Below are positions 1 through 64,000 of a DNA stretch of 64,000 nt, piece after piece. The position numbers were made by a program, and so were the translations under genes. How positions within the stretch are numbered: the stretch's first letter is position 1; the number at the start of each line of letters is the position of its first letter. Below the pieces are notes generated by a model. It was not told the DNA's origin. It saw nothing but the letters and a program-made list of their open reading frames with translations, and made no database searches. This DNA comes from Acidobacteriota bacterium (GTDB lineage: Bacteria; Acidobacteriota; Vicinamibacteria; Fen-336): positions 40,150 through 104,149 of the forward strand of contig JAQBHI010000049.1 in the NCBI GenBank assembly GCA_032127875.1, read 5' to 3'.

Positions 1-473
1 TGCGGTCGCGCCATGACGTCTCGGCGACCGACGCGTCACCCGCCGCCATTGCCGCGGTGCGCCGTCTCGCCGCCACTCTCGCACCGCATCTGCCCCCGGA
101 GAACTTCCGTACGGAGCCGGTGGAGCGCATGTCGTTCCCGGACGCGTTCGCCGACGTCGTCATCAGCAGCGCCGTCCTCCACTTCGCGAGCGATGACGTG
201 CAGTTCGAGGCGATGCTGCACGAGATGTGGCGCGTCCTCGCGCCTGGCGGGTTCCTGTTCGCCCGCTTGGCCTCCACCATCGGCATGGAGCGGCGCGTGA
301 GGCACATCGAGGGACGGCGGTTTCACCTGCCCGACGGCAGCGAACGCTACCTGGTCGACGAAACCATGCTGGCCGACCTCGCCCGACGCCTCGGCGGCGA
401 TCTGCTGGACCCGCTCAAGACCACCGTGGTACAGGATCAACGCGCGATGACCACTTGGGTGCTCCGCAAGTAA
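1..473 (+). CDS. Class I SAM-dependent methyltransferase, C-terminal part (5' end lies outside the window)
   Basis: The frame is open from the window edge. Methyltransf_11-like C-terminus (VVISSAVLHFASDD ... WRVLAPGGFLF). Stop TAA at 471-473. Confidence 0.6.
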   Translation, partial: RSRHDVSATDASPAAIAAVRRLAATLAPHLPPENFRTEPVERMSFPDAFADVVISSAVLHFASDDVQFEAMLHEMWRVLAPGGFLFARLASTIGMERRVRHIEGRRFHLPDGSERYLVDETMLADLARRLGGDLLDPLKTTVVQDQRAMTTWVLRK

Positions 474-590
474 CCAGATGCGACCATGCGGTCTCGGAAA
501 CTGCCGGTCCACAAGCCCCAGCTGCGGCGTGAACGGCAAGGAGCGAACGGCGAAAGCGGACAGATCACTCGTCAAAAAACAACGGTCAAA

Positions 591-1340
591 TCACTTGTCA
601 ACGACAGCAGCCGACGCGCCGGAGGCGGGACGCAGGCTGCGGTACAGGACGATCATCTCCGCGGGCCGGCCCGCCCCCACGACCCTCCCCTGGTCCAGGA
701 CGATGAGACGATCGCAGAGCGCTTCGAGCAGTGTCGTCTCGTGGCTCACGAACAAGGCCGTGTCGCCACGCTGGCGCCGGCGCTTCAGCTCCGCCAGGCA
801 ACGCTCCCGAAAGGCCTCGTCGCCGACAGCCAGCGCCTCGTCGATCAGCAGGATGGGCGCCTCGGCGCGCAGCGCGACCGTGAAGGCGAGCCGCATCTTC
901 ATGCCCGTGGAGAGGTTCTCGAGACGTGCGTCCGTGAAGCGTTCGAGACCGGCCCCCGCCACGATCTCCGCCGCCTCCGCCACCAGCTTTCGGCGGGGGA
1001 TGCCGAGTACCACCCCGTACAGCAGCACGTTGTCCAGAACGCTCAATGTCCCGTGAAATCCCACCCCCAGCTCCAGGATTGGAGCCACGCGTCCACTGAC
1101 GACCACCGACCCGGCAGTGGGCGGGTAGATGCCCGCCACGATCCGGATCAGCGTCGATTTGCCCGAGCCGTTCTTGCCGAGCACGCCGACGAACTCGCCA
1201 CCTTCGACGCGCAGCGAGACGTCACTGAGGGCGTAGAGCGTCTCGTAGGTGAAGCGGCCCTCGACGAGCCAGCGGCTGAAGCTGCGGCGCCTCTGGTGCG
1301 GGATACGGAACAGCTTCGACAGCCCCGTGACCTCGATCAC
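591..1340 (-). CDS. ABC transporter ATP-binding protein, polysaccharide/O-antigen exporter type (Wzt/KpsT/TagH-like)
   Basis: Walker A GKNGSGKST, ABC signature LSTGMKMRL, Walker B ILLIDE. GTG start overlaps the stop of the upstream permease (GTGA). Confidence 0.85.
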   Translation of the reverse strand: MIEVTGLSKLFRIPHQRRRSFSRWLVEGRFTYETLYALSDVSLRVEGGEFVGVLGKNGSGKSTLIRIVAGIYPPTAGSVVVSGRVAPILELGVGFHGTLSVLDNVLLYGVVLGIPRRKLVAEAAEIVAGAGLERFTDARLENLSTGMKMRLAFTVALRAEAPILLIDEALAVGDEAFRERCLAELKRRRQRGDTALFVSHETTLLEALCDRLIVLDQGRVVGAGRPAEMIVLYRSLRPASGASAAVVDK

Positions 1341-2101
1341 AGCGTCTCCGGGATCAGCCGCTGACGCCGCACGAACGCGTACAGGCCGAGTGCGAACACC
1401 CCCACGCAGAACACCACCGTGAGCACGATGAAGCGCGTGGCCGGGAAGAAGCTGGCGGTCAGGAACCAGCGGATCAGAAAAAGACAGCGCGCGATGGGGT
1501 TCAGGTACAACACTTCAGCCATGGCGTCGGAGTGAACGGGATAGACGACCGGCGTCAACCAGAAAAGCGCCTGAAGAGCCGTGTGCCAAATGAGACCCGT
1601 GTCGCGAAAATCGACGTAGGCGAGGGCAACCAAGAAACCGATCCCCGCCGCCAGCAGGCCGAGGCACATGATCGGCAGGATCGCCAAGGGTGCGAGCGGC
1701 GACAACACGCCCCCGACCGCGAGGACCAGCACCAGCAGCAGGCTGTTGATGGCGAGGGTGATGAATGTGGAGAACATGCCCGAGGCGACCACCACTACGG
1801 CGGGCAGGGGCACCGCCTTCAGGATTCCCGTCTTGCGGGTGAGCGCATCGAGCCCCGAGAACGTGCAGTCCTGGAAGAACGTCCAGAACACGACCCCCAC
1901 GAGAACGTAGATCTCGAAGCCCCGACCGCCGATACCCAGGATCTTGCGGAAGACGGTGAGGTAAATCCCCAGCATCACCAGCGGGCTCAACAGGCCCCAG
2001 GCATAGCCCAGGGCCGAGTCGTTGTATTTGAGGCGGAAATCGCTGACCGCCACCTCGCGCACGATGTCGAGAAGGCGCGCGCGATCACGCCAGGGATGCA
2101 T
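1337..2101 (-). CDS. ABC-2 type transporter permease (Wzm/KpsM-like)
   Basis: Polytopic membrane protein with the typical ABC-2 N-terminus (VAVSDFRLKYNDSALGYAWGLLSPL). I place the start at the internal ATG 2099-2101, 13 nt after the upstream GT4 stop. The ORF-track start at 2356 is an antisense/alternate-frame extension. Confidence 0.8.
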   Translation of the reverse strand: MHPWRDRARLLDIVREVAVSDFRLKYNDSALGYAWGLLSPLVMLGIYLTVFRKILGIGGRGFEIYVLVGVVFWTFFQDCTFSGLDALTRKTGILKAVPLPAVVVVASGMFSTFITLAINSLLLVLVLAVGGVLSPLAPLAILPIMCLGLLAAGIGFLVALAYVDFRDTGLIWHTALQALFWLTPVVYPVHSDAMAEVLYLNPIARCLFLIRWFLTASFFPATRFIVLTVVFCVGVFALGLYAFVRRQRLIPETL

Positions 2102-3227
2102 ACAGGGACTCCATCGCGCGGGCGTACTGAGCGCGCGTGTATCGTACCGCCACGCGGCTGCGTCCGGCCGCTGCCAGCCGATCTCGTAACTCCCGGTCGC
2201 CGAGCAAACGCACGACCGCCTTCGCCAGCGAGGCCGGGTCGCCGGTCCGGAAATGAAGGCCGCTGCGCCCGTCTTCCACGATCTCGGCAGGCCCCCCGGA
2301 GTCCGACACGGCCACGGCGACGCCCGCAGCCATGGCTTCGACGACGACGAGTCCAAACGGCTCCCGGAGCGAGGGGCAGACCACCACGTCGCAGGCGGCC
2401 ATCACCGCGGCGATGTCCGGAACGAAGCCGGTGACGTGCACGCTCGCCTCGAGGCCGAGCTTCTGCCGCAGCCTCAGGACGCCGTCCCTGACCCGGCTCA
2501 CGTGGGGCAGCACGCCGGCATTCAGAGCCCCTCCAACGATCGCGAAGGCCACCTCGGGGAGGCTCGTCTGGATCTCGCGCGCTGCCAGGAGGAAGGTTGC
2601 GTGGCCCTTCATCGCGTCGAAGCGGGCGAACATCGCGACGAGCGGCACGGCCTCGGGGATGCCCAGGCGGAGCCGCACCGCGCGCGACCCCTCGCTGGGA
2701 GCGGCGGGATCGATCCCGACCGGGACCACCTGCGTGCGGGCGGTCAGCTCCGGTGCAAACGCCGCGATTTCGGCGCGCTGCGCCTCCGAGAAGGCAAGCA
2801 CCCGGGCCACAAGGCGGCGTGCCGCCATCCGCCACACAAAGCGTCGCGGCGCCTCGCCAAGATAGTTCACCTGGTAGACGAGCCTCGCTCCCGCGCGAGC
2901 AGCAGGAACGGCGAGCAGCAGCCCGAGCGGATCGGACACATGCAAGAGATGGACGCCTCGCTCCAGCACCAGCTTCCGGAGCCGAAGAGCGACCCGCGCG
3001 TGGCGAAGCCACACCCAGGGGGCCGCCAGGTGCCAAAGCGAGCGAGCCGAAAACCGGATCACGAGGGACTCGACGCCGGCCTCGCGCAAGCTGGCCACGA
3101 GCGGGCCATCGCTCGCGAGCACCACGAGAGGTCGAAACCGCGAGGTGTCGAGGCCGGCGAGCAGATGCAGCAGGGCGTTCTCGGCCCCGCCCAGTTCCGC
3201 GTACAGGTTCAGGTAGAGCACCGACAT
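2085..3227 (-). CDS. Glycosyltransferase family 4 (GT-B fold)
   Basis: N-terminus LYLNLYAELGGAENAL and C-terminal GT1/GT4 donor-binding region (EPFGLVVVEAMAAGVAV). Start taken at ATG 3227. Alternative upstream starts exist at 3257 and 3338. Confidence 0.8.
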   Translation of the reverse strand: MSVLYLNLYAELGGAENALLHLLAGLDTSRFRPLVVLASDGPLVASLREAGVESLVIRFSARSLWHLAAPWVWLRHARVALRLRKLVLERGVHLLHVSDPLGLLLAVPAARAGARLVYQVNYLGEAPRRFVWRMAARRLVARVLAFSEAQRAEIAAFAPELTARTQVVPVGIDPAAPSEGSRAVRLRLGIPEAVPLVAMFARFDAMKGHATFLLAAREIQTSLPEVAFAIVGGALNAGVLPHVSRVRDGVLRLRQKLGLEASVHVTGFVPDIAAVMAACDVVVCPSLREPFGLVVVEAMAAGVAVAVSDSGGPAEIVEDGRSGLHFRTGDPASLAKAVVRLLGDRELRDRLAAAGRSRVAVRYTRAQYARAMESLYASLA

Positions 3228-3288
3228 TGTTTCGCGGGGGCTCGCGCTCTCGTTCATCGGAGCATGCAGTCCGGGCACCCGCCCGAGT

Positions 3289-3987
3289 CTATACAGCCTC
3301 GGACGAGGCTGGCCACACCCGGCGGACGATACGCTCACGGTGGCCGGTCACCGCGACCGCGGCCACATAGCCTGGGCCGACAGGCAGGTCCGCTACTGCC
3401 AGACTCGTGATGCGCCGAAAGCCAGGGGGCCAGTCTTCGATCCCGACCTCGATCTTGTCCAGCCCATGCCCGATCCCCACGCCCAGCGCCTTCAGGCAGG
3501 CTTCCTTGCGGACCCAGCAGCGAAAGAAGGCTGTGGCCCGAGCTGTTTCTGGAAGGGCACGAAGCGCTTCCGCCTCTTTCGTGGCGAAGAAACGGTTGGC
3601 GATCGCCGTACTGTCACGGCCTGCGCAGACCCTCTCGATGTCCACTCCCGGCTCGTCGCGGCAGGTGAATGCGAGCAGGGCCCGGTCACCCGAGTGAGAG
3701 ACGTTGAAGCAAAGCTCGCCGGCGCCAGTCCTGTCCAGGACCGGCTTCCCGTGCGGCCCCTGCGCAAACAAAATGGACTGAGCCGAGGCTCCGAGGTAGC
3801 GGGCGAGAAGCGCGCGGAGCGCGCCGCGCACGACCACGAAGCGTCGGCGCGGTTCGTCGGACCGAAACGCCGCGGCTCGTTCCAGCTCGTCAACCGAGAG
3901 GCGAGCCGCGGCAGCTGCGGCGACATCGCCCAGGGCCACATCCCAGACGTGTACATCGCGTCCCTCGGGCCGGGCGAGGCCGCTCAC
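3289..3987 (-). CDS. 4'-phosphopantetheinyl transferase (Sfp-type)
   Basis: PPTase motifs (GKPVL, FNVSHSGD, WVRKEACLKALG). GTG start overlaps the stop of the NRPS-like gene (GTGA coupling). Confidence 0.75.
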   Translation of the reverse strand: MSGLARPEGRDVHVWDVALGDVAAAAAARLSVDELERAAAFRSDEPRRRFVVVRGALRALLARYLGASAQSILFAQGPHGKPVLDRTGAGELCFNVSHSGDRALLAFTCRDEPGVDIERVCAGRDSTAIANRFFATKEAEALRALPETARATAFFRCWVRKEACLKALGVGIGHGLDKIEVGIEDWPPGFRRITSLAVADLPVGPGYVAAVAVTGHRERIVRRVWPASSEAV

Positions 3988-6512
3988 GCGGAGGCTCCCA
4001 GGCCGGCGAGGAGAGCCTCGATCCGGGTGGCCACGGCGTCGACCGCTGGCTCCTGCAACAACTCCGCGTGGCCCGCGCCGATTCGTTCGACGCGGACGCC
4101 GCCTCGCGTCAGCCGGCGCAGCGCGTGCTCGGCCTCCTCAGCTGCCTCCGGTGGACCCTGGCCTGCAAGGAACAGCGCGAGACGAGCTTCGACGGGGCGG
4201 GGCCGGTAGCGGCGCAGCGCGCGCCGATTCGCTTGCATCAGGGGCGCTTCCACTGGCGAAATGGGCGGCCCTGGCTCGTTGCGGTGCAGCCGATTCGCGA
4301 GCGCGCTGAGAGCGACCCTGAGACGATCCTGCGGCCGGCGCCGGGCACCCAGGGGCAGCGGCGGTGGATCGAGCAGGACCAACAGGCTCACCTCCTGTCC
4401 GCCATGTTCGAGTTGGCGCGCCATCTCCAGAGCTACGGCGGACCCCATGCAGAATCCCCCCAGCAGATACGGCCCCAGTGGCTGGCGTCGCTGCAGGGCA
4501 CGGACGTAGTGAGCGGCGAGACCTGGCACGTCGGTGAGGGGCGGCTCAGCGCCGTCGAAGCCAGGCGCCTGCAGGCCGAAGAATGGCCGGCCCTCGAGTC
4601 GGCTGGCCAGTTTGGAAAGAAACATCACGCCCCCGCCCAGCCCGTGGACGAAGAAGAGAGGCTGGCCTGCGCCACGCGCCCGCAGTGGCACGAGCGGGCC
4701 CCACGCAGCACCTTCGGTCGTGCCGACGTGTTCGGCGAGCGCCCCGGCGCTGGGCGCGTCGAAGAGCACGCTGACCGGGAGGCTCACGCCGAGACGTTCG
4801 TGGAGCCTCGCCATCAGCTGCGCCGCCGCAACCGAGTCTCCTCCGAGCTCGAAGAAGTCGTCCTCTGCCGAGACACGCTGTACGCCAAGTACGTTCGCGA
4901 GCTGCTCGGCTATCGCCCGCTCCAACACCGACGCGGTTGAAGACGCGGCCGACTCGGGGCCCGCTTGCACGGCAGGGCGAGCGTCGCTCGTCAAGCCCAG
5001 CATCGCCGCGAGTCCGTTGCGCGGCACTTTACCCGAGGCATTCCGCGGCAGCGCGTCCCGGAAGACGATTTTCGACGGCACCTTGACCGCCGCAAGACGT
5101 GCCGCGACGAAGGCCCGCAAGGTCGCCGCCACGACGGCAGCACTCGGACGCAAGACCACGACGGCAGCCAGATCCTCCCCGAGGCGAGGATGGGCCACTC
5201 CGAAGGCGGCGGCTTCGGCCACGTCGGGGTGCGCAAGCAGCGCCTCGTCGACCTCGCCTGGCGAGATCTTCTCTCCACCGCGATTCACCTGCTCCTTGAG
5301 CCGGCCAGTGATCCAGAGGTCGCCATCGGCATCGAGCCGCCCAAGGTCCCCCGTCCGGAGCCAGTGCCCGAAAAAGGCTCCGCTCGTAGCTTCTGGATCC
5401 CCGTCGTAGCCGGCCATCACGCCCGGCCCCTCGACCACGATCTCGCCGACCAAGCCCGTCGGCAAAGGCCGGCCGGAGGCGTCGACGATCGCTAGCGAGG
5501 GCCCGACGGATCGGCCTACGCTACCGGGCTTGCGGCCCGCGTGCTTTTCGGTCACTGCGGTGACGAGCCCGGCCTCGGTGAGGGCGTAAGCCTCCAGGAC
5601 CGGCACGCCGAAAAGGGCCTCTACGCGTTCCTTTAGCGAGCTCGGCAGGGGGGCAGCTGCGGAGCGCACGAAACGCAGCGGCGCGCGATGGCGCAGCTCT
5701 TCGGGGTCGCCGGCACGATCCAGGATCGCCTGGTAAACGGCCGGTGAGGCGCCGAAATAGGTGGGCATCGCCTCTTGAAACCAGCGGCGGAAACGCTCGG
5801 CGGCGAAGCCCGGTGACACGAAGATGCTGCTTCCCGAAACGAGTGGGAACGCGAGAGTGTGGTAGAGAGCGGCCAGATGGAAGAGCGGCGAGACCGTGAA
5901 GCCCCTGTCGTCAGCCGTTAGCCCCCACACGCGGCAGGCGTCCCTGCCGGCTCCGCAGAACTGAGCATGCGTGATCCGCACGCGCCGCGGCTCACCGGCC
6001 GTGCCGGACGTGCACAACACGAAGGCGGCGTCGGCCGGCGACGCGGCCGACACCGCGGCGAGACCACCTGGATCACCTCGCCCATGCAGGTCGAAGAGAC
6101 CCGCAGGCCCGCTCGGGCGCGATTCGAGCTCGAGCACTTCAATCCCGAGCTCGCGCGCCGCCGCAGCCGCCGGCACGCTGCTGCGCTGGGGCACGGCGAT
6201 GGCACGGGCGCCCAGGCCGCTCAAGACCTGGCGGGCTTCGTGAAGCGGCAGCCCGATGGGAAGGGGCGCCGCGATGGCCACAGCGGTGACCGACAGAAGG
6301 GCTGTGACGGTCGCTGCCTCGTCCGGAAGCGCCAGCGCAATCCGGTCTTCTCGACCAAAGCCCCGCCCAGCCAGCAGGCCGGACACCCTCTCGACGTGAC
6401 CTGCCAGCTCGCCGTAGGTGAGAGGCGGTTGGCTCGGGGCCCTCAGGGCCTCGGCACGCGGCCGCTCGCGCGCGTGCTGCTCCAGAAGCCGAACGAGGGT
6501 GTTCCCGTACAT
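3984..6512 (-). CDS. NRPS-like tridomain protein: adenylation (AMP-binding) - peptidyl carrier protein - thioesterase
   Basis: A-domain cores LTYGEL, TSGTAGEPRRV, YALTE, LRTGDLGRLDADGDL, GRLKEQVNRGGEKISPGEVDEAL and PRNASGKVPR. PCP motif FFELGGDSV. Alpha/beta-hydrolase TE domain (FFVHGLGGGV ... LLGGFCMGSAVA ... GAGHAEL). 842 aa, ATG start at 6512. Confidence 0.85.
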   Translation of the reverse strand: MYGNTLVRLLEQHARERPRAEALRAPSQPPLTYGELAGHVERVSGLLAGRGFGREDRIALALPDEAATVTALLSVTAVAIAAPLPIGLPLHEARQVLSGLGARAIAVPQRSSVPAAAAARELGIEVLELESRPSGPAGLFDLHGRGDPGGLAAVSAASPADAAFVLCTSGTAGEPRRVRITHAQFCGAGRDACRVWGLTADDRGFTVSPLFHLAALYHTLAFPLVSGSSIFVSPGFAAERFRRWFQEAMPTYFGASPAVYQAILDRAGDPEELRHRAPLRFVRSAAAPLPSSLKERVEALFGVPVLEAYALTEAGLVTAVTEKHAGRKPGSVGRSVGPSLAIVDASGRPLPTGLVGEIVVEGPGVMAGYDGDPEATSGAFFGHWLRTGDLGRLDADGDLWITGRLKEQVNRGGEKISPGEVDEALLAHPDVAEAAAFGVAHPRLGEDLAAVVVLRPSAAVVAATLRAFVAARLAAVKVPSKIVFRDALPRNASGKVPRNGLAAMLGLTSDARPAVQAGPESAASSTASVLERAIAEQLANVLGVQRVSAEDDFFELGGDSVAAAQLMARLHERLGVSLPVSVLFDAPSAGALAEHVGTTEGAAWGPLVPLRARGAGQPLFFVHGLGGGVMFLSKLASRLEGRPFFGLQAPGFDGAEPPLTDVPGLAAHYVRALQRRQPLGPYLLGGFCMGSAVALEMARQLEHGGQEVSLLVLLDPPPLPLGARRRPQDRLRVALSALANRLHRNEPGPPISPVEAPLMQANRRALRRYRPRPVEARLALFLAGQGPPEAAEEAEHALRRLTRGGVRVERIGAGHAELLQEPAVDAVATRIEALLAGLGASA

Positions 6513-6590
6513 CCGCGTTCAGTCTACGCGGGCGGCGAGCGGCGGTGCAACGACCGCGCGGCTGAGCTGCCGCTACTAGAATGAGAGCGC

Positions 6591-8189
6591 GTGAGCCCGC
6601 TCCTTCGGCCCGAGCAACGACAGCATCTCGTCGCGCGCAGCTACCGCGTGCTCTCGGCTACGGTCGGTGGAGGGCCCGCACGGCGAATTGCCCGCCTGCA
6701 CCCGGCCCTCGACGAGGAAGCGGCCTATCAAGGCTGGCGCCGGGCGCAGAGGCAGGTCGCAATCGACTCCCCCACCCCGGCCCCGCCTCAGAATAGACCC
6801 CTCATCAGCGTCGTCATGCCGATCTTCGACGCGCCGGAGCGATTCCTGCGTGAGGCGATCGGGTCGCTGATCGAGCAGTCGTACCCGGAATGGGAGCTGT
6901 GTGCGGCCGACGGCGGCCCGGGCGGATCCGCTGGGAGCCGCGTCCTGCAGGAGTGGGCCCGGGTGGATCGTCGCGTCCGCGTCGTCGCGGTCGGCGAGAA
7001 CCGCGGCATCGCCGGCAACTCGAACGCGGCCCTTCGAATGGCACGCGGCGAGTTCGTCGCCCTGCTGGATCAGGACGACCTGCTGGAGCCCGACGCACTT
7101 CTGGCCCTGGTCGCGAGGCTCGACGAGGAACCGGGGCTCGACCTCCTCTACTCCGACACGGACAACGTGACGCCCTGGGGCGACCTCTACGCTCCCTTCT
7201 TCAAGCCAGACTGGTCCCCGGAACTACTCCTCTCCGCAAACTATCTCGCGCACCTGACTCTCGTGCGGCGCTCCGCGCTCGAGGCTGTCGGCAGCTTCGA
7301 CCAGAGCCTGGACGGCGCTCAGGACTGGGACCTGCTGCTGCGCGTCACCAAGAAGACCTCTCGGATTGCCCACGTGCCTCGGATCCTCTACCACTGGCGG
7401 TCGCTCCCGACCTCGTGCGCCTCGAGCCTGGATGCCAAACCCTATGCCCGCGAGGCGCAGCGGCGGGCGGTACAGGCTCACCTGGCAAGGGGCGGTCTCG
7501 CCGCCAGCGTGGAAGTCGCCGCGACCGGCCGGGTGCGGGTCGAACTACAGATGAAGGAACTGCCGAGCGTCACGCTCGTCCTGGCCAAGGGCGTCGCGCG
7601 CGCCCACGCCATGAGCTTCGCGGCCAGCGGCTTTCGCGGCCTCGACGTCGCCGAGCACGCGCGAGACGCGCGGGGCGAAGTGCTGGTGATCTGGGATCCC
7701 GGTTTCGAGCCCGACGACGAGGCCTGGGCCCGTGACCTCGCTGCCTGGGCGCTCGACCCCGAGATTGGCGCCGCAGGGGGGCTGGCGGTGGACAAGGACG
7801 GCCGCGTGGATTCCATCGGCTACGTGGCGAACGAGGGTATCGCCACGCCCGTTTTCGCCGGTGCTCAGGCCGATGCATGGACGCCCCTGGGTAGAGCGGA
7901 CTGGTACCGCAACCTGCTGGCGCCGTCGCCGCGCGCGTTTGCCACACGGCGGGAGATCTGCGAGCGCCTGGGCAGCCTGGAGGCATCACCGCAAGGGATC
8001 CTGGACTATGGAGTGAGATTGCGACGCGCCGGGCTGCGCACCATGGTCGTGCCGACGGCCCGGCTGGTTCGCTGTGGGCCGGCGAGCGCGTTGCCTGCGG
8101 TGCGCGGGGACTCCCTCGCGGGAACCGACCCTTGCTTCAACCCCAACCTCGCGCCGTCGTCGACGCTGCCTCGCCCTCGCGAAGACTAG
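6591..8189 (+). CDS. Glycosyltransferase family 2 (GT-A) with long C-terminal extension
   Basis: GT2 core ISVVMPIFDAPERFLREAIGSLIEQSY ... LDQDDLLEPDAL (DXD). GTG start. Divergent from the NRPS-like gene. Confidence 0.75.
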   Translation: MSPLLRPEQRQHLVARSYRVLSATVGGGPARRIARLHPALDEEAAYQGWRRAQRQVAIDSPTPAPPQNRPLISVVMPIFDAPERFLREAIGSLIEQSYPEWELCAADGGPGGSAGSRVLQEWARVDRRVRVVAVGENRGIAGNSNAALRMARGEFVALLDQDDLLEPDALLALVARLDEEPGLDLLYSDTDNVTPWGDLYAPFFKPDWSPELLLSANYLAHLTLVRRSALEAVGSFDQSLDGAQDWDLLLRVTKKTSRIAHVPRILYHWRSLPTSCASSLDAKPYAREAQRRAVQAHLARGGLAASVEVAATGRVRVELQMKELPSVTLVLAKGVARAHAMSFAASGFRGLDVAEHARDARGEVLVIWDPGFEPDDEAWARDLAAWALDPEIGAAGGLAVDKDGRVDSIGYVANEGIATPVFAGAQADAWTPLGRADWYRNLLAPSPRAFATRREICERLGSLEASPQGILDYGVRLRRAGLRTMVVPTARLVRCGPASALPAVRGDSLAGTDPCFNPNLAPSSTLPRPRED

Positions 8190-9196
8190 GCAATCACCGG
8201 CGGCAGGTCGCCGATCGGCAGTCCCGCCAACTCGCGCAGCGCGCGCGCCACCTCGATGCGGACCATGCGCTTGCGCCAGGCGTACACGAGGTCCGCGTTG
8301 TCGAGGGGCTTCGCTGGCTTGTAGGCAATGCCGGCAGCCATCTCGATCGCTTCGGCGTCGAGAATGCGGCCTTGCAGGAAGCTCTCGGCCCCCGTCGCCT
8401 CGACGGGATGGGTGTGCACAGCGCCGAGAACGATGCGCGATTCTTCCACGACGCTGCCCGGCCCCAGCCTGACTGCGGCGGCGACACCGACGATCGGGAA
8501 ATCGATCGAGCCGCGACGCCGGAGCTTGCGATAGGTCGCCTTCCAGCCGGCGCAGTCCGGCACGTGAATCTGCGTCAGGATTTCCTCGGGTCGCTTGGTG
8601 AGGTAGTGGATGCCGTCCGGGCCGTAGAGCGCGCTCACGGGAATGCGGCGCTCGCCGCTGGTACCGACCAGAGTCACTTCGGCGCCGAGCGTGATCATCA
8701 CCGGCGCCGTGTCGGAGGACGAAAGCGCCCAGCAGATCGACGAGCCCGGGGCAACCAGGCAGATGTCGCCATCCTTCTTCATGCAATAGCCGATCGAGGC
8801 GCGCCAGAACTCAGACTGGTTGTAGTAGTTGCAGCGCGTGTCGACGCACAGGTTGCCGCCGATGGTGCCGGCGTTGCGCAGCGGCGGCGAAGAAACCAGG
8901 CCTGCCGAGCGTGCGATCGACGGCCAGCGGCTTCGGATCGCCGGATGCTCCGCGACGGCCGTGAGCGTCGCCAGCGCCCCCAGCTGGAGGCCGCCGTTGG
9001 CGTGGATCGCGCCCGCGCCCTCGAGTTTGCGAACACTGACGAGAAGCTTTGGCGTGAACTGCTTCCGCTTCATGTTCGGGTAGAGATCGGTGCCGCCCGC
9101 AACGACCATCGCATCGGGACCGTGGTCGGCCAGGATCTGCGCTGCCTCGCGCGCCGTCTTCGGGGCGACGAAGCGAAACGCCGGCAGTCTCATCAT
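8186..9196 (-). CDS. Molybdenum hydroxylase FAD-binding medium subunit with Cys-rich insertion (HcrB/CoxM-like)
   Basis: FAD_binding_5 N-terminus (MMRLPAFRFVAPKT ... VVAGGTDLY) and CO_deh_flav_C region. Insertion CVDTRCNYYNQSEFWRASIGYCMKKDGDICLVAPGSSIC. The ATGATG start at 9191-9196 overlaps the large-subunit stop. Confidence 0.8.
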   Translation of the reverse strand: MMRLPAFRFVAPKTAREAAQILADHGPDAMVVAGGTDLYPNMKRKQFTPKLLVSVRKLEGAGAIHANGGLQLGALATLTAVAEHPAIRSRWPSIARSAGLVSSPPLRNAGTIGGNLCVDTRCNYYNQSEFWRASIGYCMKKDGDICLVAPGSSICWALSSSDTAPVMITLGAEVTLVGTSGERRIPVSALYGPDGIHYLTKRPEEILTQIHVPDCAGWKATYRKLRRRGSIDFPIVGVAAAVRLGPGSVVEESRIVLGAVHTHPVEATGAESFLQGRILDAEAIEMAAGIAYKPAKPLDNADLVYAWRKRMVRIEVARALRELAGLPIGDLPPVIA

Positions 9197-11679
9197 CGGC
9201 GCGCCCCCTGGCCGGAGAATTCGGGAGCGACCGAGCTGGCGCCGCGATGACCCTCGGGGACAGGCGCGGTGGCCGGATCGAGAGCCTCTACCGCGACGCT
9301 TTCCGGGTATTCGAAGCGCGGCAGCTGCGGGGCGCGATAGCGGCCCTCGAGCGCGGCCACGATTTTCTCCGGTGTGATGGGCACCTCGTCCACGCGCGCG
9401 CCGAGCGCTTCGTAGATCGCGTTCGCCACGGCGGGGATCACCGGAAGCAGCGGCCCCTGGCCACACTCCTTGGCGCCATACGGCCCTTCCGGATCCAGGG
9501 TCTCGACCAGGATCGAGTCGACCGGCGGCATCTCGAGCGTGGTGGGGCTCTTGTAGTCGAGCATCGACGGGATCTTGTGCAGGCCCTTGCGAAAGACCTG
9601 CTCTTCCATCAGCGCCTCGCCAAGCGCCATGTAGACGGAGCCCTCGATCTGGCCCAGCACCAGCATCGGGTTCAGGGACCGGCCGATGTCGTGCGCGATC
9701 CACACCTTGTCCACGCGGACGATGCCGGTCTCTTTGTCGGCCGAGAGCTCCACGGCCGCGGCGGAGTAGGAATATGTCGGCGTCGGGCCCACACCCGAGC
9801 CCTTCCATTTCGCGACGCTCCTGGGCGCCTTGTACGAGCCCACGGACCCGAGCGTGCCGTGCGCGGACTCGGCGAGCACGACGGCCTCCGCGAAACAGAG
9901 CGAGCGGCCTGGGTCGGCGGCGTCGAAGATGCGGCGTCCGCTCGCCCGCAGGCGGCCGACGGAAAGCTCGAGCTTGCTCGCTGCGGCCTCGAAGATCAGC
10001 TTACGCAGCTTGCGCGCGGCCTGGATCGCCGCGTTGCCGGTCATCAGCGTGACGCGCGACGAGTAGGAACCGAGGTCCACGGGCGTCAGGTCGGTGTCGG
10101 CGGTCACGACGCGAATGTCCTCGAACCCGATGCCAAGCTCCTCGGCCACGATGTAGGCGAGGATCGAATCGGAGCCCTGGCCGATGTCCGTCGAACCGCA
10201 GAACACCGTGACGCCGCCGCCGCGATCCACTTTGATCTGCACGCCCGACTGCGGCATGGCGTTCCAGTAGATCGGCAGGCCAGCGCCCGTCAGGTACGCG
10301 GACGCCGCGATCGCGAGGCCCCTGCCGGGCCCGAGCTTACCGTGCTTCTCTCGATAGCCGCTCTTCTCGATGACTCGCTCCAAACAGGCCTTGAGCCCGA
10401 TCGTGCGCACGTACATGTGGTTGGCAGTGACCGTGTACGGCTCGAGGCAGTTGTCGATCCGCCACTGCGCCGGCTCGAGGCCCAGATCCTCACAGAACTT
10501 GTCGATGTGGCATTCGAGAGCAAAGCGTGGCTGAGGCGTTCCGTGGCCACGCTTGGGTCCGCAGGGCGGCTTGTTGGTGAAGACGCGGACGCCCTCGAAG
10601 CGATAGCGCGGGATCCTGTAGGTCACCGTCTGCAGCGCGCCGGTGTAGTAGAGACTCGCGACGCCATAACTGCCATACGCGCCGCCGTCGAGGGCCGTCT
10701 TGAAGTGCATCGCCGTGATCGTGCCGTCCTTCTTGAGGCCGGTCCTCACCCACATCTTCACGGGATGGCGTCCGCGATGGCAGTAGAAGACCTCCTCTCG
10801 CGTCAGCGTCAGTTTCACCGGCCGGCCCGTCTTCATCGAGAGCTTGCAGGCCACGATCTCGTGGCCGAACGGGTCGCTCTTGCCGCCAAAGCCGCCGCCG
10901 TTCGGGCAAGCAATCACGCGCAGCTGCGAGGGCGGCAGCTCGAGCACCTTGGCCGCCGCGCGGTGCACGTAGTGCGGCGTCTGGGTCGAGGACCACAGCG
11001 TCAGCTTCCCGTCCGCGCCCGCCGCGGCGACGCACGCGTGCTGCTCCATCGGCAAATGCGTGTTGCCCTCGAAGTAGAAGTTGTCCTCGCGAACGTGCTC
11101 GGCCTCGGCAAAGCCCGCTTCGACGTTGCCGAAGTCGAAAGACACCTCCTTGTGGACGTTGCCGCGCGGGCCGTACTCGTGGATCCGCGCCTCCCGAATT
11201 TGAGGGGATGCGGCTTCCAAGGCCCCCCCGCCGGCTAACGCCTCATCAATAGACATGAACGCCGGCAGCAGCTCGTACTCGACTTCGATCAGCCCGCAGG
11301 CGGCCTCGGCGGTCTCCTCGTCGATCGCCGCGACCGCCGCGACCGGATCCCCGACGAAGCGGACCTTGTCGATGCACAGCGCGTGCTCGTCCTGGCTGAC
11401 CGGCAGGATGCCGAAGGGAATCGGCAGCTCGCTGCCCACGAGCGTTGCGAGGACGCCATTCAGCGCTGCGGCCCTCGAGACGTCGACGCGCTTGATCCTG
11501 GCATGGGGATGGGGGGAGCGCAGCAGCTTCGCGAAGGTCATGCGCGGCAGCACCAGGTCGTCGGCGAACACGGTCTGGCCGGTGACCTTAGCCGCGGCGT
11601 CGACCTTGAGCAGCGACCGGCCGATCACGCTCAGCGGCTCGCCCGCCTCGCCGGGCGTGGGAATTCGCGGATCAGCCAC
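9193..11679 (-). CDS. Molybdenum hydroxylase molybdopterin-binding large subunit (xanthine dehydrogenase / aldehyde oxidase family)
   Basis: Ald_Xan_dh_C-type N-terminus (IGRSLLKVDAAAKVTGQ), GGGFGGK motif, about 830 aa. Most plausible start is GTG at 11677-11679, which overlaps the small-subunit stop. The ORF-track ATG is at 11742. Confidence 0.85.
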   Translation of the reverse strand: MADPRIPTPGEAGEPLSVIGRSLLKVDAAAKVTGQTVFADDLVLPRMTFAKLLRSPHPHARIKRVDVSRAAALNGVLATLVGSELPIPFGILPVSQDEHALCIDKVRFVGDPVAAVAAIDEETAEAACGLIEVEYELLPAFMSIDEALAGGGALEAASPQIREARIHEYGPRGNVHKEVSFDFGNVEAGFAEAEHVREDNFYFEGNTHLPMEQHACVAAAGADGKLTLWSSTQTPHYVHRAAAKVLELPPSQLRVIACPNGGGFGGKSDPFGHEIVACKLSMKTGRPVKLTLTREEVFYCHRGRHPVKMWVRTGLKKDGTITAMHFKTALDGGAYGSYGVASLYYTGALQTVTYRIPRYRFEGVRVFTNKPPCGPKRGHGTPQPRFALECHIDKFCEDLGLEPAQWRIDNCLEPYTVTANHMYVRTIGLKACLERVIEKSGYREKHGKLGPGRGLAIAASAYLTGAGLPIYWNAMPQSGVQIKVDRGGGVTVFCGSTDIGQGSDSILAYIVAEELGIGFEDIRVVTADTDLTPVDLGSYSSRVTLMTGNAAIQAARKLRKLIFEAAASKLELSVGRLRASGRRIFDAADPGRSLCFAEAVVLAESAHGTLGSVGSYKAPRSVAKWKGSGVGPTPTYSYSAAAVELSADKETGIVRVDKVWIAHDIGRSLNPMLVLGQIEGSVYMALGEALMEEQVFRKGLHKIPSMLDYKSPTTLEMPPVDSILVETLDPEGPYGAKECGQGPLLPVIPAVANAIYEALGARVDEVPITPEKIVAALEGRYRAPQLPRFEYPESVAVEALDPATAPVPEGHRGASSVAPEFSGQGARR

Positions 11680-12207
11680 GGCTGACGCCGTCTTCGAGCC
11701 CGACCGTCTCCAGCGCCACCGGCAAGGGCGGATCCTCGCCACGCATCCGCGCCGCAGCCAACTCGACCGCCTCGAAGATCTTCAGATACCCGGTACAGCG
11801 ACACAGGTTCCCGGCCAGCGCTTCGGCGATCTCGGCACGATCGGCTTCAGGCTTCTTGCGGAGCAGCGCCTCGGCCGTGAGCAGAAAGCCCGGCGTGCAA
11901 TAGCCGCACTGCGCCGCGCCCAGGTCCGCGAACGCCTGCTGCAAAGGGTGCAGGGTCGCGCCATCGGCCATCGCTTCGACCGTGCGGATCTCGTGACCCT
12001 CGCACTCCACCGGCAGGCTCAGGCAGGACAGGATCGGCTTGCCGTCGACGAGCACCGTGCACGTGCCGCACTCCCCAAGCTCACAGCCGTGCTTCGTGCC
12101 CATCAGACCCAGCTCTTCGCGAATCACCTCGAGCAGGGTGTGGTGCACCGGCGCCAAGCACTCCCGCTCTTCGCCGTTGACCCTCAGCCGGATCCGCTGT
12201 TTCTCCA
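11672..12207 (-). CDS. [2Fe-2S] iron-sulfur small subunit of molybdenum hydroxylase (HcrC/CoxS-like)
   Basis: Plant-ferredoxin-type CELGECGTCTV and second cluster motif QCGYCTPG ... CRCTGY. GTG start at 12205-12207, preceded by GGAG 8 nt upstream. Confidence 0.8.
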
Positions 12208-12222
12208 CCTCAACCGCTCCTG

Positions 12223-13854
12223 ATGCTGCCTTTGAACGCCCGGTCAAACCCGGATTATAGCGCCCGGCACGAGCCCAGCAAACCGCTATACTGCCCGGCC
12301 TTGGTTCCCCGCGAGGCCGACCGCCGCCAGACCGCCCTCGTCGTGGCGTTGGGGATCGCCCTCTGGGCTCCCCGCCTGGTCCTGCAGTTCGCGCCACCGG
12401 CGCCCTACGACGAGGGCAACACGGTGGTGGCGGCCTGGCGCGTACTCGAGGGGGAGCGGCTGTATCGCGACGTCTGGCAGATGCACCCTCCGGGAACGGC
12501 CTGGAGCCTGGCCTTGGCATTCCGCCTGCTGGGAACGACGCTCTTCACCGAGCGCCTGGTCAAGGCCGCCCTCGCGGGCATCGCTCTCGGCCTGCTCCAC
12601 CGCTTCGCGCGGCGGATGGCGGGGCCGTGGCTCGCGGCGAGCGCGGTCGTCGCGGGAGCGCTGCTTCCGCCGGCAACCCCGTTCCTGCGTCCCAACGATC
12701 CGGCGTTCGTCGCGAGCCTTGCGGCCAGCGCGCTGGTGCTGGCGCGGGACCGCCTAGGTCGCTGGGGATCGCCGGCGATCGGAGCGCTCCTGGGCCTGAC
12801 CGCGGCCTATCGGCTGGACTTCGGCGCCGGTTCCGCGCTGGCGATCGCGGCGTTCCTGGTAGCGCGGGGCGAGGCGCGCCGTCTTCTCGCCGTGATCCCG
12901 GGCGCCGCCATTGCGCCCGCGGCCGGCGCTGCGGCACTCCTGCTCCAGGGAGTGGCCGGCTCTGCGTGGGAACAGATGTTCGTGTTTCCAGCTACGGCCT
13001 ACCCCGCTCAGCGCGGCATGCCGCTGTACGACCCTGCTGTGGTCCTGCTGCCCCTGGCGCTGTGCGGCGCGGCGCTCCTCGCAGCCTGGGCCGGGAGGCG
13101 CCACGATCGCGTCCGCCACGAGGCGCTGCTCCTGACGGGCTGCCTGGGACTGGGCTACCTCGGGTACGCGCTGGTGCGCCCTGACTTGGAGCATACGCTC
13201 CCGGCGCGGGTGCTGGGCCTGCTGGCCGGGACCGGGCTTGTGTCGGCAGCAAAGGGTATCGTTCCGGTCACCTCGCGCCGGCTGCTCCAGGCCGTGGCCG
13301 TGGCCGCGTCCTGCGGCGTCGTCGCGCCGGCGCTGCCGACGCTCGTGGAGACCGCGCGGCTGGGACTGATGCTGCTCCGGCCGGTAGCCCGGGAGCCGCA
13401 GTGGGCGAGAGCGGGCCCGCTGCTCCGCGTCGACACCGACGCGGCGGCAATGGCCCGACTTGTCGCCGAGCGCACCCGTCCGGGCGAGCGGATCTTCGTG
13501 GGCAACGAGCGCCACGATCGCATCCTTGTCAACCACGTGCTCCTCTACTTCCTCGCAGATCGGCCGTCGGTGACGCGCTACTACAACCTCCACCCCGGTC
13601 TAGCCACCCGCGCCGACATCCAGGAGGAGATCGTCGAGGCCATCGAACGGCAGGCTGTCCGGATCGTCGTGCTCTGGAGCGCTCCGCTTTGGGACGAACC
13701 CAACGCAACCGCGCGGCCGGCCGCCGGTACGCTCGACGCGGCTCTCCGCTCCCACTTCGAAGCGCGGGAGACGCGAGGCCGCTACACGCTCTGGGAGCGC
13801 TCGTCTGCCGGACCCGGCGCTGTCAACACCAGGACGGCCAGCGGCGCCAGATGA
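12223..13854 (+). CDS. Polytopic membrane protein, putative GT-C-type glycosyltransferase (start uncertain)
   Basis: 543-aa ORF with 10 or more hydrophobic helices and a DEG motif after the first helix. Antisense frames are fragmented R/P-rich junk. The listed start lies only 16 nt from the divergent hydroxylase gene, so the true start may be downstream. Confidence 0.5.
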   Translation: MLPLNARSNPDYSARHEPSKPLYCPALVPREADRRQTALVVALGIALWAPRLVLQFAPPAPYDEGNTVVAAWRVLEGERLYRDVWQMHPPGTAWSLALAFRLLGTTLFTERLVKAALAGIALGLLHRFARRMAGPWLAASAVVAGALLPPATPFLRPNDPAFVASLAASALVLARDRLGRWGSPAIGALLGLTAAYRLDFGAGSALAIAAFLVARGEARRLLAVIPGAAIAPAAGAAALLLQGVAGSAWEQMFVFPATAYPAQRGMPLYDPAVVLLPLALCGAALLAAWAGRRHDRVRHEALLLTGCLGLGYLGYALVRPDLEHTLPARVLGLLAGTGLVSAAKGIVPVTSRRLLQAVAVAASCGVVAPALPTLVETARLGLMLLRPVAREPQWARAGPLLRVDTDAAAMARLVAERTRPGERIFVGNERHDRILVNHVLLYFLADRPSVTRYYNLHPGLATRADIQEEIVEAIERQAVRIVVLWSAPLWDEPNATARPAAGTLDAALRSHFEARETRGRYTLWERSSAGPGAVNTRTASGAR

Positions 13855-15101
13855 ATCAGCACGCGTTCGAAGGAGAGCAGCACCTGGAGGACGCCCTTCC
13901 AGGGCGAGGCGACGTAGATCAGGAAGACGACCGCCAGGTACGCCGGCGGCACGAGGCGCCGGTCGCTGATCGGACCGCAACGTGCGCGCTGCCTGAGGGC
14001 CCACAACCCGGCCATCCCCCACCAGAACAGGCCGGAGCGCTGGGGGTGCAGCAGCGCGATCCGCAGCATCTCCGCCAGGACCATGGGGGCGCGGGGCGCC
14101 CCAGTGGCGAGCGCGTCGGGCGTGAGCCGCGTGAGATAGCGCTCGTCGAAGCCCGGGGGCAGCGTCGCCCGGACCAGCAGCCAGGGGACGACGACGGCAG
14201 CGCACACGGCGAACATCGTGAGGGCCGGCCGCAGCCGACGACGCGACGCGCTGCCCTGGATCCAGGCCGACACGGCGAGCAGCAGGCCGAGGACGATGCC
14301 CTCGTTCTTCGAGAGGACAGCGCCCGCGGCCAGCAGGCCCGCGAGCGGCACGGCGCCAGCCTCGAGGGCGAGGGCCGAGCCCGCGACGTACGAGGCCAGC
14401 ATCGTGTCGGCCACGCCCGCGTCCGCTCCACCCTCCTCGGAGAAGAGCAAGGTGGGCATGAGCAGCACCGCCAGGGCCAGCCCCCGCCCTGTCCGCGAGT
14501 CGCGCCGCGGCAGTTCCGCGAGCAGTAGGGCGCCCAGCGCCAGGTAGAACAGCAGGGGCACCGCGCGCATCACTGGCTCCGACGGCGGGCCGAACGCCGC
14601 TGCCGTCGCCTCCAGCGTCGGCAGCAGGGGCGGGTACTGCGGATGCGGCAGCGGGAAGCCGAGGTCGCGGTGTTCCGGGCTCGGGTAGCTCGAGGCCGCG
14701 TGGATCACCCGCGCGTGGAGCCACCACAGCGTCCGGCCGTCCACGGAGGCCATCGGGACCGTGGCGACGTTGCGCACCATCGCTGCGACCATGAGCAGCC
14801 AGACGAGCAGGCCGATGCGCTCGATCAGCGTCCAACCAGGGACGGCTTCCCGCGGACGCTCGCGCAGCCGCCACAGCCAGTGCAGCCCCAGCGGCGCGCC
14901 CAGGCCCAACAGCAGCACGCTCGCGTGGCGCATCGGCACGCCGACTTGCGACGCGGCGAGCAGCAGCACGGCGACGCCGAGTCCACCCAGCAGGAACGCC
15001 GCCGCGACTCGAGCCGTCCGCGGGACGGGCCAGGCGCTTCGCCTGAGGAACTGCCCCCCCACGCCAAGGCAGGCCGCGACCAGCAGCAGGAGGCCACTCA
15101 T
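13782..15101 (-). CDS. Polytopic membrane protein, ArnT/PMT-like GT-C glycosyltransferase candidate
   Basis: ATG at 15101, preceded by the stop of the upstream gene (ATGA overlap). About 12 predicted TM helices. The upstream 230 aa of the ORF-track ORF are an R/G-rich alternate frame of the neighbouring gene. Confidence 0.55.
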   Translation of the reverse strand: MSGLLLLVAACLGVGGQFLRRSAWPVPRTARVAAAFLLGGLGVAVLLLAASQVGVPMRHASVLLLGLGAPLGLHWLWRLRERPREAVPGWTLIERIGLLVWLLMVAAMVRNVATVPMASVDGRTLWWLHARVIHAASSYPSPEHRDLGFPLPHPQYPPLLPTLEATAAAFGPPSEPVMRAVPLLFYLALGALLLAELPRRDSRTGRGLALAVLLMPTLLFSEEGGADAGVADTMLASYVAGSALALEAGAVPLAGLLAAGAVLSKNEGIVLGLLLAVSAWIQGSASRRRLRPALTMFAVCAAVVVPWLLVRATLPPGFDERYLTRLTPDALATGAPRAPMVLAEMLRIALLHPQRSGLFWWGMAGLWALRQRARCGPISDRRLVPPAYLAVVFLIYVASPWKGVLQVLLSFERVLIHLAPLAVLVLTAPGPADERSQSV

Positions 15102-15823
15102 GGCGACCCGAATGGGCGCGGTGCAAAAGCTCCGCGCTCGCAGGAGAGCTGCAGCCAGCGCACGTCCGGCCGCGACGCCGCGAGCAGCGCCGCGGCCGCC
15201 GCAGAGCAGCGCGGGGCGTGCGCGACGTAGACCCGCCGGGGGAACAGGTAGGACGCAGCGAACCCGTCCGCGAAGTCGAAGAAGCGTCCCGTCCGCAGGA
15301 CCAGCAGGGCGCCGGCGTCGCCCGAGCTGCGCTGGAAAGCCTCGATTGCCCGGTAGTCCGGCTCCGAGCTGTGCCGGCCGTAAACGTGCAGACGCCGCTC
15401 CGCGAAACCCAGTCCCGCCAGCTCGGCCTCGCGAAGGCCGTCGCGCACCAGCCGCACCGGCGCGAGGGCGATCGAATACAGGAGGAGCAGCGCAACCAGC
15501 CGCCGGCGCCAGGTCTCGCTGGCGGACTCGTCGTCGCGTTGGCCGGTGACGGCCCGAGCCAGGAACACGCCGCGTGCCGAGGCCAGCGCCCATGCGCCGG
15601 TGGCCACGACCGCCGCCGGGCCGCAGAGGGAGTGCAGGATCCGAGTCTGCACCGCCAGCTCGGCCCGAAACACCGCGCCGTGGATGGGGAGGCGCAGGTA
15701 GAGCCACTGGATCACCGCAACGAACGCGTCTGGCGACAGCAGCGCCGCGCCGAAGAACGGCGCCGCGAACGCCACCAGCCAGGCGTTCGCGAGCCAAGGG
15801 CTGCGCTCGCAGCGGCCGGTCAT
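15098..15823 (-). CDS. Integral membrane protein, hypothetical
   Basis: 241 aa and hydrophobic. Translationally coupled on both sides (ATGA overlaps at 15820-15823 and 15098-15101). Confidence 0.5.
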   Translation of the reverse strand: MTGRCERSPWLANAWLVAFAAPFFGAALLSPDAFVAVIQWLYLRLPIHGAVFRAELAVQTRILHSLCGPAAVVATGAWALASARGVFLARAVTGQRDDESASETWRRRLVALLLLYSIALAPVRLVRDGLREAELAGLGFAERRLHVYGRHSSEPDYRAIEAFQRSSGDAGALLVLRTGRFFDFADGFAASYLFPRRVYVAHAPRCSAAAAALLAASRPDVRWLQLSCERGAFAPRPFGSP

Positions 15824-17034
15824 GGCAGGAGCCGCCGGCTGAGCAGGGACGCGGCGACGAACTCGCCGGTCACGCGGTGGCCGCGGGCGTTCCAGTGGAT
15901 GCCGCTCGAGAAGTACGCTCCGCCGAGCAAGCCCCGATCGGCAGCGCGCAGGGCGACACTGGGATCGATCAGCGGCAGATCCGCCTTGGCCGCAATGGAG
16001 ACCAGACGCCGGCGCACCGAGGCGGGGTCGGCATCAGCGTCGGACCATCCGTAGCGTTGGCAGGCGATGCGCCAGTTGCGGTCCGCGACCTCTACGCGGT
16101 CCGGCACGTAAACGACGGCGAAACGGGCGCCATCGGCGACGACCTCGTCGCGCATCAGGGCCAGCAGACGCGCGGTGCGCTCCCACGCTTCCTCCACGAA
16201 CTGCGGCGGCCGCCGCTCGAACACCCGCCGCTCGTCAGGCGGCGCGTGCTTCCGAAGCGGCGGCCCGGCGCCCAGGCGCGAGAGCAGGCCGTGGACCCAC
16301 GGGGCGCCCTCCCCCAGCCGGGAACGCGCGAAGGCGCGCAGGTCCGACGCCGCCCCTTCGTCGTTGCCGATGTCCGGCGGGGCCCTGATCGCCACTCTGG
16401 GCACGGGCACGCCGCGCAGGACCAGGGCGCCCGCTTCCGCGACGAAGTAAGGCTTGCGACCGCGCCAGTAGTTGTCGCGTGCGTTGTGCACGACGTCATT
16501 GCCAAAGAAGAAGAGCAGCACGAGACCCGGGTGCAGCGAGCGGCCCAGCGTCCGATACAGCAGCAGCTCCTGGTCCGAGGCGTAGCCGGCCACGCCGCCA
16601 TTCACAACCTCGGCGCGTCGGCCCGCCCGCAGCAACTGCTCCTCGAGCACGCGGGCTACGCCGAGGGGTTCTGGAATGGCCCACCCCTCCACGAACGAGT
16701 CGCCCAGCGCGAGGACGCGGAGCGTGCCGGGAGCCGGCCGCTCGGTACGATCGCGGTCCCGGAGGCCAGCGGCGTTGATCGCGATATCGGCGTCGCCCTC
16801 GGGGAAGCCGACCCGCTCCCGGACACCGGGACGATGAGACCAGCCGAGCAGCGCGTCGTGCCGAAAGTAGGCCGACAGCGGCGCGCCTCGGTGATTGAGG
16901 TGATAGCGGATCCGCAGGGCGACATCGACCACGAGCAGCGCGACCAGGACGCTGACGAAGGCGAGCGCGAGCTCCGCGCGCCCGACCCGTCGCGAGCGTT
17001 CAGCGATGGCCGAGGGCCCGCCTGAGGCCGGCAT
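15820..17034 (-). CDS. SGNH/GDSL-family hydrolase with N-terminal membrane anchor
   Basis: N-terminal TM helix, then GDS block LALGDSFVEG and GND block LFFFGNDVV. Glycan O-acyl esterase / acyltransferase-like. Confidence 0.65.
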   Translation of the reverse strand: MPASGGPSAIAERSRRVGRAELALAFVSVLVALLVVDVALRIRYHLNHRGAPLSAYFRHDALLGWSHRPGVRERVGFPEGDADIAINAAGLRDRDRTERPAPGTLRVLALGDSFVEGWAIPEPLGVARVLEEQLLRAGRRAEVVNGGVAGYASDQELLLYRTLGRSLHPGLVLLFFFGNDVVHNARDNYWRGRKPYFVAEAGALVLRGVPVPRVAIRAPPDIGNDEGAASDLRAFARSRLGEGAPWVHGLLSRLGAGPPLRKHAPPDERRVFERRPPQFVEEAWERTARLLALMRDEVVADGARFAVVYVPDRVEVADRNWRIACQRYGWSDADADPASVRRRLVSIAAKADLPLIDPSVALRAADRGLLGGAYFSSGIHWNARGHRVTGEFVAASLLSRRLLP

Positions 17035-17890
17035 CGATGTCCAAGGGAGCGTAGCCGCACTCCGCCCGGAAGCTCGCGTGGTCGAGCGTGGCGTCCTGCA
17101 ACAAGCCGGCGAGTGACTCGGGCGTCAGGAACGAGCCGGGCAGCCGGGCTGCGACGCCGGCGATCGCTTTCAGCAGGCCCACGGGGACGCGGAACTGGAC
17201 CCGGCGCAGGCCGAGCTGTGCGCAAATGCGGCGGCACAGCTCGTCGAAGAGCACGACCGTCGCGCCCGAGACGGCATACGTGCGCCGGGCGGCGCGCGAG
17301 TCGTCGAGCACCCGCTCGATTGCGTCCACGACGTCGCCAATCCAGACGGGCTGCAGGCGGGCGCTGCCGGAGCCGAGGATTGGCGTGACCAGCGGGACGC
17401 GGCGCAACAGGCGCACCAACTGGGCGAAGTGCAGCCCGCCGTCGGGGCCGTATACCATCGTGGGCCGCAGGATCGTGTAGTCGAGCCCCGAGTCGATCAC
17501 CAGGCGCTCGGCTTCGGCCTTGGAGCGCCCGTAACAGTTCTTCTGCGCGTACACTGCAGACACCGCCGACAGGTACACGAATCGGCCAACGCCCCAGCCG
17601 CGCGCCGCGGCCAGCAGATGGCGGGTCCCCTCGACGTTGATGGCCTGGATACGATCGGCCGGGTTGGGCAGCATCAGGGCCGCGGCGTGCACGACCGTGG
17701 ACACGCCGCTGCCCAAAGGGACGAGGGCCGGCGCGTCGAGCAGGTCGGCCCGCACCTCCTCGACCCCGGGCCCCGAGGCATGCGCAGGATCCCTCGGCAG
17801 CACCAGGCAGCGCACCGGAGTGCCCCGGGTCCGCAGCCGTTCCAGCAAGTGGCGACCCACGTAGCCCGTGGCGCCAGTGAGGAAGATCAC
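17000..17890 (-). CDS. NAD-dependent epimerase/dehydratase (extended SDR)
   Basis: Rossmann motif LTGATGYVG. YxxxK (YGRSK). GTG start. Confidence 0.8.
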   Translation of the reverse strand: MIFLTGATGYVGRHLLERLRTRGTPVRCLVLPRDPAHASGPGVEEVRADLLDAPALVPLGSGVSTVVHAAALMLPNPADRIQAINVEGTRHLLAAARGWGVGRFVYLSAVSAVYAQKNCYGRSKAEAERLVIDSGLDYTILRPTMVYGPDGGLHFAQLVRLLRRVPLVTPILGSGSARLQPVWIGDVVDAIERVLDDSRAARRTYAVSGATVVLFDELCRRICAQLGLRRVQFRVPVGLLKAIAGVAARLPGSFLTPESLAGLLQDATLDHASFRAECGYAPLDIDAGLRRALGHR

Positions 17891-17938
17891 GACGCGGGCT
17901 CGATCCGACCGGCGAGGAAACGGGCGCCGGCGGCGGGG

Positions 17939-18409
17939 CTACTCGGCAATCTGCTGGGCCAAATAGTTCTCGATGCCGATCTCCTCGATCTGGTGGAGCT
18001 GCGCTTCGAGCCAGTCGATGTGCTCCTCCTCGCTCTTCAGGATTTCTTCGAGGAGCGAACGGCTGCCGTTGTCGCTCCTTTCGGCACTGAGGGCGATGCC
18101 GGCGTTGAGTCGCTTCACGGCGTCGTATTCGAGCTGCAGGTCGAACTCATGCTGCTCCTTGACGTCCTTGCCGACCTGCACCTTCATGTACTTCTGCATG
18201 TTCGGCTGACCATCGAAGTAGAGGATGCGGTCGATCACGAGTTGAGCGTGCTTCATCTCCCCGAGGGATTCCTTGTAGGTGTACTCGGCCAGACGCTTGT
18301 AGCGCCAGTTCTCTCGCATCCGGGCGTGAATGAAGTACTGGTTGATCGCCGTCAACTCGGCGCACAGCACGTCCCCCAGAACCGCGATGACGTCAGCATT
18401 CCCTTTCAC
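17939..18409 (-). CDS. bfr: Bacterioferritin
   Basis: Near-canonical Bfr sequence (INQYFIHARMRENW ... EMKHAQLVIDRILYFDG ... EEEHIDWLEAQL). GTG start with GGAGG 6 nt upstream. Confidence 0.9.
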   Translation of the reverse strand: MKGNADVIAVLGDVLCAELTAINQYFIHARMRENWRYKRLAEYTYKESLGEMKHAQLVIDRILYFDGQPNMQKYMKVQVGKDVKEQHEFDLQLEYDAVKRLNAGIALSAERSDNGSRSLLEEILKSEEEHIDWLEAQLHQIEEIGIENYLAQQIAE

Positions 18410-18479
18410 GACTCACCTCCGCCGAAAGACCTGGCCAGGATTCTAGTCCGAACGGCGAGGCTTTTTTTCTGGGAGAAGG

Positions 18480-18680
18480 CTAGCGCCGCGGGGCGAGGTA
18501 GGCCTTGAGATCCGGGAGGCAGGCGGTGCACGTCTGGCCACACCCGGTGCGCTTGCCCAGATCCTCGAGACTGAGCTGCTCGCACGCCAGTTTTTCGGCG
18601 ATCTCTTCGAAGCGCATGTCGGAGCACTCGCAACGAGTCATCGGGGGCGGCGACCAGAGCAGCTTGACGAACGCGGCCAT
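18480..18680 (-). CDS. bfd: Bacterioferritin-associated ferredoxin ([2Fe-2S] Bfd-like)
   Basis: 66 aa with the C-x-C ... C-x2-C pattern (CECSDM ... CGQTCTAC). Lies immediately upstream of bfr on the same strand. Confidence 0.8.
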   Translation of the reverse strand: MAAFVKLLWSPPPMTRCECSDMRFEEIAEKLACEQLSLEDLGKRTGCGQTCTACLPDLKAYLAPRR

Positions 18681-18689
18681 ACGCCAAAA

Positions 18690-18717
18690 TCCTACTGAAA
18701 CTGAATTTCAAATTCAA
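18690..18717. promoter_or_regulatory. AT-rich near-palindrome (GAATTTCAAATTC) in the bfd promoter region; Fur-box-like operator candidate
   Basis: An island of about 65% AT in a 70% GC genome. Near-perfect inverted repeat 10-35 nt upstream of the bfd start. Confidence 0.35.
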
Positions 18718-18764
18718 GTCGGCCCCGAACCGAAGGTGCGTGCGGGTGCTAGAATCGGCGCATC

Positions 18765-19055
18765 GTGCCCGAGGCCTTCGACATCACCTGCCCGTGCTGC
18801 TCGGCCCTGCTCAAGGTCGACCCCGAGACCGGAGCGATCGTCTGGGTCGAGCAGAAGAAGGCTCCGGCCAGGGACTTCGACGACCTGGTGAACCGGGTGC
18901 ACTCGCAAAAGAGCCAGCTCGACGAGAAGTTCGCGCGCTCGGTCGAACAGACGAAGAACGCGAAGCAGATCCTCGAGAAGAAGTTCGAGGAGGCTCGGCG
19001 GCGTGCCGAGGCCGACCCGACCAAGCGCCCACCCAGCCCCTTCGACAACGAGTAG
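18765..19055 (+). CDS. Small zinc-ribbon protein (CPCC motif), hypothetical
   Basis: 96 aa. N-terminal C-P-C-C, K/E-rich helical C-terminus. Divergent from bfd. Confidence 0.45.
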   Translation: MPEAFDITCPCCSALLKVDPETGAIVWVEQKKAPARDFDDLVNRVHSQKSQLDEKFARSVEQTKNAKQILEKKFEEARRRAEADPTKRPPSPFDNE

Positions 19056-19062
19056 GCGGAGA

Positions 19063-19584
19063 ATGCCGGAGGGCAGGGCGCTGTCGCTGTGGCTGGCTGG
19101 CCTGTGGCTGGGCCTGCTGCTGGCCTCCTGGGTTTCGGCTACAGCCAGCTTCCGCAGCGTCGATCACGTGCTCGGACCCGGGCAGCGGCCCGAGTTGGAG
19201 ACGCGGCTGAGCGCGGTCGCTGCTGGCGATCGCCGCCTGGTCCTGCGCTACCTGGCGGCCGAGATCAACCGCTGGATGTTCCGGCGCTGGGGTGTCGCCC
19301 AACTGGCACTGAGCCTCGCCCTGCTCGCAGCCGCGTGGCGCGGCGGGGCGGCGCTGCGGACGATTCTGGGGTTGGCGCTCGCGATCGTCGTCGTGCAGTC
19401 GCTGGCGCTCGCACCCCCGATCGAGTCGCTGGGCCGCTCCATCGATTTCGTGCCTCGCCCGCTGCCTCCTGAGATCGCCCGCCGCTTCGGCCTGCTGCAT
19501 GCCGGGTTCGTCGGCCTCGACCTCGTCAAGGCGCTGCTGCTCGCTGCGGCGGGATACCTGCTCGCGTGCCGGCCGTTCCCTTGA
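19063..19584 (+). CDS. Integral membrane protein, hypothetical
   Basis: Start taken at the internal ATG (MPEGRALSLWLAG...). Four hydrophobic helices. Its stop is 5 nt before the GT2 start. Confidence 0.5.
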   Translation: MPEGRALSLWLAGLWLGLLLASWVSATASFRSVDHVLGPGQRPELETRLSAVAAGDRRLVLRYLAAEINRWMFRRWGVAQLALSLALLAAAWRGGAALRTILGLALAIVVVQSLALAPPIESLGRSIDFVPRPLPPEIARRFGLLHAGFVGLDLVKALLLAAAGYLLACRPFP

Positions 19585-19589
19585 ACTCG

Positions 19590-20581
19590 TGACATCCGTC
19601 TCCGTGATCGTTCCGGTCAGGGACGCGGCGGCTTTCCTGGAGCGGACGCTGCCGCCGCTGATCGCGAGCCTGCCAGAGGGCGCCGAGCTGATCGTGAGCG
19701 ACGATGCGTCGGACGACGCCTCCGCGGCCGTAGCGCGGACACACGGCGCGCGTGTGGTCAGCCATCCCACTGCGACTGGCCCGGCCGCCGCCAGAAACCG
19801 CGGCGCGAACGCGGCCCTGGGCGCGATCCTGGTGTTTCTCGACGCGGATGTCCGCGTTCACACCGACACCCTCGCGCGACTCCTCGGCGCCTTCCGGGAC
19901 CCCGCGATCGTGGCTGCCTTTGGTTCCTACGACGCCACGCCCGAGGCCCGTTCCTGGATCAGCCTTTACAAGAACCTGGCCCACCATTTCGTCCACCAGC
20001 GCTCGAGCGGAGAGGCCTCGACGTTCTGGGCGGGTTGCGGGGCGATCCGCGCCTCCGTCTTCCGCGCGCTGGGCGGCTTCGATGAGGCGTACCGACGGCC
20101 GTCGATCGAGGACGTGGAGCTGGGCTACCGGTTGCGCGCCCGCGGCCATCGCACCCGCCTGCTGCCTACGGCGCAGGTCACGCATCTCAAGGAATGGTCG
20201 CTCGTGAGCTGGCTGCGCGCCGATTTCGCCGACCGGGCGGTGCCTTGGGCCAGGCTACTGCGCGAGGGACGCGGCCTACCCTGCGAGCTCAACTTCACCG
20301 GGCTGGACCGGGCCGCGTCGCTGCTGGTCGCCCTCGGCTGCGCCGGCCTGCTTACCGGAGCGTTCGTCCCCCTGGCGCCGCTCAGCGGCGTGGCTGCGTT
20401 CGCACTCGCACTCGCCCTCGATGCGCGCTTTCTCGGTTTTTGCATGCAGCGAGCGGGCATTCCATTTGCGCTCGCCGCCGCCGGCCTCCAGCTGCTGCAC
20501 CGCATCGCTGGCCTCATCGGGCTTCTGGTCGGCTTCGCAACGCCTGGCCCGCGCCTTGCCTCGACCCCGCCATCCACCTAA
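19590..20581 (+). CDS. Glycosyltransferase family 2 with C-terminal membrane helices
   Basis: VSVIVPVRDAAAFLERTL ... SDDASDD ... FLDADV (DXD) ... SIEDVELGYR. GTG start just after the upstream stop. Confidence 0.75.
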
Positions 20582-20620
20582 GATCGCCTGGGGCTCGTTT
20601 CCATTGGAGGTCAGCGAAGC

Positions 20621-21109
20621 ATGAAGCGTCGATTGTTCCTTTCGTCATCCCTCATCGTCCTGGCCACGCTACCCGTCTTCGCGCATGGCGTGGCGCGCGG
20701 CGAAGCGAAGGCAACCGTGGCGGGCAAAGCCGTCTCGATCGAGTACGGGCGCCCCAGCTTGCAAGGCCGCGACGTGCTGAGCCTCGCGACGGCAGGCGAG
20801 CCGTGGCGCATGGGCGCTGACGCCGCGACCACGCTCACCACCGCAGCGGAGCTCGCCTTCGGCACCGTCGCCGTGCCCAAGGGCAGCTACATCCTGACGG
20901 CCACGAAGGACGACAAGGGCGGCTGGACGCTCAACGTCCGCGACAAGGCCGATCGCAAGAACGTGATCGCGAACGTTCCGCTCAGCTCTGCCGCTCTCAC
21001 CGAGAGCGTCGATCTGTTGACGGTCGAACTCAAGGGCGAGAAGGACAAGGGCAGCTTCACGATGAGTTGGGGGACCGCGGCCTTCTCGGCAAGCTTCACG
21101 GGGAAGTAG
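20621..21109 (+). CDS. Secreted protein with signal peptide, hypothetical
   Basis: ATG with GGAGG 10 nt upstream. Signal peptide MKRRLFLSSSLIVLATLPVFAHG. 162 aa. Confidence 0.55.
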   Translation: MKRRLFLSSSLIVLATLPVFAHGVARGEAKATVAGKAVSIEYGRPSLQGRDVLSLATAGEPWRMGADAATTLTTAAELAFGTVAVPKGSYILTATKDDKGGWTLNVRDKADRKNVIANVPLSSAALTESVDLLTVELKGEKDKGSFTMSWGTAAFSASFTGK

Positions 21110-21129
21110 CCGCGCCGGACTAGGGGCGC

Positions 21130-23160
<2,031 letters not shown>

Positions 23161-23201
23161 GAGGAGGTCCAAGGTTCAGTCTCCTTCGTCCGAAAAAGGG
23201 G

Positions 23202-23900
23202 CTAGGTCCTGTGCTGCGGGCCGGCCGAGGCGCCAGCCTTCCGTTCCGTGTAGACCGTCCACGCGATCGGCACGACGGAGAGGAACACTACCACTAGCGC
23301 GATCTTGTCGATGTTTGCAGCGAGATCGAAGCCGGGCCAGAAGCGATGCAGCAGCGGCGGGAGCAGGTAGCCGGCCAGCACCATGCTCCACACCCAGCTG
23401 AAGGCGCCGAGCACGTTCCAGGCCGCGAACGTCCGGAACGGCATCTTCGTCACCCCGGCGACGATGGGCGCGAAGGTTCGAACGATCGGCACCCAACGCC
23501 CCGCGACGATGAAGAAAGTGCCCCAACGCTCGTAGAAGCGCTCGGTCCGCTGAAGGTAGGCCTGCTTGAAGATGGGAATGCCCAGGAAGGCCACGTCCCT
23601 CCAGGTGTAGAGCGCGCGACCAAACCAGCTGCCGAGCCAGTAGCCTACCTGGTCGCCCAGCACGCCGAAGACGGGAACGACGGTGAGCAGGAGCGGCAGC
23701 GACAGCAGCGGCCGCCCCGAAGCGCCGGGCGTGGCGGCGAAGATGCCGCAGAGCACGAGCATCGAGTCGCCCGGCAGCAGGGCGAAGAAGCCCGTCTCCG
23801 CGAAAATCACCAGGCAGATGGCCGGCAGGCCACCCGTCTGGATCAGCCACTGAATGCCCTCGGGCTTCAGCAGCCACAGCAGCTTTTCAACAAGCTCCAA
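23202..23900 (-). CDS. DedA-family (VTT/SNARE-associated) membrane protein
   Basis: DedA core (FAETGFFALLPGDSMLV ... GRWVPIVRTFAPIVAGV). Confidence 0.8.
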   Translation of the reverse strand: MELVEKLLWLLKPEGIQWLIQTGGLPAICLVIFAETGFFALLPGDSMLVLCGIFAATPGASGRPLLSLPLLLTVVPVFGVLGDQVGYWLGSWFGRALYTWRDVAFLGIPIFKQAYLQRTERFYERWGTFFIVAGRWVPIVRTFAPIVAGVTKMPFRTFAAWNVLGAFSWVWSMVLAGYLLPPLLHRFWPGFDLAANIDKIALVVVFLSVVPIAWTVYTERKAGASAGPQHRT

Positions 23901-23982
23901 GGCGGTCTTCTCCTGCGTGCCGGTTGGAAAAGTCCAGTTCGAGCCTCGAAGTCCGGCCGCGAAGCGGCGTCGCTCGCATCCC

Positions 23983-26145
<2,163 letters not shown>

Positions 26146-26338
26146 GGCAGTCACCTAAACGGCTGATCTACTCTTGAAGGGGACCGGGGCGGATAAGCCG
26201 AGCCGCCCGCCCTCGTCAAGGTCCAGCAGGCCACGCCTCAGCCCTGGCTCCCCTGGCGGAGCGGCGGATTCATTCCGGCGCGTAGCGGTCGGGGGGAGCC
26301 CGAGGGCGCGGGGGGCATGGGTCCGTACCCCCGGGTTC

Positions 26339-27712
26339 TTAGTGAGCTGCCGACAGTTCCTTCACCAGCCCTGTGACAAAGGCCTTGGCGTCGCCAAACA
26401 GCATCAGCGTCTTGTCGAGGTAGAACAGTTCGTTTTCGATGCCCGCAAAACCGTGGCTCATGCCGCGCTTGATGACCATCACGGTGCGGGCTTTGTCCAC
26501 ATCGAGGATCGGCATGCCGTAGACGGGGCTGCCCTTGTCGTGGCGCGCCGCCGGGTTCGTCACGTCGTTGGCGCCGATCACCAGTGCGACGTCGGCCTGG
26601 CCCATTTCCGGGTTCGCGTCCTCCATCTCGAGCAGCTTGTCGTACGGGACGTCCGCCTCGGCCAGCAGCACGTTCATGTGGCCAGGCATGCGCCCGGCCA
26701 CTGGGTGGATCGCGTAGCGCACCTGGACGCCCTTCCTGGCGAGTGCATCGGCCAGTTCGCGAACCTTGTGCTGGGCCTGGGCCACGGCCATGCCGTAACC
26801 GGGAACGATCATCACCGAAGTTGCCGCCTCGAGTATCCCCGCGGCCTCCTCGGGGGTCGCGCTGCGCACCGTCTTCTGCTCGCCCGCCGCGGCCGTGGCC
26901 CGGACTTGGCCGAAGGCGCCGAACAGCACGTTCGTGAACGAGCGATTCATGGCCTTGCACATGATGACCGACAGGATCAGGCCCGAAGAGCCGTCGAGCG
27001 AACCCGCTATGATCAGCAGCTTGTTGTCCAGCACGAAGCCCATCGCCGCCGCGGCCAGGCCCGCGTAGGAGTTGAGCAGCGAGATCACGGTCGGCATGTC
27101 GGCGCCGCCGATCGGGATGATGAACAGCACCCCGAAGACGAGAGCCAGCGCCGCCATGGCCGGGAACAAGGCGCTCTTCGTCGGGTCGAGGACGAGCAGC
27201 ACGGCGACGACGCCGGCGGCGGCGAAGATCGAGAGGTTGACCAGGTTCTGCCCGCGGTAGATGATCGGCCGCGTCGGCAAGAGTTCCTGGAGCTTGCCAA
27301 ACGCCATCAGGCTCGCAGTGAAGGTGAGGAAGCCGAGCACTACCTCGAGCGCGAGTGCCGCCATCGTGAAGCGGCTGAGCTCGTGGGCGCGGAGGTAGTA
27401 CTCGGCCGTGCCGACCAGTGCCGCGGCCAGAGCGCCGAAGGCGTGCGAGAGGGCCGTCCGCTGTGGCACAGCCGTCATCGGCATCATCGCCATCGGCACG
27501 CCGATCACAGTACCCAGGACGAAGGCGACCGCGATCCACCGGTAGCTGACGATTTCCGGCAGGGCGAGCGTCCCACCGATGGCGAGGGCCATGCCCAGGG
27601 CGCCGACCAGCACGCCGCGGCGGGCGGTCGCAACGGACGAGAGCCACTTGAGCGCCAGGATGAAGGCGGCGGCGGCGGCGAGGTAGACGATCTCTATGAA
27701 GCTGTGGGTCAC
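26339..27712 (-). CDS. pntB: NAD(P) transhydrogenase subunit beta
   Basis: Full-length PntB (membrane N-terminal half plus dIII NADP(H) domain GMPILDVDKARTVMVIKRG). GTG start overlaps the alpha2 stop. Confidence 0.9.
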   Translation of the reverse strand: MTHSFIEIVYLAAAAAFILALKWLSSVATARRGVLVGALGMALAIGGTLALPEIVSYRWIAVAFVLGTVIGVPMAMMPMTAVPQRTALSHAFGALAAALVGTAEYYLRAHELSRFTMAALALEVVLGFLTFTASLMAFGKLQELLPTRPIIYRGQNLVNLSIFAAAGVVAVLLVLDPTKSALFPAMAALALVFGVLFIIPIGGADMPTVISLLNSYAGLAAAAMGFVLDNKLLIIAGSLDGSSGLILSVIMCKAMNRSFTNVLFGAFGQVRATAAAGEQKTVRSATPEEAAGILEAATSVMIVPGYGMAVAQAQHKVRELADALARKGVQVRYAIHPVAGRMPGHMNVLLAEADVPYDKLLEMEDANPEMGQADVALVIGANDVTNPAARHDKGSPVYGMPILDVDKARTVMVIKRGMSHGFAGIENELFYLDKTLMLFGDAKAFVTGLVKELSAAH

Positions 27713-28092
27713 TTCTTCCCGCCGTCACGCCTCTTGAACATGCCAACCATGCGCCATGTGATCAGGAAGCCGCCGACGACGTTGATCATCGACGCGGTCA
27801 CCGCGGCGGTGCCGAGCAGCGTGCTGAGGCTCGTTTCCTGACGGCCCGCAATCACGATCGAGCCGACGACCGCGATCGCCGAGATCGCGTTCGTCAGGGA
27901 CATGAGCGGGGTGTGGAGCAGGGGCGAGACGCGCTTGATGATCTCGAAGCCGATGAACGTCGCGAGCAGCAGGATGTAGAGCAGCGGGAGCAGGTCTTGC
28001 AGCGGGGTCTCCTTGGAAGTGGCCTTCGGCCTATTTATTGGCGTCCTGGCGTCGCAGCTTCGCGAGCACGCTGTGCTGACGCCCGTAGCCAA
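27709..28092 (-). CDS. pntA: NAD(P) transhydrogenase subunit alpha part 2 (membrane, PntAB); start uncertain
   Basis: C-terminal 97 aa match PntA-alpha2 (LLPLLYILLLATFIGFEIIKRVSPLLHTPLMSLTNAISAI ... WRMVGMF). The ORF-track start is TTG at 28092. AAGGAG lies at 28009-28014 with a CTG at 28000-28002. Confidence 0.7.
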   Translation of the reverse strand: MATGVSTACSRSCDARTPINRPKATSKETPLQDLLPLLYILLLATFIGFEIIKRVSPLLHTPLMSLTNAISAIAVVGSIVIAGRQETSLSTLLGTAAVTASMINVVGGFLITWRMVGMFKRRDGGKK

Positions 28093-29569
28093 AGTAGATG
28101 GCGAAGCCGAGCGCGAGCCAGACGAACAGCCGCAGCCAGTTTTCGCTCGGGAGCGAGAACATCAGCATCAGGCAAAGCAGGATGCCCGCCACCGGAGAGA
28201 AGCTGCCCAGCGGCGCGCGGAACGGTCGCTCGGCGTTCGGGTTCGTGATGCGCATGATCAGCACGGCGCCGCACACGATAACGAACGCGAGCAGCGTGCC
28301 GATGTTCACGAGCTCAGCGAGAATGCGTAGCGGGACGAGCGCCCCGACGACGCCCACGAAGGCGCCGGTGAGGATGGTGGACTTCCAGGGCGTCCGAAAC
28401 TTCTCGTGGACTGCGCCGAAGAAGCTCTCGGGCAGCAGGCCGTCGCGCGCCATCGCCAGGAACACCCGCGGCTGGCTGAGCATCATCACGAGCAGCACGG
28501 AGGTGATCCCGGCCAGCGCCCCGGCCGAGACCAGCAGCTGGATCCACGGCAGCCCGACTTGCTTGAAGGCGTCGGAAACGGGCGCGTCGATGTTGATCTT
28601 GGCATACGGCACCATCCCCGTCAGCACGGCCGACACGGCGATGTAGAGCACGGTGCACAGGACCAGCGATGCGATGATGCCGATGGGCACGTCGCGCGAA
28701 GGATTCTTCGCCTCCTCGGCATGCGTCGAGATCGAGTCGAACCCGATGTAGGCGAAGAAGATCGTGGCGGCCGCGGCCAGCATGCCGAGCGGCTCGCCGC
28801 CCTTACCCGTCTCGCCGATCACCGTGTGGCCGAACACCGCGAGGCCGGAGTAGCCAAAGGGCGCGAACGGATGCCAGTTGGCCGGGTCGACGTAAAAGGC
28901 TCCGACGCCGATCACGATGAAGACGACCGCCAGCTTGATCACGACCATCGTCGTATTGAAAGTCGCGCTCTCCTGGATGCCCTTGACCAGCACCACCGTC
29001 ACGGCGAGCGCGATCAGCAGCGCAGGCAGGTCGAAGAGCGTCCCGGTGGCCGAGACCAGCCCGGTCGCCGGGTCGAAGTCGAAGGGCGCGTTGGTAAGGG
29101 CGTGCGGAACGTGGAAGTTCAAGCTGATCGCAGTGAGGACGCCCTGGACGTACTGATTTTCCAGCAGGTCCTGAAAGTAGTGGGACCAGCCGTGGGCCAC
29201 CGTGGCCGAGGCGACCGCGTATTCGAGGATCAGGTCCCAGCCGATGATCCAGGCGAACAACTCGCCCAGCGTTGCATACGCATAGGTATACGCCGAGCCC
29301 GCCACGGGAGCCATGGAAGCGAACTCCGCGTAGCACAGCGCCGCGAAGATACAGGCGAGGCCGGAGACCACGAACGAGAGCATCAGGGCGGGGCCGGCCT
29401 TGTCATGAGCCGCGACGCCGGTGAGCACGAAGATGCCGGTGCCGATGATGGCGCCGACGCCGAGGCTCGTGAGTTGGACCGGGCCGAGCACCCGGCGCAG
29501 GCGATTATCGCCCTTCGCTTCCTCGAGCAGCATGCTGAGCGGCTTGCGCGCAAACAATGGACCGGACAA
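28031..29569 (-). CDS. Amino acid permease (APC superfamily, CAT/YhdG-like)
   Basis: 12-TM APC signature (LGVGAIIGTGIFVLTG ...). TTG start at 29569, or ATG at 29533. Confidence 0.85.
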   Translation of the reverse strand: MSGPLFARKPLSMLLEEAKGDNRLRRVLGPVQLTSLGVGAIIGTGIFVLTGVAAHDKAGPALMLSFVVSGLACIFAALCYAEFASMAPVAGSAYTYAYATLGELFAWIIGWDLILEYAVASATVAHGWSHYFQDLLENQYVQGVLTAISLNFHVPHALTNAPFDFDPATGLVSATGTLFDLPALLIALAVTVVLVKGIQESATFNTTMVVIKLAVVFIVIGVGAFYVDPANWHPFAPFGYSGLAVFGHTVIGETGKGGEPLGMLAAAATIFFAYIGFDSISTHAEEAKNPSRDVPIGIIASLVLCTVLYIAVSAVLTGMVPYAKINIDAPVSDAFKQVGLPWIQLLVSAGALAGITSVLLVMMLSQPRVFLAMARDGLLPESFFGAVHEKFRTPWKSTILTGAFVGVVGALVPLRILAELVNIGTLLAFVIVCGAVLIMRITNPNAERPFRAPLGSFSPVAGILLCLMLMFSLPSENWLRLFVWLALGFAIYFGYGRQHSVLAKLRRQDANK

Positions 29570-29624
29570 GGAGGCCCCCCCTTCGGGCGCCCCATACGAT
29601 GCTTCCGCTCGCGCGCCGCGTCAA

Positions 29625-29656
29625 GCGCCCCCGCCCCGGGGCGCTTTGCTTTTTGC
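29625..29656 (+). terminator. Terminator-like hairpin plus T-tract in the 5' leader of the NSS transporter gene (attenuator candidate)
   Basis: GCGCCCC-(6 nt loop)-GGGGCGC followed by TTTGCTTTTTG, about 70 nt upstream of the transporter start. No upstream plus-strand gene exists for it to terminate. Confidence 0.4.
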
Positions 29657-29720
29657 GCTCGCTCCCTTATTCTCCCGGCGTCCTCAATCTCGAGAATGTT
29701 GAGCTCGTCACGCTAAAGGG

Positions 29721-31319
29721 GTGAGCATGTCGCAGCAGAAGCAGGAGTGGGGCACGCGGCTCGGCGTTATTCTCGCCGTGTCCGGGTCCGCCGTCGGGCT
29801 TGGTAACTTCCTGCGTTTCCCGGGCCAGGCGGCCGCCAACGGCGGCGGCGCCTTCATGATCCCCTACTTCTGCGCGCTCTTGTTCCTGGGCATCCCGATC
29901 GGCTGGGCCGAGTGGACCATGGGCCGTTACGGCGGCAGGAAAGGGGTCCATTCCGCGCCTGCCGTGATGGGCATCATCGGCAAGGGCCGCCTGGCCCGCT
30001 ACCTCGGCGTCGTCGGCGTGCTGATTCCGCTGGCGGTGTCGTTCTACTACACGTACATTGAGGCCTGGTGCCTGGGCTACACGTGGAGCTACCTCACCGG
30101 TGGCATCGGCGTGGTCACGAACGCCCCGGTCGCCGAGCAGACGGCGCGCGCGGCGCAGTTCTACAGCGAGCTGACCGGCCGTGAGCATGACGGTGTGCTG
30201 GCGAGCGGGTCATACCGGACGTTCGTCTTCTGGGCGATCACCTTCGGGATCAACATCTGGCTGGTCTACCGCGGTATCTCGAAGGGCATCGAGAAGTTCT
30301 GCTCGTGGGCCATGCCGGCGATGGCGGTGTGTGCGCTGATCGTGCTGGTCCGCGTGCTCACGCTGGGGACGCCCGACTCGAGCCTGCCCGACCAGAACGT
30401 GGTCAACGGGCTCGGCTACATGTGGAACCCGAACCTCGAGGCCCTCGGAAACCCGCAGACCTGGCTCGCCGCCGCCGGCCAGATCTTCTTCAGCTTGTCG
30501 GTCGGCTTCGGCGTGATCATCAATTACGCGTCCTATATGAAGAAGAAGGACGACGTCGTGCTCTCGGGCCTCACCTCCTCGGCCACGAACGAGTTGTTCG
30601 AGGTGGGCTTCGGCGGGCTCATCACGCTCACGGCCGCCTTCGTTTTCCTGGGACTTTCTGGAACGGCGGCCGCGGTGTCCGGCGGGAGTTTCGGGCTCGG
30701 CTTCACAACCCTGCCGGTCGTCTTCGCTCACATGGGAGCCTTCGGCAACGTGATCGGCGCGGTGTGGTTCTTCATGCTGTTCCTGGCAGCGATCACCAGC
30801 TCGATCTCGATGTATCAGCCTTCGCTCGCGTTCTTCGAGGAATCGCTCGGAGCGTCGCACAAGGCGGCCACCAGTCTGGTGGTCGGCGTCTGCATGATCG
30901 GCTCGTTCCTCGTGATGTACTACAGCGAGGGCGGCGTCTTCTGGAGCACCATCGACGACTGGGTCGGCACGTTCCTGATCTTCATACTGGCGATGGTCCA
31001 GATCATCTTCTTCAGCTGGGTCTTCGGCATCGAGCGCGGCTGGCGCGAAGCGCACCAGGGCGCCCAGATCCGGATCCCGGGGATCTACAAGTTCATCATG
31101 AAGTTCGTCGCGCCGATCTACCTGATCGTGGTGTTCGTCGCCTTCTGCAAGTCGAACCTGCCGGCCTGGATCCAGGCGGTCCGCGACGACCCCGCGCGGC
31201 AGGGGGCCTTGGCGCTGATTACGGCCACGACGCTTCTGCTGGTGGTGTGCACCTATCTCGGAGAGAAGCGCTGGCGCGCGGCGGGAATCGACCTGGACGG
31301 AGACAAACCGGCGGACTGA
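29721..31319 (+). CDS. Sodium-dependent transporter, neurotransmitter:sodium symporter (NSS/SNF) family
   Basis: NSS N-terminus GTRLGVILAVSGSAVGLGNFLRFP, 12 TM. GTG at 29721 or ATG at 29727. Confidence 0.9.
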   Translation: MSMSQQKQEWGTRLGVILAVSGSAVGLGNFLRFPGQAAANGGGAFMIPYFCALLFLGIPIGWAEWTMGRYGGRKGVHSAPAVMGIIGKGRLARYLGVVGVLIPLAVSFYYTYIEAWCLGYTWSYLTGGIGVVTNAPVAEQTARAAQFYSELTGREHDGVLASGSYRTFVFWAITFGINIWLVYRGISKGIEKFCSWAMPAMAVCALIVLVRVLTLGTPDSSLPDQNVVNGLGYMWNPNLEALGNPQTWLAAAGQIFFSLSVGFGVIINYASYMKKKDDVVLSGLTSSATNELFEVGFGGLITLTAAFVFLGLSGTAAAVSGGSFGLGFTTLPVVFAHMGAFGNVIGAVWFFMLFLAAITSSISMYQPSLAFFEESLGASHKAATSLVVGVCMIGSFLVMYYSEGGVFWSTIDDWVGTFLIFILAMVQIIFFSWVFGIERGWREAHQGAQIRIPGIYKFIMKFVAPIYLIVVFVAFCKSNLPAWIQAVRDDPARQGALALITATTLLLVVCTYLGEKRWRAAGIDLDGDKPAD

Positions 31320-31338
31320 AGAAGGAGGCCGCGGACCA

Positions 31339-31473
31339 ATGAGCGCACTGGGCTGGATTTTCCTCGCGAGCTCGCTCAGCTTCGTTTGGGGGCTGGCGGG
31401 TTGGTGCTACTACAAGATTCTCTCGGCTCCCGTAGAACCGCCGGACGAAGTGCAGCGCTTCCACGGCGCCTGA
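31339..31473 (+). CDS. Small single-TM protein, MetS-like companion subunit of the NSS transporter (not in the ORF track)
   Basis: 44-aa ORF MSALGWIFLASSLSFVWGLAGWCYYKILSAPVEPPDEVQRFHGA. ATG preceded by GAAGGAGG about 10 nt upstream, 20 nt after the NSS stop. Confidence 0.55.
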   Translation: MSALGWIFLASSLSFVWGLAGWCYYKILSAPVEPPDEVQRFHGA

Positions 31474-31478
31474 GTTCA

Positions 31479-31500
31479 GGGCCCCGGTTTCCCGGGGCCC
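31479..31500. terminator. Perfect 9-bp GC hairpin between convergent genes (bidirectional terminator candidate)
   Basis: GGGCCCCGG-TTTC-CCGGGGCCC between the MetS-like ORF (+) and the BON gene (-). Confidence 0.45.
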
Positions 31501-31526
31501 CGTTCACGCAGCTTGCAGCCGCGGGC

Positions 31527-32309
31527 TCAGAGCTCGATGGCGGGTCCCTCGAGCGGAACTGGCCTGTCGCCTCCGGGTTGCTCGCCGTCGAGGTGCAGCC
31601 TGTTGACCACGTCGAACGCCAGCGTCTGGCGCGCGATGCTTTCGATCTTCACGCGTTCGACTGGGCTCTGGACGAACCCGGTGAGCGTCACTCGGCCGCG
31701 ATCCACGATGATCCGAATCGGCGGGTTGGCCCGGTGGGCGTACTGGGCAAAGTCGAGACTGCCATAGACCTGTGCGTAGATCTCCCGCCGCAGCCGATCG
31801 TCGAAGAGCGAGAGTGACTGCACGCTGATCCGGTTATCGATGGCGAGCACGCCGGCCACCTTCGCCACGGCCGCGTCGAGATCGCTCTTCCGGTTCGGGC
31901 GGTACACGGAGCCAGCCAGCGTCACGACGCCGTTGACGACGCCCAGCTCGACGCTGTCGAAGACCCCGTAGTAGGGGTAACGCAGGATGGCGCTGCGGAC
32001 GTCCTTGGTTATCTGCACGTCGGTGCGCTCTTCCGGAACCACGCGCAGGCGATTCTCGACGAGCTTGGATTCCTTGCGCGCGGAGCGCTCGGCCTCGCGG
32101 CGCGCGGCCAGCGTTGTGACCGCCCCGTCGAGGATTACGACGCCCTGCGCGGCGCTGACTTCGACCGCACCCTGGCTCACGGACTTGGACTTCGCGAGGC
32201 GCTCGAGAACGCGCTGCCTGACGTCATTGTCATCGGCTGTGGCCGGGAGCGCGGCCAGGAGGAAAATGGCGGCCGCCGCCCCCGTCATGCGATGAAGAGT
32301 GTGGTTCAT
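31527..32309 (-). CDS. BON-domain protein (OsmY-like), secreted
   Basis: Start at internal ATG (MNHTLHRMTGAAAAIFLLAALPATA signal peptide) preceded by GAGGGAA. Two BON repeats. Confidence 0.75.
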   Translation of the reverse strand: MNHTLHRMTGAAAAIFLLAALPATADDNDVRQRVLERLAKSKSVSQGAVEVSAAQGVVILDGAVTTLAARREAERSARKESKLVENRLRVVPEERTDVQITKDVRSAILRYPYYGVFDSVELGVVNGVVTLAGSVYRPNRKSDLDAAVAKVAGVLAIDNRISVQSLSLFDDRLRREIYAQVYGSLDFAQYAHRANPPIRIIVDRGRVTLTGFVQSPVERVKIESIARQTLAFDVVNRLHLDGEQPGGDRPVPLEGPAIEL

Positions 32310-32485
32310 GATTCCCTCTGCTCTGAGGCCAGGCCCCCTTCGGCGGCCTCTGCGCCTCACTCTGGAGCAAGTTGCTTGCCAGTGCCCGCACGACGGCAAG
32401 TGCGTGAGCCACATCGCCTTCACATCTCTTGACGAGTGCGCGCTGTCCGCGGGCGCGGACAGGCAGCGGACTTGCCGGGCGTGGG

Positions 32486-32923
32486 CTACAAATCAGCCAG
32501 TATTTCTTCGGGGTGGGCGGCGGCGTTGACCTTCGGGTAGGCCTTCTTCACCTTGCCGTCCGGCGCGATCAGATAGCTAATGCGCTTCGCGTGCTGGGCG
32601 GTGGCGTCGTCAGCGGCTCCATACGCCAGCCCAATGGCGCGATTCGCGTCGGATAGCAGCGGGAAGTCGAAGCCGAATTTCTGAGCAAAGACGGCCTGGT
32701 CAGGGACCGTGTCGAAGCTGACGCCCAGCACCTGCACGCCCTTGTCCCCGTACTGCCGAATCCGGTCGCGGAACCCGCAACCTTCGGCCGTTCAACCGGG
32801 CGTGTCGGCCTTCGGATAGAACCAGAGAACGACGCTCCGGCCACGATACTGGGAGAGCCGGATCAGCTTGCCCGTGTGGTCGCGCACCTCGAAATCCGGC
32901 GCCTCGGCTCCGACCTCCAGCAT
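32486..32923 (-). CDS. bcp: Bcp-type peroxiredoxin with in-frame TGA (predicted selenocysteine) at the peroxidatic position
   Basis: ATG at 32921-32923. Translation is MLEVGAEAPDFEVRDHTGKLIRLSQYRGRSVVLWFYPKADTPG-U-TAEGCGFRDRIRQYGDKGVQVLGVSFD..., and it runs in frame into ORF-track entry 32486..32737. The TGA at 32792-32794 replaces the Cys of the conserved PGCT motif. The resolving Cys five residues later is retained. Confidence 0.75.
32764..32782 (-). other. Candidate bacterial SECIS hairpin downstream of the UGA
   Basis: mRNA GGUUGCGG-GUU-CCGCGACC (8-bp stem with one G-U pair) beginning 10 nt after the UGA. The apical loop carries G and U and lies about 18 nt from the UGA. Confidence 0.45.
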
Positions 32924-32944
32924 AGCGAGACCCCCAGCACCCGA

Positions 32945-33544
32945 TTATACGGCGAGGCTGTCGCCGCGGGCCGACCAGCGCAGCGACCATACGCAGGCCA
33001 CGTCGCCCTTGTTCTGGCAGTAACGCTCCTCGGCGCTCACGGACCCGCCGGTGAGACATTCGATGGAGCGGCGGATGTAGCCCTTGGCGGAGAGGCAGTA
33101 GATCGGATCGTTTTCGGGGTAATCGCTGAAGGAGATCTCGCCGACGCTGAAGTTGATGCGGCGATAATCGGCGCGGCCGAAGTTGTGGAAGCGCCGGTGC
33201 TCCTCGGCCATGCGCGCGAGAAAACCGTGCACGTTGATGAGCGCCGCGTGCTCTCCAAGCCAGAACGTACGCTGCTGCGCAGAAGCCTCACCCAGACGCT
33301 CGTACAGGAGTTCGTCACCCTTGCCAAACTGCGTGGCGATGGCCCGGTCCAGGCGGATCAGCGTGCCGAACGGGTACCAGGTGTTCCTGTCGACGCCTGC
33401 GAGTCGGCCACGATCCTGGGCGGGAAGCGCCTCGAGGACGCGGGCGATCGCGTCGGACCCGTGCTCCCGTTTCAAGTACTCGAAACGGGACACGACGATC
33501 TGTCCGTGCAGGTGGGGCCCCCTGAGATCCGATGGCTCGCTCAT
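32945..33544 (-). CDS. Hypothetical protein with C-terminal Cys-containing region (possibly DUF2378-like)
   Basis: 199 aa. Coding-like composition. Its stop is 22 nt before the selenoprotein start on the same strand. Confidence 0.5.
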   Translation of the reverse strand: MSEPSDLRGPHLHGQIVVSRFEYLKREHGSDAIARVLEALPAQDRGRLAGVDRNTWYPFGTLIRLDRAIATQFGKGDELLYERLGEASAQQRTFWLGEHAALINVHGFLARMAEEHRRFHNFGRADYRRINFSVGEISFSDYPENDPIYCLSAKGYIRRSIECLTGGSVSAEERYCQNKGDVACVWSLRWSARGDSLAV

Positions 33545-33701
33545 GCCGGGGCTGAAGAGCAGGATTCGTGCCCGCTCGCTATCAACGACTTACGCATGGC
33601 TCGTCGGACGGGACGGCCGACAAGCTGACATGGCCGGCTGGAAGTCGGACAGGCCCGCGGGCCTTGAGAGTTGCCCCGCCGATCCTTTACACTTAAACGA
33701 T

Positions 33702-34475
33702 ATGAGCCTGGCGGGGCGTAGGGCACTGGTGACGGGAGGCGGGCGCGGCATCGGGCGGGCCGTGGCTCGAGAACTCGCGCGCGCCGGCGTTTCGGTCGCG
33801 GTCGCGTCTCGGACGCGGGCCGAGCTCGACGCCGTCGTCGCGGAACTGCACGCCGCGAATCTCCGCGCGGCAAGCTTCACGGCCGACGTCTCCAGGGCCG
33901 AGGATGTGGCCAGCCTGGTGCGCGCCGCCGACGAGGCGCTGGGTGGTCTAGACATCCTCGTGAATGCGGCGGGCACAGCACCTTCGGCGCCGCTCGTGAA
34001 GACCTCCGACGAGCAGTGGCGGGCGGCCATCGAGACCAACCTCAGCGGCGCCTTCTATGCGATGCGCGCCGCGCTGCCTGGGATGCTGGCGGCGAGCTGG
34101 GGGCGTGTCGTGAACGTGGCCTCGATCGCGGGCAAGACTGGCTACCCCTACATCTCGGCCTACGCCGCGAGCAAACATGGCCTGCTCGGGCTCACGAAAT
34201 GCGCGGCCCTCGAAGTCGCGGAGAAGGGCGTCACGGTCAACGCCGTCTGCCCCGGCTATGTCGATACGCCCATGACGGACCTGTCGATAGCCCGCATCGT
34301 CGAGAAGACCTGCCGGCCGGCCGCCGAGATTCGGCGTCGCCTCGAGGACGCAAGCCCGCAAAAGCGGCTCTACACCGCGGAGGAGGTGGCGGCGCTGGTC
34401 GTGTTCCTGTGCGGCGAGGCCGCAAGCGGCATCAACGGCCAGGCGCTTAGCGTCGATGGTGGGACGCTGGTTTGA
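33702..34475 (+). CDS. SDR-family oxidoreductase (FabG-like 3-oxoacyl reductase)
   Basis: TGGGRGIGRAVA, NAAG, catalytic YAASKHGLLG. The ORF-track entry 33183..34475 is a spurious 5' extension. Confidence 0.85.
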   Translation: MSLAGRRALVTGGGRGIGRAVARELARAGVSVAVASRTRAELDAVVAELHAANLRAASFTADVSRAEDVASLVRAADEALGGLDILVNAAGTAPSAPLVKTSDEQWRAAIETNLSGAFYAMRAALPGMLAASWGRVVNVASIAGKTGYPYISAYAASKHGLLGLTKCAALEVAEKGVTVNAVCPGYVDTPMTDLSIARIVEKTCRPAAEIRRRLEDASPQKRLYTAEEVAALVVFLCGEAASGINGQALSVDGGTLV

Positions 34476-34864
34476 AGCTGCAGCCCGTGAATCCTGCGAG
34501 CCTGGCGCTGGCCCGCGGCTACAGCCACGGCATGCGGGGCTCCGGCGAGGTGCTCTTCGTTGCCGGCCAGATCGGCTGGGATGCACAGGCTCGGCTGGTG
34601 TCCGACGACTTCGCGCTCCAGTTCGGCCAGGCGCTCGACAACGTCCTGGCGGTCGTGCGAGAGGCGGGCGGCAGCCCTCAATCGATCGGCCGCTTGACGA
34701 TCTACGTCGTGGACAAGCGCGAGTACCTGGCGCGGGCCAAGGACGTCGGGGCGGCCTATCGGACCCGCATGGGGCGCCACTTCCCCGCGATGGCCCTCGT
34801 CGAAGTGAAGTCGCTCCTCGAGGCGGGGGCGAAGCTGGAAATCGAGGCGACGGCGCTGCTGTGA
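34472..34864 (+). CDS. RidA/YjgF-family protein
   Basis: 130 aa. TTG start overlapping the SDR stop (TTGA). Typical RidA fold signatures (VFVAGQIG ... PAMALVEV). Confidence 0.7.
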   Translation: MKLQPVNPASLALARGYSHGMRGSGEVLFVAGQIGWDAQARLVSDDFALQFGQALDNVLAVVREAGGSPQSIGRLTIYVVDKREYLARAKDVGAAYRTRMGRHFPAMALVEVKSLLEAGAKLEIEATALL

Positions 34865-35304
34865 AGAACACTGACTCGCGCCTGGCACTTTCGGTCTGGG
34901 TCCGGTTGCTCAAGGCGCACGGCCTGCTGTTGCGCGAGGTGCGGCGCCGCGTGCCCGACGCGCTCACGCTGCCGCAGTTCGACGTGCTTGCGCAGCTTTA
35001 TCGCAGCGACGAGGGCATGACGCCGGGCCGGCTCACCCGGGAGCTGCTGGTGACCGCGGGCAACGTCACGGGCATCGTCGAGCGGCTCGCGAGCCTCGGG
35101 CTGGTCGAGCGCCACCCGGTGCCCGAGGATCGGCGGGCTGTGCGGATCCGGCTTACGGCCAAAGGCTCTAAGCTGATGCGGCGGGCCATTCCGCGCCATC
35201 GGCGCGAGGTCGGCACGCTGTTCGCCCCGTTGGCCGAGGGCGAGCTGGCCCACCTGCGCGACCTGCTGGGTACGCTGAACCAGCGACTGGAGGAGCGCGC
35301 ATGA
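34861..35304 (+). CDS. MarR-family transcriptional regulator
   Basis: GTG start overlapping the RidA stop. Winged-HTH MarR core (LTLPQFDVLAQLYRSDEGMTPGRLTRELLVTAGNVTGIVERLASLGLVER). Confidence 0.8.
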   Translation: MKNTDSRLALSVWVRLLKAHGLLLREVRRRVPDALTLPQFDVLAQLYRSDEGMTPGRLTRELLVTAGNVTGIVERLASLGLVERHPVPEDRRAVRIRLTAKGSKLMRRAIPRHRREVGTLFAPLAEGELAHLRDLLGTLNQRLEERA

Positions 35305-36101
35305 CGACGAAGGGCTTTCGTTGCCAGGAGGCGGGCGGCGTCGCGACGCTCACCCTCGACCGTCCGGACACGCTCAACTCGCTCACCTTCGAAATGTACC
35401 GCGAGCTGACCGGAGTCTTTCGCGCGCTGCCCGCCCGTCGGGAGATCCGGGCGGTGGTGCTCACCGGAGCCGGGCGCGCCTTCTGCACCGGCGGCGACGT
35501 GAAAGAGATCATCGGCGAACTGCTTCAGCACGACCACGCCCAGCTGCTGGCGTTCACGCGGCTCACGTGCGAGCTGGTGCGCGCGATGCGCGAAGCGCCA
35601 CAGCCGATCGTCGCCTGCCTCAACGGTACGGTGGCGGGCGCCGGGGCCGCCTTGGCACTCGCCGCCGACTTCCGCGTCGCGGCGGACACGGCGAAGATCG
35701 CGTTCCTGTTCGTGAAGGTGGGGTTGGCCGGCGCGGACATGGGCGCTGCCTGCCTGTTGCCACGAGTGGTGGGCCTGGGCCGCGCCACCCAGCTGCTCAT
35801 GACCGGCGACTTCGTCGACGCGACCGAAGCGGAGCGCATCGGCCTCTATCACCGCGTAGTGCCCAAAGACGGGCTCGACGCTGCGACCCGGTCACTCGTG
35901 GCGCGCCTGGTGCGCGCCCCTCGCGAGGCCATCGCCGCCACCAAGGCCGCGCTCAACCACGAACTCACGCTCGCGATCGGCACAGCACTCGACCACGAGG
36001 CCGTGGTCCAGGCCGAGCTGATGACGCGTCCCGATTTCCGCGAAGGCTTCGCGGCCTTCATGGAGAAGCGACCGCCCCGCTTCGAAGGAGCCCCCGAGTG
36101 A
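35301..36101 (+). CDS. Enoyl-CoA hydratase/isomerase (crotonase family)
   Basis: Crotonase fold motifs (AVVLTGAGRAFCTGGDVKE ... ACLNGTVAGAGAALALAADFRVA). ATGA overlap with MarR. Confidence 0.85.
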   Translation: MTTKGFRCQEAGGVATLTLDRPDTLNSLTFEMYRELTGVFRALPARREIRAVVLTGAGRAFCTGGDVKEIIGELLQHDHAQLLAFTRLTCELVRAMREAPQPIVACLNGTVAGAGAALALAADFRVAADTAKIAFLFVKVGLAGADMGAACLLPRVVGLGRATQLLMTGDFVDATEAERIGLYHRVVPKDGLDAATRSLVARLVRAPREAIAATKAALNHELTLAIGTALDHEAVVQAELMTRPDFREGFAAFMEKRPPRFEGAPE

Positions 36102-37228
36102 GCGACGATCCGTTCCTCGAAAGGAAGCACGCCCTTCTCGGCGAGCGCATCCGCGCCTTCGGCGACAAGTGGCTGCGCAGCTCGGCACAGGACGAGTCGG
36201 ACCCCGCCGGCCGGACGCGCCGGATCGTGACGGCGATGGCGGAAGCATCGTTCCTGCGCTACGCGGTGCCGCCCCCGCACGGGGCCATGGACCTGCGCTC
36301 GCTGGTGGTCGTGCGCGAGAACCTGGCGTACTTCTCGTCGCTCGCCGACACGGGCTTCGTCATGCAGGGCCTGGGTTCGTACCCGATCGCCCGCGTCGGC
36401 ACCGAAATCCAGCGCAACACCTGGCTGCCGCCGATCGCCGGCGGCCACGTGCTCGCCGCGTTTGCGGTCACCGAGCCCGAGGCCGGCTCGGACCTGGGCG
36501 GGATTCGCACGCAGGCGGATCGCGACGGCGCGCTGTGGCGCCTCACGGGCGTCAAGAGCTACATTTCGAACGCCGGCATCGCGGGCGTCTACAGCGTACT
36601 CGCCCGCACTGGAGAGGGCTCCTCCCATTCCGGGCTCTCGATGTTCCTCGTCGATGCCGAGGCGCCGGGCCTGTCGGTGAAGATGCTGGAAGCGATGGCC
36701 CCGCATCCGCTCGGGGAACTGCGCTTCAGCAACACGCCTGCCCTGCTGCTGGGTGAGCTAGGCGAAGGCTTCGCGCTCGCAACCGCGACGCTCGAGCAGT
36801 TTCGACCTACCGTGGGCGCCGCGGCCTGCGGCCTCGCCGGTCGCGCCTTCGACGAAGCGCTGCGCCACGCCCAGGCGCGACGGCAGTTCGGCCGCAGCCT
36901 CGCTGACTTCCAGGCCACGAAGATGGCCCTCGCTGAGATGCACGTCGAGATCGAGGGGGCGCGGCTGCTCGTCCACAGGGCGGCCTGGCGGAAGGACACC
37001 GGCGCCGAGTCGATCGCCCGCGAGGGCGCCGTGGCGAAGCTCGCTGCGACCGAGATGGCCCAGCGCGTGGTGGATCGCGCCGTGCAGATCCACGGCGCTC
37101 GGGGCGTGATGCGCGGATCGACCGTGGAGCGGCTGTACCGCGAGGTGCGGGCGCTGCGCATCTACGAGGGCACGAGCGAGATCCAGAAGCTGGTGATCGC
37201 CCGCGAGCTATTGAAGGAGAGCCGATGA
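36098..37228 (+). CDS. Acyl-CoA dehydrogenase
   Basis: ACAD N/M/C domains (AFAVTEPEAGSDLGGIRT ... YEGTSEIQKLVIAREL). GTG start overlapping the crotonase stop. Confidence 0.85.
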   Translation: MSDDPFLERKHALLGERIRAFGDKWLRSSAQDESDPAGRTRRIVTAMAEASFLRYAVPPPHGAMDLRSLVVVRENLAYFSSLADTGFVMQGLGSYPIARVGTEIQRNTWLPPIAGGHVLAAFAVTEPEAGSDLGGIRTQADRDGALWRLTGVKSYISNAGIAGVYSVLARTGEGSSHSGLSMFLVDAEAPGLSVKMLEAMAPHPLGELRFSNTPALLLGELGEGFALATATLEQFRPTVGAAACGLAGRAFDEALRHAQARRQFGRSLADFQATKMALAEMHVEIEGARLLVHRAAWRKDTGAESIAREGAVAKLAATEMAQRVVDRAVQIHGARGVMRGSTVERLYREVRALRIYEGTSEIQKLVIARELLKESR

Positions 37229-37938
37229 GCACGGACGTCGTTCGCGCGGAAGAAATGTCGGCCGAGTACCGGCAGATGATCGTGCAGCTGATGCAAAGCC
37301 AGGCCTATCGCGAGCTGGCGGCCGCCCACATGTTCGGCCACGGGCTGCGCTTCGTCCCGGACAAGTGGCTGCGCTTCATGGTCTGGCACATCCGGGAGGA
37401 AGCCGAGCACTACGAGGCGGTGGCGAAGATGTACGAACAGTTCACCGGCGAGAGCGTCGAGGCGGTGGTGCGCCAGCGCCTCGAGGGCAAGCCGATCCCG
37501 ATGGCCGAGAGCTGGATGGAGCTGGCGATGGCCCAGTTCCTCTACGACCGCGGCGGCTTCTGGCAGCTCAAGGAGTACGAGGAGTGCTCGTTCGTCGCCT
37601 ACCGCGCGGTGATCCAGAAGATCGTCAAGGAGGAAGCGGGCCACCAGAGCCTGGGCGAGAAGATCGTGGTCGAGCAATGCCAGTCGGGCGACTTCGAGGA
37701 GGTGAAGCAGGCGCTCTTCGAGAAGTGGCTCCGGATCGGACTGCTCTCGTTCGGACGACCCGGCACGCCCGGCAACCGCTACGCCATCGAGCAGGGCATC
37801 AAGAAGCGCGATTCGGGCGAGTGCATGAAGGACTTCGTGGCCGACATCCGGCCAGCGGTGAAGGCCGCCGGGCTGCGCTTTCCACGGCCCGCCGCGCTGC
37901 GCGTGGAACTGCCGGCCGACATCGACTGGAGCGCGTGA
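37225..37938 (+). CDS. Ferritin-like diiron-carboxylate protein, PaaA/PaaC (PF05138)-like
   Basis: Two E...ExxH motifs (RELAAAHMF ... IREEAEHY and EYEECS ... KEEAGHQ). 237 aa. ATGA coupling with the ACAD gene. Confidence 0.6.
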   Translation: MSTDVVRAEEMSAEYRQMIVQLMQSQAYRELAAAHMFGHGLRFVPDKWLRFMVWHIREEAEHYEAVAKMYEQFTGESVEAVVRQRLEGKPIPMAESWMELAMAQFLYDRGGFWQLKEYEECSFVAYRAVIQKIVKEEAGHQSLGEKIVVEQCQSGDFEEVKQALFEKWLRIGLLSFGRPGTPGNRYAIEQGIKKRDSGECMKDFVADIRPAVKAAGLRFPRPAALRVELPADIDWSA

Positions 37939-37939
37939 G

Positions 37940-38389
37940 ATGGGACGCATCCTGGACCTGTGCGCCGAGATCGCGGCCGAGGCCGAAGAGGGGGAAGACG
38001 GCCTGGTGATCTCCCCCGACGCCTGGGACCGTTTCCGGCAGGACTGGAACGACGAGGAAATCGAGGACGCGATGGCGCTCGTCAAGGACAGCCTGCTGCA
38101 GGGCGAGCTGGCCGAGGCGGCCGACAACCTTTCAGCCCGCCTCGTCGAGGTGCTCGGCCACTATGGAACCGCCCCGGCCTTCCAGCAGGCGGTGGCCGGC
38201 GAGGCGCGCATCAGCGTCGAGACGATCGGCCAGCTGGCGCGGCGCGTCAACCGCCTGGAGGAGGTCCTCGAGCTGTTCCGCGACGGCACGCCGCCCGACC
38301 GAGCCGGCTTCGATGGTCTGCGCCGCCGCCTGGTCGATCAAGGCATCGAAGCGGAGATGGTTGGCGACGACGAGGACGCCCAAGATTGA
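37940..38389 (+). CDS. Acidic hypothetical protein
   Basis: 149 aa, Asp/Glu-rich. The ATG is 2 nt after the preceding stop. Confidence 0.5.
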   Translation: MGRILDLCAEIAAEAEEGEDGLVISPDAWDRFRQDWNDEEIEDAMALVKDSLLQGELAEAADNLSARLVEVLGHYGTAPAFQQAVAGEARISVETIGQLARRVNRLEEVLELFRDGTPPDRAGFDGLRRRLVDQGIEAEMVGDDEDAQD

Positions 38390-38396
38390 CGCTTCG

Positions 38397-39797
38397 ATGA
38401 GCGAGGCCGGCCGGACCGCGGCGCTGCTGTTCCAACCGCTCCCGATCGGTCGCGGCGGGCTGCGCCTTCCCAACCGCATCTGGCTGCCGGCCATGGTGAC
38501 GTGGCGCGGCACCGAAGACGGCTTCGTGACGCCCGCAGTGCGCGAGATCTACCTACGCTACGCCCTGGGCGGCGCGGGCATGATCGTGCTCGAGGCCACT
38601 GGTATTCGCGACGTCGCCAGCGGACCCCTGCTGCGGCTCTCCCACGACCGCTACGTTCCAGGCCTGCGGGCGCTGCGCGAGGAGATGCGCGCGGCTTCCA
38701 ACTCGCTGGTGGTCCCGCAGATCATCGACTTTCTCAAGATCGCGAAGCGCAAGCCGACGCGGGAGTACATCGCCGGCATGGTGAGACGCGGGCGCCTCCC
38801 GCCCAGCGCGCTCGCCCAGAGCGATGCCGAGTTCGAGCAGAGCCTCGAGACGCAGCTTCCCGAGCCGCGTGATCGGCGTGACTTCCGTTTCGGCTACCGG
38901 CAAACCATCGAGGACCTGCCACTCTCCGAGATCCGGCAGATTCCGGGCTTCTTCGCGGCGGCCGCGCGGCGCGCCCGCCAGGCGGGCTTCGACGGCGTCG
39001 AACTGCACTTCGCCCACGCCTACACGATGGCGTCCTTTCTCTCCGTCACGAACCAGCGCGGCGACGCCTACGGCGGCAGCTTCGAGAATCGCATGCGCCT
39101 GCCGCTCGAGGTGGTCGCCACGGTGCGCGAAGAGGTCGGCCGTGATTTCCTCCTGGGCTGCCGGTATCTCGGCAGCGAGGACATCCTGGGCGAGGACGGG
39201 CGGATCCACGGCAACACGCTCGCGGATGCTCGGGCGATCGGCGTCGGGCTGAGTCGAGCCGGGCTCGACTTTCTCTCGATCTCACGTGGCGGCAAGTTCG
39301 ACGATGCCAAGCAGCCACCGATCGGCGAGGCCAGCTACCCCTACACGGGCTGGAGCGGTGCTCGGTGCATCCCGCGCGACAAGCAGGATCCGTTCGGCGT
39401 CAACGTGCCGCTGGCGGCGGGGATCCGCGAAGCGGTGCGGGCCGCGGGCTTCGCAGTGCCCGTCGTTGCGGCCGGCAAGATCCACACTTTCGAGCAGGCC
39501 GAGGGCATCTTGCGCGACGGCAGTGCCGACTTGATCGGCATGGCTCGCGCCCTGCTGGCCGACCCCGACCTGCCGCGCAAATGGACGGCCGGCGCCGACG
39601 AGGCCGGCCGCGCCTGCGTGTTCTGCCCATATTGCGAGCACGAAGACCAGCACCATCGCGTCGTGACGTGCACGCTGTGGCCTAAGCCTGCGGGAAACCA
39701 CCGGCTGCGCCTGACGCCAGCCGTGTGGGAGTGGGGGACGCGCTTCGATCGGCATGCCGTCTTCCACCCCGACTCCGCGCGGCTGAAGACGCGGTAG
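38397..39797 (+). CDS. NADH:flavin oxidoreductase (Old Yellow Enzyme family) with C-terminal Cys/His-rich motif
   Basis: OYE TIM-barrel motifs (LPNRIWLPAMVTW ... GFDGVELHFAHAYTMASFLS ... NQRGDAYGGSFENRMR). C-terminal CVFCPYCEHEDQHHRVVTC. The protein ends at 466 aa with no FAD/NADPH domain. Confidence 0.8.
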   Translation: MSEAGRTAALLFQPLPIGRGGLRLPNRIWLPAMVTWRGTEDGFVTPAVREIYLRYALGGAGMIVLEATGIRDVASGPLLRLSHDRYVPGLRALREEMRAASNSLVVPQIIDFLKIAKRKPTREYIAGMVRRGRLPPSALAQSDAEFEQSLETQLPEPRDRRDFRFGYRQTIEDLPLSEIRQIPGFFAAAARRARQAGFDGVELHFAHAYTMASFLSVTNQRGDAYGGSFENRMRLPLEVVATVREEVGRDFLLGCRYLGSEDILGEDGRIHGNTLADARAIGVGLSRAGLDFLSISRGGKFDDAKQPPIGEASYPYTGWSGARCIPRDKQDPFGVNVPLAAGIREAVRAAGFAVPVVAAGKIHTFEQAEGILRDGSADLIGMARALLADPDLPRKWTAGADEAGRACVFCPYCEHEDQHHRVVTCTLWPKPAGNHRLRLTPAVWEWGTRFDRHAVFHPDSARLKTR

Positions 39798-39804
39798 AAT
39801 CGCC

Positions 39805-41917
39805 GCCCCCAACGATGCGGCAGCGAATCGGCGGCTTCGGGACGGTCTTGGTCGCAGGCCTTCTGGGAGTTGTGCTGTTCGCTCCAGGCGGTCGCAAGGA
39901 CGCGCCGGTTCGGAAGCCGCGACTGCCCGAGTTGGACGGGCGCGAGTCACTCCCGCCGCTGCCCGAGATCTCTCCGCGCAACGCCAACTACACGATCGAA
40001 GCACGCCTCGACCCGACGACCCAGACGATCGAAGGCAGCCTGCTGCTCGACTGGCGCAACCTCGGCGACGTCCCCATGGACACGTTCCCCTTCCATCTCT
40101 ACTGGAACGCCTTCCGCAACAACCTCTCGACCTCGGCCAGGGGTGAGGGCGGCCGCGCGGCGCGTTTCAAGGCGGATCGCGACTACGGCTTCAGCCACGT
40201 CAAGCGGGTCGTACTGCTTGGAGAGACCGAGCAGGATCTGACCGAGCGCGTCCGCTACGTCGCGCCCGACGACGCCAACGCCGACGACCGCACCGTTCTC
40301 GGAGTCAAGGCCTTCTCCGCCGTCGCGCCGGGCGCCACGGCCCGCTTCAGGATCGAGTGGACGGCGCGGATCCCATATGGCAGGGGCGGGCGCGCCGGTT
40401 GGGTGCACGACTACTACTTCATCGTGCAGTGGTTCCCGAAGATCGGGGTGCTTCGCAAGGACAAGTGGAACGCGCACCAGTTCCACTCCACGACCGAGTT
40501 CTTCTCGGACTATGGCAATTACGACGTCAAGCTCACGCTGCCACGTGGCTTCGTGGTCGGGGCGACGGGGATCTCGGGCGCGCCAGTGGACAACGCCGAT
40601 GGCACGCAGACCCTGCGCTTCCTGCAGGACGACGTCCACGATTTCGCATGGACCGCGAGCCGGCGTTTTGTCGAGCGGCAGGGACGCTTCGAGGATGCGG
40701 GTTACCCGCCCGTGGAGATCCGCCTGCTGCTGCAACCTGAACACGCGCATCTGGCCGAGCGCTATCTCGAGGCGACCCGGGTCGCGCTTCGCAGCTACGG
40801 TGCGTGGGCCGCTGCCTACCCCTACGGGCACCTCACCGTCGTCGATCCGGCCTGGTTCTCGGCCTCGGGTGGCATGGAGTATCCGACGCTGTTCACCGGC
40901 GGGACTCACGTGCAGGCTCCGATCGAATTGCAGAGCCCGGAGTCAGTGACGGTGCACGAGGCCGGCCATCAATTCTGGTACGGGCTCGTCGGCACCAACG
41001 AGTTCGAGGAGCCCTGGCTCGACGAAGGACTGAACGATTACAGCGAAGCCAAGGCGCTCGAGCTCTTCTACGGCCCGGCGAGCTGGGGCCGGCGCTACTT
41101 CGGCGGCAAGGACGCGCGGGGACGAGCGCGCGGCCTCCCAGTGCTGGCGCCAGGCGTTTTCGTGGGTCGCGGCGAGGCGGGGCTCGCCGATCTGCGCGAG
41201 TTCGGCCGACGCGACCCGATGGCTCGAGCCTCGTGGCAGTTCGACAGCTCGGACGCGTACTACCTCAACGCCTACCGCAAGCCGGCGCTCGTCCACAAGA
41301 CGCTGGAGGCGCTGGTCGGCGACGAGACGATGACGCGCATCCTGCGCACCTGGGCGAGGCGGTACCGCTTCGAGCACCCGACCACGGAGGACTTCATCGC
41401 CACCGTGAACGAAGTCAGCGGCCAGGACTGGCGCTGGTTCTTCGACGAGACGTTCTTCTCGAGCGGGCTGTGCGACTACGCGATCTCCGTCAAGGAGGAG
41501 CCGCGACGCCGCGCCACAGGCTTCAGCGACGGGCCGGCGCCGGCCCGCGCACCGATACCGGCGCCGACGCTTCCCAAGGGCGCGCCTCGGGACGGCGGTG
41601 CCGACAGCGTCGTGACCGTGCGTCGGCTGGGCGAGGTGCGCATGCCAGTCGAGATCGTGGTCGAGTTCGCGGACGGCCGCATCGCGCGCGAGAGCTGGGA
41701 CGGCCGTGATCGCTGGAAGCGCTTCTCTTACGGGGGCGCCCCGAAAATCCGCCGGGCAGTGGTCGACCCCGACCACAAGCTCGCGATCGACGTGAATCCC
41801 GGCAACAACGCCTGGCGCGCGGAGACGGGGCTTGGTCGGCAGGCCGCCTTCAAGTGGTCGGCCCGCTTCTTGTTCTGGCTGCAGAACCTGCTCGAACTGC
41901 ACACGGTCCTCGGATGA
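39805..41917 (+). CDS. M1-family zinc aminopeptidase (gluzincin), N-terminally anchored
   Basis: HEAGHQFWYG ... EPWLDEGLNDY (HEXXH-X18-E). N-terminal TM/signal helix. 704 aa. Confidence 0.8.
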
Positions 41918-42909
41918 GAGCCGCGCTCGTGGCCGGCCTGCAAGCGGCCTGGCGCTGCCGCACGCTCGCAGCCTTGTTGCTCGCCGTCAACCTCGGCGTC
42001 GCGGGCCTGCTGGCCGTGCCTTTCGCGGCCCAGCTCGGGCGCGACCTGCGCGAGAGCGAAGCGGCGGCGCAGATGGCCCGGGGCTTCGACTTTCCCTGGT
42101 GGAGCCACTGGTCGGACCAGCAGCAGGGCTGGACGTCCGCCTTCAAGCCCGACATCTTCGGCGTGGGCTTTGCGTTCCGGAACACCGACCTGCTACTCAA
42201 GGGCGAGTTGCCGGCGCGCTTGTTCGCTCCGCCCCCGGAGGACCCGAGCGCGCCCGTGCCAAAGCCCGAGCTGGATAACGTAGTCCTGGGCCTGGGTGTC
42301 GCCTACCTGTTGCTGCAGGTGTTCTTTGCCGGAGGGATATTGGGGGCACTGCGCGGCCCCCGCGGCGGCTTCACGGTGCGCGGCTTCGCTCACGGCTGCG
42401 GCTTCTACTGCGGCCGCATGCTGCGCCTCTCGCTGCTGGCGCTGCTCGCCGACGCGCTGCTCTTCCGGCTGAGTGTGCCGGTCTCGGGCTGGGTCGCGAG
42501 CCGCGCCGCGGAGTCGGTCTCCGAGACGACGGCACTCGCCTGGTCGTATGGGCGCAGTGCGGCACTCCTGCTCGGCATCCTGCTGATCCACATGCTCGCG
42601 GGCTACGCGCGCGTGATCACGGTGCTCGAAGAGCGCAAGAGCGCCAGCCTCGCGTTCGTGTCCGCGCTCGCATTCTGCCTCGGTCGCCTTCCCGCCGCCC
42701 TCGGACACTATCTCTCGGTCGCCCTGCTCGCGACGGCGATGCTCGCGGCCTGGGCACGTCTGGACGGCGCTTTCGTTGTCACGGGCTGGGGCACACAGGC
42801 GCTCGCTTTCGCGCTCATGCAGGCCTTCGTGCTCGGGCGTATCGGGCTGCGACTGGCTCTCGCCGGCGGCCAGATGCAACTCTACCGGGGCAGCGGACCG
42901 TCGCAATGA
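41914..42909 (+). CDS. Integral membrane protein, hypothetical (translationally coupled to the M1 peptidase)
   Basis: ATGA overlap with the peptidase stop. About 6 TM helices. Confidence 0.55.
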   Translation: MRAALVAGLQAAWRCRTLAALLLAVNLGVAGLLAVPFAAQLGRDLRESEAAAQMARGFDFPWWSHWSDQQQGWTSAFKPDIFGVGFAFRNTDLLLKGELPARLFAPPPEDPSAPVPKPELDNVVLGLGVAYLLLQVFFAGGILGALRGPRGGFTVRGFAHGCGFYCGRMLRLSLLALLADALLFRLSVPVSGWVASRAAESVSETTALAWSYGRSAALLLGILLIHMLAGYARVITVLEERKSASLAFVSALAFCLGRLPAALGHYLSVALLATAMLAAWARLDGAFVVTGWGTQALAFALMQAFVLGRIGLRLALAGGQMQLYRGSGPSQ

Positions 42910-43354
42910 GCGTAGGCGTCGTGCAACGCAGCGCGCAGTTCGCCCTGCTCACCGGCGCCGCTGCTGTGTCTGTCGATCGCGCTGGGGACGCGTGGCCTCG
43001 CCCACCCCGACGAGCGGCTGCATGCCGACGCCTTCCGTTACTTCGGTGTCCACGTCTGGCCGCCCGACCTCGGCTCCGATGCCCTTCACAAGCTCCGATG
43101 CCCTCCACAAGTATGATGCGTTCGGTACGAGCAAGGTCTACGCGCGCGACGTCGCCTAAGTGATCCTGGGACCGCTGGGCCGGAGCCTCGAGGGTCTGCT
43201 CGGCAGCGAGCGCCCGTGGCTCGCCGTTCGTCGCTGCCAGCAGCTCCCGAGCACGCTGCGACGGTGGCACCTGGCGAGCGCGGCGGTGGCCCTGGCGCTC
43301 TTGCGCGTGGAGCTTGCCCTGCCGCGCCTCGCACTGCACTAGAATCCGGCATCC

Positions 43355-43840
43355 ATGCCCATCGATGGACAGGACTTCCGGCAGGCGCTCGGCCAGTTTG
43401 CAACCGGCGTCACGATCGTCACCACGCGCGACGCGGGAGGCTGGCCGATGGGGCTGACCGTCAACTCCTTCTGCTCGGTCAGCCTGGATCCGCCCCTGGT
43501 GCTGGTCTGCATCGACAACCGCTCGGAAACCCACGACGGGTTCGAGGCCTCGGGCGTCTTCGGCATCAGCGTGCTGTCTGAGGCGCAGGAGGGCTGGTCG
43601 CGGCGCTTCGGGGCGCCGGGCAGGGAGAAGTTCGAGTCGGCCGACCTCGCCGTCGGCGAGACCGGCGTGGGGCTCGTACCGGGGGCGCTCGTCCACATCG
43701 AGTGCCGAGTCGGCGCGCGGCTTCCCGGCGGCGACCATACGATCTACGTGGGCGAGGTGCTGAGACTTCAAGTGGCGCCCGGGCGGCCGCTCCTGTATCA
43801 CGCGAGCGGCTACGCCAGGCTGGCAGGTTCCGGGCCTTGA
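43355..43840 (+). CDS. Flavin reductase (NAD(P)H:FMN oxidoreductase, HpaC-like)
   Basis: Flavin_Reduct domain (FATGVTIVTT ... TVNSFCSVSLDPPLVLVCI). Confidence 0.8.
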   Translation: MPIDGQDFRQALGQFATGVTIVTTRDAGGWPMGLTVNSFCSVSLDPPLVLVCIDNRSETHDGFEASGVFGISVLSEAQEGWSRRFGAPGREKFESADLAVGETGVGLVPGALVHIECRVGARLPGGDHTIYVGEVLRLQVAPGRPLLYHASGYARLAGSGP

Positions 43841-45390
43841 GCGAATTTACCTTCCCCGAACGTTTCAACATGGCGTGGTATTTCCTCGACCGCAACGTCG
43901 AGGCGGGGCGAGGCGACAAGACCTGCCTCTACTGGCGCGACGAGGCCTACACGTACGGCGACGTGCAGGCGCACTCGAACCGGGTCGCAAACGCCCTGCG
44001 CTCGCTCGGCGTCGCAATCGAAGACCGCGTGCTGCTGATCCTGCCGGACCGGCCTGAGTTCGCCTTCGCCTGGTTCGGGGCAGCCAAGGCCGGAGCGGTG
44101 ATCGCGATGGTGAACCCGCTGCTGCCCGCCGAGGACTACGCCCACTACTTCGAGTACACGCGGGCCAGGGTCGCGATCGTGGATGCGTCCACCCGGGATC
44201 GCCTGGATCCGATGCGAGAGTCGTTCCGTCACTTGAAGCATCTCGTCGTCGTCGGCGAGTGTGGCCCGCATCTTGGCTTCGACGAGCTGACCGGGCACGC
44301 CTCAGACGCCTTCACGAATGCCGACACCCATCGCGACGATCCCGCCATCTGGCTGTTCACCAGCGGTTCGACCGGCAAGCCCAAGGCCGCGGTCCACCTC
44401 CAGCAGGATCTGCCCTGGAATACCGAGCGCTACGCGAAGCAGGTGCTCGGGATCGGCGAGCATGACCTGACGCTTTCGGTGCCGAAGCTGTTCTTCGGCT
44501 ACGCGACCGGGACCAACCTGCTGTTCCCGTTCGCGGTGGGCGGCGCCACCGCGCTGTTCAGCGAGCGCAGCGAGCCGGCCACGCTGTTCGACGTGATCGA
44601 GCGGTACAAGCCGACGGTGCTGACCTGCGTACCGACGATGATCGGCGGGATGCTGAACCACCCGGGCGGACAAGGGCGCGATCTCTCGTCGCTGCGGCTC
44701 GTGCTCTCCGCCGGCGAGGCCCTGCCTCCCGAACTGCACCGGCGCTGGAAGGAGAGCTTCCGTGTCGAAATCCTGGACGGCATCGGCTCCGCCGAGATGT
44801 TCCACATCTACATCTCGAACTATCCGGGCGAGGTGGTGCCGGGAAGCCTGGGCCGGCTCGTGCCCGGTTACGACGCCCGCCTGGTCGGCCCGGAAGGCGA
44901 TGAGGTGGCCGAGGGCGAGTCGGGCACGTTGTGGATCAAGGGCGAGTCGGCCGCCATCCTGTATTGGCAGGCGCACGAGAAATCCAAGCAGGTGTTGCGC
45001 GGCGACTGGGTCGTCACGGGCGATCTGATGCGACGCGACCCGCAGGGGTACTTCTGGTACGAGGGCCGGTCCGACGACATGCTCAAGGTCGGCGGCATCT
45101 TCGTCTCGCCGCTGGAGGTGGAAAACTGCCTGTTGCAGCACCAGGCGGTAGCGGAATGCGCCGTGATGGGCTATAAAGACGCCGACGGACTCGTGAAACC
45201 CAAGGCCTTCGTGGTGCTCCGGCAGCGGCAGGGCGACGACGCACTCGCTCGTGAGTTGCAGGATTTCGTGAAGGGGCGCCTGGCGCCCTTCAAGTACCCG
45301 CGGGCCGTGGCCTTCGTTCCGTCGCTCCCGAAGAACGACCGTGGGAAGATCGATCGCCGCCGGCTCGAAGTCGAAGCCCCCCTGGCATGA
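43837..45390 (+). CDS. Aryl-CoA ligase, benzoate / 4-hydroxybenzoate-CoA ligase family
   Basis: AMP-binding motifs (LFTSGSTGKPKAAVH, YGATE-like GIGSAEM, TGDLMRRDPQGYFWYEGRSDDMLKVGG, PKNDRGKIDR). The N-terminus aligns with BadA-type ligases. TTG at 43837 (TTGA overlap) or ATG at 43870. Confidence 0.85.
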   Translation: MSEFTFPERFNMAWYFLDRNVEAGRGDKTCLYWRDEAYTYGDVQAHSNRVANALRSLGVAIEDRVLLILPDRPEFAFAWFGAAKAGAVIAMVNPLLPAEDYAHYFEYTRARVAIVDASTRDRLDPMRESFRHLKHLVVVGECGPHLGFDELTGHASDAFTNADTHRDDPAIWLFTSGSTGKPKAAVHLQQDLPWNTERYAKQVLGIGEHDLTLSVPKLFFGYATGTNLLFPFAVGGATALFSERSEPATLFDVIERYKPTVLTCVPTMIGGMLNHPGGQGRDLSSLRLVLSAGEALPPELHRRWKESFRVEILDGIGSAEMFHIYISNYPGEVVPGSLGRLVPGYDARLVGPEGDEVAEGESGTLWIKGESAAILYWQAHEKSKQVLRGDWVVTGDLMRRDPQGYFWYEGRSDDMLKVGGIFVSPLEVENCLLQHQAVAECAVMGYKDADGLVKPKAFVVLRQRQGDDALARELQDFVKGRLAPFKYPRAVAFVPSLPKNDRGKIDRRRLEVEAPLA

Positions 45391-45464
45391 GGTCGCTGCC
45401 CGCCTGACGCTCTAAAGGACCCCTGAAGCACTAACCGAAAGGAGAGAAGGGTCACTTCCCTTCG

Positions 45465-46223
45465 ATGGCCATGGCCGAGAACATCGTGATGTCGGAGATG
45501 ACGTGGACGGAGATCGACGAGGCGCTCAAGGAACGGCCCGTGGGGCTGCTCCCGGTGGGCGCCGTGGAAGCGCACGGCCCGCACCTGCCCGTCTCGGCCG
45601 ACACCGTGATCGCTACCGAGATGGCGCGGCGCGGCGCGGAAAAGCTCAAGGAGCACGGCATCCCGTCGCTGATCCTGCCACCGGTGTTCTACACCGTCGC
45701 CGATTTCGGCGCCTCTTTCGCCGGCACCCTGAGCGTCCAGGCTGACACGGCAACGGCCCTGCTGCGCGACGTCTGCATCGCGGCCTCGAAGCGCTTCCGA
45801 TGCGTGGGCCTTGCCAACATCCACCTCGAGGCGGCGCATGTCGAGTGCGTGAAGAAGGCGCTCGAGGAAGCGAACAAGGCGGGCGCGTCGGCCTGCTACG
45901 CGGATTTGACGCGCAAGCGCTGGGCCGAGCTGATGGGGCCTGTCTTCCAGCTGGGCGATCACGCCGGGGCCTGGGAGACCTCGCTGATGATGGCCGCCGC
46001 GCCGGTGATGGTGCGCGAACGCGCGCGGATCAGCCTGCCACCCCTCGATGGCCTGATGCCCGCCCTCAAGAAGGGCGCCAAGACGTTCGTCGAGGCGGGC
46101 GGCGAGGATGCCTACTTCGGCAACCCGATCGCCGCCTCCGCCGAAGACGGCGAGGCCAACCTCGAGTCGCTGGGCGAGGTGCTGTGCGTTTCGGTCATGG
46201 AGCACCTCGGGAGCAAGGCATAG
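45465..46223 (+). CDS. Creatininase-family amidohydrolase
   Basis: Creatininase fold signatures (LLPVGAVEAHGPHLP ... GDHAGAWETSLMMA). Confidence 0.75.
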   Translation: MAMAENIVMSEMTWTEIDEALKERPVGLLPVGAVEAHGPHLPVSADTVIATEMARRGAEKLKEHGIPSLILPPVFYTVADFGASFAGTLSVQADTATALLRDVCIAASKRFRCVGLANIHLEAAHVECVKKALEEANKAGASACYADLTRKRWAELMGPVFQLGDHAGAWETSLMMAAAPVMVRERARISLPPLDGLMPALKKGAKTFVEAGGEDAYFGNPIAASAEDGEANLESLGEVLCVSVMEHLGSKA

Positions 46224-46636
46224 CTTTCACCACGCAGATCCTGGTTCGCTTCTGCGATCTCGACCCGGCTGGGATCGCCTACTATCCGAACCTCGTCAAC
46301 TTCCTGCACGTGGCCTTCGAGGACTTCTTCGCGGGCCACGTCGGGCGGCCCTATCCAGACGTCTTCCGCGAGGGCCTCGGCTTCCCCACCGTCAAGGTCG
46401 AGATGGAGTACCTGACGCCCATCCACTACGGCGACCGCGTCGATGTGCGCGTGAGTGTCGAAAAAGTCGGCCGTTCGTCGGTCCGCTTCCGGTACCAGGG
46501 CAGCGTCCTGGGCAAGCCGGTATTTCGCGCTCGGAACACCGCGGTCGTGGTGGACATGAAGACGTTCAAGCCGATGACCGTTCCGGACGACTTGCGGAGC
46601 AAGTTCCTGGAAGCGGCCGATCCTGCGCCAGCCTAG
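46184..46636 (+). CDS. 4HBT/YbgC-type hotdog acyl-CoA thioesterase (start uncertain)
   Basis: ILVRFCDLDPAGIAYYPNLVNFLHVAFEDFF is the typical 4HBT N-terminus. No ATG is present. The candidate GTG at 46184 overlaps the creatininase 3' end. Confidence 0.6.
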   Translation: MRFGHGAPREQGIAFTTQILVRFCDLDPAGIAYYPNLVNFLHVAFEDFFAGHVGRPYPDVFREGLGFPTVKVEMEYLTPIHYGDRVDVRVSVEKVGRSSVRFRYQGSVLGKPVFRARNTAVVVDMKTFKPMTVPDDLRSKFLEAADPAPA

Positions 46637-46694
46637 AGTTTCGCCGAACATTCCCTTCTCGCCGCTCGTCCGTCCCAGATCGGAGGAGATTGCC

Positions 46695-49600
46695 TTGAAG
46701 AACCTCGGTCGCATCTTGAGCCTGGCCACGCTCGTCGCGCTGCCCGTGCTTGCGGCGTCCAGCGCGGTGAACTCGACTCCGCCGAAGCCTGACTCGGACA
46801 AGCCCTGGAAGGTGGAAGAGCCCCACGGCCCGACGAAGAGCGTCTCGTTCCAGACCGACGAAGGCACCTGGCTCGCCCTCGACGTGCACCCCGATGGACG
46901 GCAACTCGTCTTCGCGATGCTCGGCGATCTATACCTGCTGCCCATCGAGGGCGGCCAGGCGAAGCGCGTCAGCAGCGGGCCGGCCTACGACGTGCAGCCG
47001 CGCTTTTCGCCAGACGGCAAGTCGATCGCATTCGCGAGCGACCGCGCTGGCATCGAGAACCTGTGGGTTTGCGACCTCGAGGGCAAGGCCGCGCGGCAGA
47101 TCAGCAGTGAGATGGACCACACGGTCAGCGCTCCCGCCTGGACGCCGGATGGCGACTATCTGGTGGGCCGCAAGCGCATGACCGACCTCTCCTCGCTCGG
47201 CACCGTCGAGCTGTGGATGTGGCACACGAAGGGCGGCAAGGGCGTCCAGATCACGAAGCGCGAGGACCAGCCCGACGCAGCGGATCCCGTTTTCTCGAAG
47301 GACGGCCGCTTCCTGTATTTCTCGGCGCGCGACTCGCGCTACAAATACGACCGCAACGTCAACGAGGGCATCTGGCAGATCAAGCGGCTCGACCGGCACA
47401 CCGGCCAGGTGATCGCGCTGACCGGCGAGTTCGGCGGGGCGGCGACGCCCGCCTTCTCACCCGACGGCGCCTCGATGGCGTTCGTCCGTCGGATCCGCGC
47501 GAAGACGCTGCTACAGGTGATGGATCTCCCCAGCGGCAGACTACGCACCGTAGCCCCCGACGTGCAGCGCGACAACCAGGAGGGCTTTGCGTTCCACGGC
47601 GTCTTCCCCGGCTACGCCTGGACGCCGGACGGGCGTGCCATCGTGGCCACGGCCGAGGGCAAGATCTGGCGCTGGGACGCGGCCTCGGGGCTTCGCACCG
47701 CCATCCCCTTCACGGCCTGCGTCGACCAGAAGGTCACCGACGCCGTGCGCTTTCCCCGACGCCTGAACGACGAGGCGGTGCGCGCCCGGATCCTGCGCTG
47801 GCCCGTCGAGTCGACTGAGGGCAAGCGACTGGTCTTTTCGGCCCTCGGGCACCTTTACGGTGTCGACCTGCCGAAGGGCGTTCCCCAGCGGCTCACCTCG
47901 GGCGACGACCTCGAGTACGCGCCGTCGTTTTCAAAGAGCGGTGCGAGCCTGACCTACGTGACTTGGAACGACGACTTGGGCGGGCAGGTGTGGAAGATGC
48001 CGGCCGCGGGCGGCGCAGCGACGCGCCTCACGCAGACGCCCGGCCAGTACGCGAACCCGGCCTTCTCGCCCGACGGCAGCAAGGTGGTGTTCGTGAAGGG
48101 CAGCGGAGCTACTTTCCGCGGAGGGGATCTCTCCGACGAGCTGTGGCACGAGATCACCTGGGTGAGCGCCTCGGGCGGCGAGAGCCACTACGTGATCGGC
48201 ACGAAGAATCGCGGCACCAACCGGCGCATGGCGCGGCCGACGTTCTCGGCCGACGGCGAGCGTATCTGGTACGTGGAGGACGAGCCGGCGGCCAAGCCGG
48301 CAGAGCCCGGCAAGACGGTGCTGGCGTCCGTCAAGCTGGACGGGACCGATCGCCGCACGCACCTGCGCTTCAGCTTCGCCGAAGAGGCTGTCGTTTCCCC
48401 CGATGGCCGCTGGGTCGCCTTCAACGAGCTGCACAACGCCTACGTCACGGCCCTGCCCGAAACCAGCAAAGACGCGATTGACGTCGCGCTGGAGGGCGCC
48501 GCGCTGCCCCTGGGCCAGCTAACCGACGAGGGCGGCGAGTGGGTGAACTGGGCCGACGACGGCCGCACGGTGACCTGGATCTTCGGCCCGACCTACCACC
48601 GGCTCGCGCTCGACAAGGCGGTGCCGACACCGAAGCCCGGTGAGGCGGAGGCGGCCGCCGCGGCCAAGGCCGAGAAGGCGGCGAAGAAGAAGAGCGGAAC
48701 AGCCACGGCCTCCAAGAAGGACGAGAAGAAGAAGCTGCCGGAATCAGACCAGGTCGAGATCGTCCTCACGGTGCCACGGGAGAAGCCCACGGCCATGGTC
48801 GCCTACACGGGCGCCCGCATCATCACGATGAAGGGTGACGACGTGATCGAGAACGGCGTGGTCGTAGTCGAGGGCAATCGCATCAAGACCGTCGGCGCCG
48901 CCGCTTCGGTCCAGGTCCCGCCGGGCGCCGGCAGCGTCGACGTCGCGGGTCGCACCATCATCCCGGGCCTCTTCGACGAGCACGCCCATCTGCACTACTC
49001 GACGCTCGACGTGTTCCCGCAACGGCCCTGGAAGTACCTTGCGAACCTGGCCTACGGGGTGACGTCGGCGCACGACCCCTCCGCGGCGACGCAGGAGGCG
49101 TTCGGCCAGGGCGAAATGGTGGAGGCGGGCCTGATGACCGGCCCCCGCATCTTCTCGACAGGCTACATCCTGTACGGAGCCGACGGTGCCGGCAAGGCCG
49201 TGGTGAAGAGCCTCGAGGATGCGCGCCACCATATCCGCCGCCTGAAGACGCTGGGCGCCTTCAGCGTGAAGTCGTACATGCAGCCGCGTCGCGAACAGCG
49301 ACAGTGGATCCTGCAGGCGGCCCGCGAGGAAGCCATCATGGTCGTGCCCGAAGGCGGCGGCGATCTCGAGAGCGACATGACGATGATCCTCGACGGCCAC
49401 ACCAGCATCGAGCACGCGCTGCCCTTTGCCCCGCTGCAAAAGGACGTGGTCACGCTGTTCGGCCAGAGTCAGACCTCGTACACGCCGACGCTGCTCGTCG
49501 CCTACGGCGGGATCTCAGGCGACAAGTGGTTCCATCAGCACTACGACCTGTGGAAGGACGAGCGACTCGGGCGCTATGTGCCACAGTCGGTGATCGACAC

Positions 49601-49997
49601 GCTCGGCCGGATCCGCGGCATCATGGCGACCGATCCCGCCGACTGGCATCACGTCGACGTCGCCGCGGCGGCCAAGCAGGTGATGGACGCCGGCGGCAGG
49701 GTCTGCCTGGGCGGACACGGCCAGCTGCAGGGGCTCGGTCCGCACTGGGAGATGTGGGCCTTCGTGCAAGGCGGCATGAAGCCGCTCGAGGCGTTGCGCG
49801 TCGCAACGCTGTTTCCCGCCCAGACGCTCGGCCTCGACGCCGACCTCGGCTCGATCGAGGCGGGCAAGCTCGCGGACTTCGTCGTCCTCGAGAAGAACCC
49901 CCTCGAAGACATCCACAACAGCCAGAGCGTGAGCCTGGTCGTGAAGAACGGCACGGCCTGGCGACCCGAGGAGTTGGCCCGCAAGAAGCTGGAATAG
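46695..49997 (+). CDS. Secreted fusion protein: TolB-like beta-propeller repeats plus amidohydrolase-family domain
   Basis: TTG start with GGAGGAG 5 nt upstream. Signal peptide. Repeated PD40/WD40-like blocks (FSPDG...). K/A/E-rich linker. C-terminal metal-dependent amidohydrolase motifs (DEHAHL ... HTSIEH ... GGHGQ). Confidence 0.8.
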   Translation: MKNLGRILSLATLVALPVLAASSAVNSTPPKPDSDKPWKVEEPHGPTKSVSFQTDEGTWLALDVHPDGRQLVFAMLGDLYLLPIEGGQAKRVSSGPAYDVQPRFSPDGKSIAFASDRAGIENLWVCDLEGKAARQISSEMDHTVSAPAWTPDGDYLVGRKRMTDLSSLGTVELWMWHTKGGKGVQITKREDQPDAADPVFSKDGRFLYFSARDSRYKYDRNVNEGIWQIKRLDRHTGQVIALTGEFGGAATPAFSPDGASMAFVRRIRAKTLLQVMDLPSGRLRTVAPDVQRDNQEGFAFHGVFPGYAWTPDGRAIVATAEGKIWRWDAASGLRTAIPFTACVDQKVTDAVRFPRRLNDEAVRARILRWPVESTEGKRLVFSALGHLYGVDLPKGVPQRLTSGDDLEYAPSFSKSGASLTYVTWNDDLGGQVWKMPAAGGAATRLTQTPGQYANPAFSPDGSKVVFVKGSGATFRGGDLSDELWHEITWVSASGGESHYVIGTKNRGTNRRMARPTFSADGERIWYVEDEPAAKPAEPGKTVLASVKLDGTDRRTHLRFSFAEEAVVSPDGRWVAFNELHNAYVTALPETSKDAIDVALEGAALPLGQLTDEGGEWVNWADDGRTVTWIFGPTYHRLALDKAVPTPKPGEAEAAAAAKAEKAAKKKSGTATASKKDEKKKLPESDQVEIVLTVPREKPTAMVAYTGARIITMKGDDVIENGVVVVEGNRIKTVGAAASVQVPPGAGSVDVAGRTIIPGLFDEHAHLHYSTLDVFPQRPWKYLANLAYGVTSAHDPSAATQEAFGQGEMVEAGLMTGPRIFSTGYILYGADGAGKAVVKSLEDARHHIRRLKTLGAFSVKSYMQPRREQRQWILQAAREEAIMVVPEGGGDLESDMTMILDGHTSIEHALPFAPLQKDVVTLFGQSQTSYTPTLLVAYGGISGDKWFHQHYDLWKDERLGRYVPQSVIDTLGRIRGIMATDPADWHHVDVAAAAKQVMDAGGRVCLGGHGQLQGLGPHWEMWAFVQGGMKPLEALRVATLFPAQTLGLDADLGSIEAGKLADFVVLEKNPLEDIHNSQSVSLVVKNGTAWRPEELARKKLE

Positions 49998-50109
49998 CCG
50001 GCAGCCGGGACCGGCCGCCGAAGGCTGCGGACGCGGGTCCCGCAGACCGCCGCCGTTCCCTCCTGCGAAGCAGAGGGAGCGGCGGTCGTCGCTTGAGCCA
50101 AAGAGCTCT

Positions 50110-50133
50110 TCCCTCCCCCCACGTGGGGAGGGA
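50110..50133. terminator. Palindromic hairpin TCCCTCCCC-CCACGT-GGGGAGGGA between convergent genes
   Basis: 9-bp stem centred on CACGTG. A second imperfect long hairpin lies just upstream (about 50050-50096). Sits between the TolB-amidohydrolase 3' end and the thioesterase 3' end. Confidence 0.4.
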
Positions 50134-50177
50134 TAGGCTGGGGGGTCGATGATCGAATAGCCTCCGAGCCGGGCCGC

Positions 50178-50639
50178 CTACCAGCGGTGATAGGCCGGGT
50201 GGTCGGGGCCGACAGCGACGAACGTGCCGCGGCACCTAGCGCAGAGCTTGCCGCCGGCCTGCAGCGTGCCCTCGACCACGGCGCGATTGCCCTCGGCCTC
50301 GACGACGCACGCGCGTAGCGAGATCGGGCCGCTGATCGGCGTCGGGCGCTTGAGCTTGATGGCGTAGTCGGCCGTGACCGTGCTGGGGAGCGCCGCCTTC
50401 GGGCCCGCGGCTCGCATCAGGTGCATCGCTGCGGCCCAGTTGCAGTGGCAGTCGAGCAGCGCACCGATGATCCCGCCGTTCAGCACGCCGGGGAATGCCT
50501 CGTGGTGCGCCTCGGGCGTCCACACGGCCACCAGCTCGTCGCCTTCGGCGAAACTGCGAATCCGCAAACCCTTCGCGTTGGCGGGGCCACAGCCGAAGCA
50601 GGTGCTCTTCGGCGCGTACTGCTCTTGCAGGCTCTCCAT
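50178..50639 (-). CDS. PaaI/YbdB-type hotdog thioesterase
   Basis: Hotdog core with GxxxGGxxxxLxD (VLNGGIIGALLDC). Confidence 0.75.
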   Translation of the reverse strand: MESLQEQYAPKSTCFGCGPANAKGLRIRSFAEGDELVAVWTPEAHHEAFPGVLNGGIIGALLDCHCNWAAAMHLMRAAGPKAALPSTVTADYAIKLKRPTPISGPISLRACVVEAEGNRAVVEGTLQAGGKLCARCRGTFVAVGPDHPAYHRW

Positions 50640-50651
50640 GAGCCCGAGATT

Positions 50652-51026
50652 CTAGTAGAGCTTCACGTCCATGTTGTCGGCGGCGATGTCCGTGAGGTCG
50701 ACGATCGCCGCCGCGTTCACGCCGATCGCGATGGCGATCGACTCGGAGATCTCTTCGCGGCTCGCGCCGAACTTGAGCGCCTTCTTGACGTGACCCTCGA
50801 GGCAACCCTGGCATTTGGCGGCCAGGCTCGCGGCGATCGCGATCAGCTCCTTGGTCTTGCGGTCTATGACCGAGGGCTTGTAGGTCTCCTTGTAGAACTG
50901 GAAATAGATCTCGCGGAAGCGCGGATCGACCATGGTGTAAGAGCTGCTCTGCTCCGGAGGCTTGGTCGCCACCCCATTGTCCTCTTCGGGGAAGGGCACA
51001 TGGTGTTTCTTGTCTTCTGGGCTCAC
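50652..51026 (-). CDS. Carboxymuconolactone decarboxylase / AhpD-like protein
   Basis: AhpD core with CxxC...H (AAKCQGCLEGHVK). Confidence 0.75.
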   Translation of the reverse strand: MSPEDKKHHVPFPEEDNGVATKPPEQSSSYTMVDPRFREIYFQFYKETYKPSVIDRKTKELIAIAASLAAKCQGCLEGHVKKALKFGASREEISESIAIAIGVNAAAIVDLTDIAADNMDVKLY

Positions 51027-51961
51027 CGGAGCTCTCCTATGCTAGACGGCGCTACGGATTCGAGCAGCGAGTTGACCGCCGCTTCGTAAGCTGCTGTACC
51101 GTCGCGGTACGCATGGCCGTGTCCTTGGCTCGTGATCACGAGCGTCTTCGCCGAAGGCCCTGCGGCCTTCGCCAGGTCCGAGGCGATCTCCGGCGGCATC
51201 CGCTCGTCGCCCGTGCCGCCGACGAAGAGCGCGGGCCGAGAGCCCAGCAGCGACGCCGCTCTCAGGACGTCGAGCCCATCGGGATCGAAACCCGCGCGGC
51301 GGCCCATCCAGAAGACCGCCACGTCCGAGGTGGGCCAGGCGGGGACGAGCCGAAGCCACCAGGCGAAGGTGCGGAACAGCGCCAGGTGATGGCGCGCCGT
51401 GTCGCGCAAGCCGCGAAAGCTGCTGTCGCAGACGAGGCCCACGATCTGCGGATCCTCGGCCGTCGCCAGGGTCGCCGCCGCGCCCCCGAACGAGATCCCC
51501 CAGGCCACCACCGGGCCCGCCAGCCGCGAGCGCGCGAAGTCGGCGGCCCCCAGCACGTCGTTGCGCTCGTGGTAGCCGAGACTGCGCACCATTCCCCCGC
51601 TCTGCCCGTGACGCCGCAGGTCGAAGAGCAGCGCGTTCCACCCCAGCTGGTTCAGGAAGGGCGCCTTCTTGACCATCTCGAGGCGCGAGCGGTTCAGGCC
51701 GTGCACCAGGACGACCGTGCCCCTCGCCGCCGGAGCCGGAACCCACCAGCCCGAAAGCGACACTCCATCGCGCGCCTTGAAGCTCACGTCCTCGGAGACG
51801 AGGCCCAGCGTCGCGGGCGTGATCCCCTGGTTCTCCGGGTCCTTCATCTGGAAGGTGCGGATCGTGAAGACGCTGGCGAGGAAGTAGGGCAGGAAGCCGA
51901 AGACGAATCCGAGCAGCGCCAACAGCAGCACGAGGAGGAGACGGCGCAGCCATTTCCTCAA
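51023..51961 (-). CDS. Alpha/beta hydrolase, membrane-anchored
   Basis: N-terminal TM helix. Nucleophile elbow GISFGG. ATGA coupling to the AhpD-like gene. Confidence 0.75.
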   Translation of the reverse strand: MRKWLRRLLLVLLLALLGFVFGFLPYFLASVFTIRTFQMKDPENQGITPATLGLVSEDVSFKARDGVSLSGWWVPAPAARGTVVLVHGLNRSRLEMVKKAPFLNQLGWNALLFDLRRHGQSGGMVRSLGYHERNDVLGAADFARSRLAGPVVAWGISFGGAAATLATAEDPQIVGLVCDSSFRGLRDTARHHLALFRTFAWWLRLVPAWPTSDVAVFWMGRRAGFDPDGLDVLRAASLLGSRPALFVGGTGDERMPPEIASDLAKAAGPSAKTLVITSQGHGHAYRDGTAAYEAAVNSLLESVAPSSIGELR

Positions 51962-52211
51962 TCAGCCGACCCCGGGCTCACGCTCACGGGGCGATGATAG
52001 CAGGACGATCGGAGGGGAGCGTGGAAGCGGACACGACGGCCGCGTGGATGAGGCCTCTCTGGGGGCATTGGATCAGCCTCGGCGCGCCGTCACCCCGTCT
52101 CGTTTCCACGCTTCCTCCGATTTGCTCGACAACAGCTACGCTAGCCGCAGTTCCTTGTTCCGCAGGCACTTGTGAAAGCTTGTCACCGGTTTCAAGGGTA
52201 GGATCTGCAGC

Positions 52212-53024
52212 ATGCTGCCCTCGGCAACGATGCTGATCCTGACCGGCGCGGCGACGGGGCTCGTTGGCTCGCTTCTGGGCCTGGGCGGCGGCGTTTTCCT
52301 GGTGCCGCTGCTGAGCCTCGGCCTGGGCGTCCCGATCCGCACAGCGATCGCGGCCAGCCTGATCTCGGTGATCGCGACGGCCTCCGCCTCGGCCACGGTC
52401 AGCCTCGGCCGCGGCCTCGTGAACATGCGGCTGGGCCTGGCGCTCGAAGTGGCCACCAGCATCGGCGGCCTGGCCGGCGGCCTCGCCGCGTCGCTGCTCA
52501 CGCACCAGCAGCTGTTCGTCACATTTGGCGTGACGCTCGCGGTCATGGGGGTGATCATGGCGGCACGCTCGCGCAAGCGAAACGTGATCCATGACCCCGA
52601 CGCTGACACCGGCCTTCTCGGCGGCCGACTCGTGGAAGGTGAGCGCACCTATACCTACCGCGTGAAGCGGCTGCGGGTCGGGCTGGCCGCCTCGCTCATC
52701 GCAGGTGCGATCTCGGGCCTGCTGGGTGTCGGGGGTGGCATCATCAAGGTCCCGGTGCTCTCGACCTTCTGTGGCATCCCGATCCGGGTAGCCGCGGCCA
52801 CCAGCACCTTCATGATCGGCGTGACGGCGGCAGCCTCCTCTTTCATCTACTTCAGCCGTGGCGACGTAGCGCTGCCACTGACGGCGGCCATCGCTCTGGG
52901 TGCGCTGCCAGGGAGCCTCGCCGGCGCGCAACTCTCGGAGCGGGTCGAGACCCGCTCGCTCAAGATCCTGATGGCCGTGGTGCTGCTGGTCGTCGGAACG
53001 CGCATGGGTCTCGAGGGCTTGTGA
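52212..53024 (+). CDS. TSUP (TauE/SafE) family membrane transporter
   Basis: Two 4-TM repeats with LGxGGG motifs. Confidence 0.8.
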   Translation: MLPSATMLILTGAATGLVGSLLGLGGGVFLVPLLSLGLGVPIRTAIAASLISVIATASASATVSLGRGLVNMRLGLALEVATSIGGLAGGLAASLLTHQQLFVTFGVTLAVMGVIMAARSRKRNVIHDPDADTGLLGGRLVEGERTYTYRVKRLRVGLAASLIAGAISGLLGVGGGIIKVPVLSTFCGIPIRVAAATSTFMIGVTAAASSFIYFSRGDVALPLTAAIALGALPGSLAGAQLSERVETRSLKILMAVVLLVVGTRMGLEGL

Positions 53025-53293
53025 ACGAGAACGCCTCCGGCCTCGACAAGACGATCGAGGTCGTGCTCATGCTGGGCCTCGCCGCGAGTGCCTTGCTGCT
53101 GGTCCTCGGCCTGAGCCTGGGCCGCTCGTCACTGCTCCAGGCGGGGGTGCTGCTCCTGATGCTGACGCCGGTCGGGCGAGTGGTGGTGGTGACGCTCGGA
53201 CTCTTCCACCAGGGCGACAAGCTCTTTGGCTTCGTCTCCCTGGGGATCCTGCTGATACTGATCAGTTCCGGGATCGTGGCGCTGCGCCTGTAA
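53021..53293 (+). CDS. DUF1634-like small membrane protein
   Basis: 90 aa, 2-3 TM. GTG overlapping the TauE stop. DUF1634 is a common neighbour of TSUP genes. Confidence 0.6.
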   Translation: MNENASGLDKTIEVVLMLGLAASALLLVLGLSLGRSSLLQAGVLLLMLTPVGRVVVVTLGLFHQGDKLFGFVSLGILLILISSGIVALRL

Positions 53294-53934
53294 TGCCGCC
53301 CCATCCACTGCGAGCCGTGCTCTTCGACTGGGACGGCACGCTGGTGGACTCCGCCGCAGCCAGCCTGCGCTCCTACGTGCGGCTCTTCGCCGCGTACGGG
53401 ATCGCCTATGGCAGCGGCGACTTCGAGCGAACCTACTCTCCGAACTGGCAGCGCACCTACGAGATGGTCGGCCTGCCGCGCGAGAAGTGGGACGAGGCCG
53501 ACGAGCGCTGGCTCACGCTCTACGCCGACGAGGCGAACGCACTCTTGCCCGGCGCTCGGGAGACGCTCGCGCGTTTGCAGGGGGCGGGTCTCGCCCTGGG
53601 CCTGGTCACGAGCGGCAGCCGAGCCCGCGTCGAACGTGACCTGGTGCGTCTCGCCGTCGGCCGCTTTCTTGGCGCCGTGATCTGCGACGGCGACACCCCG
53701 AACCGAAAGCCGCATCCCGAGCCGCTCCAGGTGGCTCTCGCCCGTCTCGGGGTCGAACCCGCTGCGGCCGTCTACCTTGGCGACAGCCCCGAAGACATCG
53801 AGATGGCGCGCGCTGCGGGCGTCTTCGCGATCGGCATCCCCGGTGGTTTCCCGAATCAGCGGGCCCTCGAAGCATCGACACCCGATCTCCTCGCGTCGAG
53901 CCTGGACGAGGTCGTGCACGCGCTCGTTAGCTGA
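53293..53934 (+). CDS. HAD-family hydrolase (phosphoglycolate phosphatase-like)
   Basis: Motif I LFDWDGTLVDS. Motif IV GDSPEDIEMARAAG. Confidence 0.8.
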   Translation: MPPHPLRAVLFDWDGTLVDSAAASLRSYVRLFAAYGIAYGSGDFERTYSPNWQRTYEMVGLPREKWDEADERWLTLYADEANALLPGARETLARLQGAGLALGLVTSGSRARVERDLVRLAVGRFLGAVICDGDTPNRKPHPEPLQVALARLGVEPAAAVYLGDSPEDIEMARAAGVFAIGIPGGFPNQRALEASTPDLLASSLDEVVHALVS

Positions 53935-53988
53935 AAAGCCCGCTGTTTGGCGATTTCTCGCCCCGAAAGCTAGACTCGTGGGCTTGTG

Positions 53989-55122
53989 ATGCTACCGATT
54001 GTCGACGCTGCGCCGGTCCCGATGGTCGACCTCAATGCGCAATACCAGCGGATCAGGGCCGAGGTCGACGAGGCGATCGCGCGCGTAGTCGAGAGCGCCC
54101 ACTTCATCAACGGGCCCGATTGCCGGCTGTTCGAGCAGGAGTTCGCGGCCTACTGCGGGGTTTCTCAGGCCGTGGGCGTCGCAAACGGTACTGACGCCCT
54201 GATTCTGGCGCTGCGCGCCTACGGGATCGGCAGCGGGCACGAAGTCGTCACGGTTGCCAACACGTTCATCGCCACGGGCGAGGCGATCCTGCTGAACGGT
54301 GCCCGGCCCGTGTTCGTGGACGTGGACGAGGCCTCCTTCACGCTGGACCCGCGTCTGCTCGAGAAGGCGCTCACGCCTCGCACCAGATTGATCCTGCCGG
54401 TGCATCTCTACGGTCAGCCCGCGGACATGCAGCCGATCCTCGACATCGCGAAGCGCCACGGCCTGCCCGTCCTGGAAGACGCAGCCCAGGCGCACGGCGG
54501 GGCGATCGGCGGGCGGCGGGTCGGCAGCCTGGGCCACAGCGCCTGCTTCAGCTTCTATCCCGGGAAAAACCTCGGTGCGTATGGCGACGCGGGCATGGTG
54601 GTCTCGAACGATGCCGACTTCATCGCCCGGCTGAGACAGCTGGCCAACCACGGCGGTGGCGCGCACAAATACGACAACATCGTGGTCGGCACCAACAGCC
54701 GCCTCGACACGCTTCAGGCCGCGATCCTGCGCGTCAAGCTGCGCCATCTCGACACCTGGAATCGCGAGCGCCGCGAGCGCCTTGCAGCCTACACGAAGGC
54801 GCTCCACGGAACGCCCGGCCTCGTCCTCCCCGCCGAGCGACCCGGCGTCAGCTCCGCCTGGCACCTCTACTCGATTCGCGTGAAGTACGACCGCGAGGGT
54901 CTCGAGAAACAGCTGACCTCGCGAGGCATCGCCACGGCCCGCCACTACTCGAAGCCGATCCACCTGCAACCCGCGCTGGCCTCGGTCGGGGGCCGGGAAG
55001 GCGACCTGCCCGTCTCGGAAATGCTGTCCCGCGAGATCCTGCAGCTCCCGCTCTACCCGGAACTGCCCTTCGAAGCGATCACCCGCATCGCGGGCGAGAT
55101 CAAGAGCTTCCTGGCCGGCTGA
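53989..55122 (+). CDS. DegT/DnrJ/EryC1/StrS-family PLP-dependent sugar aminotransferase
   Basis: GTDAL, HLYG, SFYPGKNLGAYGDAG (PLP lysine). Confidence 0.85.
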   Translation: MLPIVDAAPVPMVDLNAQYQRIRAEVDEAIARVVESAHFINGPDCRLFEQEFAAYCGVSQAVGVANGTDALILALRAYGIGSGHEVVTVANTFIATGEAILLNGARPVFVDVDEASFTLDPRLLEKALTPRTRLILPVHLYGQPADMQPILDIAKRHGLPVLEDAAQAHGGAIGGRRVGSLGHSACFSFYPGKNLGAYGDAGMVVSNDADFIARLRQLANHGGGAHKYDNIVVGTNSRLDTLQAAILRVKLRHLDTWNRERRERLAAYTKALHGTPGLVLPAERPGVSSAWHLYSIRVKYDREGLEKQLTSRGIATARHYSKPIHLQPALASVGGREGDLPVSEMLSREILQLPLYPELPFEAITRIAGEIKSFLAG

Positions 55123-55514
55123 CGGATCGCGACCGGATCTTCGACCTCGACGTCCGCCTGGAAGAGGCCGCGGCCGATGCCCACGCGACGGTCGCCCGCA
55201 TTTGGCTTGTTTCCACAGGCGAACGAGCCGATCGCCCGCGGCAGGATCAGTTGATAGGAGGCAGCCGCGCCCCTCCGCGGCAAGACCAGTTCCGCCTCGG
55301 GCGCGTCGGCGACGACCTGCTTGCCGCCGCCCGTGCAATTCAAGAGTCCCCGCACTTGGTGACGGGCGGTGAGAACGATTCGCTGCGGCACGAGGCGGAC
55401 GCGGTCCGCGATCACCGCGCCGTTCGCATCAAGCACCGGAGTCCGACCGGCCTCCCGGAACTCGAGCGTGAAGTCCGTCTGGTACGGGTGCTCGCCGCCG
55501 CCCTCCCAGATCAT
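55053..55514 (-). CDS. Hypothetical protein
   Basis: 153-aa ORF with protein-like composition. Overlaps the DegT 3' end by about 70 nt (convergent), so existence is uncertain. Confidence 0.35.
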   Translation of the reverse strand: MIWEGGGEHPYQTDFTLEFREAGRTPVLDANGAVIADRVRLVPQRIVLTARHQVRGLLNCTGGGKQVVADAPEAELVLPRRGAAASYQLILPRAIGSFACGNKPNAGDRRVGIGRGLFQADVEVEDPVAIRQPARKLLISPAMRVIASKGSSG

Positions 55515-55984
55515 CGCCTCGACGTGCGCGGTGCCGGCCTAGAGCACGCCGACCAGCAAGACACCTGCAAGGCCCGGCGTGCGTCAGTCCTGCTTCGCCG
55601 CGGAGGCGAGCAGCCGGAGCTGGGCTTCGGCGGCTTTGCGGACTTCGAGGTGGCGGCTCTCGGCCAGGATCCGGCGCAGGTAGTCGCTGTCCTCGGTGCG
55701 GTTCATGCCGCGGACCAGGATCTGGCCGATGTGCCGGTCGCTCGAGCGGTCGCGCAGCAGACCGACGTCGCGGACCTTCTTGGCCGCTTCCTGGCGAATG
55801 AAGAAGTGGCGGTTGCTGTCGATGATCTCGAGCAGCGTCTTGTCGTCGTCGTGCGGAACCCCGAGCGATTCGATTCGAAACAGCAGTTCGTCGTCGGAGA
55901 GTGCCAGCCAGCCGTATTCCGTCGCCGCTTGCGGGCCTTGGCGCCCGGCCTGGCGCCGGCCCGGGTCGTCGTCTTCGGGCTCGC

Positions 55985-56371
55985 TCAGGAGGCCGTCTCC
56001 AGAAGCCGGGCGGCCCGCTCGCGAAACTCCGCGAGTACCGAATCCACGGTCCGTCGCTGCTCCGAAGTGAGCCCCTTGAAGCTGACGCCGAACGAGTGCA
56101 GGCCGCTCACGTCGGAGGCGGTGCGCACCCAGCGCGCCTCGGCCGGCAGGCGATGCTTGGCCGCGCGCGTCCGCAAACGCAACTCGAGCGTGAGCCGCTG
56201 GCCCACACGCGGCGGCGGCTCGTCGGAGTACACGCGCGCGCCGCGGACCGAGAGGTTGGTGACGTAGCCCGACAAGCGCCGCCGGCCTGCCACCACGCGG
56301 CAGGCCGCCAGATACGGCTCGATGCGCCGCGTCTTGCGCTTGTCCTTGCTCTCAGGCACGCTCCGCACCAT
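55985..56371 (-). CDS. PilZ-domain protein (c-di-GMP receptor)
   Basis: ATG 56371 with GGAGG upstream. PilZ motifs RKTRRIE and NLSVRGARV (RxxxR ... N/DxSxxG). Confidence 0.7.
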   Translation of the reverse strand: MVRSVPESKDKRKTRRIEPYLAACRVVAGRRRLSGYVTNLSVRGARVYSDEPPPRVGQRLTLELRLRTRAAKHRLPAEARWVRTASDVSGLHSFGVSFKGLTSEQRRTVDSVLAEFRERAARLLETAS

Positions 56372-57065
56372 CGGACTCGCCTCCTTCCGCGCCTTGCTCC
56401 AGCGCGGCCGCGATCCGGCCACGAACCTCGGCGATCAAGAGATCGCGGTCGTCGTAACTGTACCCTCCTGCTTCGAGCGGGTCCAGGACCCGCAGCGTGA
56501 CTGTGCCGGGCCTCACACTGAAGCCGCCGCGCGGCAGCAGCTCCCGAATGCCCGAGATCGCCACCGGCAGGATCCTGCTGCCCGCCTCGGCCGCCACCAC
56601 GAAGCCGCCCTTCCGGAATTCCCCAAGGCTCCCGGTCTTCGTTCGCGTGCCTTCCGGGAAGATCAAGAAGCAGTTGCCGCCTTTGAGCGACGCCACCGCC
56701 GCGCTGATCGCCGGGCGCGACTGCTCGGGATCCTTACGGTCGACTTCGATGAAGCCTGCATAACGCAGGCAGTTGCCGAAGAACGGCGTGCGGTACAGCT
56801 CGGTCTTCACGACTGCCTTGAAGTCGATGCCGAGCGTGAGCGCCACGACCGGCGCATCGAGCTGGCTGACGTGATTGGGCATCACCACGACGTTGCGGGT
56901 GTCGGCGAGGCGCTGCTTGCCAAGGACGACGAAGCGTGTGCCGGCGATGAAGAGCATGATCCTGCAGCCGAGCCGGCCGAGCCTATAGAGCAGCGCGGGT
57001 GAGCCCAGCAGCCGGGCCACGGGGTAACCGATCAGGCTCGCGAGGACGACGTAGGGAGGAATCAC
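56352..57065 (-). CDS. plsC: 1-acyl-sn-glycerol-3-phosphate acyltransferase
   Basis: NHVSQLD (HX4D) and FPEGTR motifs. Confidence 0.8.
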   Translation of the reverse strand: MIPPYVVLASLIGYPVARLLGSPALLYRLGRLGCRIMLFIAGTRFVVLGKQRLADTRNVVVMPNHVSQLDAPVVALTLGIDFKAVVKTELYRTPFFGNCLRYAGFIEVDRKDPEQSRPAISAAVASLKGGNCFLIFPEGTRTKTGSLGEFRKGGFVVAAEAGSRILPVAISGIRELLPRGGFSVRPGTVTLRVLDPLEAGGYSYDDRDLLIAEVRGRIAAALEQGAEGGESDGAERA

Positions 57066-57096
57066 CGCCAGGATGAGAGCGGCCCGGATCAGGAGA

Positions 57097-57417
57097 TCAG
57101 GACTCCCGGTTGGGCTCGGAGGCCGCGGGGGCGCCGGCCATGGCTCCGTTCAGCAGGGCCTTCAGTTCCTTGCCCATCTTGAAGTAGGGGATCTTCTTCG
57201 ACGGAACGTCCACCTTCTCGCCGGTCTTGGGGTTGCGTCCCTTGCGCGGCGCCCGGTTCCGGAAGCGGAAGCTTCCGAAGCCGCGGATCTCGACCTCTGA
57301 GCCGTTCTGAAGGGCCGAGACGATGCTCTTGAGGGCCGCCTCGACGATGATCCCGGACTGAACCTGGGTGATATCGAGGCGCTTCGCCACGATGTTGATC
57401 AGGTCCGCCTTCGTCAT
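57097..57417 (-). CDS. Integration host factor / HU-family DNA-binding protein
   Basis: IHF core GFGSFRFRNRAPRKGRNPKTGEKVDVP. Start taken at ATG 57417 (MTKADL). Confidence 0.85.
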   Translation of the reverse strand: MTKADLINIVAKRLDITQVQSGIIVEAALKSIVSALQNGSEVEIRGFGSFRFRNRAPRKGRNPKTGEKVDVPSKKIPYFKMGKELKALLNGAMAGAPAASEPNRES

Positions 57418-57550
57418 CGCACTTCTGGAGGGCTCGTTCATCGCAGCGCTTGGCTCGCTAGGGGTCAAAAGACGAACAGAAGTCTAGCCCTGGGATCAGG
57501 CCGAAGTCAAGGCAGCGTTTGGAGTTGGACGAGGCCGACGGTGTGGTCGC

Positions 57551-58180
57551 CTAGGCGTCCGCCGTGCGCCGGCGCAGCCCGACCGGCTTCTGACGCACGG
57601 GCTTGGGCGCGGCTTCGAAGGTCTTGTTGAGGGCCTTCTCGACCTTTTCCTCGATGGTCTCCAGCGTCTTGCCCTCGACCTCGGCGATCTCACTCGTGAT
57701 CAGGAACTTGGCGCGGTCGAGCATGCGCTTCTCACGGAACGAGAGGGCCTTCTTCTTCGAAAGGAAGGTGAGGCCCTTGAGAACGTGGGCCACCTCGAAG
57801 ATGCTGCCCGTCCGCATCTTGTCCGAATTCTCCTTGAAGCGGCCCTTCCAGTTCGAATGCTGCTCGATCGTGCCGTCGCCGAGAATCGTGAAGATCTTGC
57901 GCACGTCGCTCGAGCTGATGACCGGCCGCAGGCCCACCCCGCCGGCGTTCTGCTGCGGAACCCAGACCCGCGAGTCGTTCGAAAGGATGCGCAGCTTGTA
58001 GAGGCTGATCTTGCCCGTCGGCGTCGGCCGGGTCTGGATGCTCTCGACGATGCCGATGCCGTGATTCGGGTAGATGACCTTCTCGCCGACCTGGAACTCC
58101 ACGCGGACCTCTCTTTCGAGTCTTACCGATGAGCTCGGGTGGGTTTGGGTGCTTGCACGATAAAGCGCCGAGAAGGACAT
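57551..58180 (-). CDS. CarD/CdnL-family transcriptional regulator
   Basis: CarD_CdnL_TRCF N-terminal domain (FQVGEKVIYPNHGIGIVESI). Start taken at ATG 58180; uncertain. Confidence 0.7.
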   Translation of the reverse strand: MSFSALYRASTQTHPSSSVRLEREVRVEFQVGEKVIYPNHGIGIVESIQTRPTPTGKISLYKLRILSNDSRVWVPQQNAGGVGLRPVISSSDVRKIFTILGDGTIEQHSNWKGRFKENSDKMRTGSIFEVAHVLKGLTFLSKKKALSFREKRMLDRAKFLITSEIAEVEGKTLETIEEKVEKALNKTFEAAPKPVRQKPVGLRRRTADA

Positions 58181-58217
58181 TGTAGCAAACGCCGCTGCGC
58201 GCGGCAAACGCAAGGGC

Positions 58218-59333
58218 TCAGGAATCCTGTGCGTACTCCTTGAGCACCGCGACGCACCGATCGATATCGGCCTCGTTGTTGTAGAAGTGCGTCGAGATGC
58301 GGATGCCCTGGCGCTTCTCGGTCACGAGCACGCCCTGGCGACGCAGGGCGCGGGCGCAGCCGGCGGGATCGTCGGCCTCCACGAGCGTTTCGCCCGAGCG
58401 GTGGGCGCCGCCGGGAGACAAGCAGGCGAAGCCTGCCTCGGCGAGCGACGCAGTCAGATAGGCGTTGAGTTCGAGGACGCGCTGCGCGATGTGCGGGATG
58501 CCGATGCCGAGGACGTAGTCGAGCGCCGCACCCAGTGCGAAGATCGCCCCGAAAGGTGGGCAGCCCAATTCCGCCCGTTCCGCCGAGGCAAGCACCTTGT
58601 ATGCCCGGTTGTCGAACTCGAACGGATTCTCGACGCTCATCCAGCCCAGATTTCGGGGTGGACGGCGTGCCAGAAGCGCGCGGCTCATGTACACGAAGCC
58701 CGCCCCGTAGCCCGCGCACAGCCACTTGTGCCCGGCGCTGGCGAGGGCGTCGATCTGGCACTTCTTCACGTCGATCGGAAAAGCCCCGACACTCTGGCTT
58801 CCGCAGACCACGAAACTGCGACGCCCCTTTATCGCGCCGAAGGCCTCGAGATCCTGGCGGCAGCCGTTCGAGAATTGCACGTGGCTCAGGACCAGGCTCG
58901 CCGCCTTCGGCGCGTCGGCGAGCGAAAACGACTCGATGTGGAGGATGCCCTCGACCGCGGGCACGAAATGCAGGGCCGCACCGCGATGCAGCCACGGCAG
59001 CGTGACCGTCGGGAACTCGAGCTCGTCGGTGAGTACGGCCCCGTCGTCGGCCAAGAGGTCGGCGATCAGGTTCATGCCCACGGAGGTGTTGTCGACGAAC
59101 GCGATCTCGTCGGGCTCAGCGCCGATCAGGCTGGCCGCCTGCACGCGTGCGTGGGCGCGGCGCGCGAGCCACAACTCCCAGGCGCGATCCCCCGACTCTT
59201 CGAGTTCCCGGTAGAACGCGCTCACCGCTTCGCGCACCGGCTTCGGCGTGGGGCTACCGGCCGCGGCGTTCAGGTAGACGTAGCGTTCGGCGGCCGGGAA
59301 GTCCTTGCGCAGCTCGTCCCAGGCAGGGGCCAT
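58218..59333 (-). CDS. Class V aminotransferase (cysteine desulfurase / selenocysteine lyase-like)
   Basis: AAT-V fold with PLP-lysine motif SAGHKWL. Start at ATG 59333. The ORF-track 5' extension to 59708 is antisense to the tRNA gene. Confidence 0.75.
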   Translation of the reverse strand: MAPAWDELRKDFPAAERYVYLNAAAGSPTPKPVREAVSAFYRELEESGDRAWELWLARRAHARVQAASLIGAEPDEIAFVDNTSVGMNLIADLLADDGAVLTDELEFPTVTLPWLHRGAALHFVPAVEGILHIESFSLADAPKAASLVLSHVQFSNGCRQDLEAFGAIKGRRSFVVCGSQSVGAFPIDVKKCQIDALASAGHKWLCAGYGAGFVYMSRALLARRPPRNLGWMSVENPFEFDNRAYKVLASAERAELGCPPFGAIFALGAALDYVLGIGIPHIAQRVLELNAYLTASLAEAGFACLSPGGAHRSGETLVEADDPAGCARALRRQGVLVTEKRQGIRISTHFYNNEADIDRCVAVLKEYAQDS

Positions 59334-59425
59334 TGCCGAGAGGATAGCGTAAACGGCGGCGCTGTGATCCGGTCCTTGGGGCGCGACGGCCACGGCAGAC
59401 TCGCATACACTTAAGATCCGCTTCG

Positions 59426-59513
59426 GCCGGAGTGGCGGAATGGCAGACGCCCCGGACTCAAAATCCGGTACTTCGCAAGGAGTGTGCGGGTTCAAGTCCC
59501 GCCTCCGGCACCA
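59426..59513 (+). tRNA. tRNA-Leu (anticodon CAA), type II with long variable arm, CCA encoded
   Basis: Manual fold: 7-bp acceptor stem GCCGGAG/CUCCGGC, anticodon loop CU-CAA-AA, 17-nt variable arm, T-arm GCGGG-UUCAAGU-CCCGC, discriminator A plus CCA. Confidence 0.85.
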
Positions 59514-59559
59514 CTGGCGGTCGAGCAGCCGCCGGTTTCGGGGCCGCTTGGGTAGGCTA

Positions 59560-59901
59560 GTGGAGATCACTGCAGAACAGGTCGCCAGCGTCCTCGTGCT
59601 CTCGCCGCAGGGGCGCCTCGACAGCAACACCTCGCCCCGGCTCGAGGAGCGTGCGTTTCTGGAGATCAGCGGCGGGACCACGCGCCTGGTGGTCGACCTG
59701 TCCGCCATCGACTACATCAGCAGCGCTGGAGTGCGCGCGTTTCTCGCCGTGGCCAGAAGACTCAAGGACCCGCCTGCCCGCCTCGTGCTGTGCGGCATGG
59801 CGCCCAGCGTCAGGCAGATCTTCGATCTCGCGGGGTTCACGGCGATCTTCGCGATCGAGGGCATGCGCGACGACGCCCTGGCCCGCGCCGCCGGGCCGTG
59901 A
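59560..59901 (+). CDS. STAS-domain anti-sigma factor antagonist
   Basis: SpoIIAA-like (LSAIDYISSAGVRAFLAV ... VRQIFDLAGF). GTG start. Confidence 0.7.
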   Translation: MEITAEQVASVLVLSPQGRLDSNTSPRLEERAFLEISGGTTRLVVDLSAIDYISSAGVRAFLAVARRLKDPPARLVLCGMAPSVRQIFDLAGFTAIFAIEGMRDDALARAAGP

Positions 59902-61154
59902 GCGACGGCCGGCGGCTGCGCTCGCTGCTCGACGTCTCGCAGGCGATGGCGGCGGAGATCGACCTGGAGGCGCTGCTCGAGGTGATCCTGCGGCGCGCCA
60001 ACGAGATCATGGAGGCCGAGCGCAGCAGCCTCTTCATCTACGAAGAGACGACACAGACGCTCTCGAACCGGATCTCGGGGGCCCTGAAGCCTGGCAGCGT
60101 GCGCGTCGCCCTGGGTGAAGGCATTGCGGGGCACGTCGCGAAGACGCAAGCGGTTCTGAACGTCCCCGACGCCTACGCCGACCCGCGCTTCAACCCGAGC
60201 TTCGACAAGGAAACGAGTTTCCGCACGCGGTCGATCCTGTGCGCGCCGATGGTCGCGCGCAACGGCCGGCTGATGGGCGTGCTGCAGGCGCTCAACAAGG
60301 CCGGGGGGGGCGCCTTCACGGGCGAAGACGAGGAGCTGTTGTTGGCTTTTGCCTCGCACGCGGCGATCGCGCTCGATCGTGCGCAACTGGTCGAGGCCTT
60401 CGTCGACAAGCAGCGCATCGAAGAAAGCCTGCGCCTCGCACACGACATCCAGATGGGGATGCTGCCCCGCAGCTTCCCGGAGCGGCCGGGTCTGCGTACG
60501 TTCGCGAGACTGCTGCCGGCGCGCTCGGTGGGCGGCGACCTCTACGATGTGGTGGACCTGGGCGATCGCGTCTTCTTCCTGGTGGGCGACGTGTCCGGCA
60601 AGGGCGTTCCCGCCGCGCTGTTCATGGCGGTGACCAGGACGCTGCTGCGCGCGAGCGTCGAGATCGAGCGCACGCCCGCCGCCGTGCTGGCCCGCGTCAA
60701 CCGCGAGCTCAGCCGCGACAACGAGCGATCGATGTTCGTCACCGCTTTCGTCGGTTGCCTGGAGCTGGCCAGCGGCGAGCTCCAGTTCTCGAACGCGGGC
60801 CACAATCCCCCCTACCGGGTTGACCGTGACGGAGGGATCACCGAGGTACAAGACGCCCACGGGATGGCGATGGGGATCCTGGAAGAGTTCCCCTACACGA
60901 CCGGAAGCTTGAAGCTCGACGCCGGTGACGGGCTGTTCCTCTTCACCGATGGCGTGGTCGAGGCGCTGAACCGGCCGGGCGAGCAGTTCGGGTCCGAACG
61001 TCTCATGGCCTACCTGACCGCGAGCGCGCAGTCGCCTCCCGAGGCCGTCGTGCGAGGCGTCCTTGCTTCCGTGTCGGCGTTCGTCGGCGACGCCCCCCAG
61101 TTCGACGACATCACGGTGCTCTCGCTCCGCTTCGGCGACCCTCTGAAGGCGTGA
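59898..61154 (+). CDS. GAF-domain plus PP2C-type Ser/Thr phosphatase (RsbU/SpoIIE-like)
   Basis: GTG overlapping the STAS stop (GTGA). GAF domain, then PP2C motifs (GGDLYDV, FLVGDVSGKGVPAALFMA, FTDGVVEA). Confidence 0.8.
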   Translation: MSDGRRLRSLLDVSQAMAAEIDLEALLEVILRRANEIMEAERSSLFIYEETTQTLSNRISGALKPGSVRVALGEGIAGHVAKTQAVLNVPDAYADPRFNPSFDKETSFRTRSILCAPMVARNGRLMGVLQALNKAGGGAFTGEDEELLLAFASHAAIALDRAQLVEAFVDKQRIEESLRLAHDIQMGMLPRSFPERPGLRTFARLLPARSVGGDLYDVVDLGDRVFFLVGDVSGKGVPAALFMAVTRTLLRASVEIERTPAAVLARVNRELSRDNERSMFVTAFVGCLELASGELQFSNAGHNPPYRVDRDGGITEVQDAHGMAMGILEEFPYTTGSLKLDAGDGLFLFTDGVVEALNRPGEQFGSERLMAYLTASAQSPPEAVVRGVLASVSAFVGDAPQFDDITVLSLRFGDPLKA

Positions 61155-61160
61155 TGCGGC

Positions 61161-62807
61161 TCAGGGCCGGGAGAGGTAGCGAGCCACCAGGATCGCGATG
61201 TCGTCCGACTGGGGCGCTTCGCCCGAAAACTCCTGAACGGCGCGCAGCGACCCTTCCACGATGCCCTGCGCTGGTGCGCCGCAGAGCGCGCGCAGGCAGG
61301 CTTCGAGCCGCGCCTCCGTGTACTGCGCTTGGCCGGGCTCCTGGGCCTCGGTGACGCCGTCGGTGTAGAGGTAGAGCGCTTCGCCGGGGTCGAGCCGCAC
61401 GTGTCCCGGGGCATAGGCCTGGCCCGCCACGACACCCAAGGCCATGCCCGCGGCCTCGTCGAGGCGGAGCAGCGAGCCCTCGCTTCCGAGGACGTAAGGA
61501 CGGTTGTGGCCCGCATTGGCGAAGCGGAGGTCGCCGCTGCCGAGGTCAAGGCAGGCGGCGAAGGCCGTGACGAACATCGCGCTCTCGTTGTCGCGGGCGA
61601 GCTCGCGGTTCATGGCCGTGAGCACGGCGGCAGGCGAGGCCTGCGCCTGGAGCAGGGCACGGAACAGCGTCTTCGTCACCGCCATCAGCAAGGCTGCGGG
61701 GAAACCCTTTCCCGAGACGTCGCCCACCAGCAGCCACAGGCCGCGTTCGTCCATCACGAAGTCGTAGAGATCTCCTCCCACCGCGCGGGCCGATTTCAGG
61801 GTCGCCGCCAGCTCGAACTCGGCCCGGCGCGGGAACTCCCGCGGCAGCATGGCCATCTGGACCTCGCGGGCGAGATCGAGCTCCTTTTCCAGGAGCAGAT
61901 GGCGGGCCGCCTGCTCGGTCAGCGTGAGGTTGCGGATGCGCAGGGCGGCCGCCGACGCCAGGGACACCAGGAGCCCGAGGTCCTCCTCCGAGAAGCGCCG
62001 CACGTGGAGCCGGGAATTCAGCACGATCATGCCGAGGCAGCCGTCGCCGTCGAGAAGCGGAGCGGCGACCAGGCTTCGCACGCCGGCGAACTGGATACTC
62101 TCGGATCCCGCGAACCGATCGTCGACGCCGACGTCCGCCACGAGAGCCGCCATGCGTTTCTCGTTGACCTCGCGAACCAGGCTGCGTGAACACAGGAACT
62201 CGCCGACGACGTCCGGGTGGCGGCGGCTGGCCGCCGGGTAGAGTTCTCCCGAGGCTCCCTTCAGGAAGATGGCGCCCTCTTCGGGCTTCAGGTGTTCGAA
62301 GGCTCTGTCCAGGATAAGGTCGAGCAGCGCTTCGCGGGTGATGGGTTCGGCGAGGGCGCGGTGCACTTCGTTGATCAGCTCGAGCCGGCCTGTCAGCCGT
62401 CGCAGCGTCGCTTCGTCCGCGCTATTTCGCTCCCAGCTCCGCACCTGTGTCTCGAGCTCCAGCGCCGACTTGAAGATCCCCTGGATCGCCGGTGCGGACG
62501 ACGCCGCGGCGGCCGTGGGCCCAATCGTCACGCGGGTCGAACCCAGCCTCAGCACGTCCCCGGGGCGCACGGGAGTTCGCCCGGAGACGGCGTGCTCGTT
62601 GAGCAGCGTCGGGTTGTGCGAGCCCAGGTCTTCCAGGATCCACTCTTCGCCCTCGGGCACGAGCCGGGCGTGCAGCCGGGACAGGAACCGATCGGGGATC
62701 ACGAGGTCGGCCTTGCGCGAGCGGCCCATCACCAGGCAGGGCCCCGAACACTCACGGGAGAAGGCGACGCCCGACGGCGGCGTGACGACCAGCTGCAGTG
62801 GCGTCAA
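61161..62807 (-). CDS. FHA-domain plus GAF-domain plus PP2C-type phosphatase
   Basis: N-terminal FHA (CLVMGRSRKADLVIPDRFLSRLHARL ... LEDLGSHNPTLLN). GAF. SpoIIE-type PP2C (VGDVSGKGFPAALLMA). Confidence 0.8.
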   Translation of the reverse strand: MTPLQLVVTPPSGVAFSRECSGPCLVMGRSRKADLVIPDRFLSRLHARLVPEGEEWILEDLGSHNPTLLNEHAVSGRTPVRPGDVLRLGSTRVTIGPTAAAASSAPAIQGIFKSALELETQVRSWERNSADEATLRRLTGRLELINEVHRALAEPITREALLDLILDRAFEHLKPEEGAIFLKGASGELYPAASRRHPDVVGEFLCSRSLVREVNEKRMAALVADVGVDDRFAGSESIQFAGVRSLVAAPLLDGDGCLGMIVLNSRLHVRRFSEEDLGLLVSLASAAALRIRNLTLTEQAARHLLLEKELDLAREVQMAMLPREFPRRAEFELAATLKSARAVGGDLYDFVMDERGLWLLVGDVSGKGFPAALLMAVTKTLFRALLQAQASPAAVLTAMNRELARDNESAMFVTAFAACLDLGSGDLRFANAGHNRPYVLGSEGSLLRLDEAAGMALGVVAGQAYAPGHVRLDPGEALYLYTDGVTEAQEPGQAQYTEARLEACLRALCGAPAQGIVEGSLRAVQEFSGEAPQSDDIAILVARYLSRP

Positions 62808-63154
62808 GGCGACGGGGCGTTCGCGAGCCGCGTGATCGCCAGTTCCCGTGAAGCCTCCATCTCGAAGAGCGAGACGAAGCCGGCCAGCTCGAACACCTGT
62901 CGCACGGCCGGGCCCAGCGAGCTCAGCACGATGCGGCCGGAACGCTCCTTCTGCTTCCGGGCCAGCCGCAGCAGGACGCGGAGCCCCGCGCTGCTGATGT
63001 ACTCCACGGCCCGCATCTCCAGAACCAGCTTCGCCTCGCCCTGGGCCACCAGGCCGAGCAGGCTTTGCTCCAGTTTATCGGACGTGACAGCGTCGACGCG
63101 GCCGACCGGGACCACGACCACGACGTCGCCGCTTCTCTCATGGCTGATCTCCAT
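62804..63154 (-). CDS. STAS-domain anti-sigma factor antagonist
   Basis: ATG 63154 with GAGGGA upstream. EYISSAGLRVLL ... VRQVFELAGF. Its stop overlaps the phosphatase start. Confidence 0.7.
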   Translation of the reverse strand: MEISHERSGDVVVVVPVGRVDAVTSDKLEQSLLGLVAQGEAKLVLEMRAVEYISSAGLRVLLRLARKQKERSGRIVLSSLGPAVRQVFELAGFVSLFEMEASRELAITRLANAPSP

Positions 63155-63162
63155 GGTTTCCC

Positions 63163-63594
63163 TCAGGCCTCTTCCATGAGCTTCCTTCGGAGCCGGAGCC
63201 GGTTGCGTTCTCCGCGCCGCTCGTACTCGACGACCTCCATGAGCTTGCGCAAGAGGGCGATGCCCAGGCCGCCGACCTGTCTCTCCTCGAGGGGCAGCTC
63301 GGTGTCGGGCGTAGGGGCCTCGAGCGGATTGAACGCCGGAGCGTCGTCGACGATCAGCATCTCGATCTCCCGGCCCTGGAGCCGCAGTTCGATCTCGATC
63401 GCGGTCCCTTCGCCGCCGCCTGACAGCCCGTGGCCGACGATGTTGGACAACGTCTCGTCGAGCGCGACCTGGAAGGGCCAGACCTCGCCCTTCGAGAGCC
63501 CGTGGGCTGCCGAGAACGCCTCGAAGCGCTCCGCCGCCAGCCGAAGGCCCTCCTTCGAGCCCGGCACGCGCATTCTCTCGCAGGCTTCCATCAT
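63163..63594 (-). CDS. Anti-sigma regulatory factor (RsbW/SpoIIAB-like Ser kinase, GHKL ATPase)
   Basis: HATPase_c-like (ALDETLSNIVGHG ... IEIEL ... VDDAPAFNP ... GGLGIALLRKL). Confidence 0.75.
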   Translation of the reverse strand: MMEACERMRVPGSKEGLRLAAERFEAFSAAHGLSKGEVWPFQVALDETLSNIVGHGLSGGGEGTAIEIELRLQGREIEMLIVDDAPAFNPLEAPTPDTELPLEERQVGGLGIALLRKLMEVVEYERRGERNRLRLRRKLMEEA

Positions 63595-63691
63595 GGGACG
63601 GCGAACCTGCTGGATAGTAACCCGGCCGTGGTTGCGGCGCCGCCGCGCCGTGATAGCCTCCTATCAACTTTTGGATCCGCGACGTGTATTT

Positions 63692-64000
63692 ATGGTCGAT
63701 GGGGGGGACGACAACGAGTTCGTCGACCGGTGCCTTCATGGCGACCTCGAGGCCTTCGCGCCCCTCGTGGCCCGGTACCAGAGGCCGCTCTACAACGTGG
63801 CCCTGCGCATGGTCAGGGATCGCGAAGATGCACGCGACATCACGCAGACCGCATTCGTCAAGGCCTGGGAGAAGCTCGGAAGCTTCGACCCTAAGCGCCG
63901 CTTCTTCAGTTGGATCTATAGGATCGCGCTCAACGAGTGCCTCAACTTCGTCTCGCGACGCCCGCGGGAGCAGCCCCTCCAGACGGAACTGCCCTCGGCC
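63692..64000 (+). CDS. ECF-type RNA polymerase sigma factor, 3'-truncated at the window end
   Basis: Sigma-70 region 2 (FAPLVARYQRPLYNVALRMVRDREDARDITQTAFVKAWEKL ... SWIYRIALNECLNF). Absent from the ORF track because no stop lies inside the window. Confidence 0.7.
   Translation, partial: MVDGGDDNEFVDRCLHGDLEAFAPLVARYQRPLYNVALRMVRDREDARDITQTAFVKAWEKLGSFDPKRRFFSWIYRIALNECLNFVSRRPREQPLQTELPSA

Follow-up and report, generated by a model that had tools for sequence, protein, structure and literature searches.

The minus strand of the window, i.e., the whole 64-kb stretch of DNA analysed here, carries at 32486..32923 a gene which very probably encodes one functional, thioredoxin-dependent peroxiredoxin of the Bcp/PrxQ type, with selenocysteine (Sec) in place of the peroxidatic Cys. 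Its frame is intact, and its in-frame UGA, located at the catalytic residue, recurs in multiple species together with a downstream hairpin whose constraint depends on the UGA. A full-length Sec-Bcp with a SECIS element was the core of the initial annotation, made from the letters of the window, and this reading is supported by the conservation of the TGA, by the synonymous sites, by 120 of 120 metagenome contigs and by the fit of the hairpin to the bacterial SECIS (bSECIS) model.

Reading frame and family of the apparently split gene

From the ATG at 32923..32921 to the TAG at 32488..32486, the minus strand forms a single frame of 145 codons, the TGA counted, whose sole interruption is the TGA at 32794..32792 (codon 44). 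The translation from the ATG up to the TGA is MLEVGAEAPDFEVRDHTGKLIRLSQYRGRSVVLWFYPKADTPG; beyond the TGA, the same frame reads TAEGCGFRDRIRQYGDKG and then VQVLGVSFD... to the TAG, free of frameshifts and of a second stop. The listing of open reading frames yields two pieces, 32792..32923 (43 aa) and 32486..32737 (83 aa), and the public gene calls for two near-identical contigs cut the gene in the same way. Such 43-aa and 83-aa fragments are the mis-annotation of bcp in all records examined. The initial annotation had joined these pieces through the TGA into a 145-aa Bcp truncated by standard ORF calling, and the coordinates, the frame, the domain match given below and the fragments in both the ORF list and the public calls agree with it.

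The family of the protein was assigned with a Cys put in at codon 44. The Pfam search returned AhpC-TSA (PF00578) at 3.5e-34, with 117.8 bits against a gathering cutoff of 26, the match covering residues 4-127 and profile positions 1-123 of 124, along with Redoxin at 1.4e-23. The best solved relatives are the BCP structures of Xanthomonas campestris (5iph and 3gkk, ~5e-22), in which the catalytic Cys of PGCT stands opposite the TGA. The active-site motif P-KAD-T-PG-[UGA] (residues 37-44) aligns to YPKDSTPGCT of the X. campestris protein, so that the UGA at 32792..32794 (minus strand), the proposed Sec codon, lies in the context PKADTPG-U-T and follows the pattern PxxxTxxU. The conserved active-site Arg is also present, the Arg in AKRISYL aligning with that in IERSTFL of BCP. 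Five residues past the TGA lies Cys49, encoded by the UGC codon at 32777..32779 (minus strand) within the 5′ arm of the SECIS stem, which fits the resolving position of an alpha2-type atypical 2-Cys Bcp. The placement of the TGA at the peroxidatic Cys and of the resolving Cys five residues later, proposed in the initial annotation, is thus borne out by the alignment to the Bcp/PrxQ family. The NCBIfam models place the protein below equivalog level, with 114.7 bits against a cutoff of 260 for PrxQ (NF053650) and 103.5 bits against a cutoff of 140 for Bcp (NF006960, PRK09437), and it therefore represents a distinct clade within the Bcp/PrxQ family.

The hairpin behind the UGA and its conservation

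The core hairpin, GGUUGCGG-GUU-CCGCGACC at 32764..32782 (minus strand), comprises 19 nt with a stem of 8 bp and is encoded by the codons of G48-C49-G50-F51-R52-D53. Its apical loop is GUU, widening to GGUUC should the closing pair come apart. The sequence and the position of this element had been given correctly in the initial annotation; its distance from the UGA, given there as ten nt, is 9 nt. The predicted folding energy is -11.9 kcal/mol for the core and -17.2 kcal/mol for an extended hairpin (32756..32787, minus strand), in which a lower stem CCGAA/UUCGG is added across a 3-nt internal loop, GGA. The lower stem is probably lineage-specific or incidental, since the alignment shows that it is not kept in most other lineages.

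The published description of bSECIS elements asks for a loop of 3-9 nt, a stem of 4-16 bp, a G within the first two loop positions, a distance of 16-37 nt between the UGA and the loop, and a minimum free energy of -7.5 or lower (PMC13188914). The window hairpin agrees with it throughout, having a 3-nt loop (GUU), an 8-bp stem, a distance of 17 nt and an energy of -11.9 kcal/mol, and the earlier proposal that the G/U of the loop lies at a SECIS-compatible distance holds. The covariance models did not recover the proposed element: at gathering thresholds, the Rfam SECIS models gave no SECIS match in the whole window, and in a permissive scan of 32600..32950 the best was RF01989 (SECIS_3) at 32744..32797(-), with 12.3 bits against a threshold of 63 and E = 9.7. 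Given how narrow the curated models of bacterial SECIS elements are, this result speaks neither for nor against a SECIS. Many bSECIS elements resemble neither one another nor those of E. coli, according to the same 2026 review (PMC13188914). When the 66-nt region was folded, it proved only slightly more stable than shuffled sequences (z = -1.98). The hairpin in the window sequence alone is suggestive rather than significant, and it is the comparative data that carry the case.

Identical TGA codons are found in two contigs (L001 and L002) assembled independently from the runs ERR5010721 and ERR5010711, which match the window except for one SNP away from the TGA, and in L003, a 91%-identical orthologue in another MAG. 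The 80 nearest species-representative orthologues are full-length, collinear and 58-91% identical, and 61 of them have TGA at the homologous codon in otherwise intact frames. With the window included, the carriers number 62, of which 61 have no other stop and all 62 have no gap. The carriers span Acidobacteriota, Myxococcota and others, most of them being soil Acidobacteriota (Vicinamibacteria, Thermoanaerobaculia and others) and Myxococcaceae/Archangiaceae. Examples are Archangium gephyra SDU49 (NZ_CP102578.1) and Pyxidicoccus fallax DSM 14698, and the same UGA gene is present on a closed chromosome of 'Marinacidobacterales' (OZ245365.1). The mean identity is 70% over the 43 codons upstream of the TGA and 60% downstream. 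At the position of Cys49, the TGA carriers have Cys in 47 cases, Arg in 10, Ile in 1 and Lys in 1, and the CGC (Arg) variants convert the U-G wobble of the stem to C-G. A paralogue located elsewhere, L027, has a second stop. In the databases, every one of the closest full-length proteins (68-86% identity) is a Cys form, so Sec and Cys forms interconvert among near relatives.

The synonymous sites of the hairpin follow the identity of codon 44. The segment GGTTGCGGGTTCCGCGAC is near-invariant at synonymous sites in the TGA carriers, whereas Cys-codon orthologues with the same peptide vary; in the Cys form L004, for instance, the version of the six synonymous sites is GGATGCGGCTTTCGCGAT. Among the genes encoding the peptide GCGFRD, the consensus codons are used at at least 5 of 6 synonymous sites in 49/49 TGA genes versus 0/11 Cys genes (Fisher 3e-12, with phylogeny ignored). 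The third-position entropy over +14..+29 is 0.12-0.60 bit in TGA carriers versus 0.83-1.94 bit in Cys carriers, while the flanking third positions are alike in variability in both groups. The pairwise identity of third positions is 0.87 (TGA) versus 0.40 (Cys) within the hairpin and 0.50-0.55 versus 0.35-0.39 in the flanks. Most TGA carriers have hairpin energies of roughly -9 to -14 kcal/mol, and those of Cys carriers lie between 0 and -7 kcal/mol. Across 56 sequences, 94.9% of the stem cells are paired, as against at most 50% in slid controls. Double changes are limited to one stem pair, a result matched by 39 of 500 shuffles; the stem being almost invariant, classical covariation support is weak and uninformative by itself. 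The neighbour-joining tree requires at least nine Sec/Cys switches, and thus the association of the UGA with the hairpin is replicated. In a scan of metagenomes in which TGA, TGC or TGT was permitted ahead of the exact 18-mer, TGA was found in 120 of 120 contigs; where the full context was available, the frames were intact in 94 of 95 contigs (93 distinct proteins). The hairpin is under selection at the RNA level, and this constraint is confined to genes with UGA at codon 44. The synonymous-site conservation is the decisive evidence; tied to the UGA as it is, it reveals a SECIS with unusual clarity, one in which the RNA element and the active-site codons use the same nucleotides.

Decoding of the UGA and alternative explanations

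By analogy with the established bacterial mechanism, the hairpin at 32782..32764 is predicted to bind SelB carrying Sec-tRNA(Sec) when the UGA at 32794..32792 is reached, its apical loop offering a G-U 17-19 nt from the UGA, and Sec would be inserted instead of termination. The dependence on SelB and the incorporation of selenium are expected from this analogy, and the catalytic cycle from Bcp enzymology. In this cycle, the selenolate of U44 would attack the peroxide to give a selenenic acid, which Cys49 of the same helix would resolve to a selenenylsulfide, and thioredoxin would reduce the latter. As for the machinery, ARAGORN predicted no tRNA-Sec in the 64-kb window or in 202 related loci, tblastn with SelA and SelB of E. 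coli MG1655 and with an E. coli SelD sequence gave no match in 2.03 Mb of related loci, and scans of the window for the SelB-type G1 box and the SelD motif returned nothing relevant; these searches cover 64 kb of this genome and are silent on its remainder. A genome-wide reassignment of UGA was rejected, because 20 of the 34 ORFs of the window end at an ordinary TGA, which makes it the most frequent stop there. When the window was screened for other in-frame TGA codons within coding-like composition, only the bcp gene passed. A second in-frame TGA candidate was discarded as an antisense shadow, and at the three other same-frame ORF junctions (17939, 21130 and 50652) the stop is a TAG that divides one gene from another.

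Recoding of the UGA, guided by the same hairpin, could instead insert Cys or another standard residue, brought in either by a tRNA(Cys) of the selC* type that works with a SelB-like factor or by an acidobacterial allo-tRNA. Opal suppressors in the form of a tRNA(Sec)-like tRNA(Cys) have been reported in some anaerobes, and the allo-tRNAs reported in Acidobacteria may serve as nonsense suppressors (PMC5389517). The recoding and the conserved hairpin are compatible with any inserted residue, and the Sec machinery was not found in the window or in the ~2 Mb of related loci. The explanation is nevertheless improbable. The selC* genes come from Firmicutes, Thermodesulfobacteria, Nitrospirae and Proteobacteria, not from Acidobacteria (PMC5389517), whereas the same UGA and hairpin extend across Myxococcota, Acidobacteriota and others, which a universal SelB system fits better. 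The hairpin, moreover, matches both the bSECIS model and the fdhF SECIS, and the insertion of Cys would mean that UGA was repeatedly retained over UGC with no obvious benefit.

The explanations without recoding are weaker than the one just considered. A sequencing error and a pseudogene had been raised in the initial annotation as possible objections, and neither is favoured by the data. A single substitution, TGC to TGA, would be enough to turn a Cys-type bcp into a pseudogene, and the proteins nearest to it in the databases have Cys. The hairpin would then be an accidental by-product of the GCGFRD codons; because this peptide is conserved in Cys forms too, some pairing potential does come with it, and one Cys form has a hairpin of 7-8 bp at -7.2 kcal/mol. 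The second stop of the L027 paralogue is likewise what decay would produce. Against this stand the TGA shared at this codon by 61 of 80 species, whose frames are intact, gap-free and, in 61 of 62 carriers, without a further stop; the purifying selection upstream of the stop; the freezing of synonymous sites in TGA carriers only (49/49 vs 0/11); the TGA in all 120 hairpin-bearing metagenome contigs; and the window gene itself, which is free of frameshifts and additional stops. A pseudogene is accordingly very improbable. An error in the window contig, a TGC misread as TGA, has even less to recommend it: the codon is one base away from Cys and the organism is uncultured, but the TGA is real in the assemblies of both ERR5010721 and ERR5010711, which have one SNP elsewhere, and L003 from another MAG shares it. 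Equally hard to credit is a split peroxiredoxin, made without recoding from the 43-residue peptide and a C-terminal piece re-initiated at the GTG at 32737. It matches the output of the gene caller, yet the stretch of 18 codons that leads from the UGA to the GTG (TAEGCGFRDRIRQYGDKG) stays in frame, its amino-acid sequence is conserved in every orthologue, and it holds the resolving Cys and the active-site helix. The 83-aa piece would be left without both catalytic residues, and the constraint on the hairpin would have no role.

Relatives, distribution and genomic neighbourhood

Sec-containing peroxiredoxins with the TxxU motif are a bacterial selenoprotein family that has been catalogued since 2001-2005, so the window gene, read as Sec-Bcp, belongs to a known kind and adds no new mechanism. 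COG1225 is the COG of Bcp-type proteins. The prokaryotic Sec-Prx (TxxU, PF00578) was filed under COG1225 in the Sargasso Sea selenoproteome, was counted in 78 organisms in a 2016 survey and is listed in a 2026 review (PMC13188914). Three copies are reported for Anaeromyxobacter dehalogenans (Myxococcota), and selenoproteins are on record in Acidobacteria. The family and the window gene share the AhpC/TSA fold, the UGA at the peroxidatic position and the PxxxTxxU pattern, and Cys-containing homologues are widespread in both, this likeness being drawn from the family description rather than from sequences. As in the family, the TGA of the window gene pairs with Cys, its flanks are conserved in other organisms and its hairpin fits the bSECIS model. 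The carriers described here differ in being mostly soil Acidobacteriota and Myxococcaceae/Archangiaceae, and a literature search found no description of Sec-Prx for such carriers.

Three better-known systems can be set beside the gene. PrxU of Eubacterium (Peptoclostridium) acidaminophilum is a Sec-peroxiredoxin demonstrated experimentally (Sohling et al. 2001, via PMC13188914), and its UGA-encoded Sec also occupies the peroxidatic position. Its Prx subfamily is another one: with NCBIfam NF040737 (peroxi_PrxU), the window protein reaches 56.4 of the 270 bits required, over only part of the 233-position model, and the best matches of the window protein are the PrxQ/Bcp models and the BCP structures. 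The Cys-type Bcp/PrxQ proteins of E. coli and X. campestris are similar in length (~145-160 aa), in the PGCT site and in the conserved Arg, and thioredoxin-dependent chemistry is probably common to both. The resolving Cys of E. coli Bcp lies at +5, as in the window protein, which differs in having Sec at the position of the peroxidatic Cys. The third comparison is the SECIS of E. coli fdhF, UGA-N11-GGUUGCAGGUCUGCACC, verified in the fdhF of 5419 of 5426 E. coli genomes. Both hairpins lie inside the coding sequence straight after the UGA and share the start of the 5′ arm (GGUUGC), the loop G-G-U and the end of the 3′ arm (ACC), and their 3′ ends are equally far from the UGA (nt 31, with the U of UGA as 1). 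The window hairpin has 19 nt and a spacer of 9 nt, versus 17 nt and 11 nt in fdhF; due to the shorter spacer, its loop G-U is 2 nt nearer to the UGA. The stem of the fdhF SECIS has a bulged U, at whose place the window hairpin has a U-G wobble, and binding by SelB is here a prediction.

Searches of protein databases with the full-length protein gave Cys forms only, whereas most of the near genomic orthologues are UGA forms. A wider reading may tentatively be offered, for which the chances are somewhat short of even. Sec-Bcp, the form of 61 of the 80 nearest orthologues, might be in the majority in soil lineages that are largely aerobic, including Vicinamibacteria and other Acidobacteriota, Myxococcus, Archangium and Pyxidicoccus, and might go unseen in protein databases because its gene is split in every case. 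One near-invariant, fdhF-like SECIS would then overlie the resolving-Cys codon across phyla, and the hairpin would decay after each switch to Cys, at least nine Sec/Cys switches being needed. If true and undocumented, this would qualify the idea that aerobes rarely keep selenoproteins, and it would provide a natural series for the study of Sec/Cys exchange and of dual protein/RNA constraint. Gene callers routinely miss UGA-encoded selenoproteins of the Sec-Prx kind; re-annotation would alter the predicted antioxidant repertoire of abundant soil Acidobacteriota and Myxococcota and would imply their dependence on selenium.

The surroundings of the gene bear on the operon proposed in the initial annotation, which was to include a BON-domain protein and a hypothetical protein. 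The composition profile of the window is uniform (GC ~0.68), with no sign of an island. The adjacency is as proposed. Upstream, a gene for a 199-aa protein with no assigned function (32945..33544, minus strand) ends 21 nt ahead of the bcp ATG and is possibly co-transcribed with bcp; its product has no Pfam match on record, V4R remaining sub-threshold (20.7 bits against a cutoff of 31), and it adjoins bcp in only a few close relatives. Downstream, a called gene for a 260-aa protein with three BON domains (31527..32309, minus strand; Pfam BON 7.2e-28 in three stretches) begins 176 nt past the bcp stop. Synteny of bcp with the BON gene is limited to close Vicinamibacteria-like relatives, with Sec and Cys forms alike. 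Support for the operon is partial and goes no further than adjacency, given the 176-nt gap, the limited synteny and a strong hairpin in between. Promoter and terminator scans of the locus were uninformative. The hairpin in question is a GC-rich inverted repeat, CUGUCCGCG-CC-CGCGGACAG (32443..32462, minus strand), that starts 24 nt past the bcp stop and folds at -19.0 kcal/mol over 32468..32438. It lacks a U tract, and for want of a T run the terminator scan did not report it; it may mark the end of the transcript or stabilise it. The single SNP that separates the window from L001 and L002 sits in the loop of this inverted repeat.

The interrupted peroxiredoxin frame and its orthologues

The minus-strand frame that opens with the ATG at 32923..32921 reads MLEVGAEAPDFEVRDHTGKLIRLSQYRGRSVVLWFYPKADTPG up to an in-frame TGA at codon 44 (32794..32792), goes on as TAEGCGFRDRIRQYGDKGVQVLGVSFD... 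and ends, still in the same frame, with the TAG at 32488..32486. The mechanical listing of open reading frames holds two pieces instead, 32792..32923 (43 aa) and 32486..32737 (83 aa, GTG start), and the same split is present in the public gene calls of two near-identical contigs. When codon 44 is read as Cys, the Pfam family AhpC-TSA aligns over its whole length with the 145-residue protein (3.5e-34), and Redoxin matches as well (1.4e-23). The initial annotation, which joined the pieces into one full-length Bcp truncated by standard ORF calling, is thus borne out. The closest solved structures are Xanthomonas campestris BCP entries (~5e-22), in which the Cys of the PGCT motif faces the TGA; the stop codon therefore occupies the peroxidatic position, as had been proposed, and the expected resolving residue is retained as Cys49, five residues later. 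The top NCBIfam models are PrxQ and Bcp, both under their equivalog cutoffs. The PrxU model of NCBIfam gives 56.4 bits against 270, so the protein is not a PrxU equivalog; among the peroxiredoxins (Prx) that contain selenocysteine (Sec), its place is on the Bcp/PrxQ side.

Orthologues were collected by a scan with one genome per bacterial species, and the codon aligned to residue 44 was taken from each. Among the 80 collinear orthologues (57-91% identity), this codon is TGA in 61 and TGC or TGT in 19. The acidobacterial TGA carriers come from Vicinamibacteria, Thermoanaerobaculia, Polarisedimenticolia, one Blastocatellia, one Terriglobia and 'Marinacidobacterales' MAGs; further carriers are Myxococcus sp., Pyxidicoccus fallax DSM 14698, Archangium gephyra, other Myxococcota and one Dongiaceae MAG. 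At 70-90% identity to the window protein, Sec and Cys forms alternate, with TGA in the relatives L003, L005 and L007 and TGC in L004 and L006. With the window counted in, there are 62 TGA carriers, of which 61 are free of further stops and all align without gaps. The 43 codons before the TGA have a mean identity to the window of 70% and the 101 after it of 60%, so conservation upstream is no lower than downstream.

Three readings would make the TGA an ordinary interruption. A random sequencing or assembly error, which the initial annotation had considered as a change of TGC into TGA, is very unlikely, because two independently assembled contigs (L001 and L002, runs ERR5010721 and ERR5010711) contain this gene with its TGA. 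Across ~600 aligned bases the window differs from them at one position, a C/G change in the loop of the GC-rich hairpin 3' of the stop. A pseudogene, in which bcp was killed by the TGA, and a split gene, whose second piece is re-initiated at GTG 32737, are both contradicted by the orthologue pattern (TGA in 61 of 80, intact frames, conservation on both sides) and by third codon positions in the downstream hairpin that are constrained only together with UGA. The codon is not generally read as sense in this genome, since TGA is the commonest ordinary stop of the window, ending 20 of the 34 ORFs screened.

Additional TGA-bearing copies were also observed. The 9.2 Mb 'Marinacidobacterales' chromosome OZ240210.1 carries four TGA-type bcp copies (L011, L020, L022 and L027); the last of them is interrupted in frame again at codon 14 and may be decaying or may start later. 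Some 6-7 kb from the Sec-type bcp, L045 (17459-17866) and L049 (15733-16161) each encode a second, distant AhpC/TSA paralogue of ~39-41% identity. Its peroxidatic codon is likewise TGA, and a potential hairpin unlike that of bcp follows, CGCUCGAAG-CCCACAA-CUUCCAGCG. In seven further genomes (L036, L039, L058, L064, L069, L078 and L080) the corresponding paralogue carries TGC or TGT instead.

The hairpin downstream of the UGA

After a 9-nt spacer, the mRNA can form the hairpin GGUUGCGG-GUU-CCGCGACC (32782..32764, minus strand), which reaches -17.2 kcal/mol with the local lower stem (32787..32756); the fold of the single window sequence is only marginally unusual (z = -1.98). The published model of the bacterial SECIS (bSECIS), the hairpin directing Sec insertion at UGA, limits the apical loop to 3-9 nt with G at its first or second position or at both, the upper stem to 4-16 bp, the distance from UGA to apical loop to 16-37 nt and the MFE to at most -7.5 kcal/mol (2026 review, PMC13188914). 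The window hairpin falls within every limit (loop GUU, 8 bp, 17 nt, -11.9 kcal/mol), in agreement with the SECIS-compatible spacing first claimed for it. The Rfam SECIS models do not reach threshold on it; this miss is not strong evidence against a SECIS, because many bSECIS are unlike one another and unlike those of E. coli (PMC13188914). The SECIS of E. coli fdhF, UGA CACGGCCCAUC GGUUGCAGGUCUGCACC, was confirmed at that gene in 5419 of 5426 E. coli genomes. The window hairpin resembles it: the 5' arm is GGUUGC in both, both loops present GGU, and their 3' ends lie equally far from the UGA. It differs in its spacer, 9 nt against 11 nt in fdhF, and in a U-G wobble at the place of the bulged U of fdhF.

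The hairpin covers six third codon positions (+14, +17, +20, +23, +26 and +29 from the first base of the TGA). Their entropies are 0.60, 0.25, 0.12, 0.12, 0.36 and 0.60 bit in TGA carriers (flanks roughly 1.2-1.7) and 1.82, 0.95, 1.94, 0.98, 1.72 and 0.83 bit in Cys carriers (flanks roughly 1.5-2.0). Mean pairwise identity at these sites is 0.87 in TGA carriers against 0.40 in Cys carriers, and at flanking third positions 0.50-0.55 against 0.35-0.39. The string GGTTGCGGGTTCCGCGAC followed by C or A is present in 48 of 62 TGA carriers and in no Cys carrier. Among genes encoding GCGFRD, the consensus codon is used at five or more of the six synonymous sites in 49/49 TGA carriers and 0/11 Cys carriers (Fisher test without correction for phylogeny, 3e-12). 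At least nine Sec/Cys changes are required by a neighbour-joining tree, so the association of UGA and hairpin was gained or decayed repeatedly; L004, which at 86% identity is the nearest relative with a Cys codon, has GGATGCGGCTTTCGCGAT and a hairpin of just -3.4 kcal/mol. As an independent test, metagenome contigs were scanned with CCNGGNTGHACNNNNSARGGTTGCGGGTTCCGCGAC (H = A, C or T); among the matches listed, at least 120 contigs, every one has TGA. In 94 of the 95 contigs with full context the 145-codon frame is free of further stops, and 93 different proteins result. Pairing is intact in 94.9% of the cells of the stem, compared with at most 50% when the partner is slid. Classical covariation is weak because the stem hardly varies: one pair shows a double change, which 39 of 500 shuffles equal. 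Synonymous conservation, not compensatory change, thus indicates that the hairpin is constrained as RNA solely where the codon is UGA.

Two TGA carriers are without the consensus hairpin, a Blastocatellia MAG (L038, match 3127-3561, GGCATTGGGTTCCGTGATC) and a Terriglobia MAG (L057, match 10001-10435, GGCAAAGGATTCCGTGATC). Both can fold another hairpin 6 nt further downstream, GGRUUC-CGUGAUC-GAAUCC, as can the five GRGFRD carriers ending ...GATCGAATCC, and it may be an alternative SECIS register. In the hairpin stretch L038 otherwise hardly differs from L028 and L034, which are Cys forms.

Decoding of the UGA

By analogy with the canonical bacterial system, the ribosome would pause at the UGA, and SelB carrying Sec-tRNA(Sec) would bind the hairpin and allow insertion of Sec44. 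As in Bcp enzymology, the selenolate of Sec44 would reduce the peroxide, Cys49 would resolve the selenenic acid, and thioredoxin would recycle the enzyme. Twelve of 59 carriers have Arg, Ile or Lys in place of Cys49 and are presumably 1-Sec enzymes. The UGC codon of Cys49 lies within the SECIS stem and the Arg variants (CGC) turn its U-G wobble into C-G, so that active site and RNA signal use the same nucleotides.

In the 2.03 Mb formed by the window and the fetched loci, no match was obtained with E. coli SelA and SelB (from MG1655) or with a SelD sequence, and ARAGORN detected no tRNA-Sec. Within the window, the sole tRNA is tRNA-Leu(CAA) (59426..59513, plus strand) and none is tRNA-Sec, motif scans returned no SelB-type GTPase or SelD motif, and the screened sequence holds no other in-frame TGA candidate. 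The long minus-strand ORF 58218..59711 runs across the tRNA-Leu, where it is probably spurious. Selenoproteins are on record for Acidobacteria, and three Sec-peroxiredoxins for Anaeromyxobacter (Myxococcota) (PMC1794560). The comparative data are compatible with Sec as well as with Cys or another residue, which a non-canonical suppressor, either a selC*-like tRNA(Cys) or one of the allo-tRNAs reported for Acidobacteria (PMC5389517), could insert at the UGA. The probability of such recoding is rated low because the same signal crosses phyla and fits the SelB-type SECIS model.

Family context and genomic neighbourhood

Catalogues of bacterial selenoprotein families have included Sec-containing peroxiredoxins with a TxxU motif since 2001-2005. 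PrxU of E. acidaminophilum was shown experimentally to be one (Sohling et al. 2001, as cited in PMC13188914), 43 Prx selenoprotein sequences under COG1225 came from the Sargasso Sea, a 2016 survey counted the family in 78 organisms, and the 2026 review lists it (PMC13188914). The initial annotation was right in its biology, very probably a Sec-type Bcp with a SECIS-like hairpin, and the gene adds to this family; the kind itself is not new. Among the papers searched, none describes Sec-Prx from Vicinamibacteria, from Myxococcus or from relatives of Myxococcus. The best 120 full-length matches in the protein-database search are all Cys forms, because gene callers split the UGA forms. Since the matches P0001-P0017 are Cys only and the genome loci L003-L007 alternate between Sec and Cys, the protein-level view of the family is biased.

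Upstream, a 199-aa minus-strand ORF (32945..33544, with a sub-threshold V4R match only) stops 21 nt short of the bcp ATG. Downstream, a GC-rich inverted repeat that forms a strong hairpin without a U tract, CUGUCCGCG-CC-CGCGGACAG (32443..32462, minus strand; -19 kcal/mol with flanks), begins 24 nt after the bcp stop, and beyond it a BON-domain gene (31527..32309, minus strand) starts 176 nt past that stop. Both neighbours accompany bcp in close relatives only (L003-L006 and a few metagenome contigs), beside Sec and Cys forms alike; the operon originally suggested therefore stands as adjacency and not as a conserved functional unit.

At 10-15 kb from bcp, the minus strand carries a ferritin-like (bacterioferritin-type) gene (17939..18412) and an ORF whose translation resembles, by eye, a membrane H+-pyrophosphatase (21130..23175); recoding was rejected for both, as a TAG precedes the next same-frame ORF in each. 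AhpD-like proteins are a known selenoprotein family, and the window encodes a carboxymuconolactone-decarboxylase/AhpD-like protein (50652..51041, minus strand) in plain Cys form, with the CxxC motif KCQGC. Its TAG is followed in the same frame by a thioesterase-like ORF (50178..50651, minus strand).

Follow-up and report, generated by a model that had tools for sequence, protein, structure and literature searches.

Results

Gene content and organization of the locus

The window, that is, the whole 64-kb stretch of DNA that was analyzed, from a soil acidobacterium, carries on its plus strand the six open reading frames described earlier from the sequence alone, which encode a MarR-family regulator, a crotonase (ECH), an acyl-CoA dehydrogenase (ACAD), a PF05138 protein, an acidic protein, and an Old Yellow Enzyme (OYE). 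Both the genes and their overlapping stops and starts were verified, with 4-bp overlaps at 35301, 36098, and 37225 and a 1-nt gap at 37938-37940. However, the overlap-coupled, co-directional run begins two genes before MarR, with a short-chain dehydrogenase/reductase (SDR) gene and a RidA gene; the stop of the former overlaps the start of the latter, and the RidA stop is in turn overlapped by the GTG start of MarR. Downstream, a flavin reductase, a benzoate-CoA-ligase-family gene, a creatininase-family gene, and a thioesterase also belong to the functional unit, which spans ~33702 to ~46636 and is larger than the six-gene module of the sequence-only reading, where these upstream and downstream members had been missed. 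The features are as follows:

32945-33544, minus strand: V4R-like 199-aa protein, divergently transcribed (PF02830, E=4e-4, below cutoff)
33702-34475, plus strand: SDR, ATG at 33702 (PF00106 and PF13561, ~208 bits)
34472-34864, plus strand: RidA/YjgF-family protein (PF01042, 76 bits)
34861-35304, plus strand: MarR-family regulator, GTG at 34861 (PF12802, 57.9 bits)
35301-36101, plus strand: crotonase of the PRK08258 type (PF00378, 192 bits; NF006107, 340 bits, cutoff 330)
36098-37228, plus strand: acyl-CoA dehydrogenase, GTG at 36098 (PF00441, PF02770, PF02771)
37225-37938, plus strand: 237-aa PaaA-like diiron-carboxylate protein, "mini-PaaA" (PF05138, 51.5 bits)
37940-38389, plus strand: 149-aa acidic protein, predicted all-helical (pI 4.14; 36 D+E of 149 residues)
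38397-39797, plus strand: stand-alone OYE, 466 aa (PF00724, 140 bits; C-terminal 4Fe-4S-type Cys motif)
43355-43840, plus strand: HpaC/StyB-type flavin reductase (PF01613, 146 bits)
43870-45390, plus strand: aryl-CoA ligase of the benzoate-CoA ligase family (TIGR02262, 533 bits, cutoff 375)
45465-46223, plus strand: creatininase-family metal amidohydrolase (PF02633, 161 bits)
46184-46636, plus strand: hotdog-fold (4HBT/YbgC-type) acyl-CoA thioesterase, start codon uncertain (TIGR00051, 47 bits, below cutoff)

The true start of the OYE is the ATG at 38397, and its 466-aa product is identical to P0391. Gene order, which had been named beforehand as a refuting test, is conserved: the same block was present in every Vicinamibacteria locus with enough flank to judge (16 genome loci compared), and further examples in the same order were found in metagenomes. 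RidA occurs in all Vicinamibacteria loci as well as in the diiron-type loci L061, L084, L086, and L099, the flavin reductase adjoins the ligase in L001, L002, L004, L013, and L016, and thioesterase homologues adjoin the OYE in L007, L011, L018, and L100. The V4R-like protein gave no NCBIfam match, and homologues with 49-75% identity occupy the same divergent position in eight Vicinamibacteria loci and in L100; it may act as a sensor that binds small molecules or as an accessory, and it counts only tentatively as part of the unit.

A predicted PaaA-like diiron protein

The PaaA/PaaC-like identity proposed for the 237-aa protein was borne out by profile search (PF05138) and by structure prediction. 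Its two ExxH motifs were verified as E59-x2-H62 and E137-x2-H140, and E30, E59, H62, D108, E137, and H140 align with E42, E72, H75, D126, E155, and H158 of Escherichia coli PaaA, the six iron ligands listed for that enzyme (PMC4498308). In a Foldseek search with its AF2 model (pLDDT 97.3), PaaA ranked top (TMq 0.83), followed by SSO1313 (4mud), PaaC, and BoxB, while the weaker matches included acyl desaturases and, at TMq 0.63-0.66, aldehyde deformylating oxygenase. On the PaaA model TIGR02156, the protein scored 38.9 bits against a cutoff of 280. It is the best conserved protein of the block (78-96% identity among Vicinamibacteria loci), and all six ligands are kept in it and in all relatives down to ~38% identity; in the wider family, metal ligands are lost in 23 of 47 representatives, as in PaaC. 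No rubrerythrin or ferritin match was obtained for it. A true ferritin is encoded elsewhere in the window (17939-18412).

Judged from its sequence and model, the protein is PaaA-like, of the catalytic type, with six ligands. Since it combines the full PaaA ligand set with a confident model nearest to PaaA, with BoxB as a further match, we infer that it would act as an O2-activating aryl-CoA oxygenase. As had been noted before, the other PaaABCDE components are lacking, with no PaaB, PaaC, PaaD, or PaaE found within the 64-kb window. The suggested link to CoA thioesters has proved strong, a benzoate-CoA-ligase-family gene accompanying or directly adjoining the diiron gene in several other lineages.

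A gene frame shared with ACMR-type clusters

The SDR, RidA, MarR, ECH, ACAD, and ligase of the window are 36-49% identical to cluster genes of four other phyla. For comparison we used clusters of the 2-aminobenzoyl-CoA monooxygenase/reductase (ACMR) type from Ralstonia, Pseudochrobactrum, Gemmatirosa, and Streptomyces (ACMR chemistry is reviewed in PMC4539516 and PMC3534580), each of which holds a ~780-aa fusion of an FAD-monooxygenase with an OYE (1448 bits on NF006101 for the Ralstonia protein). Identities amounted to 45-49% for the SDR (Ralstonia and Pseudochrobactrum), 43-44% for RidA, 36-40% for MarR, 48-52% for the crotonase and the cluster hydratases, 45-47% for ACAD, and 36-40% for the ligase, and tblastn matched the thioesterase with that of the Ralstonia cluster (28% identity, E=9e-15). 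The PRK08258-type crotonase is the signature hydratase/hydrolase of ACMR-type clusters; the window protein and its Ralstonia counterpart both pass the NF006107 equivalog cutoff (340 and 502 bits, respectively), the second-best models of the former being PaaG isomerase (188 bits) and alternative oxepin-CoA hydrolase (163 bits). Within this frame, the SDR would be a lower-pathway dehydrogenase of the hydroxyacyl-CoA or oxo-ring type, and RidA would be an enamine/imine deaminase for an amino-substituted ring product.

The FAD-monooxygenase half of the fusion gave zero tblastn matches in the 64-kb window, 18 Vicinamibacteria loci, and 80 metagenome loci, whereas a match to the stand-alone OYE was obtained with the OYE half. 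The pathway had been put forward as undescribed, but its frame is already known as the SDR/RidA/MarR/ECH/ACAD/ligase/thioesterase set that elsewhere holds the NF006101 fusion. Nor was the proposed phenylacetyl-CoA epoxidase logic supported, because the accompanying gene set is that of an NF006101-type cluster and points to ACMR-like hydroxylation and ene-reduction rather than to the epoxidation, isomerisation, and aldehyde dehydrogenation of the Paa route.

On TIGR02262, the window ligase scores 533 bits versus 362 bits, just under the cutoff, for the Ralstonia "2-aminobenzoate-CoA ligase"; because of this higher score on the benzoate model and an identity of only 36-40%, benzoate, salicylate, or another aryl acid may still be the substrate. 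The creatininase-family gene, which stays under all NCBIfam cutoffs (MftE, 106 vs 172; creatininase, 83.5 vs 235; IolN, 45 vs 245), is recurrently linked to the ligase and diiron genes but is not annotated in the two ACMR-type clusters inspected for it, those of Ralstonia and Pseudochrobactrum, so that the diiron and ACMR routes may differ beyond the oxygenase.

The OYE, the flavin reductase, and the acidic protein

The OYE is an FMN TIM barrel without an FAD/NADPH domain, and its chain stops ~40 residues past a CxxCxxC-x11-C motif that is invariant in 14 orthologues and lines up with the cysteines binding the Fe-S cluster in FadH (1ps9), histamine dehydrogenase (6de6), and 6l6j. Its HFAHAY site and a basic insertion of ~47-55 aa are also conserved, so that the HxxH-Y substrate site typical of true ene-reductases is retained. 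Identity with the OYE half of NF006101 fusions is 29-35%, and the protein scores 174-178 bits on the FadH, BaiCD, and mycofactocin-type Fe-S OYE models versus 116 on the ACMR model; with respect to the ACMR reductase half, it is therefore an analogue and not an orthologue. The OYE had been described as a reductase present in place of the missing Paa components; it is most simply read as the counterpart of the ACMR OYE half, that is, as the putative ene-reductase half of an oxygenase/reductase pair, and need not serve the diiron protein only. The separate flavin reductase, which in L028 is fused in frame to the OYE (635-aa product with PF00724 and PF01613), probably takes the place of the missing FadH-like FAD/NAD(P)H domains and would be the NAD(P)H entry point feeding the OYE Fe-S cluster.

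The acidic protein had been considered a possible effector or coupling protein. It is predicted to be all-helical, unlike MmoB-type effectors, and no relative of known function was detected. Because it is missing wherever the diiron protein falls below ~76% identity, it is not a core coupling protein; its distribution identifies it as a Vicinamibacteria-specific accessory, which may dock onto the basic OYE insertion.

The diiron family in other lineages

Where the diiron protein is 58-70% identical, its gene is again found with the ligase, the creatininase-family gene, an OYE, and the SDR/RidA/ECH/ACAD block, in varying order (L029, L060, L061, L084, L086, L099). At least one pathway gene is present in 11 of the 15 loci having at least 8 kb of flank, and the creatininase-family gene in 10 of 15 such loci from other lineages; of 44 other-lineage loci with at least 900 bp of upstream sequence, 14 have the latter immediately upstream of the diiron gene. 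Family members without pathway partners are also seen, following a NUDIX gene (L015), beside MetK and TspO, and ahead of a PlsC-like acyltransferase (L044, L056). Another relative (56% identical) heads an aryl-polyene-like cluster with PPTase, AMP-ligase, FabA/ApeI-like dehydratase, MMPL, LolA, ACP, and ketosynthase genes. The OYEs outside Vicinamibacteria have three cysteines only and no flavin reductase was found near them, so electron delivery to the diiron site by an Fe-S relay cannot be a general feature. In L099, a 2Fe-2S ferredoxin relative is encoded upstream of the diiron gene, the two being separated by a single 141-aa ORF.

Discussion

Proposed pathway and its alternatives

On balance, homology favors the view that the locus is an aerobic "hybrid" aryl-CoA catabolic cluster, homologous to the 2-aminobenzoate (anthranilate) ACMR cluster, in which the flavin-monooxygenase half has been replaced by a PaaA-like diiron oxygenase. 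In that case, one oxygenase would have been exchanged for a non-orthologous one within an aerobic aryl-CoA pathway whose substrate is probably anthranilate, and the diiron protein probably represents a third type of aryl-CoA oxygenase. What is observed is gene content and homology, from which we infer the following chemical course. The ligase would form an aryl-CoA, most likely 2-aminobenzoyl-CoA, whose ring the diiron protein, by activating O2, would oxygenate by hydroxylation or epoxidation to a non-aromatic or easily tautomerised intermediate. The stand-alone OYE would then reduce a C=C bond of this intermediate, giving an alicyclic oxo-enamine thioester, with NAD(P)H electrons reaching the OYE 4Fe-4S cluster by way of the HpaC-type flavin reductase, in a route that would mimic the NADPH-FAD-[4Fe-4S]-FMN wire of FadH; this relay would also be the sole cluster-encoded Fe-S centre able to reduce the diiron site. 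RidA would take off the amino group, and the PRK08258-type crotonase, the SDR, and the acyl-CoA dehydrogenase would open the ring and lead into beta-oxidation. The thioesterase may act as a safety valve, MarR would repress the operon until an aryl-CoA or aryl acid binds, and the acidic helical protein probably docks on the OYE insertion.

Of the alternatives, a Box/Paa-like epoxidase route survives best, though we regard it as unlikely. Here the diiron protein would epoxidise an unsubstituted aryl-CoA, such as benzoyl-CoA, with the OYE and flavin reductase as nothing more than its reductase (analogues of BoxA/PaaE), and the ring would be opened hydrolytically by the crotonase and/or the creatininase-family hydrolase. 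This fits the nearest folds, which are the known epoxidases PaaA and BoxB, the likewise flavin/[4Fe-4S] nature of BoxA (PMC4498308), the strong membership of the ligase in the benzoate-CoA-ligase family, the second-best models of the crotonase, and the restriction of the creatininase-family gene to the diiron type. However, no BoxD/PaaZ-type aldehyde dehydrogenase was found among the large ORFs of the window, the OYE has the site of a true ene-reductase, and the whole lower-pathway set has its match in ACMR-type clusters, RidA included, which would most obviously act on an amino/imino intermediate.

It is less probable still that the diiron protein leaves the aromatic ring alone and acts further down the pathway, as a hydroxylase or desaturase of an alicyclic or aliphatic acyl-CoA (or acyl-ACP) intermediate, with the OYE and flavin reductase forming an independent FadH-like dienoyl-CoA reductase. 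The OYE does most resemble FadH-class enzymes, some diiron relatives adjoin PlsC/GPAT-type acyltransferases or sit in the ACP-based aryl-polyene-like cluster without an OYE, and acyl desaturases and aldehyde deformylating oxygenase belong to the same ferritin-like diiron enzymes; yet these are the weaker fold matches, the nearest being aryl-CoA/arylacetyl-CoA epoxidases, the tight linkage is with an aryl-type CoA ligase, and a cluster that otherwise copies the ACMR type would be left without a ring-activating oxygenase. The aryl-polyene-like cluster could also suggest that an aryl thioester is tailored here for a pigment or secondary metabolite, not for catabolism, which we consider improbable, as the window cluster is without ACP, ketosynthase, and export genes and has a complete beta-oxidation-type set with MarR and thioesterase, as in catabolic ACMR-type clusters. 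That the ferritin-like protein is no pathway enzyme at all, having a role in iron storage or peroxide protection or a structural one, is very improbable: about half of the wider family is ligand-less like PaaC, but the protein and its relatives keep their ligands, its gene is the best conserved of the operon and translationally coupled to the ACAD gene, and it matches neither rubrerythrin nor ferritin, a true ferritin being encoded separately.

Comparison with known systems

In its compact size, the diiron protein resembles SSO1313 of Sulfolobus solfataricus (PDB 4mud), a 235-aa structural-genomics protein annotated as [quoted passage not shown] which is its top PDB sequence match (E=1e-5) and a strong fold match (TMt ~0.80), although the two are only 15-16% identical. 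With the phenylacetyl-CoA 1,2-epoxidase PaaABC(D)E, the window shares the fold and six iron ligands of the catalytic subunit, the CoA-thioester class of substrate, and a dedicated ligase, but its protein is shorter (237 versus ~310 aa), only ~20% identical and far below the PaaA cutoff, and the remaining Paa subunits and a PaaZ-type aldehyde dehydrogenase are missing. The benzoyl-CoA 2,3-epoxidase BoxAB likewise uses a diiron oxygenase on an aryl-CoA, as predicted here; BoxB, however, has ~475 aa and marginal sequence similarity (E=0.21), and its reductase BoxA, which contains flavin and [4Fe-4S] clusters and binds only transiently (PMC4498308), has no homologue in the window, nor have BoxC and BoxD, the putative reductase being an OYE TIM barrel with an HpaC-type flavin reductase. 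FadH 2,4-dienoyl-CoA reductase, the histamine and trimethylamine dehydrogenases, and BaiCD have in common with the window OYE an FMN TIM barrel followed by a 4Fe-4S cysteine motif, but the window protein ends soon after this motif and so lacks the FAD/NAD(P)H domains.

The closest relative as a system is ACMR (abmA; NF006101, "bifunctional salicylyl-CoA 5-hydroxylase/oxidoreductase"; abm-type cluster of Azoarcus evansii). The differences are that (i) a ferritin-like diiron protein stands in the window instead of the FAD-dependent monooxygenase domain, (ii) the OYE is a protein in its own right, falls into the FadH/BaiCD-like class, carries an Fe-S motif, and has a separate flavin reductase to serve it, and (iii) the acidic helical protein and the creatininase-family hydrolase are extra. 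Shared, at 36-52% identity, are the ligase, the PRK08258-type crotonase, ACAD, SDR, RidA, MarR, and the hotdog thioesterase, and besides these an OYE-type ene-reductase, together with the presumed logic in which an aryl-CoA is oxygenated, immediately reduced to an alicyclic thioester, and passed on to beta-oxidation.

Gene order and extent of the unit

The sequence-only reading had described six tightly coupled genes, running from a MarR regulator to an Old Yellow Enzyme (OYE). All six were found on the plus strand with the overlaps claimed, and Pfam and NCBIfam searches confirmed their families; the coupled run opens two genes earlier, however, with an SDR gene and a RidA gene.

Genes of the unit and the segment lying within it (window coordinates, strand, product)
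33702-34475, plus, SDR; stop overlaps the RidA start
34472-34864, plus, RidA protein; stop overlaps the MarR start
34861 (GTG)-35304, plus, MarR regulator (Pfam)
35301-36101, plus, crotonase (Pfam and NCBIfam)
36098 (GTG)-37228, plus, acyl-CoA dehydrogenase; family confirmed by profile search
37225-37938, plus, diiron protein, 237 aa (PF05138)
37940-38389, plus, acidic protein, 149 aa, pI 4.14
38397 (ATG, the real start)-39797, plus, OYE, 466 aa (PF00724)
39725-42909, plus, M1-family peptidase (730 aa) and a 351-aa membrane protein without family match, between OYE and flavin reductase
43355-43840, plus, flavin reductase, HpaC-type
43870-45390, plus, benzoate-CoA-ligase-family gene (TIGR02262)
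45465-46223, plus, creatininase-family metal hydrolase
about 46184-46636, hotdog thioesterase

The window has a G+C content of about 68%, and its closest relatives are all metagenome-assembled genomes of Vicinamibacteria (Acidobacteriota). A conservation scan with one genome per species gave 18 loci. The gene order, on which the claim of a module depended, proved to be conserved: SDR, RidA, MarR, crotonase (ECH), acyl-CoA dehydrogenase (ACAD), diiron protein, acidic protein and OYE follow one another in all Vicinamibacteria loci with enough flanking sequence, and MarR gave no match at the thresholds used in two loci, L007 and L011. Within the block, identity is highest for the diiron protein (78-96%) and lowest for the acidic protein (53-87%).

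After the OYE gene, the peptidase and membrane-protein genes, followed by those for flavin reductase and ligase, were found in five loci (L001, L004, L013 and L016 among them) as well as in the window. The peptidase and membrane-protein genes are missing from L007, L011 and the metagenome contig L028, in which OYE reads in frame into the flavin reductase (4460-6367) to give a 635-aa product matching PF00724 and PF01613, with the ligase directly after it. The reductase part of this product retains its own MPIAADDF start, and the product could be a true fusion, or a stop codon may have been lost in this one metagenome contig. Since OYE, flavin reductase and ligase are contiguous in L028, the segment 39725-42909 looks like an insertion into the operon; its two genes were rejected as members of the unit, and the flavin reductase and ligase were retained.

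The regulator carries a MarR winged-helix domain (PF12802, 57.9 versus 27; PF01047, 46.3 versus 24.6). No inverted repeat that could act as its operator was found upstream of the SDR gene (33530-33710 searched), and promoter and terminator scans gave results at chance level. Divergent from the operon in most Vicinamibacteria loci lies a gene for a conserved 199-aa protein (window 32945-33544, minus strand) with four cysteines and a sub-threshold V4R match, which may be a small-molecule sensor. Beyond it, an 83-aa ORF (32486-32737, minus) matches the AhpC/TSA peroxiredoxin profile over its C-terminal half alone and is perhaps a Bcp-type gene that has been truncated or frameshifted. Farther away, two full-length H+-translocating pyrophosphatase genes (21130-23172 and 23983-26154, both minus) stand in near tandem, with a VTT/DedA-domain gene between them.

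The diiron protein belongs to a distinct PaaA-like family

The diiron protein, described as PaaA/PaaC-like in the sequence-only reading, passed PF05138 (51.5 bits versus a cutoff of 28.5), the sole curated family that it passed and a broad one; it failed the PaaA equivalog TIGR02156 (38.9 bits versus a cutoff of 280). Its residues E30, E59-x2-H62, D108 and E137-x2-H140 align with the iron ligands of Escherichia coli PaaA, namely E42, E72, H75, D126, E155 and H158 (PMC4498308). An AlphaFold model, for which the protein was aligned with 47 family members, reached a pLDDT of 97.3, and Foldseek comparison with solved structures ranked PaaA chains first (TMq 0.83), followed by SSO1313 (4mud, uncharacterised), PaaC and BoxB. 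A rubrerythrin-like or tRNA-modifying enzyme had been named as the finding that would count against the module; the rubrerythrin, ferritin and MiaE-like readings were all discarded, as the protein matches PF05138 alone and its best sequence and fold matches are PaaA, SSO1313, PaaC and BoxB.

Proteins of this type, about 230-250 residues long, form a distinct and abundant group of 314 clusters at 50% identity and 1093 clusters at 90% identity (E ≤ 0.001 in both cases), the latter mostly from soil and groundwater metagenomes, and all six ligands are kept in about half of the sampled representatives. Present annotations call them either phenylacetyl-CoA epoxidase catalytic subunit or PaaI; the membership tests do not support the annotation as an epoxidase subunit.

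The lower-pathway genes match abm-type clusters, whose FAD-monooxygenase half is absent

The crotonase passed the NCBIfam equivalog NF006107 (PRK08258; 340 bits versus 330), and its plasmid homologues sit in a recurrent cluster together with a "bifunctional salicylyl-CoA 5-hydroxylase/oxidoreductase" of about 780 aa, SDR, MarR, enoyl-CoA hydratase, acyl-CoA dehydrogenase, 2-aminobenzoate-CoA ligase, thioesterase and RidA. The 780-aa protein scored 1448 bits on NF006101, the model of 2-aminobenzoyl-CoA monooxygenase/reductase (ACMR), in which an FAD aromatic monooxygenase is joined to an OYE; 5-hydroxyanthraniloyl-CoA is the product of this type of enzyme when NADH is limiting (PMC3534580). The same block accompanies the fusion enzyme in Gemmatirosa and Streptomyces. 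The SDR, RidA, MarR, hydratase, dehydrogenase and ligase of the window share 36-49% identity with the Ralstonia and Pseudochrobactrum genes, and when the hotdog thioesterase is included (28-49%), all partners of this abm-type cluster are present in the window. The ligase scored 532.9 bits on TIGR02262 (benzoate-CoA ligase family; 375.25 required) and passed this general model only. Apart from the ligase, the window has one AMP-binding gene (3984-6512, minus); it is 29% identical to the ligase, encodes a stand-alone NRPS-like protein of 842 aa (adenylation, carrier, thioesterase) and lies among glycosyltransferase genes.

The FAD-monooxygenase half of ACMR (N-terminal 400 residues of the Ralstonia and Pseudochrobactrum proteins) had no tblastn match at E ≤ 1e-3 in the window or in the 18 related loci, and the Ralstonia half had none in 80 metagenome loci. 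Since this half is missing from the unit, the diiron protein appears to occupy the place of the absent oxygenase. The earlier suggestion of an undescribed CoA-thioester oxygenation pathway therefore has to be narrowed: the frame is the known ACMR/abm-type hybrid pathway, whereas the putative oxygenase and its electron supply are new. In the searchable literature, no account of a PaaA-like protein was found either for ACMR-type clusters or for Vicinamibacteria.

Partners of the diiron gene in other lineages

A relative 66% identical to the diiron protein is encoded last in an overlapping run of ACAD, OYE, aryl-CoA ligase and diiron genes, with a thioesterase gene nearby (contig L029), while another, 59% identical, comes after RidA, ligase and creatininase-family genes. 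A metagenome scan with a four-sequence alignment as query gave 80 loci; among relatives 58-70% identical, the most frequent order was ligase, creatininase-family gene, diiron gene. Contigs L084 and L086 hold SDR, RidA, ECH, ACAD, OYE, ligase, creatininase and diiron genes, and in contig L099 the ligase and creatininase genes are followed by SDR, RidA, ECH, ACAD, a 2Fe-2S ferredoxin relative, a 141-aa ORF, diiron and OYE. The ligase was present in 14 of the 22 loci with at least 2.6 kb upstream, and at least one of the pathway partner genes in 11 of the 15 with at least 8 kb of flank. The recurrence of the same partners in shuffled orders is good evidence that they and the diiron gene share a function.

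In other lineages (L034-L092 and the contig that encodes protein P0242), no gene stands immediately upstream of the diiron gene more often than the creatininase-family gene, which is tied to the diiron type and is not annotated in either of two ACMR-type clusters examined; its product bears a weak resemblance to MftE and to IolN, a diketo-inositol hydrolase that cleaves the ring. In many loci outside Vicinamibacteria, the diiron gene is followed directly by a second ACAD-family gene, 26-30% identical to the window ACAD (L084, 10807-12009; similarly in L065, L081, L083, L086, L088, L089 and L092).

The diiron family is not confined to the ligase, creatininase, OYE and beta-oxidation setting. 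In L015 (CAMAWH010000008.1), a locus of another lineage found in the genome scan, the gene for a 64% identical diiron protein overlaps the stop of a NUDIX hydrolase gene. Although its label is that of a Klebsiella pneumoniae metagenome-assembled genome, the contig has 58-70% G+C and myxobacteria-like or other non-enterobacterial genes, and is probably mis-binned. Other relatives lie beside MetK and TspO genes or upstream of a PlsC-like acyltransferase gene. A 56% identical relative heads an aryl-polyene-like cluster (L020, 8001-16729; also L021) with PPTase, AMP-ligase, FabA/ApeI-like dehydratase, MMPL, LolA, ACP, lipid A-type acyltransferase and ketosynthase genes, and a gene for an FAD halogenase/monooxygenase-like protein upstream, which suggests a further, biosynthetic use of the family in tailoring aryl thioesters.

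The Old Yellow Enzyme, the flavin reductase and the acidic protein

The OYE (140 bits on PF00724, its only Pfam match) retains the HxxH-Y substrate site and carries a basic insertion of about 47-55 residues. Its C-terminal CxxCxxC-x11-C motif, invariant in 14 orthologues, aligns column by column with the cysteines that bind the 4Fe-4S cluster in 2,4-dienoyl-CoA reductase and histamine dehydrogenase (1ps9, 6de6, 6l6j). Since the protein ends about 40 residues past this motif, the FAD and NADPH domains of its enzyme class are missing. It is 29-35% identical to the OYE half of the NF006101 fusion and scored 116 bits on that model (cutoff 1078), less than on FadH-like models. Outside Vicinamibacteria, the OYEs have three cysteines, not four, in the Fe-S region; this applies to the L029 enzyme (324-1832), which lacks the basic insertion. 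The L029 enzyme also has an additional C-terminal segment of about 100 aa.

No ferredoxin or ferredoxin reductase is encoded among the genes of the window. In L099, the ACAD and diiron genes are separated (9256-9989) by genes for a 103-aa protein related to thioredoxin-like 2Fe-2S ferredoxins and for a putative membrane protein of 141 aa; this ferredoxin may serve that lineage as a dedicated electron donor. We judged it unlikely that the "ACAD" is in truth a two-component monooxygenase of ACAD fold that depends on the flavin reductase. ACMR-type clusters possess an oxygenase of their own and lack a flavin reductase, and their ACAD shares 45-47% identity with the one in the window; in L028, moreover, the flavin reductase is fused to OYE rather than to ACAD.

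The acidic protein had been proposed as an effector or coupling protein. It has 327 homologues, none with a Pfam domain, no sequence match in the PDB and a predicted all-helical structure (model pLDDT 86.5); comparison with the MmoB/DmpM-type effectors of bacterial multicomponent monooxygenases revealed no similarity of sequence or fold. Both the acidic protein and the flavin reductase are confined to Vicinamibacteria-type loci. Because of this limitation, and since the L029 OYE lacks the basic insertion, we place the acidic protein as a lineage-specific accessory rather than a core coupling protein; it possibly docks on the basic insertion of OYE.

Proposed reaction sequence and its alternatives

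The scheme that follows is built on observed gene content, homology, motifs and neighbourhoods, from which we infer every chemical step. The ligase would make an aryl-CoA; the first candidate is 2-aminobenzoyl-CoA, because the presence of RidA in clusters of both types suggests a ring with an amino substituent. The diiron protein would activate O2 and oxygenate the ring, and OYE would hydrogenate the oxygenated product to an alicyclic oxo-enamine thioester, after which RidA, crotonase, SDR and ACAD would deaminate, open and degrade the ring. NAD(P)H would enter through the flavin reductase, paired with OYE on account of the L028 fusion, and then through the putative OYE Fe-S cluster, so that the electron wire of FadH would be assembled from separate parts. 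In Vicinamibacteria, this cluster would be the sole encoded one-electron carrier able to reduce the diiron site; the L099 ferredoxin suggests that diiron reduction is solved differently in other lineages.

The main alternative is a Box/Paa-like epoxidation of an unsubstituted aryl-CoA, with which the PaaA and BoxB fold matches would agree; against it stand the lack of an aldehyde dehydrogenase among the large ORFs of the window and the ACMR-type lower pathway. Action of the diiron protein on a later acyl intermediate, a biosynthetic role of the module, and a ferritin-like, non-enzymatic role of the diiron protein each fit less of the evidence.

We tentatively propose, as a possibility that we ourselves hold to be rather doubtful, that the compact PaaA-like protein, the FMN/[4Fe-4S] OYE and the HpaC-type flavin reductase (with the acidic docking protein in Vicinamibacteria) form a hitherto unknown multicomponent aryl-CoA oxygenase/ene-reductase, in which a single OYE reduces the oxygenated ring at FMN and also supplies the diiron centre, by way of its Fe-S cluster, with one electron at a time. 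If true, diiron monooxygenases would gain a new mode of electron delivery, and PaaABCE and BoxAB would be joined by a third, independently evolved family of aryl-CoA ring oxygenases. A corrected annotation of the diiron family would alter what is deduced about the turnover of aromatic acids, tryptophan and anthranilate in Vicinamibacteria and in other soil bacteria not yet cultured. Furthermore, the recurrent partners (creatininase-family hydrolase, Fe-S OYE, flavin reductase and RidA) would provide handles on the lower 2-aminobenzoyl-CoA pathway, which the reviews consulted describe just as beta-oxidation-like (PMC4539516).

Comparison with known systems

With abm-type clusters, the unit shares a PRK08258-type crotonase with ACAD, SDR, RidA, MarR, aryl-CoA ligase and hotdog thioesterase, whereas the N-terminal FAD-dependent aromatic monooxygenase domain of ACMR (NF006101) is absent from the window. 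Aerobic "hybrid" oxidation of aromatic CoA thioesters is known in three forms, PaaABCE, BoxAB and the flavoenzyme ACMR; our data suggest a fourth solution, in which the task of ACMR is divided between a compact diiron oxygenase and a separate ene-reductase. PaaABCE and the window protein have in common the ferritin-like fold and the six iron ligands of the catalytic subunit, but the latter fails TIGR02156 and, as the sequence-only reading had stated, the genes of the window include no PaaB (bridging), PaaC (a ligand-less paralogue), PaaD or PaaE (an FNR-type reductase with 2Fe-2S). With FadH-class Fe-S Old Yellow Enzymes, the window OYE shares the FMN TIM barrel and a putative 4Fe-4S cysteine motif, and it differs from them by its shorter C terminus, without the FAD and NAD(P)H-binding domains.

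Follow-up and report, generated by a model that had tools for sequence, protein, structure and literature searches.

A serine partner-switching gene set conserved beside a SigW-like ECF sigma factor operon in Acidobacteriota: a possible second regulatory input

Introduction

No class of alternative sigma factors is larger than the ECF sigma factors, whose modes of regulation have been catalogued in detail. Partner switching by a STAS protein, an RsbW-type kinase and a PP2C phosphatase is regarded as a trait of group-3 sigma factors, with assorted non-sigma outputs besides. Here we describe a partner-switching gene set lying beside an ECF sigma factor gene in a 64,000-nucleotide stretch (hereafter the window) of a Vicinamibacteria (Acidobacteriota) genome.

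The sigmaW/RsiW/PrsW system of Bacillus subtilis, in which the ECF gene is followed by a co-transcribed gene for a single-pass class-I anti-sigma factor and is autoregulated from an AAC...CGT-type promoter, resembles our locus in both these features; a PrsW-family protease is, moreover, encoded in the locus in relatives of ours. It differs in that our sigma factor is no SigW orthologue, the CxxC zinc ligands of RsiW are missing, PrsW (in those relatives) and extra conserved genes (for a repeat protein and a ~980-aa protein) are linked to the operon, and a partner-switching module is attached, of which sigmaW has none. That module is made of the same three families and folds (STAS with phospho-serine, kinase, PP2C) as RsbU/RsbP-RsbV-RsbW-sigmaB and SpoIIE-SpoIIAA-SpoIIAB-sigmaF, and, as with RsbU and RsbP, there are two phosphatase inputs. 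Unlike in these Bacillus systems, however, the sigma factor encoded next to the module belongs not to group 3 but to the ECFs and has a putative ASD anti-sigma factor of its own, the genes are arranged kinase-STAS-phosphatase, GAF and FHA sensor domains are present in the phosphatases and the module is probably not transcribed under the neighbouring sigma factor, since no ECF promoter motif precedes it.

In layout the nearest counterpart is the btr locus of Bordetella, where an ECF (BtrS), its anti-sigma factor (BtrA) and a PP2C/kinase/STAS trio (BtrU/BtrW/BtrV) are encoded together and yet the trio is without effect on sigma availability (PMC7498569). There, unlike here, BtrA is secreted, the system has a role in type III secretion and the genes are interspersed with unrelated ones; moreover, the btr pairing is the arrangement of one lineage, whereas ours is conserved across an ECF family in four gene orders. 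We found no type III secretion genes among the conserved neighbours in related loci; the likeness is one of layout only. In Pseudomonas aeruginosa the unphosphorylated STAS protein HsbA binds the non-kinase anti-sigma factor FlgM and frees FliA (PMC6482189), a route which for our locus is only proposed; the Hsb target is FlgM/sigma28 and not a class-I ASD with an ECF, and a single response regulator contains both the Hsb kinase and the Hsb phosphatase as domains. For ECFs, the partner-switching mode that the classification paper of 2021 names is PhyR-NepR-EcfG (Alphaproteobacteria, ECF15; PMC7826278), which works through a sigma-mimicking response regulator, has no STAS protein, GHKL kinase or PP2C and shows no homology to our module. 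In the literature searched (the supplementary tables of the ECF reclassification lying outside its scope) we found neither a STAS/kinase/PP2C module paired with this ECF class nor, among the listed modes of ECF regulation, a STAS protein acting on a class-I anti-sigma factor, which agrees with the initial annotation that such a pairing is unusual.

Gene content of the locus

The initial annotation had placed a tRNA, two STAS proteins, two phosphatases, a kinase and an ECF sigma factor at the right end of the window. All of them were located, at the same positions, with support from Pfam or ARAGORN:

59426-59513, plus strand: tRNA-Leu(CAA) (ARAGORN), left border of the cluster
59560-59901, plus strand: STAS1, 113 aa, GTG start, single-domain (Pfam STAS, E=1.2e-18)
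59898-61154, plus strand: GAF-PP2C serine phosphatase, 418 aa (SpoIIE, E=2e-56, 191 bits; GAF, E=1e-21, 78 bits)
61161-62807, minus strand: FHA-GAF-PP2C serine phosphatase, 548 aa, TTG start, terminal gene of the kinase operon (Pfam FHA, E=1.9e-15, 57 bits; GAF, E=1e-13, 52 bits; SpoIIE, E=1.9e-50, 172 bits)
62804-63154, minus strand: STAS2, 116 aa (Pfam STAS, E=1e-19)
63163-63594, minus strand: RsbW-like GHKL serine kinase, 143 aa (Pfam HATPase_c_2, E=2.4e-23, 83 bits)
63614-63619, minus strand: possible -10 hexamer of the kinase operon, TACTAT, a weak candidate from conservation seen by eye
63665-63688, plus strand: ECF-type promoter CAACTTTTGGATCCGCGACGTGTA, ending 3 nt before the sigma ATG
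63692-64000 and off the window end, plus strand: ECF sigma factor, ATG start, first 103 of 178 codons (Sigma70_r2, E=1.7e-18; TIGR02937, 63 bits)

The GTG start of the GAF-PP2C gene overlaps the stop codon of STAS1 (GTGA), as had been noted earlier. The coupling assigned to the minus strand held for STAS2, whose stop overlaps the TTG start of the FHA-GAF-PP2C gene (TTGA), but not for the kinase gene, which ends 8 nt before the STAS2 start and is thus close yet non-overlapping. The kinase gene is the first of its operon (kinase-STAS2-FHA-GAF-PP2C) and divergent from the sigma gene, while the two phosphatase genes converge with their stop codons 6 bp apart. The whole 64-kb window contains no second sigma-70-family gene and no further STAS, kinase or PP2C gene. 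The tRNA-Leu was also considered as an integration site or the border of a mobile element; the G+C profile is flat, and adjacency to tRNA-Leu(CAA) is retained only in the closest relative, L006.

The sigma factor and its anti-sigma factor

To read past base 64000 we used a near-identical contig (L001), whose proteins are 99-100% identical over the overlap; the anti-sigma, PrsW and other downstream genes were read from this contig and from relatives, and not from the window. The full-length sigma factor has 178 aa and matches Sigma70_r2 (65 bits), Sigma70_r4_2 (59 bits) and TIGR02937 (120.8 bits against a cut-off of 42.9), no match to Sigma70_r3 was obtained, and every listed NCBIfam and PDB match is an ECF. 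By its domain composition, then, it is a true ECF with regions 2 and 4 only and not a group-3 factor of SigB/SigF type, which settles in favour of the earlier assignment the doubt that it might prove SigB-like at full length. Its nearest solved relatives are ECFs of AlgU/RpoE/SigW type and SigW models are among its best NCBIfam matches, but it scores below every equivalog cut-off (97.7 bits against 243 for TIGR02948 and 111.8 against 209 for PRK09641) and is therefore SigW/RpoE-like without being a SigW orthologue.

On the same contig the sigma gene overlaps (ATGA) a gene for a 255-aa protein with one transmembrane segment (residues 94-116, Kyte-Doolittle), which is followed by a membrane protein gene. 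A profile built from 26 members of this family had as its best PDB match B. subtilis RsiW (5wuq_C, E=2.8e-7, positions 1-77), with RskA at E=0.028, and the NCBIfam anti-sigma model NF052375 matched the 255-aa protein at E=4.4e-5, below its own cut-off. The HxxxCxxC zinc ligands of ZAS proteins are absent, the columns aligned with the C..C of RsiW holding E, D, A or R. These matches identify the 255-aa protein as a predicted RsiW-like class-I (ASD) single-pass anti-sigma factor, translationally coupled to the sigma gene. A canonical anti-sigma gene behind the ECF gene, without interaction between sigma factor and kinase, had been named beforehand as speaking against control by the kinase; of this the first half, the gene, is present. 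The sigma factor is hence not left to the RsbW-like kinase alone, and the earlier view that places it under that kinase finds no support in the form in which it was put.

An ASD-type anti-sigma factor was seen in every relative examined. Some 23 related loci had at first been classed as having no anti-sigma factor, with the kinase as its replacement, but we discarded this classification, because the reading frame of the repeat protein downstream extends uninterrupted to the stop codon of the sigma gene in 24 of 24 loci of this kind and begins with an (often truncated) anti-sigma domain, so that the anti-sigma factor is fused rather than missing. Further downstream, relatives carry genes for a PrsW-family protease and a ~980-aa protein; PF13367 (PrsW) genes were located at this locus in L005, L007, L026, L084, L163-L166 and others, while L001 and L006 end before that position.

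STAS proteins, kinase and phosphatases

Both STAS proteins score above the cut-offs of Pfam STAS and TIGR00377 (68.6 bits for STAS1 with TIGR00377), are 42% identical to each other and carry the phospho-site motif ISSAG. Ser55 of STAS2 aligns with the phosphorylated Ser58 of SpoIIAA, the serine of DSSG (chain 1th8_B), and with a single STAS domain and a phosphorylatable serine at this position they would qualify as antagonists of SpoIIAA/RsbV type. The STAS1/GAF-PP2C pair is kept, among relatives, only in L006.

The AlphaFold2 model of the kinase (pLDDT 82) has as its top PDB folds SpoIIAB (TM 0.75), RsbW (TM 0.70) and UsfX, and accordingly we assign to it a predicted SpoIIAB-type GHKL fold with N-box Glu/Asn and ATP lid. 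In sequence the similarity to RsbW is remote (E=0.009), and the protein is far under the RsbW and SpoIIAB equivalog cut-offs (31.7 against 145). E47, N51, D83 and GGLG are invariant in the kinase clade, but its G1 box reads DDAPxF instead of the canonical DxGxG, the first Gly being replaced by Ala, and because of this departure kinase activity is plausible but not assured.

The SpoIIE domains of both phosphatases span the entire profile. Their catalytic motifs are GGDLYD, GDVSGKG, FTDG and DDIT in the GAF-PP2C protein and GGDLYD, GDVSGKG, YTDG and DDIA in the FHA-GAF-PP2C protein; with the metal-binding Asp motifs in place, both are predicted PPM/PP2C phosphatases of SpoIIE/RsbU type. In the FHA domain we recognized by eye GR, SRLH and NPTLLN within residues 28-70, that is, the conserved Arg, Ser-x-x-His and Asn. 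Orthologues of the FHA-GAF-PP2C gene follow STAS in L005, L007, L008, L029, L084, L132, L160 and L166. We also searched for a class III cyclase near the GAF phosphatases; there was none in the window, and such a gene was encountered only in the co-directional architecture described below.

Promoters

The sigma gene is served by a promoter of its own, of ECF type (CCAACTTTT-N-CGTGTA), which is the sole match to the motif in the 64 kb (0 expected from shuffles). Every architecture retains the motif ahead of the sigma gene, and it occurs also upstream of the 'next' downstream gene. No ECF-type motif was found before the kinase operon (on its own strand) or the STAS1 operon, either in the window or in relatives, and we therefore rejected these operons as members of the sigma regulon. 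Since the motif precedes sigma and 'next' and not the kinase operon, the partner-switching genes look like inputs to the ECF rather than part of its regulon. At the site of TACTAT the relatives have TGCTATGAT, a conserved block in the intergenic alignments, and we tentatively regard TACTAT as the -10 of the kinase operon from this inspection by eye; when 59300-64000 was scanned strictly for sigma-70 promoters and terminators, no useful match emerged, and none at all at the TACTAT region.

Conservation of the linkage

The comparison set comprised about 90 related loci, 70 of them informative for the sigma neighbourhood; out of at least 423 relatives, the metagenome sample took in the closest 80. 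Of the 70 informative loci, which represent the closest relatives of the sigma factor, 68 have a STAS gene, an RsbW-like gene or both immediately adjoining the ECF gene. As a control we examined paralogous RsbW-like kinases, and in none of their 72 loci was an ECF-like sigma gene present within 2.5 kb. This difference shows that the adjacency is not accidental and that the association of the sigma factor with partner switching, supposed in the initial annotation, is real and conserved; precomputed Pfam annotation of three contigs confirmed it independently.

The linkage takes at least four forms of gene order (divergent, co-directional as a single operon, STAS only, and downstream), in loci of 52-72% GC labelled Acidobacteriota and Gemmatimonadales, and persists through inversion, relocation and loss of the kinase gene. 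The STAS gene lies about 45-60 nt upstream of the sigma gene in the co-directional order and about 100 bp from it where STAS stands alone. Between the divergent and co-directional architectures the kinases share only about 26% identity, which is lower than their identity to unrelated paralogues, so the two modules may be non-orthologous and may work differently.

In 14 related loci STAS stands beside the sigma gene with no kinase gene nearby, though a kinase elsewhere in the genome is possible. ISSAG is invariant in type A loci and wherever a kinase gene is adjacent, whereas in these 14 it is relaxed, with Ser replaced by Gly in 4. That STAS is kept by the sigma gene while the phospho-serine is relaxed when the kinase is gone argues that STAS has a partner besides the kinase. 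The same 14 loci disfavour the kinase as an essential sigma-sequestering partner.

Proposed regulation and alternative explanations

We favour, with a probability of about 0.5, the view that the locus encodes an envelope-responsive ECF system of sigmaW/RsiW/PrsW type to which a conserved cytoplasmic partner-switching input has been joined, probably by way of STAS. The first operon, most of it past base 64000, would be an autoregulated sigmaW/RpoE-like system comprising sigma, the RsiW-like anti-sigma factor, an ECF-dependent membrane repeat protein, the exported ~980-aa protein and the PrsW-family protease. Sigma would be held mainly by its own anti-sigma factor and released, probably, by regulated proteolysis of PrsW type. 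The second, divergent operon, without the ECF-type promoter motif, would supply a full serine partner-switching set, in which the SpoIIAB/RsbW-fold kinase would phosphorylate STAS2, and probably STAS1, at the conserved serine and the FHA-GAF-PP2C and GAF-PP2C phosphatases would take the phosphate off. The signals for the phosphatases may be a phospho-threonine protein sensed by FHA and a small ligand, possibly a cyclic nucleotide, sensed by GAF. The module would thus form a second, cytoplasmic input into the same ECF pathway, and its likeliest output is that unphosphorylated STAS acts on the sigma/anti-sigma complex as anti-anti-sigma factor, with the kinase as off-switch. We infer this mechanism and all its protein-protein contacts from gene content, conservation, motifs and folds.

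A different output is conceivable, in which the module has nothing but physiology and location in common with the ECF operon, like BtrU/BtrW/BtrV in Bordetella, and acts instead on a second-messenger enzyme, on the PrsW protease or on the exported ~980-aa protein or the repeat protein. The btr locus is a documented case whose trio acts by a non-sequestering route (PMC7498569), many STAS proteins, such as SypA and SiaC, have targets other than sigma factors, and in L164 the kinase and STAS genes follow the ~980-aa gene instead of adjoining the sigma gene. However, nearly every architecture has STAS immediately next to the sigma gene, a tighter bond than to any downstream gene, and for this reason we consider a non-sigma output unlikely.

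It is also possible, though less favoured and in our estimate rather improbable, that the RsbW-like kinase itself sequesters the ECF sigma factor and dephosphorylated STAS releases it in the manner of RsbW/RsbV/sigmaB, with the membrane anti-sigma factor as a parallel brake. SpoIIAB contacts region 3 of sigmaF, and ECFs have no region 3, which speaks against such binding, as does the presence of an ASD anti-sigma factor in each family member; nor do the 14 STAS loci without a nearby kinase gene show a regained, fuller anti-sigma domain. On the other side, the kinase has the SpoIIAB/RsbW/UsfX fold and all its top structural matches are sigma-binding anti-sigma kinases, its gene is the one nearest to the sigma gene in the architecture of the window, the ECF gene is the only sigma gene in the 64 kb and the association of module and sigma factor is conserved. 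Furthermore, RpoS is bound by the kinase domain of HsbR, and the targets of such kinases thus extend beyond sigmaB and sigmaF (PMC6482189). But no RsbW-type protein, it is reported, has ever been observed bound to an ECF (PMC7406223), and RbaW of Rhodobacter capsulatus gave no two-hybrid signal with two ECFs (PMC3999984).

Mere chance adjacency of unrelated partner-switching genes and an ECF operon, for which one might cite the abundance of such genes in Acidobacteriota (a genome scan built from 14 kinase sequences found 240 kinase relatives), is effectively refuted by the synteny, namely 68/70 against 0/72 and a linkage that outlasts inversion, relocation and kinase loss across 52-72% GC.

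Returning to the favoured cytoplasmic input, its family-wide linkage, proof against rearrangement, suggests a new way of merging cytoplasmic and envelope signals on one ECF. Acidobacteria and other bacteria of soil and sediment have many orphan modules for partner switching, for which it would provide a defined target. It also lends itself to direct testing: the promoter motif is defined, as are the phospho-serine and every protein, and reconstitution in E. coli would be possible. A bolder generalization, which is compatible with the sequences but which we put forward tentatively and as somewhat short of an even chance, is that STAS partner switching is an ancestral and regular control layer of the whole ECF family, STAS being an anti-anti-sigma factor that acts on the class-I ASD; if true, these ECFs would receive a cyclic-nucleotide or phospho-threonine cytoplasmic input atop envelope-triggered proteolysis. 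The hosts to which this generalization would extend are Acidobacteriota, Gemmatimonadota and sediment bacteria.

The partner-switching cluster and its surroundings

Gene prediction with ARAGORN and Pfam bore out the inventory that the initial annotation had drawn up for 59426-64000, with coordinates in agreement and the Pfam scores of all cluster genes far over threshold. The component parts belong to known families and are arranged as follows.

Genes of the cluster (window coordinates)
59426-59513: tRNA-Leu(CAA), sole tRNA of the window (ARAGORN)
59560-59901, + strand: STAS1, starting 46 nt 3' of the tRNA (Pfam)
59898-61154, + strand: GAF-PP2C phosphatase, GTGA overlap with the STAS1 stop (Pfam)
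61161-62807, - strand: FHA-GAF-PP2C phosphatase, its start in TTGA overlap with the STAS2 stop (Pfam)
62804-63154, - strand: STAS2, 8 nt from the kinase gene (Pfam)
63163-63594, - strand: HATPase_c_2 kinase (Pfam)
63692 (ATG) to beyond the window end, + strand: ECF sigma factor, 103 codons visible, matching Sigma70_r2 and many ECF models

No further sigma-70-family, STAS, kinase or PP2C gene was found in the 64-kb window, and its G+C content is uniform at ~68%. Just 6 bp separate the stop codons of the convergent phosphatase genes (61154-61161), with no terminator-like hairpin in that interval, hence the transcripts of both phosphatase operons would be expected to overlap. On the 5' side of the tRNA (56352-59400) the genes look housekeeping when read by eye, with an acyltransferase-like ORF and, on the - strand, HU/IHF-like (57097-57468), CarD/CdnL-like (57551-58213) and aminotransferase-like (approximately 58218-59400) ORFs.

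Sigma factor, anti-sigma factor and downstream genes

An identical kinase protein is encoded on three short public contigs, the longest of which, L001 (5 kb), matches the window proteins at 99-100% across the overlap and extends past the window end; the anti-sigma and downstream genes were read from this near-identical contig and from relatives, outside the window. On L001 the sigma factor is 178 aa long, has no sigma-70 regions other than 2 and 4_2, and is thus a true ECF sigma factor, as had been proposed from its visible part. Among solved structures AlgU, RpoE and SigW are closest to it, and its score falls far under the SigW equivalog cut-off, so that it does not classify as a SigW orthologue. 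The sigma gene is followed, with an ATGA overlap, by a gene for a 255-aa protein having one hydrophobic segment (residues 94-116). The profile of this family (26 members) found its best PDB match in the anti-sigma domain of B. subtilis RsiW (E=2.8e-7, positions 1-77), and the zinc-binding cysteines of RsiW are not conserved in the family. The initial annotation had paired the ECF sigma factor with the RsbW-like kinase and had named, as speaking against this pairing, a canonical anti-sigma gene that follows the sigma gene and does not interact with the kinase; the first half of this, an RsiW-like gene coupled to the sigma gene, is what L001 carries.

The gene 3' of the anti-sigma gene, here called 'next' (L001:1-366, - strand, just past the window end; L006:2818-3831 and L102:4763-6049 in two related loci), encodes a membrane-anchored protein of 9-residue repeats, S-D-A-V/F-R/K-Q-A-L, which matched no Pfam family. 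In relatives (L005, L007, L026, L084, L163-L166 and others) it is followed by genes for an exported ~980-aa protein, conserved among them and likewise matching no Pfam family, and for a PrsW-family intramembrane protease; locus L164 departs from this order, its PrsW gene being divergent from sigma. The site-1 cleavage of RsiW is carried out by PrsW. With a PrsW gene in the relatives and an RsiW-like anti-sigma factor, the ECF part of the locus resembles, in gene content, the sigmaW/RsiW/PrsW system.

Linkage of the sigma gene to partner-switching genes

A search based on the kinase fetched 79 genome loci. Seven of them form the orthologous kinase clade (41-90% identity; labelled as Vicinamibacteria, other Acidobacteriota and one Gemmatimonadales), and all seven have the divergent ECF operon. 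In the other 72 the kinase is a paralogue and the order is the usual phosphatase-kinase-STAS; none of these 72 has an ECF-like sigma gene within 2.5 kb. A search based on the sigma factor gave at least 423 metagenomic relatives, the closest 80 of which (45-58% identity) were annotated with home-made HMMs built from the first locus set. Among these best 80, 70 loci were informative, having at least 450 bp 5' of the sigma gene, and in 68 of the 70 a STAS and/or kinase gene directly adjoins the sigma gene. Precomputed Pfam annotation of three long contigs independently agrees with the locus maps.

Architectures of the sigma loci
Type A, A' (~20 loci): divergent, sigma on the strand opposite to phosphatase, STAS and kinase (the window arrangement)
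Type B (~43 loci): co-directional, (cyclase), GAF-PP2C, kinase, STAS, sigma, anti-sigma
Type C (~14 loci): STAS alone, divergent from sigma
L164 (1 locus): kinase and STAS after the ~980-aa gene

In a neighbour-joining tree built from the sigma factors these architectures are clade-structured yet interleaved; the linkage has therefore outlasted several rearrangements, and chance adjacency of sigma and partner-switching genes is effectively excluded. The kinases of divergent and co-directional loci (L083-L166) share only ~26% identity, as against ~28-36% to unrelated paralogues, and the sigma factors of the two sets are ~50% identical. Given this low kinase identity, a swap of the partner-switching module, or its recruitment on more than one occasion, is possible. 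In the papers searched we found no description of this linkage, and a prior database listing is possible. The main text of the 2021 ECF reclassification names the PhyR type as partner-switching mode for ECFs and makes no mention of phosphatases, antagonists or HATPase domains (PMC7826278).

Which component may act on the sigma/anti-sigma pair

We infer the mechanism throughout from gene content, synteny, motifs and folds. The phospho-site motif ISSAG of the STAS protein is present in 17/17 divergent loci, where the kinase gene is adjacent; in co-directional loci it is exact in 38 of 42, with the aligned serine kept in 41 of 42. In the kinase-less loci (n=14) it is relaxed, four of them having glycine instead of serine. 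Retention of the motif beside a kinase gene and its relaxation elsewhere argue that each STAS protein is tied to its neighbouring kinase. A pure kinase antagonist should vanish along with the kinase, but STAS stays beside the sigma gene in kinase-less loci, sometimes in a non-phosphorylatable form. The favoured reading is hence that STAS would be the effector on the sigma/anti-sigma pair, switched off by the kinase and on by the phosphatases. A precedent for a STAS protein acting on a non-kinase anti-sigma factor is HsbA of P. aeruginosa, the unphosphorylated form of which binds FlgM and frees FliA (PMC6482189). In the Bordetella btr locus an ECF sigma factor, an anti-sigma factor and a partner-switching trio occur together, and the trio does not sequester the sigma factor (PMC7498569).

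Direct binding of the kinase to the sigma factor is possible, as the modelled kinase retains the SpoIIAB/RsbW/UsfX fold (AF2 pLDDT 82, TM 0.75). It scores far under the RsbW equivalog cut-off and so does not classify as an RsbW orthologue; throughout its clade (alignment A1) the G1 box reads DDAPxF, where GHKL proteins have DxGxG, and there is no variation in the N-box, the adenine-binding Asp or the GGLG lid. Against direct binding stands the family-wide occurrence of an ASD-type anti-sigma factor, whose place the kinase does not take. Absence of the anti-sigma factor from some loci was considered and rejected: in 24 of 24 such loci, which have a short gap after sigma, the 'next' frame runs open as far back as the sigma stop codon, with a start codon between -18 and +19 nt relative to that stop, and the N-terminus retains the anti-sigma helix-4 motif (D/E)PPP..L...VM. 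The anti-sigma factor of these loci is thus a shortened domain fused in frame to 'next', and every member of the sigma family has an ASD-type anti-sigma factor, with the kinase as no replacement for it. Within the fused ORF lies the 'next' copy of the ECF promoter motif, from which a short 'next' protein free of the anti-sigma domain may be produced as well.

Proposed inputs through the phosphatases

In the favoured arrangement, with STAS as effector, the signals would enter through the phosphatases, both of which keep all PP2C metal-binding motifs. Directly 5' of the GAF-PP2C gene, 16 co-directional loci carry a class III nucleotide cyclase of ~217 aa (e.g. L095:3328-3981; Pfam Guanylate_cyc 26 bits, cut-off 21.9). 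This suggests an input running from cyclase through cyclic nucleotide, as putative GAF ligand, to the phosphatase in that lineage; no cyclase gene lies near the window phosphatases. The FHA domain of the other phosphatase points to a partner carrying phospho-threonine. Common only to the window and locus L006, the STAS1/GAF-PP2C pair beside the tRNA is a lineage-specific addition, which would bring a second antagonist and phosphatase branch into the single kinase.

Promoters

An ECF-type promoter, the CCAACTTTTGGATCCGCGACGTGTA promoter, lies 5' of the sigma gene. Its motif, CCAAC(T/C)TTT-N13/14-(C)GTGTA (63665-63688), ends 3 nt 5' of the start codon and is the sole match in the 64 kb, with 0 expected from shuffles. 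Every architecture keeps the motif 5' of sigma, with a second copy 5' of 'next', and it was never found 5' of the kinase operon in the window or relatives. There, relatives have a conserved TGCTATGAT-like block, which reads TACTAT in the window; it is a weak promoter candidate, as a strict sigma-70 scan returned nothing in this region. From this distribution we infer that the partner-switching genes are constitutive upstream regulators rather than members of the ECF regulon. In every architecture exactly 3 nt separate the end of the -10-like GTGTA (or TGTA) from the sigma ATG (63683-63694), a spacing that points to a sigma mRNA with little or no leader. Just 5' of the -35 element lies a conserved block, GTGATAGCCTC (63650-63666; also in L004, L005, L006, L084 and L166), a possible operator or second promoter; in the window and L006 this block forms an inverted repeat, TGATAG-N4-CTATCA, that overlaps the -35 element.
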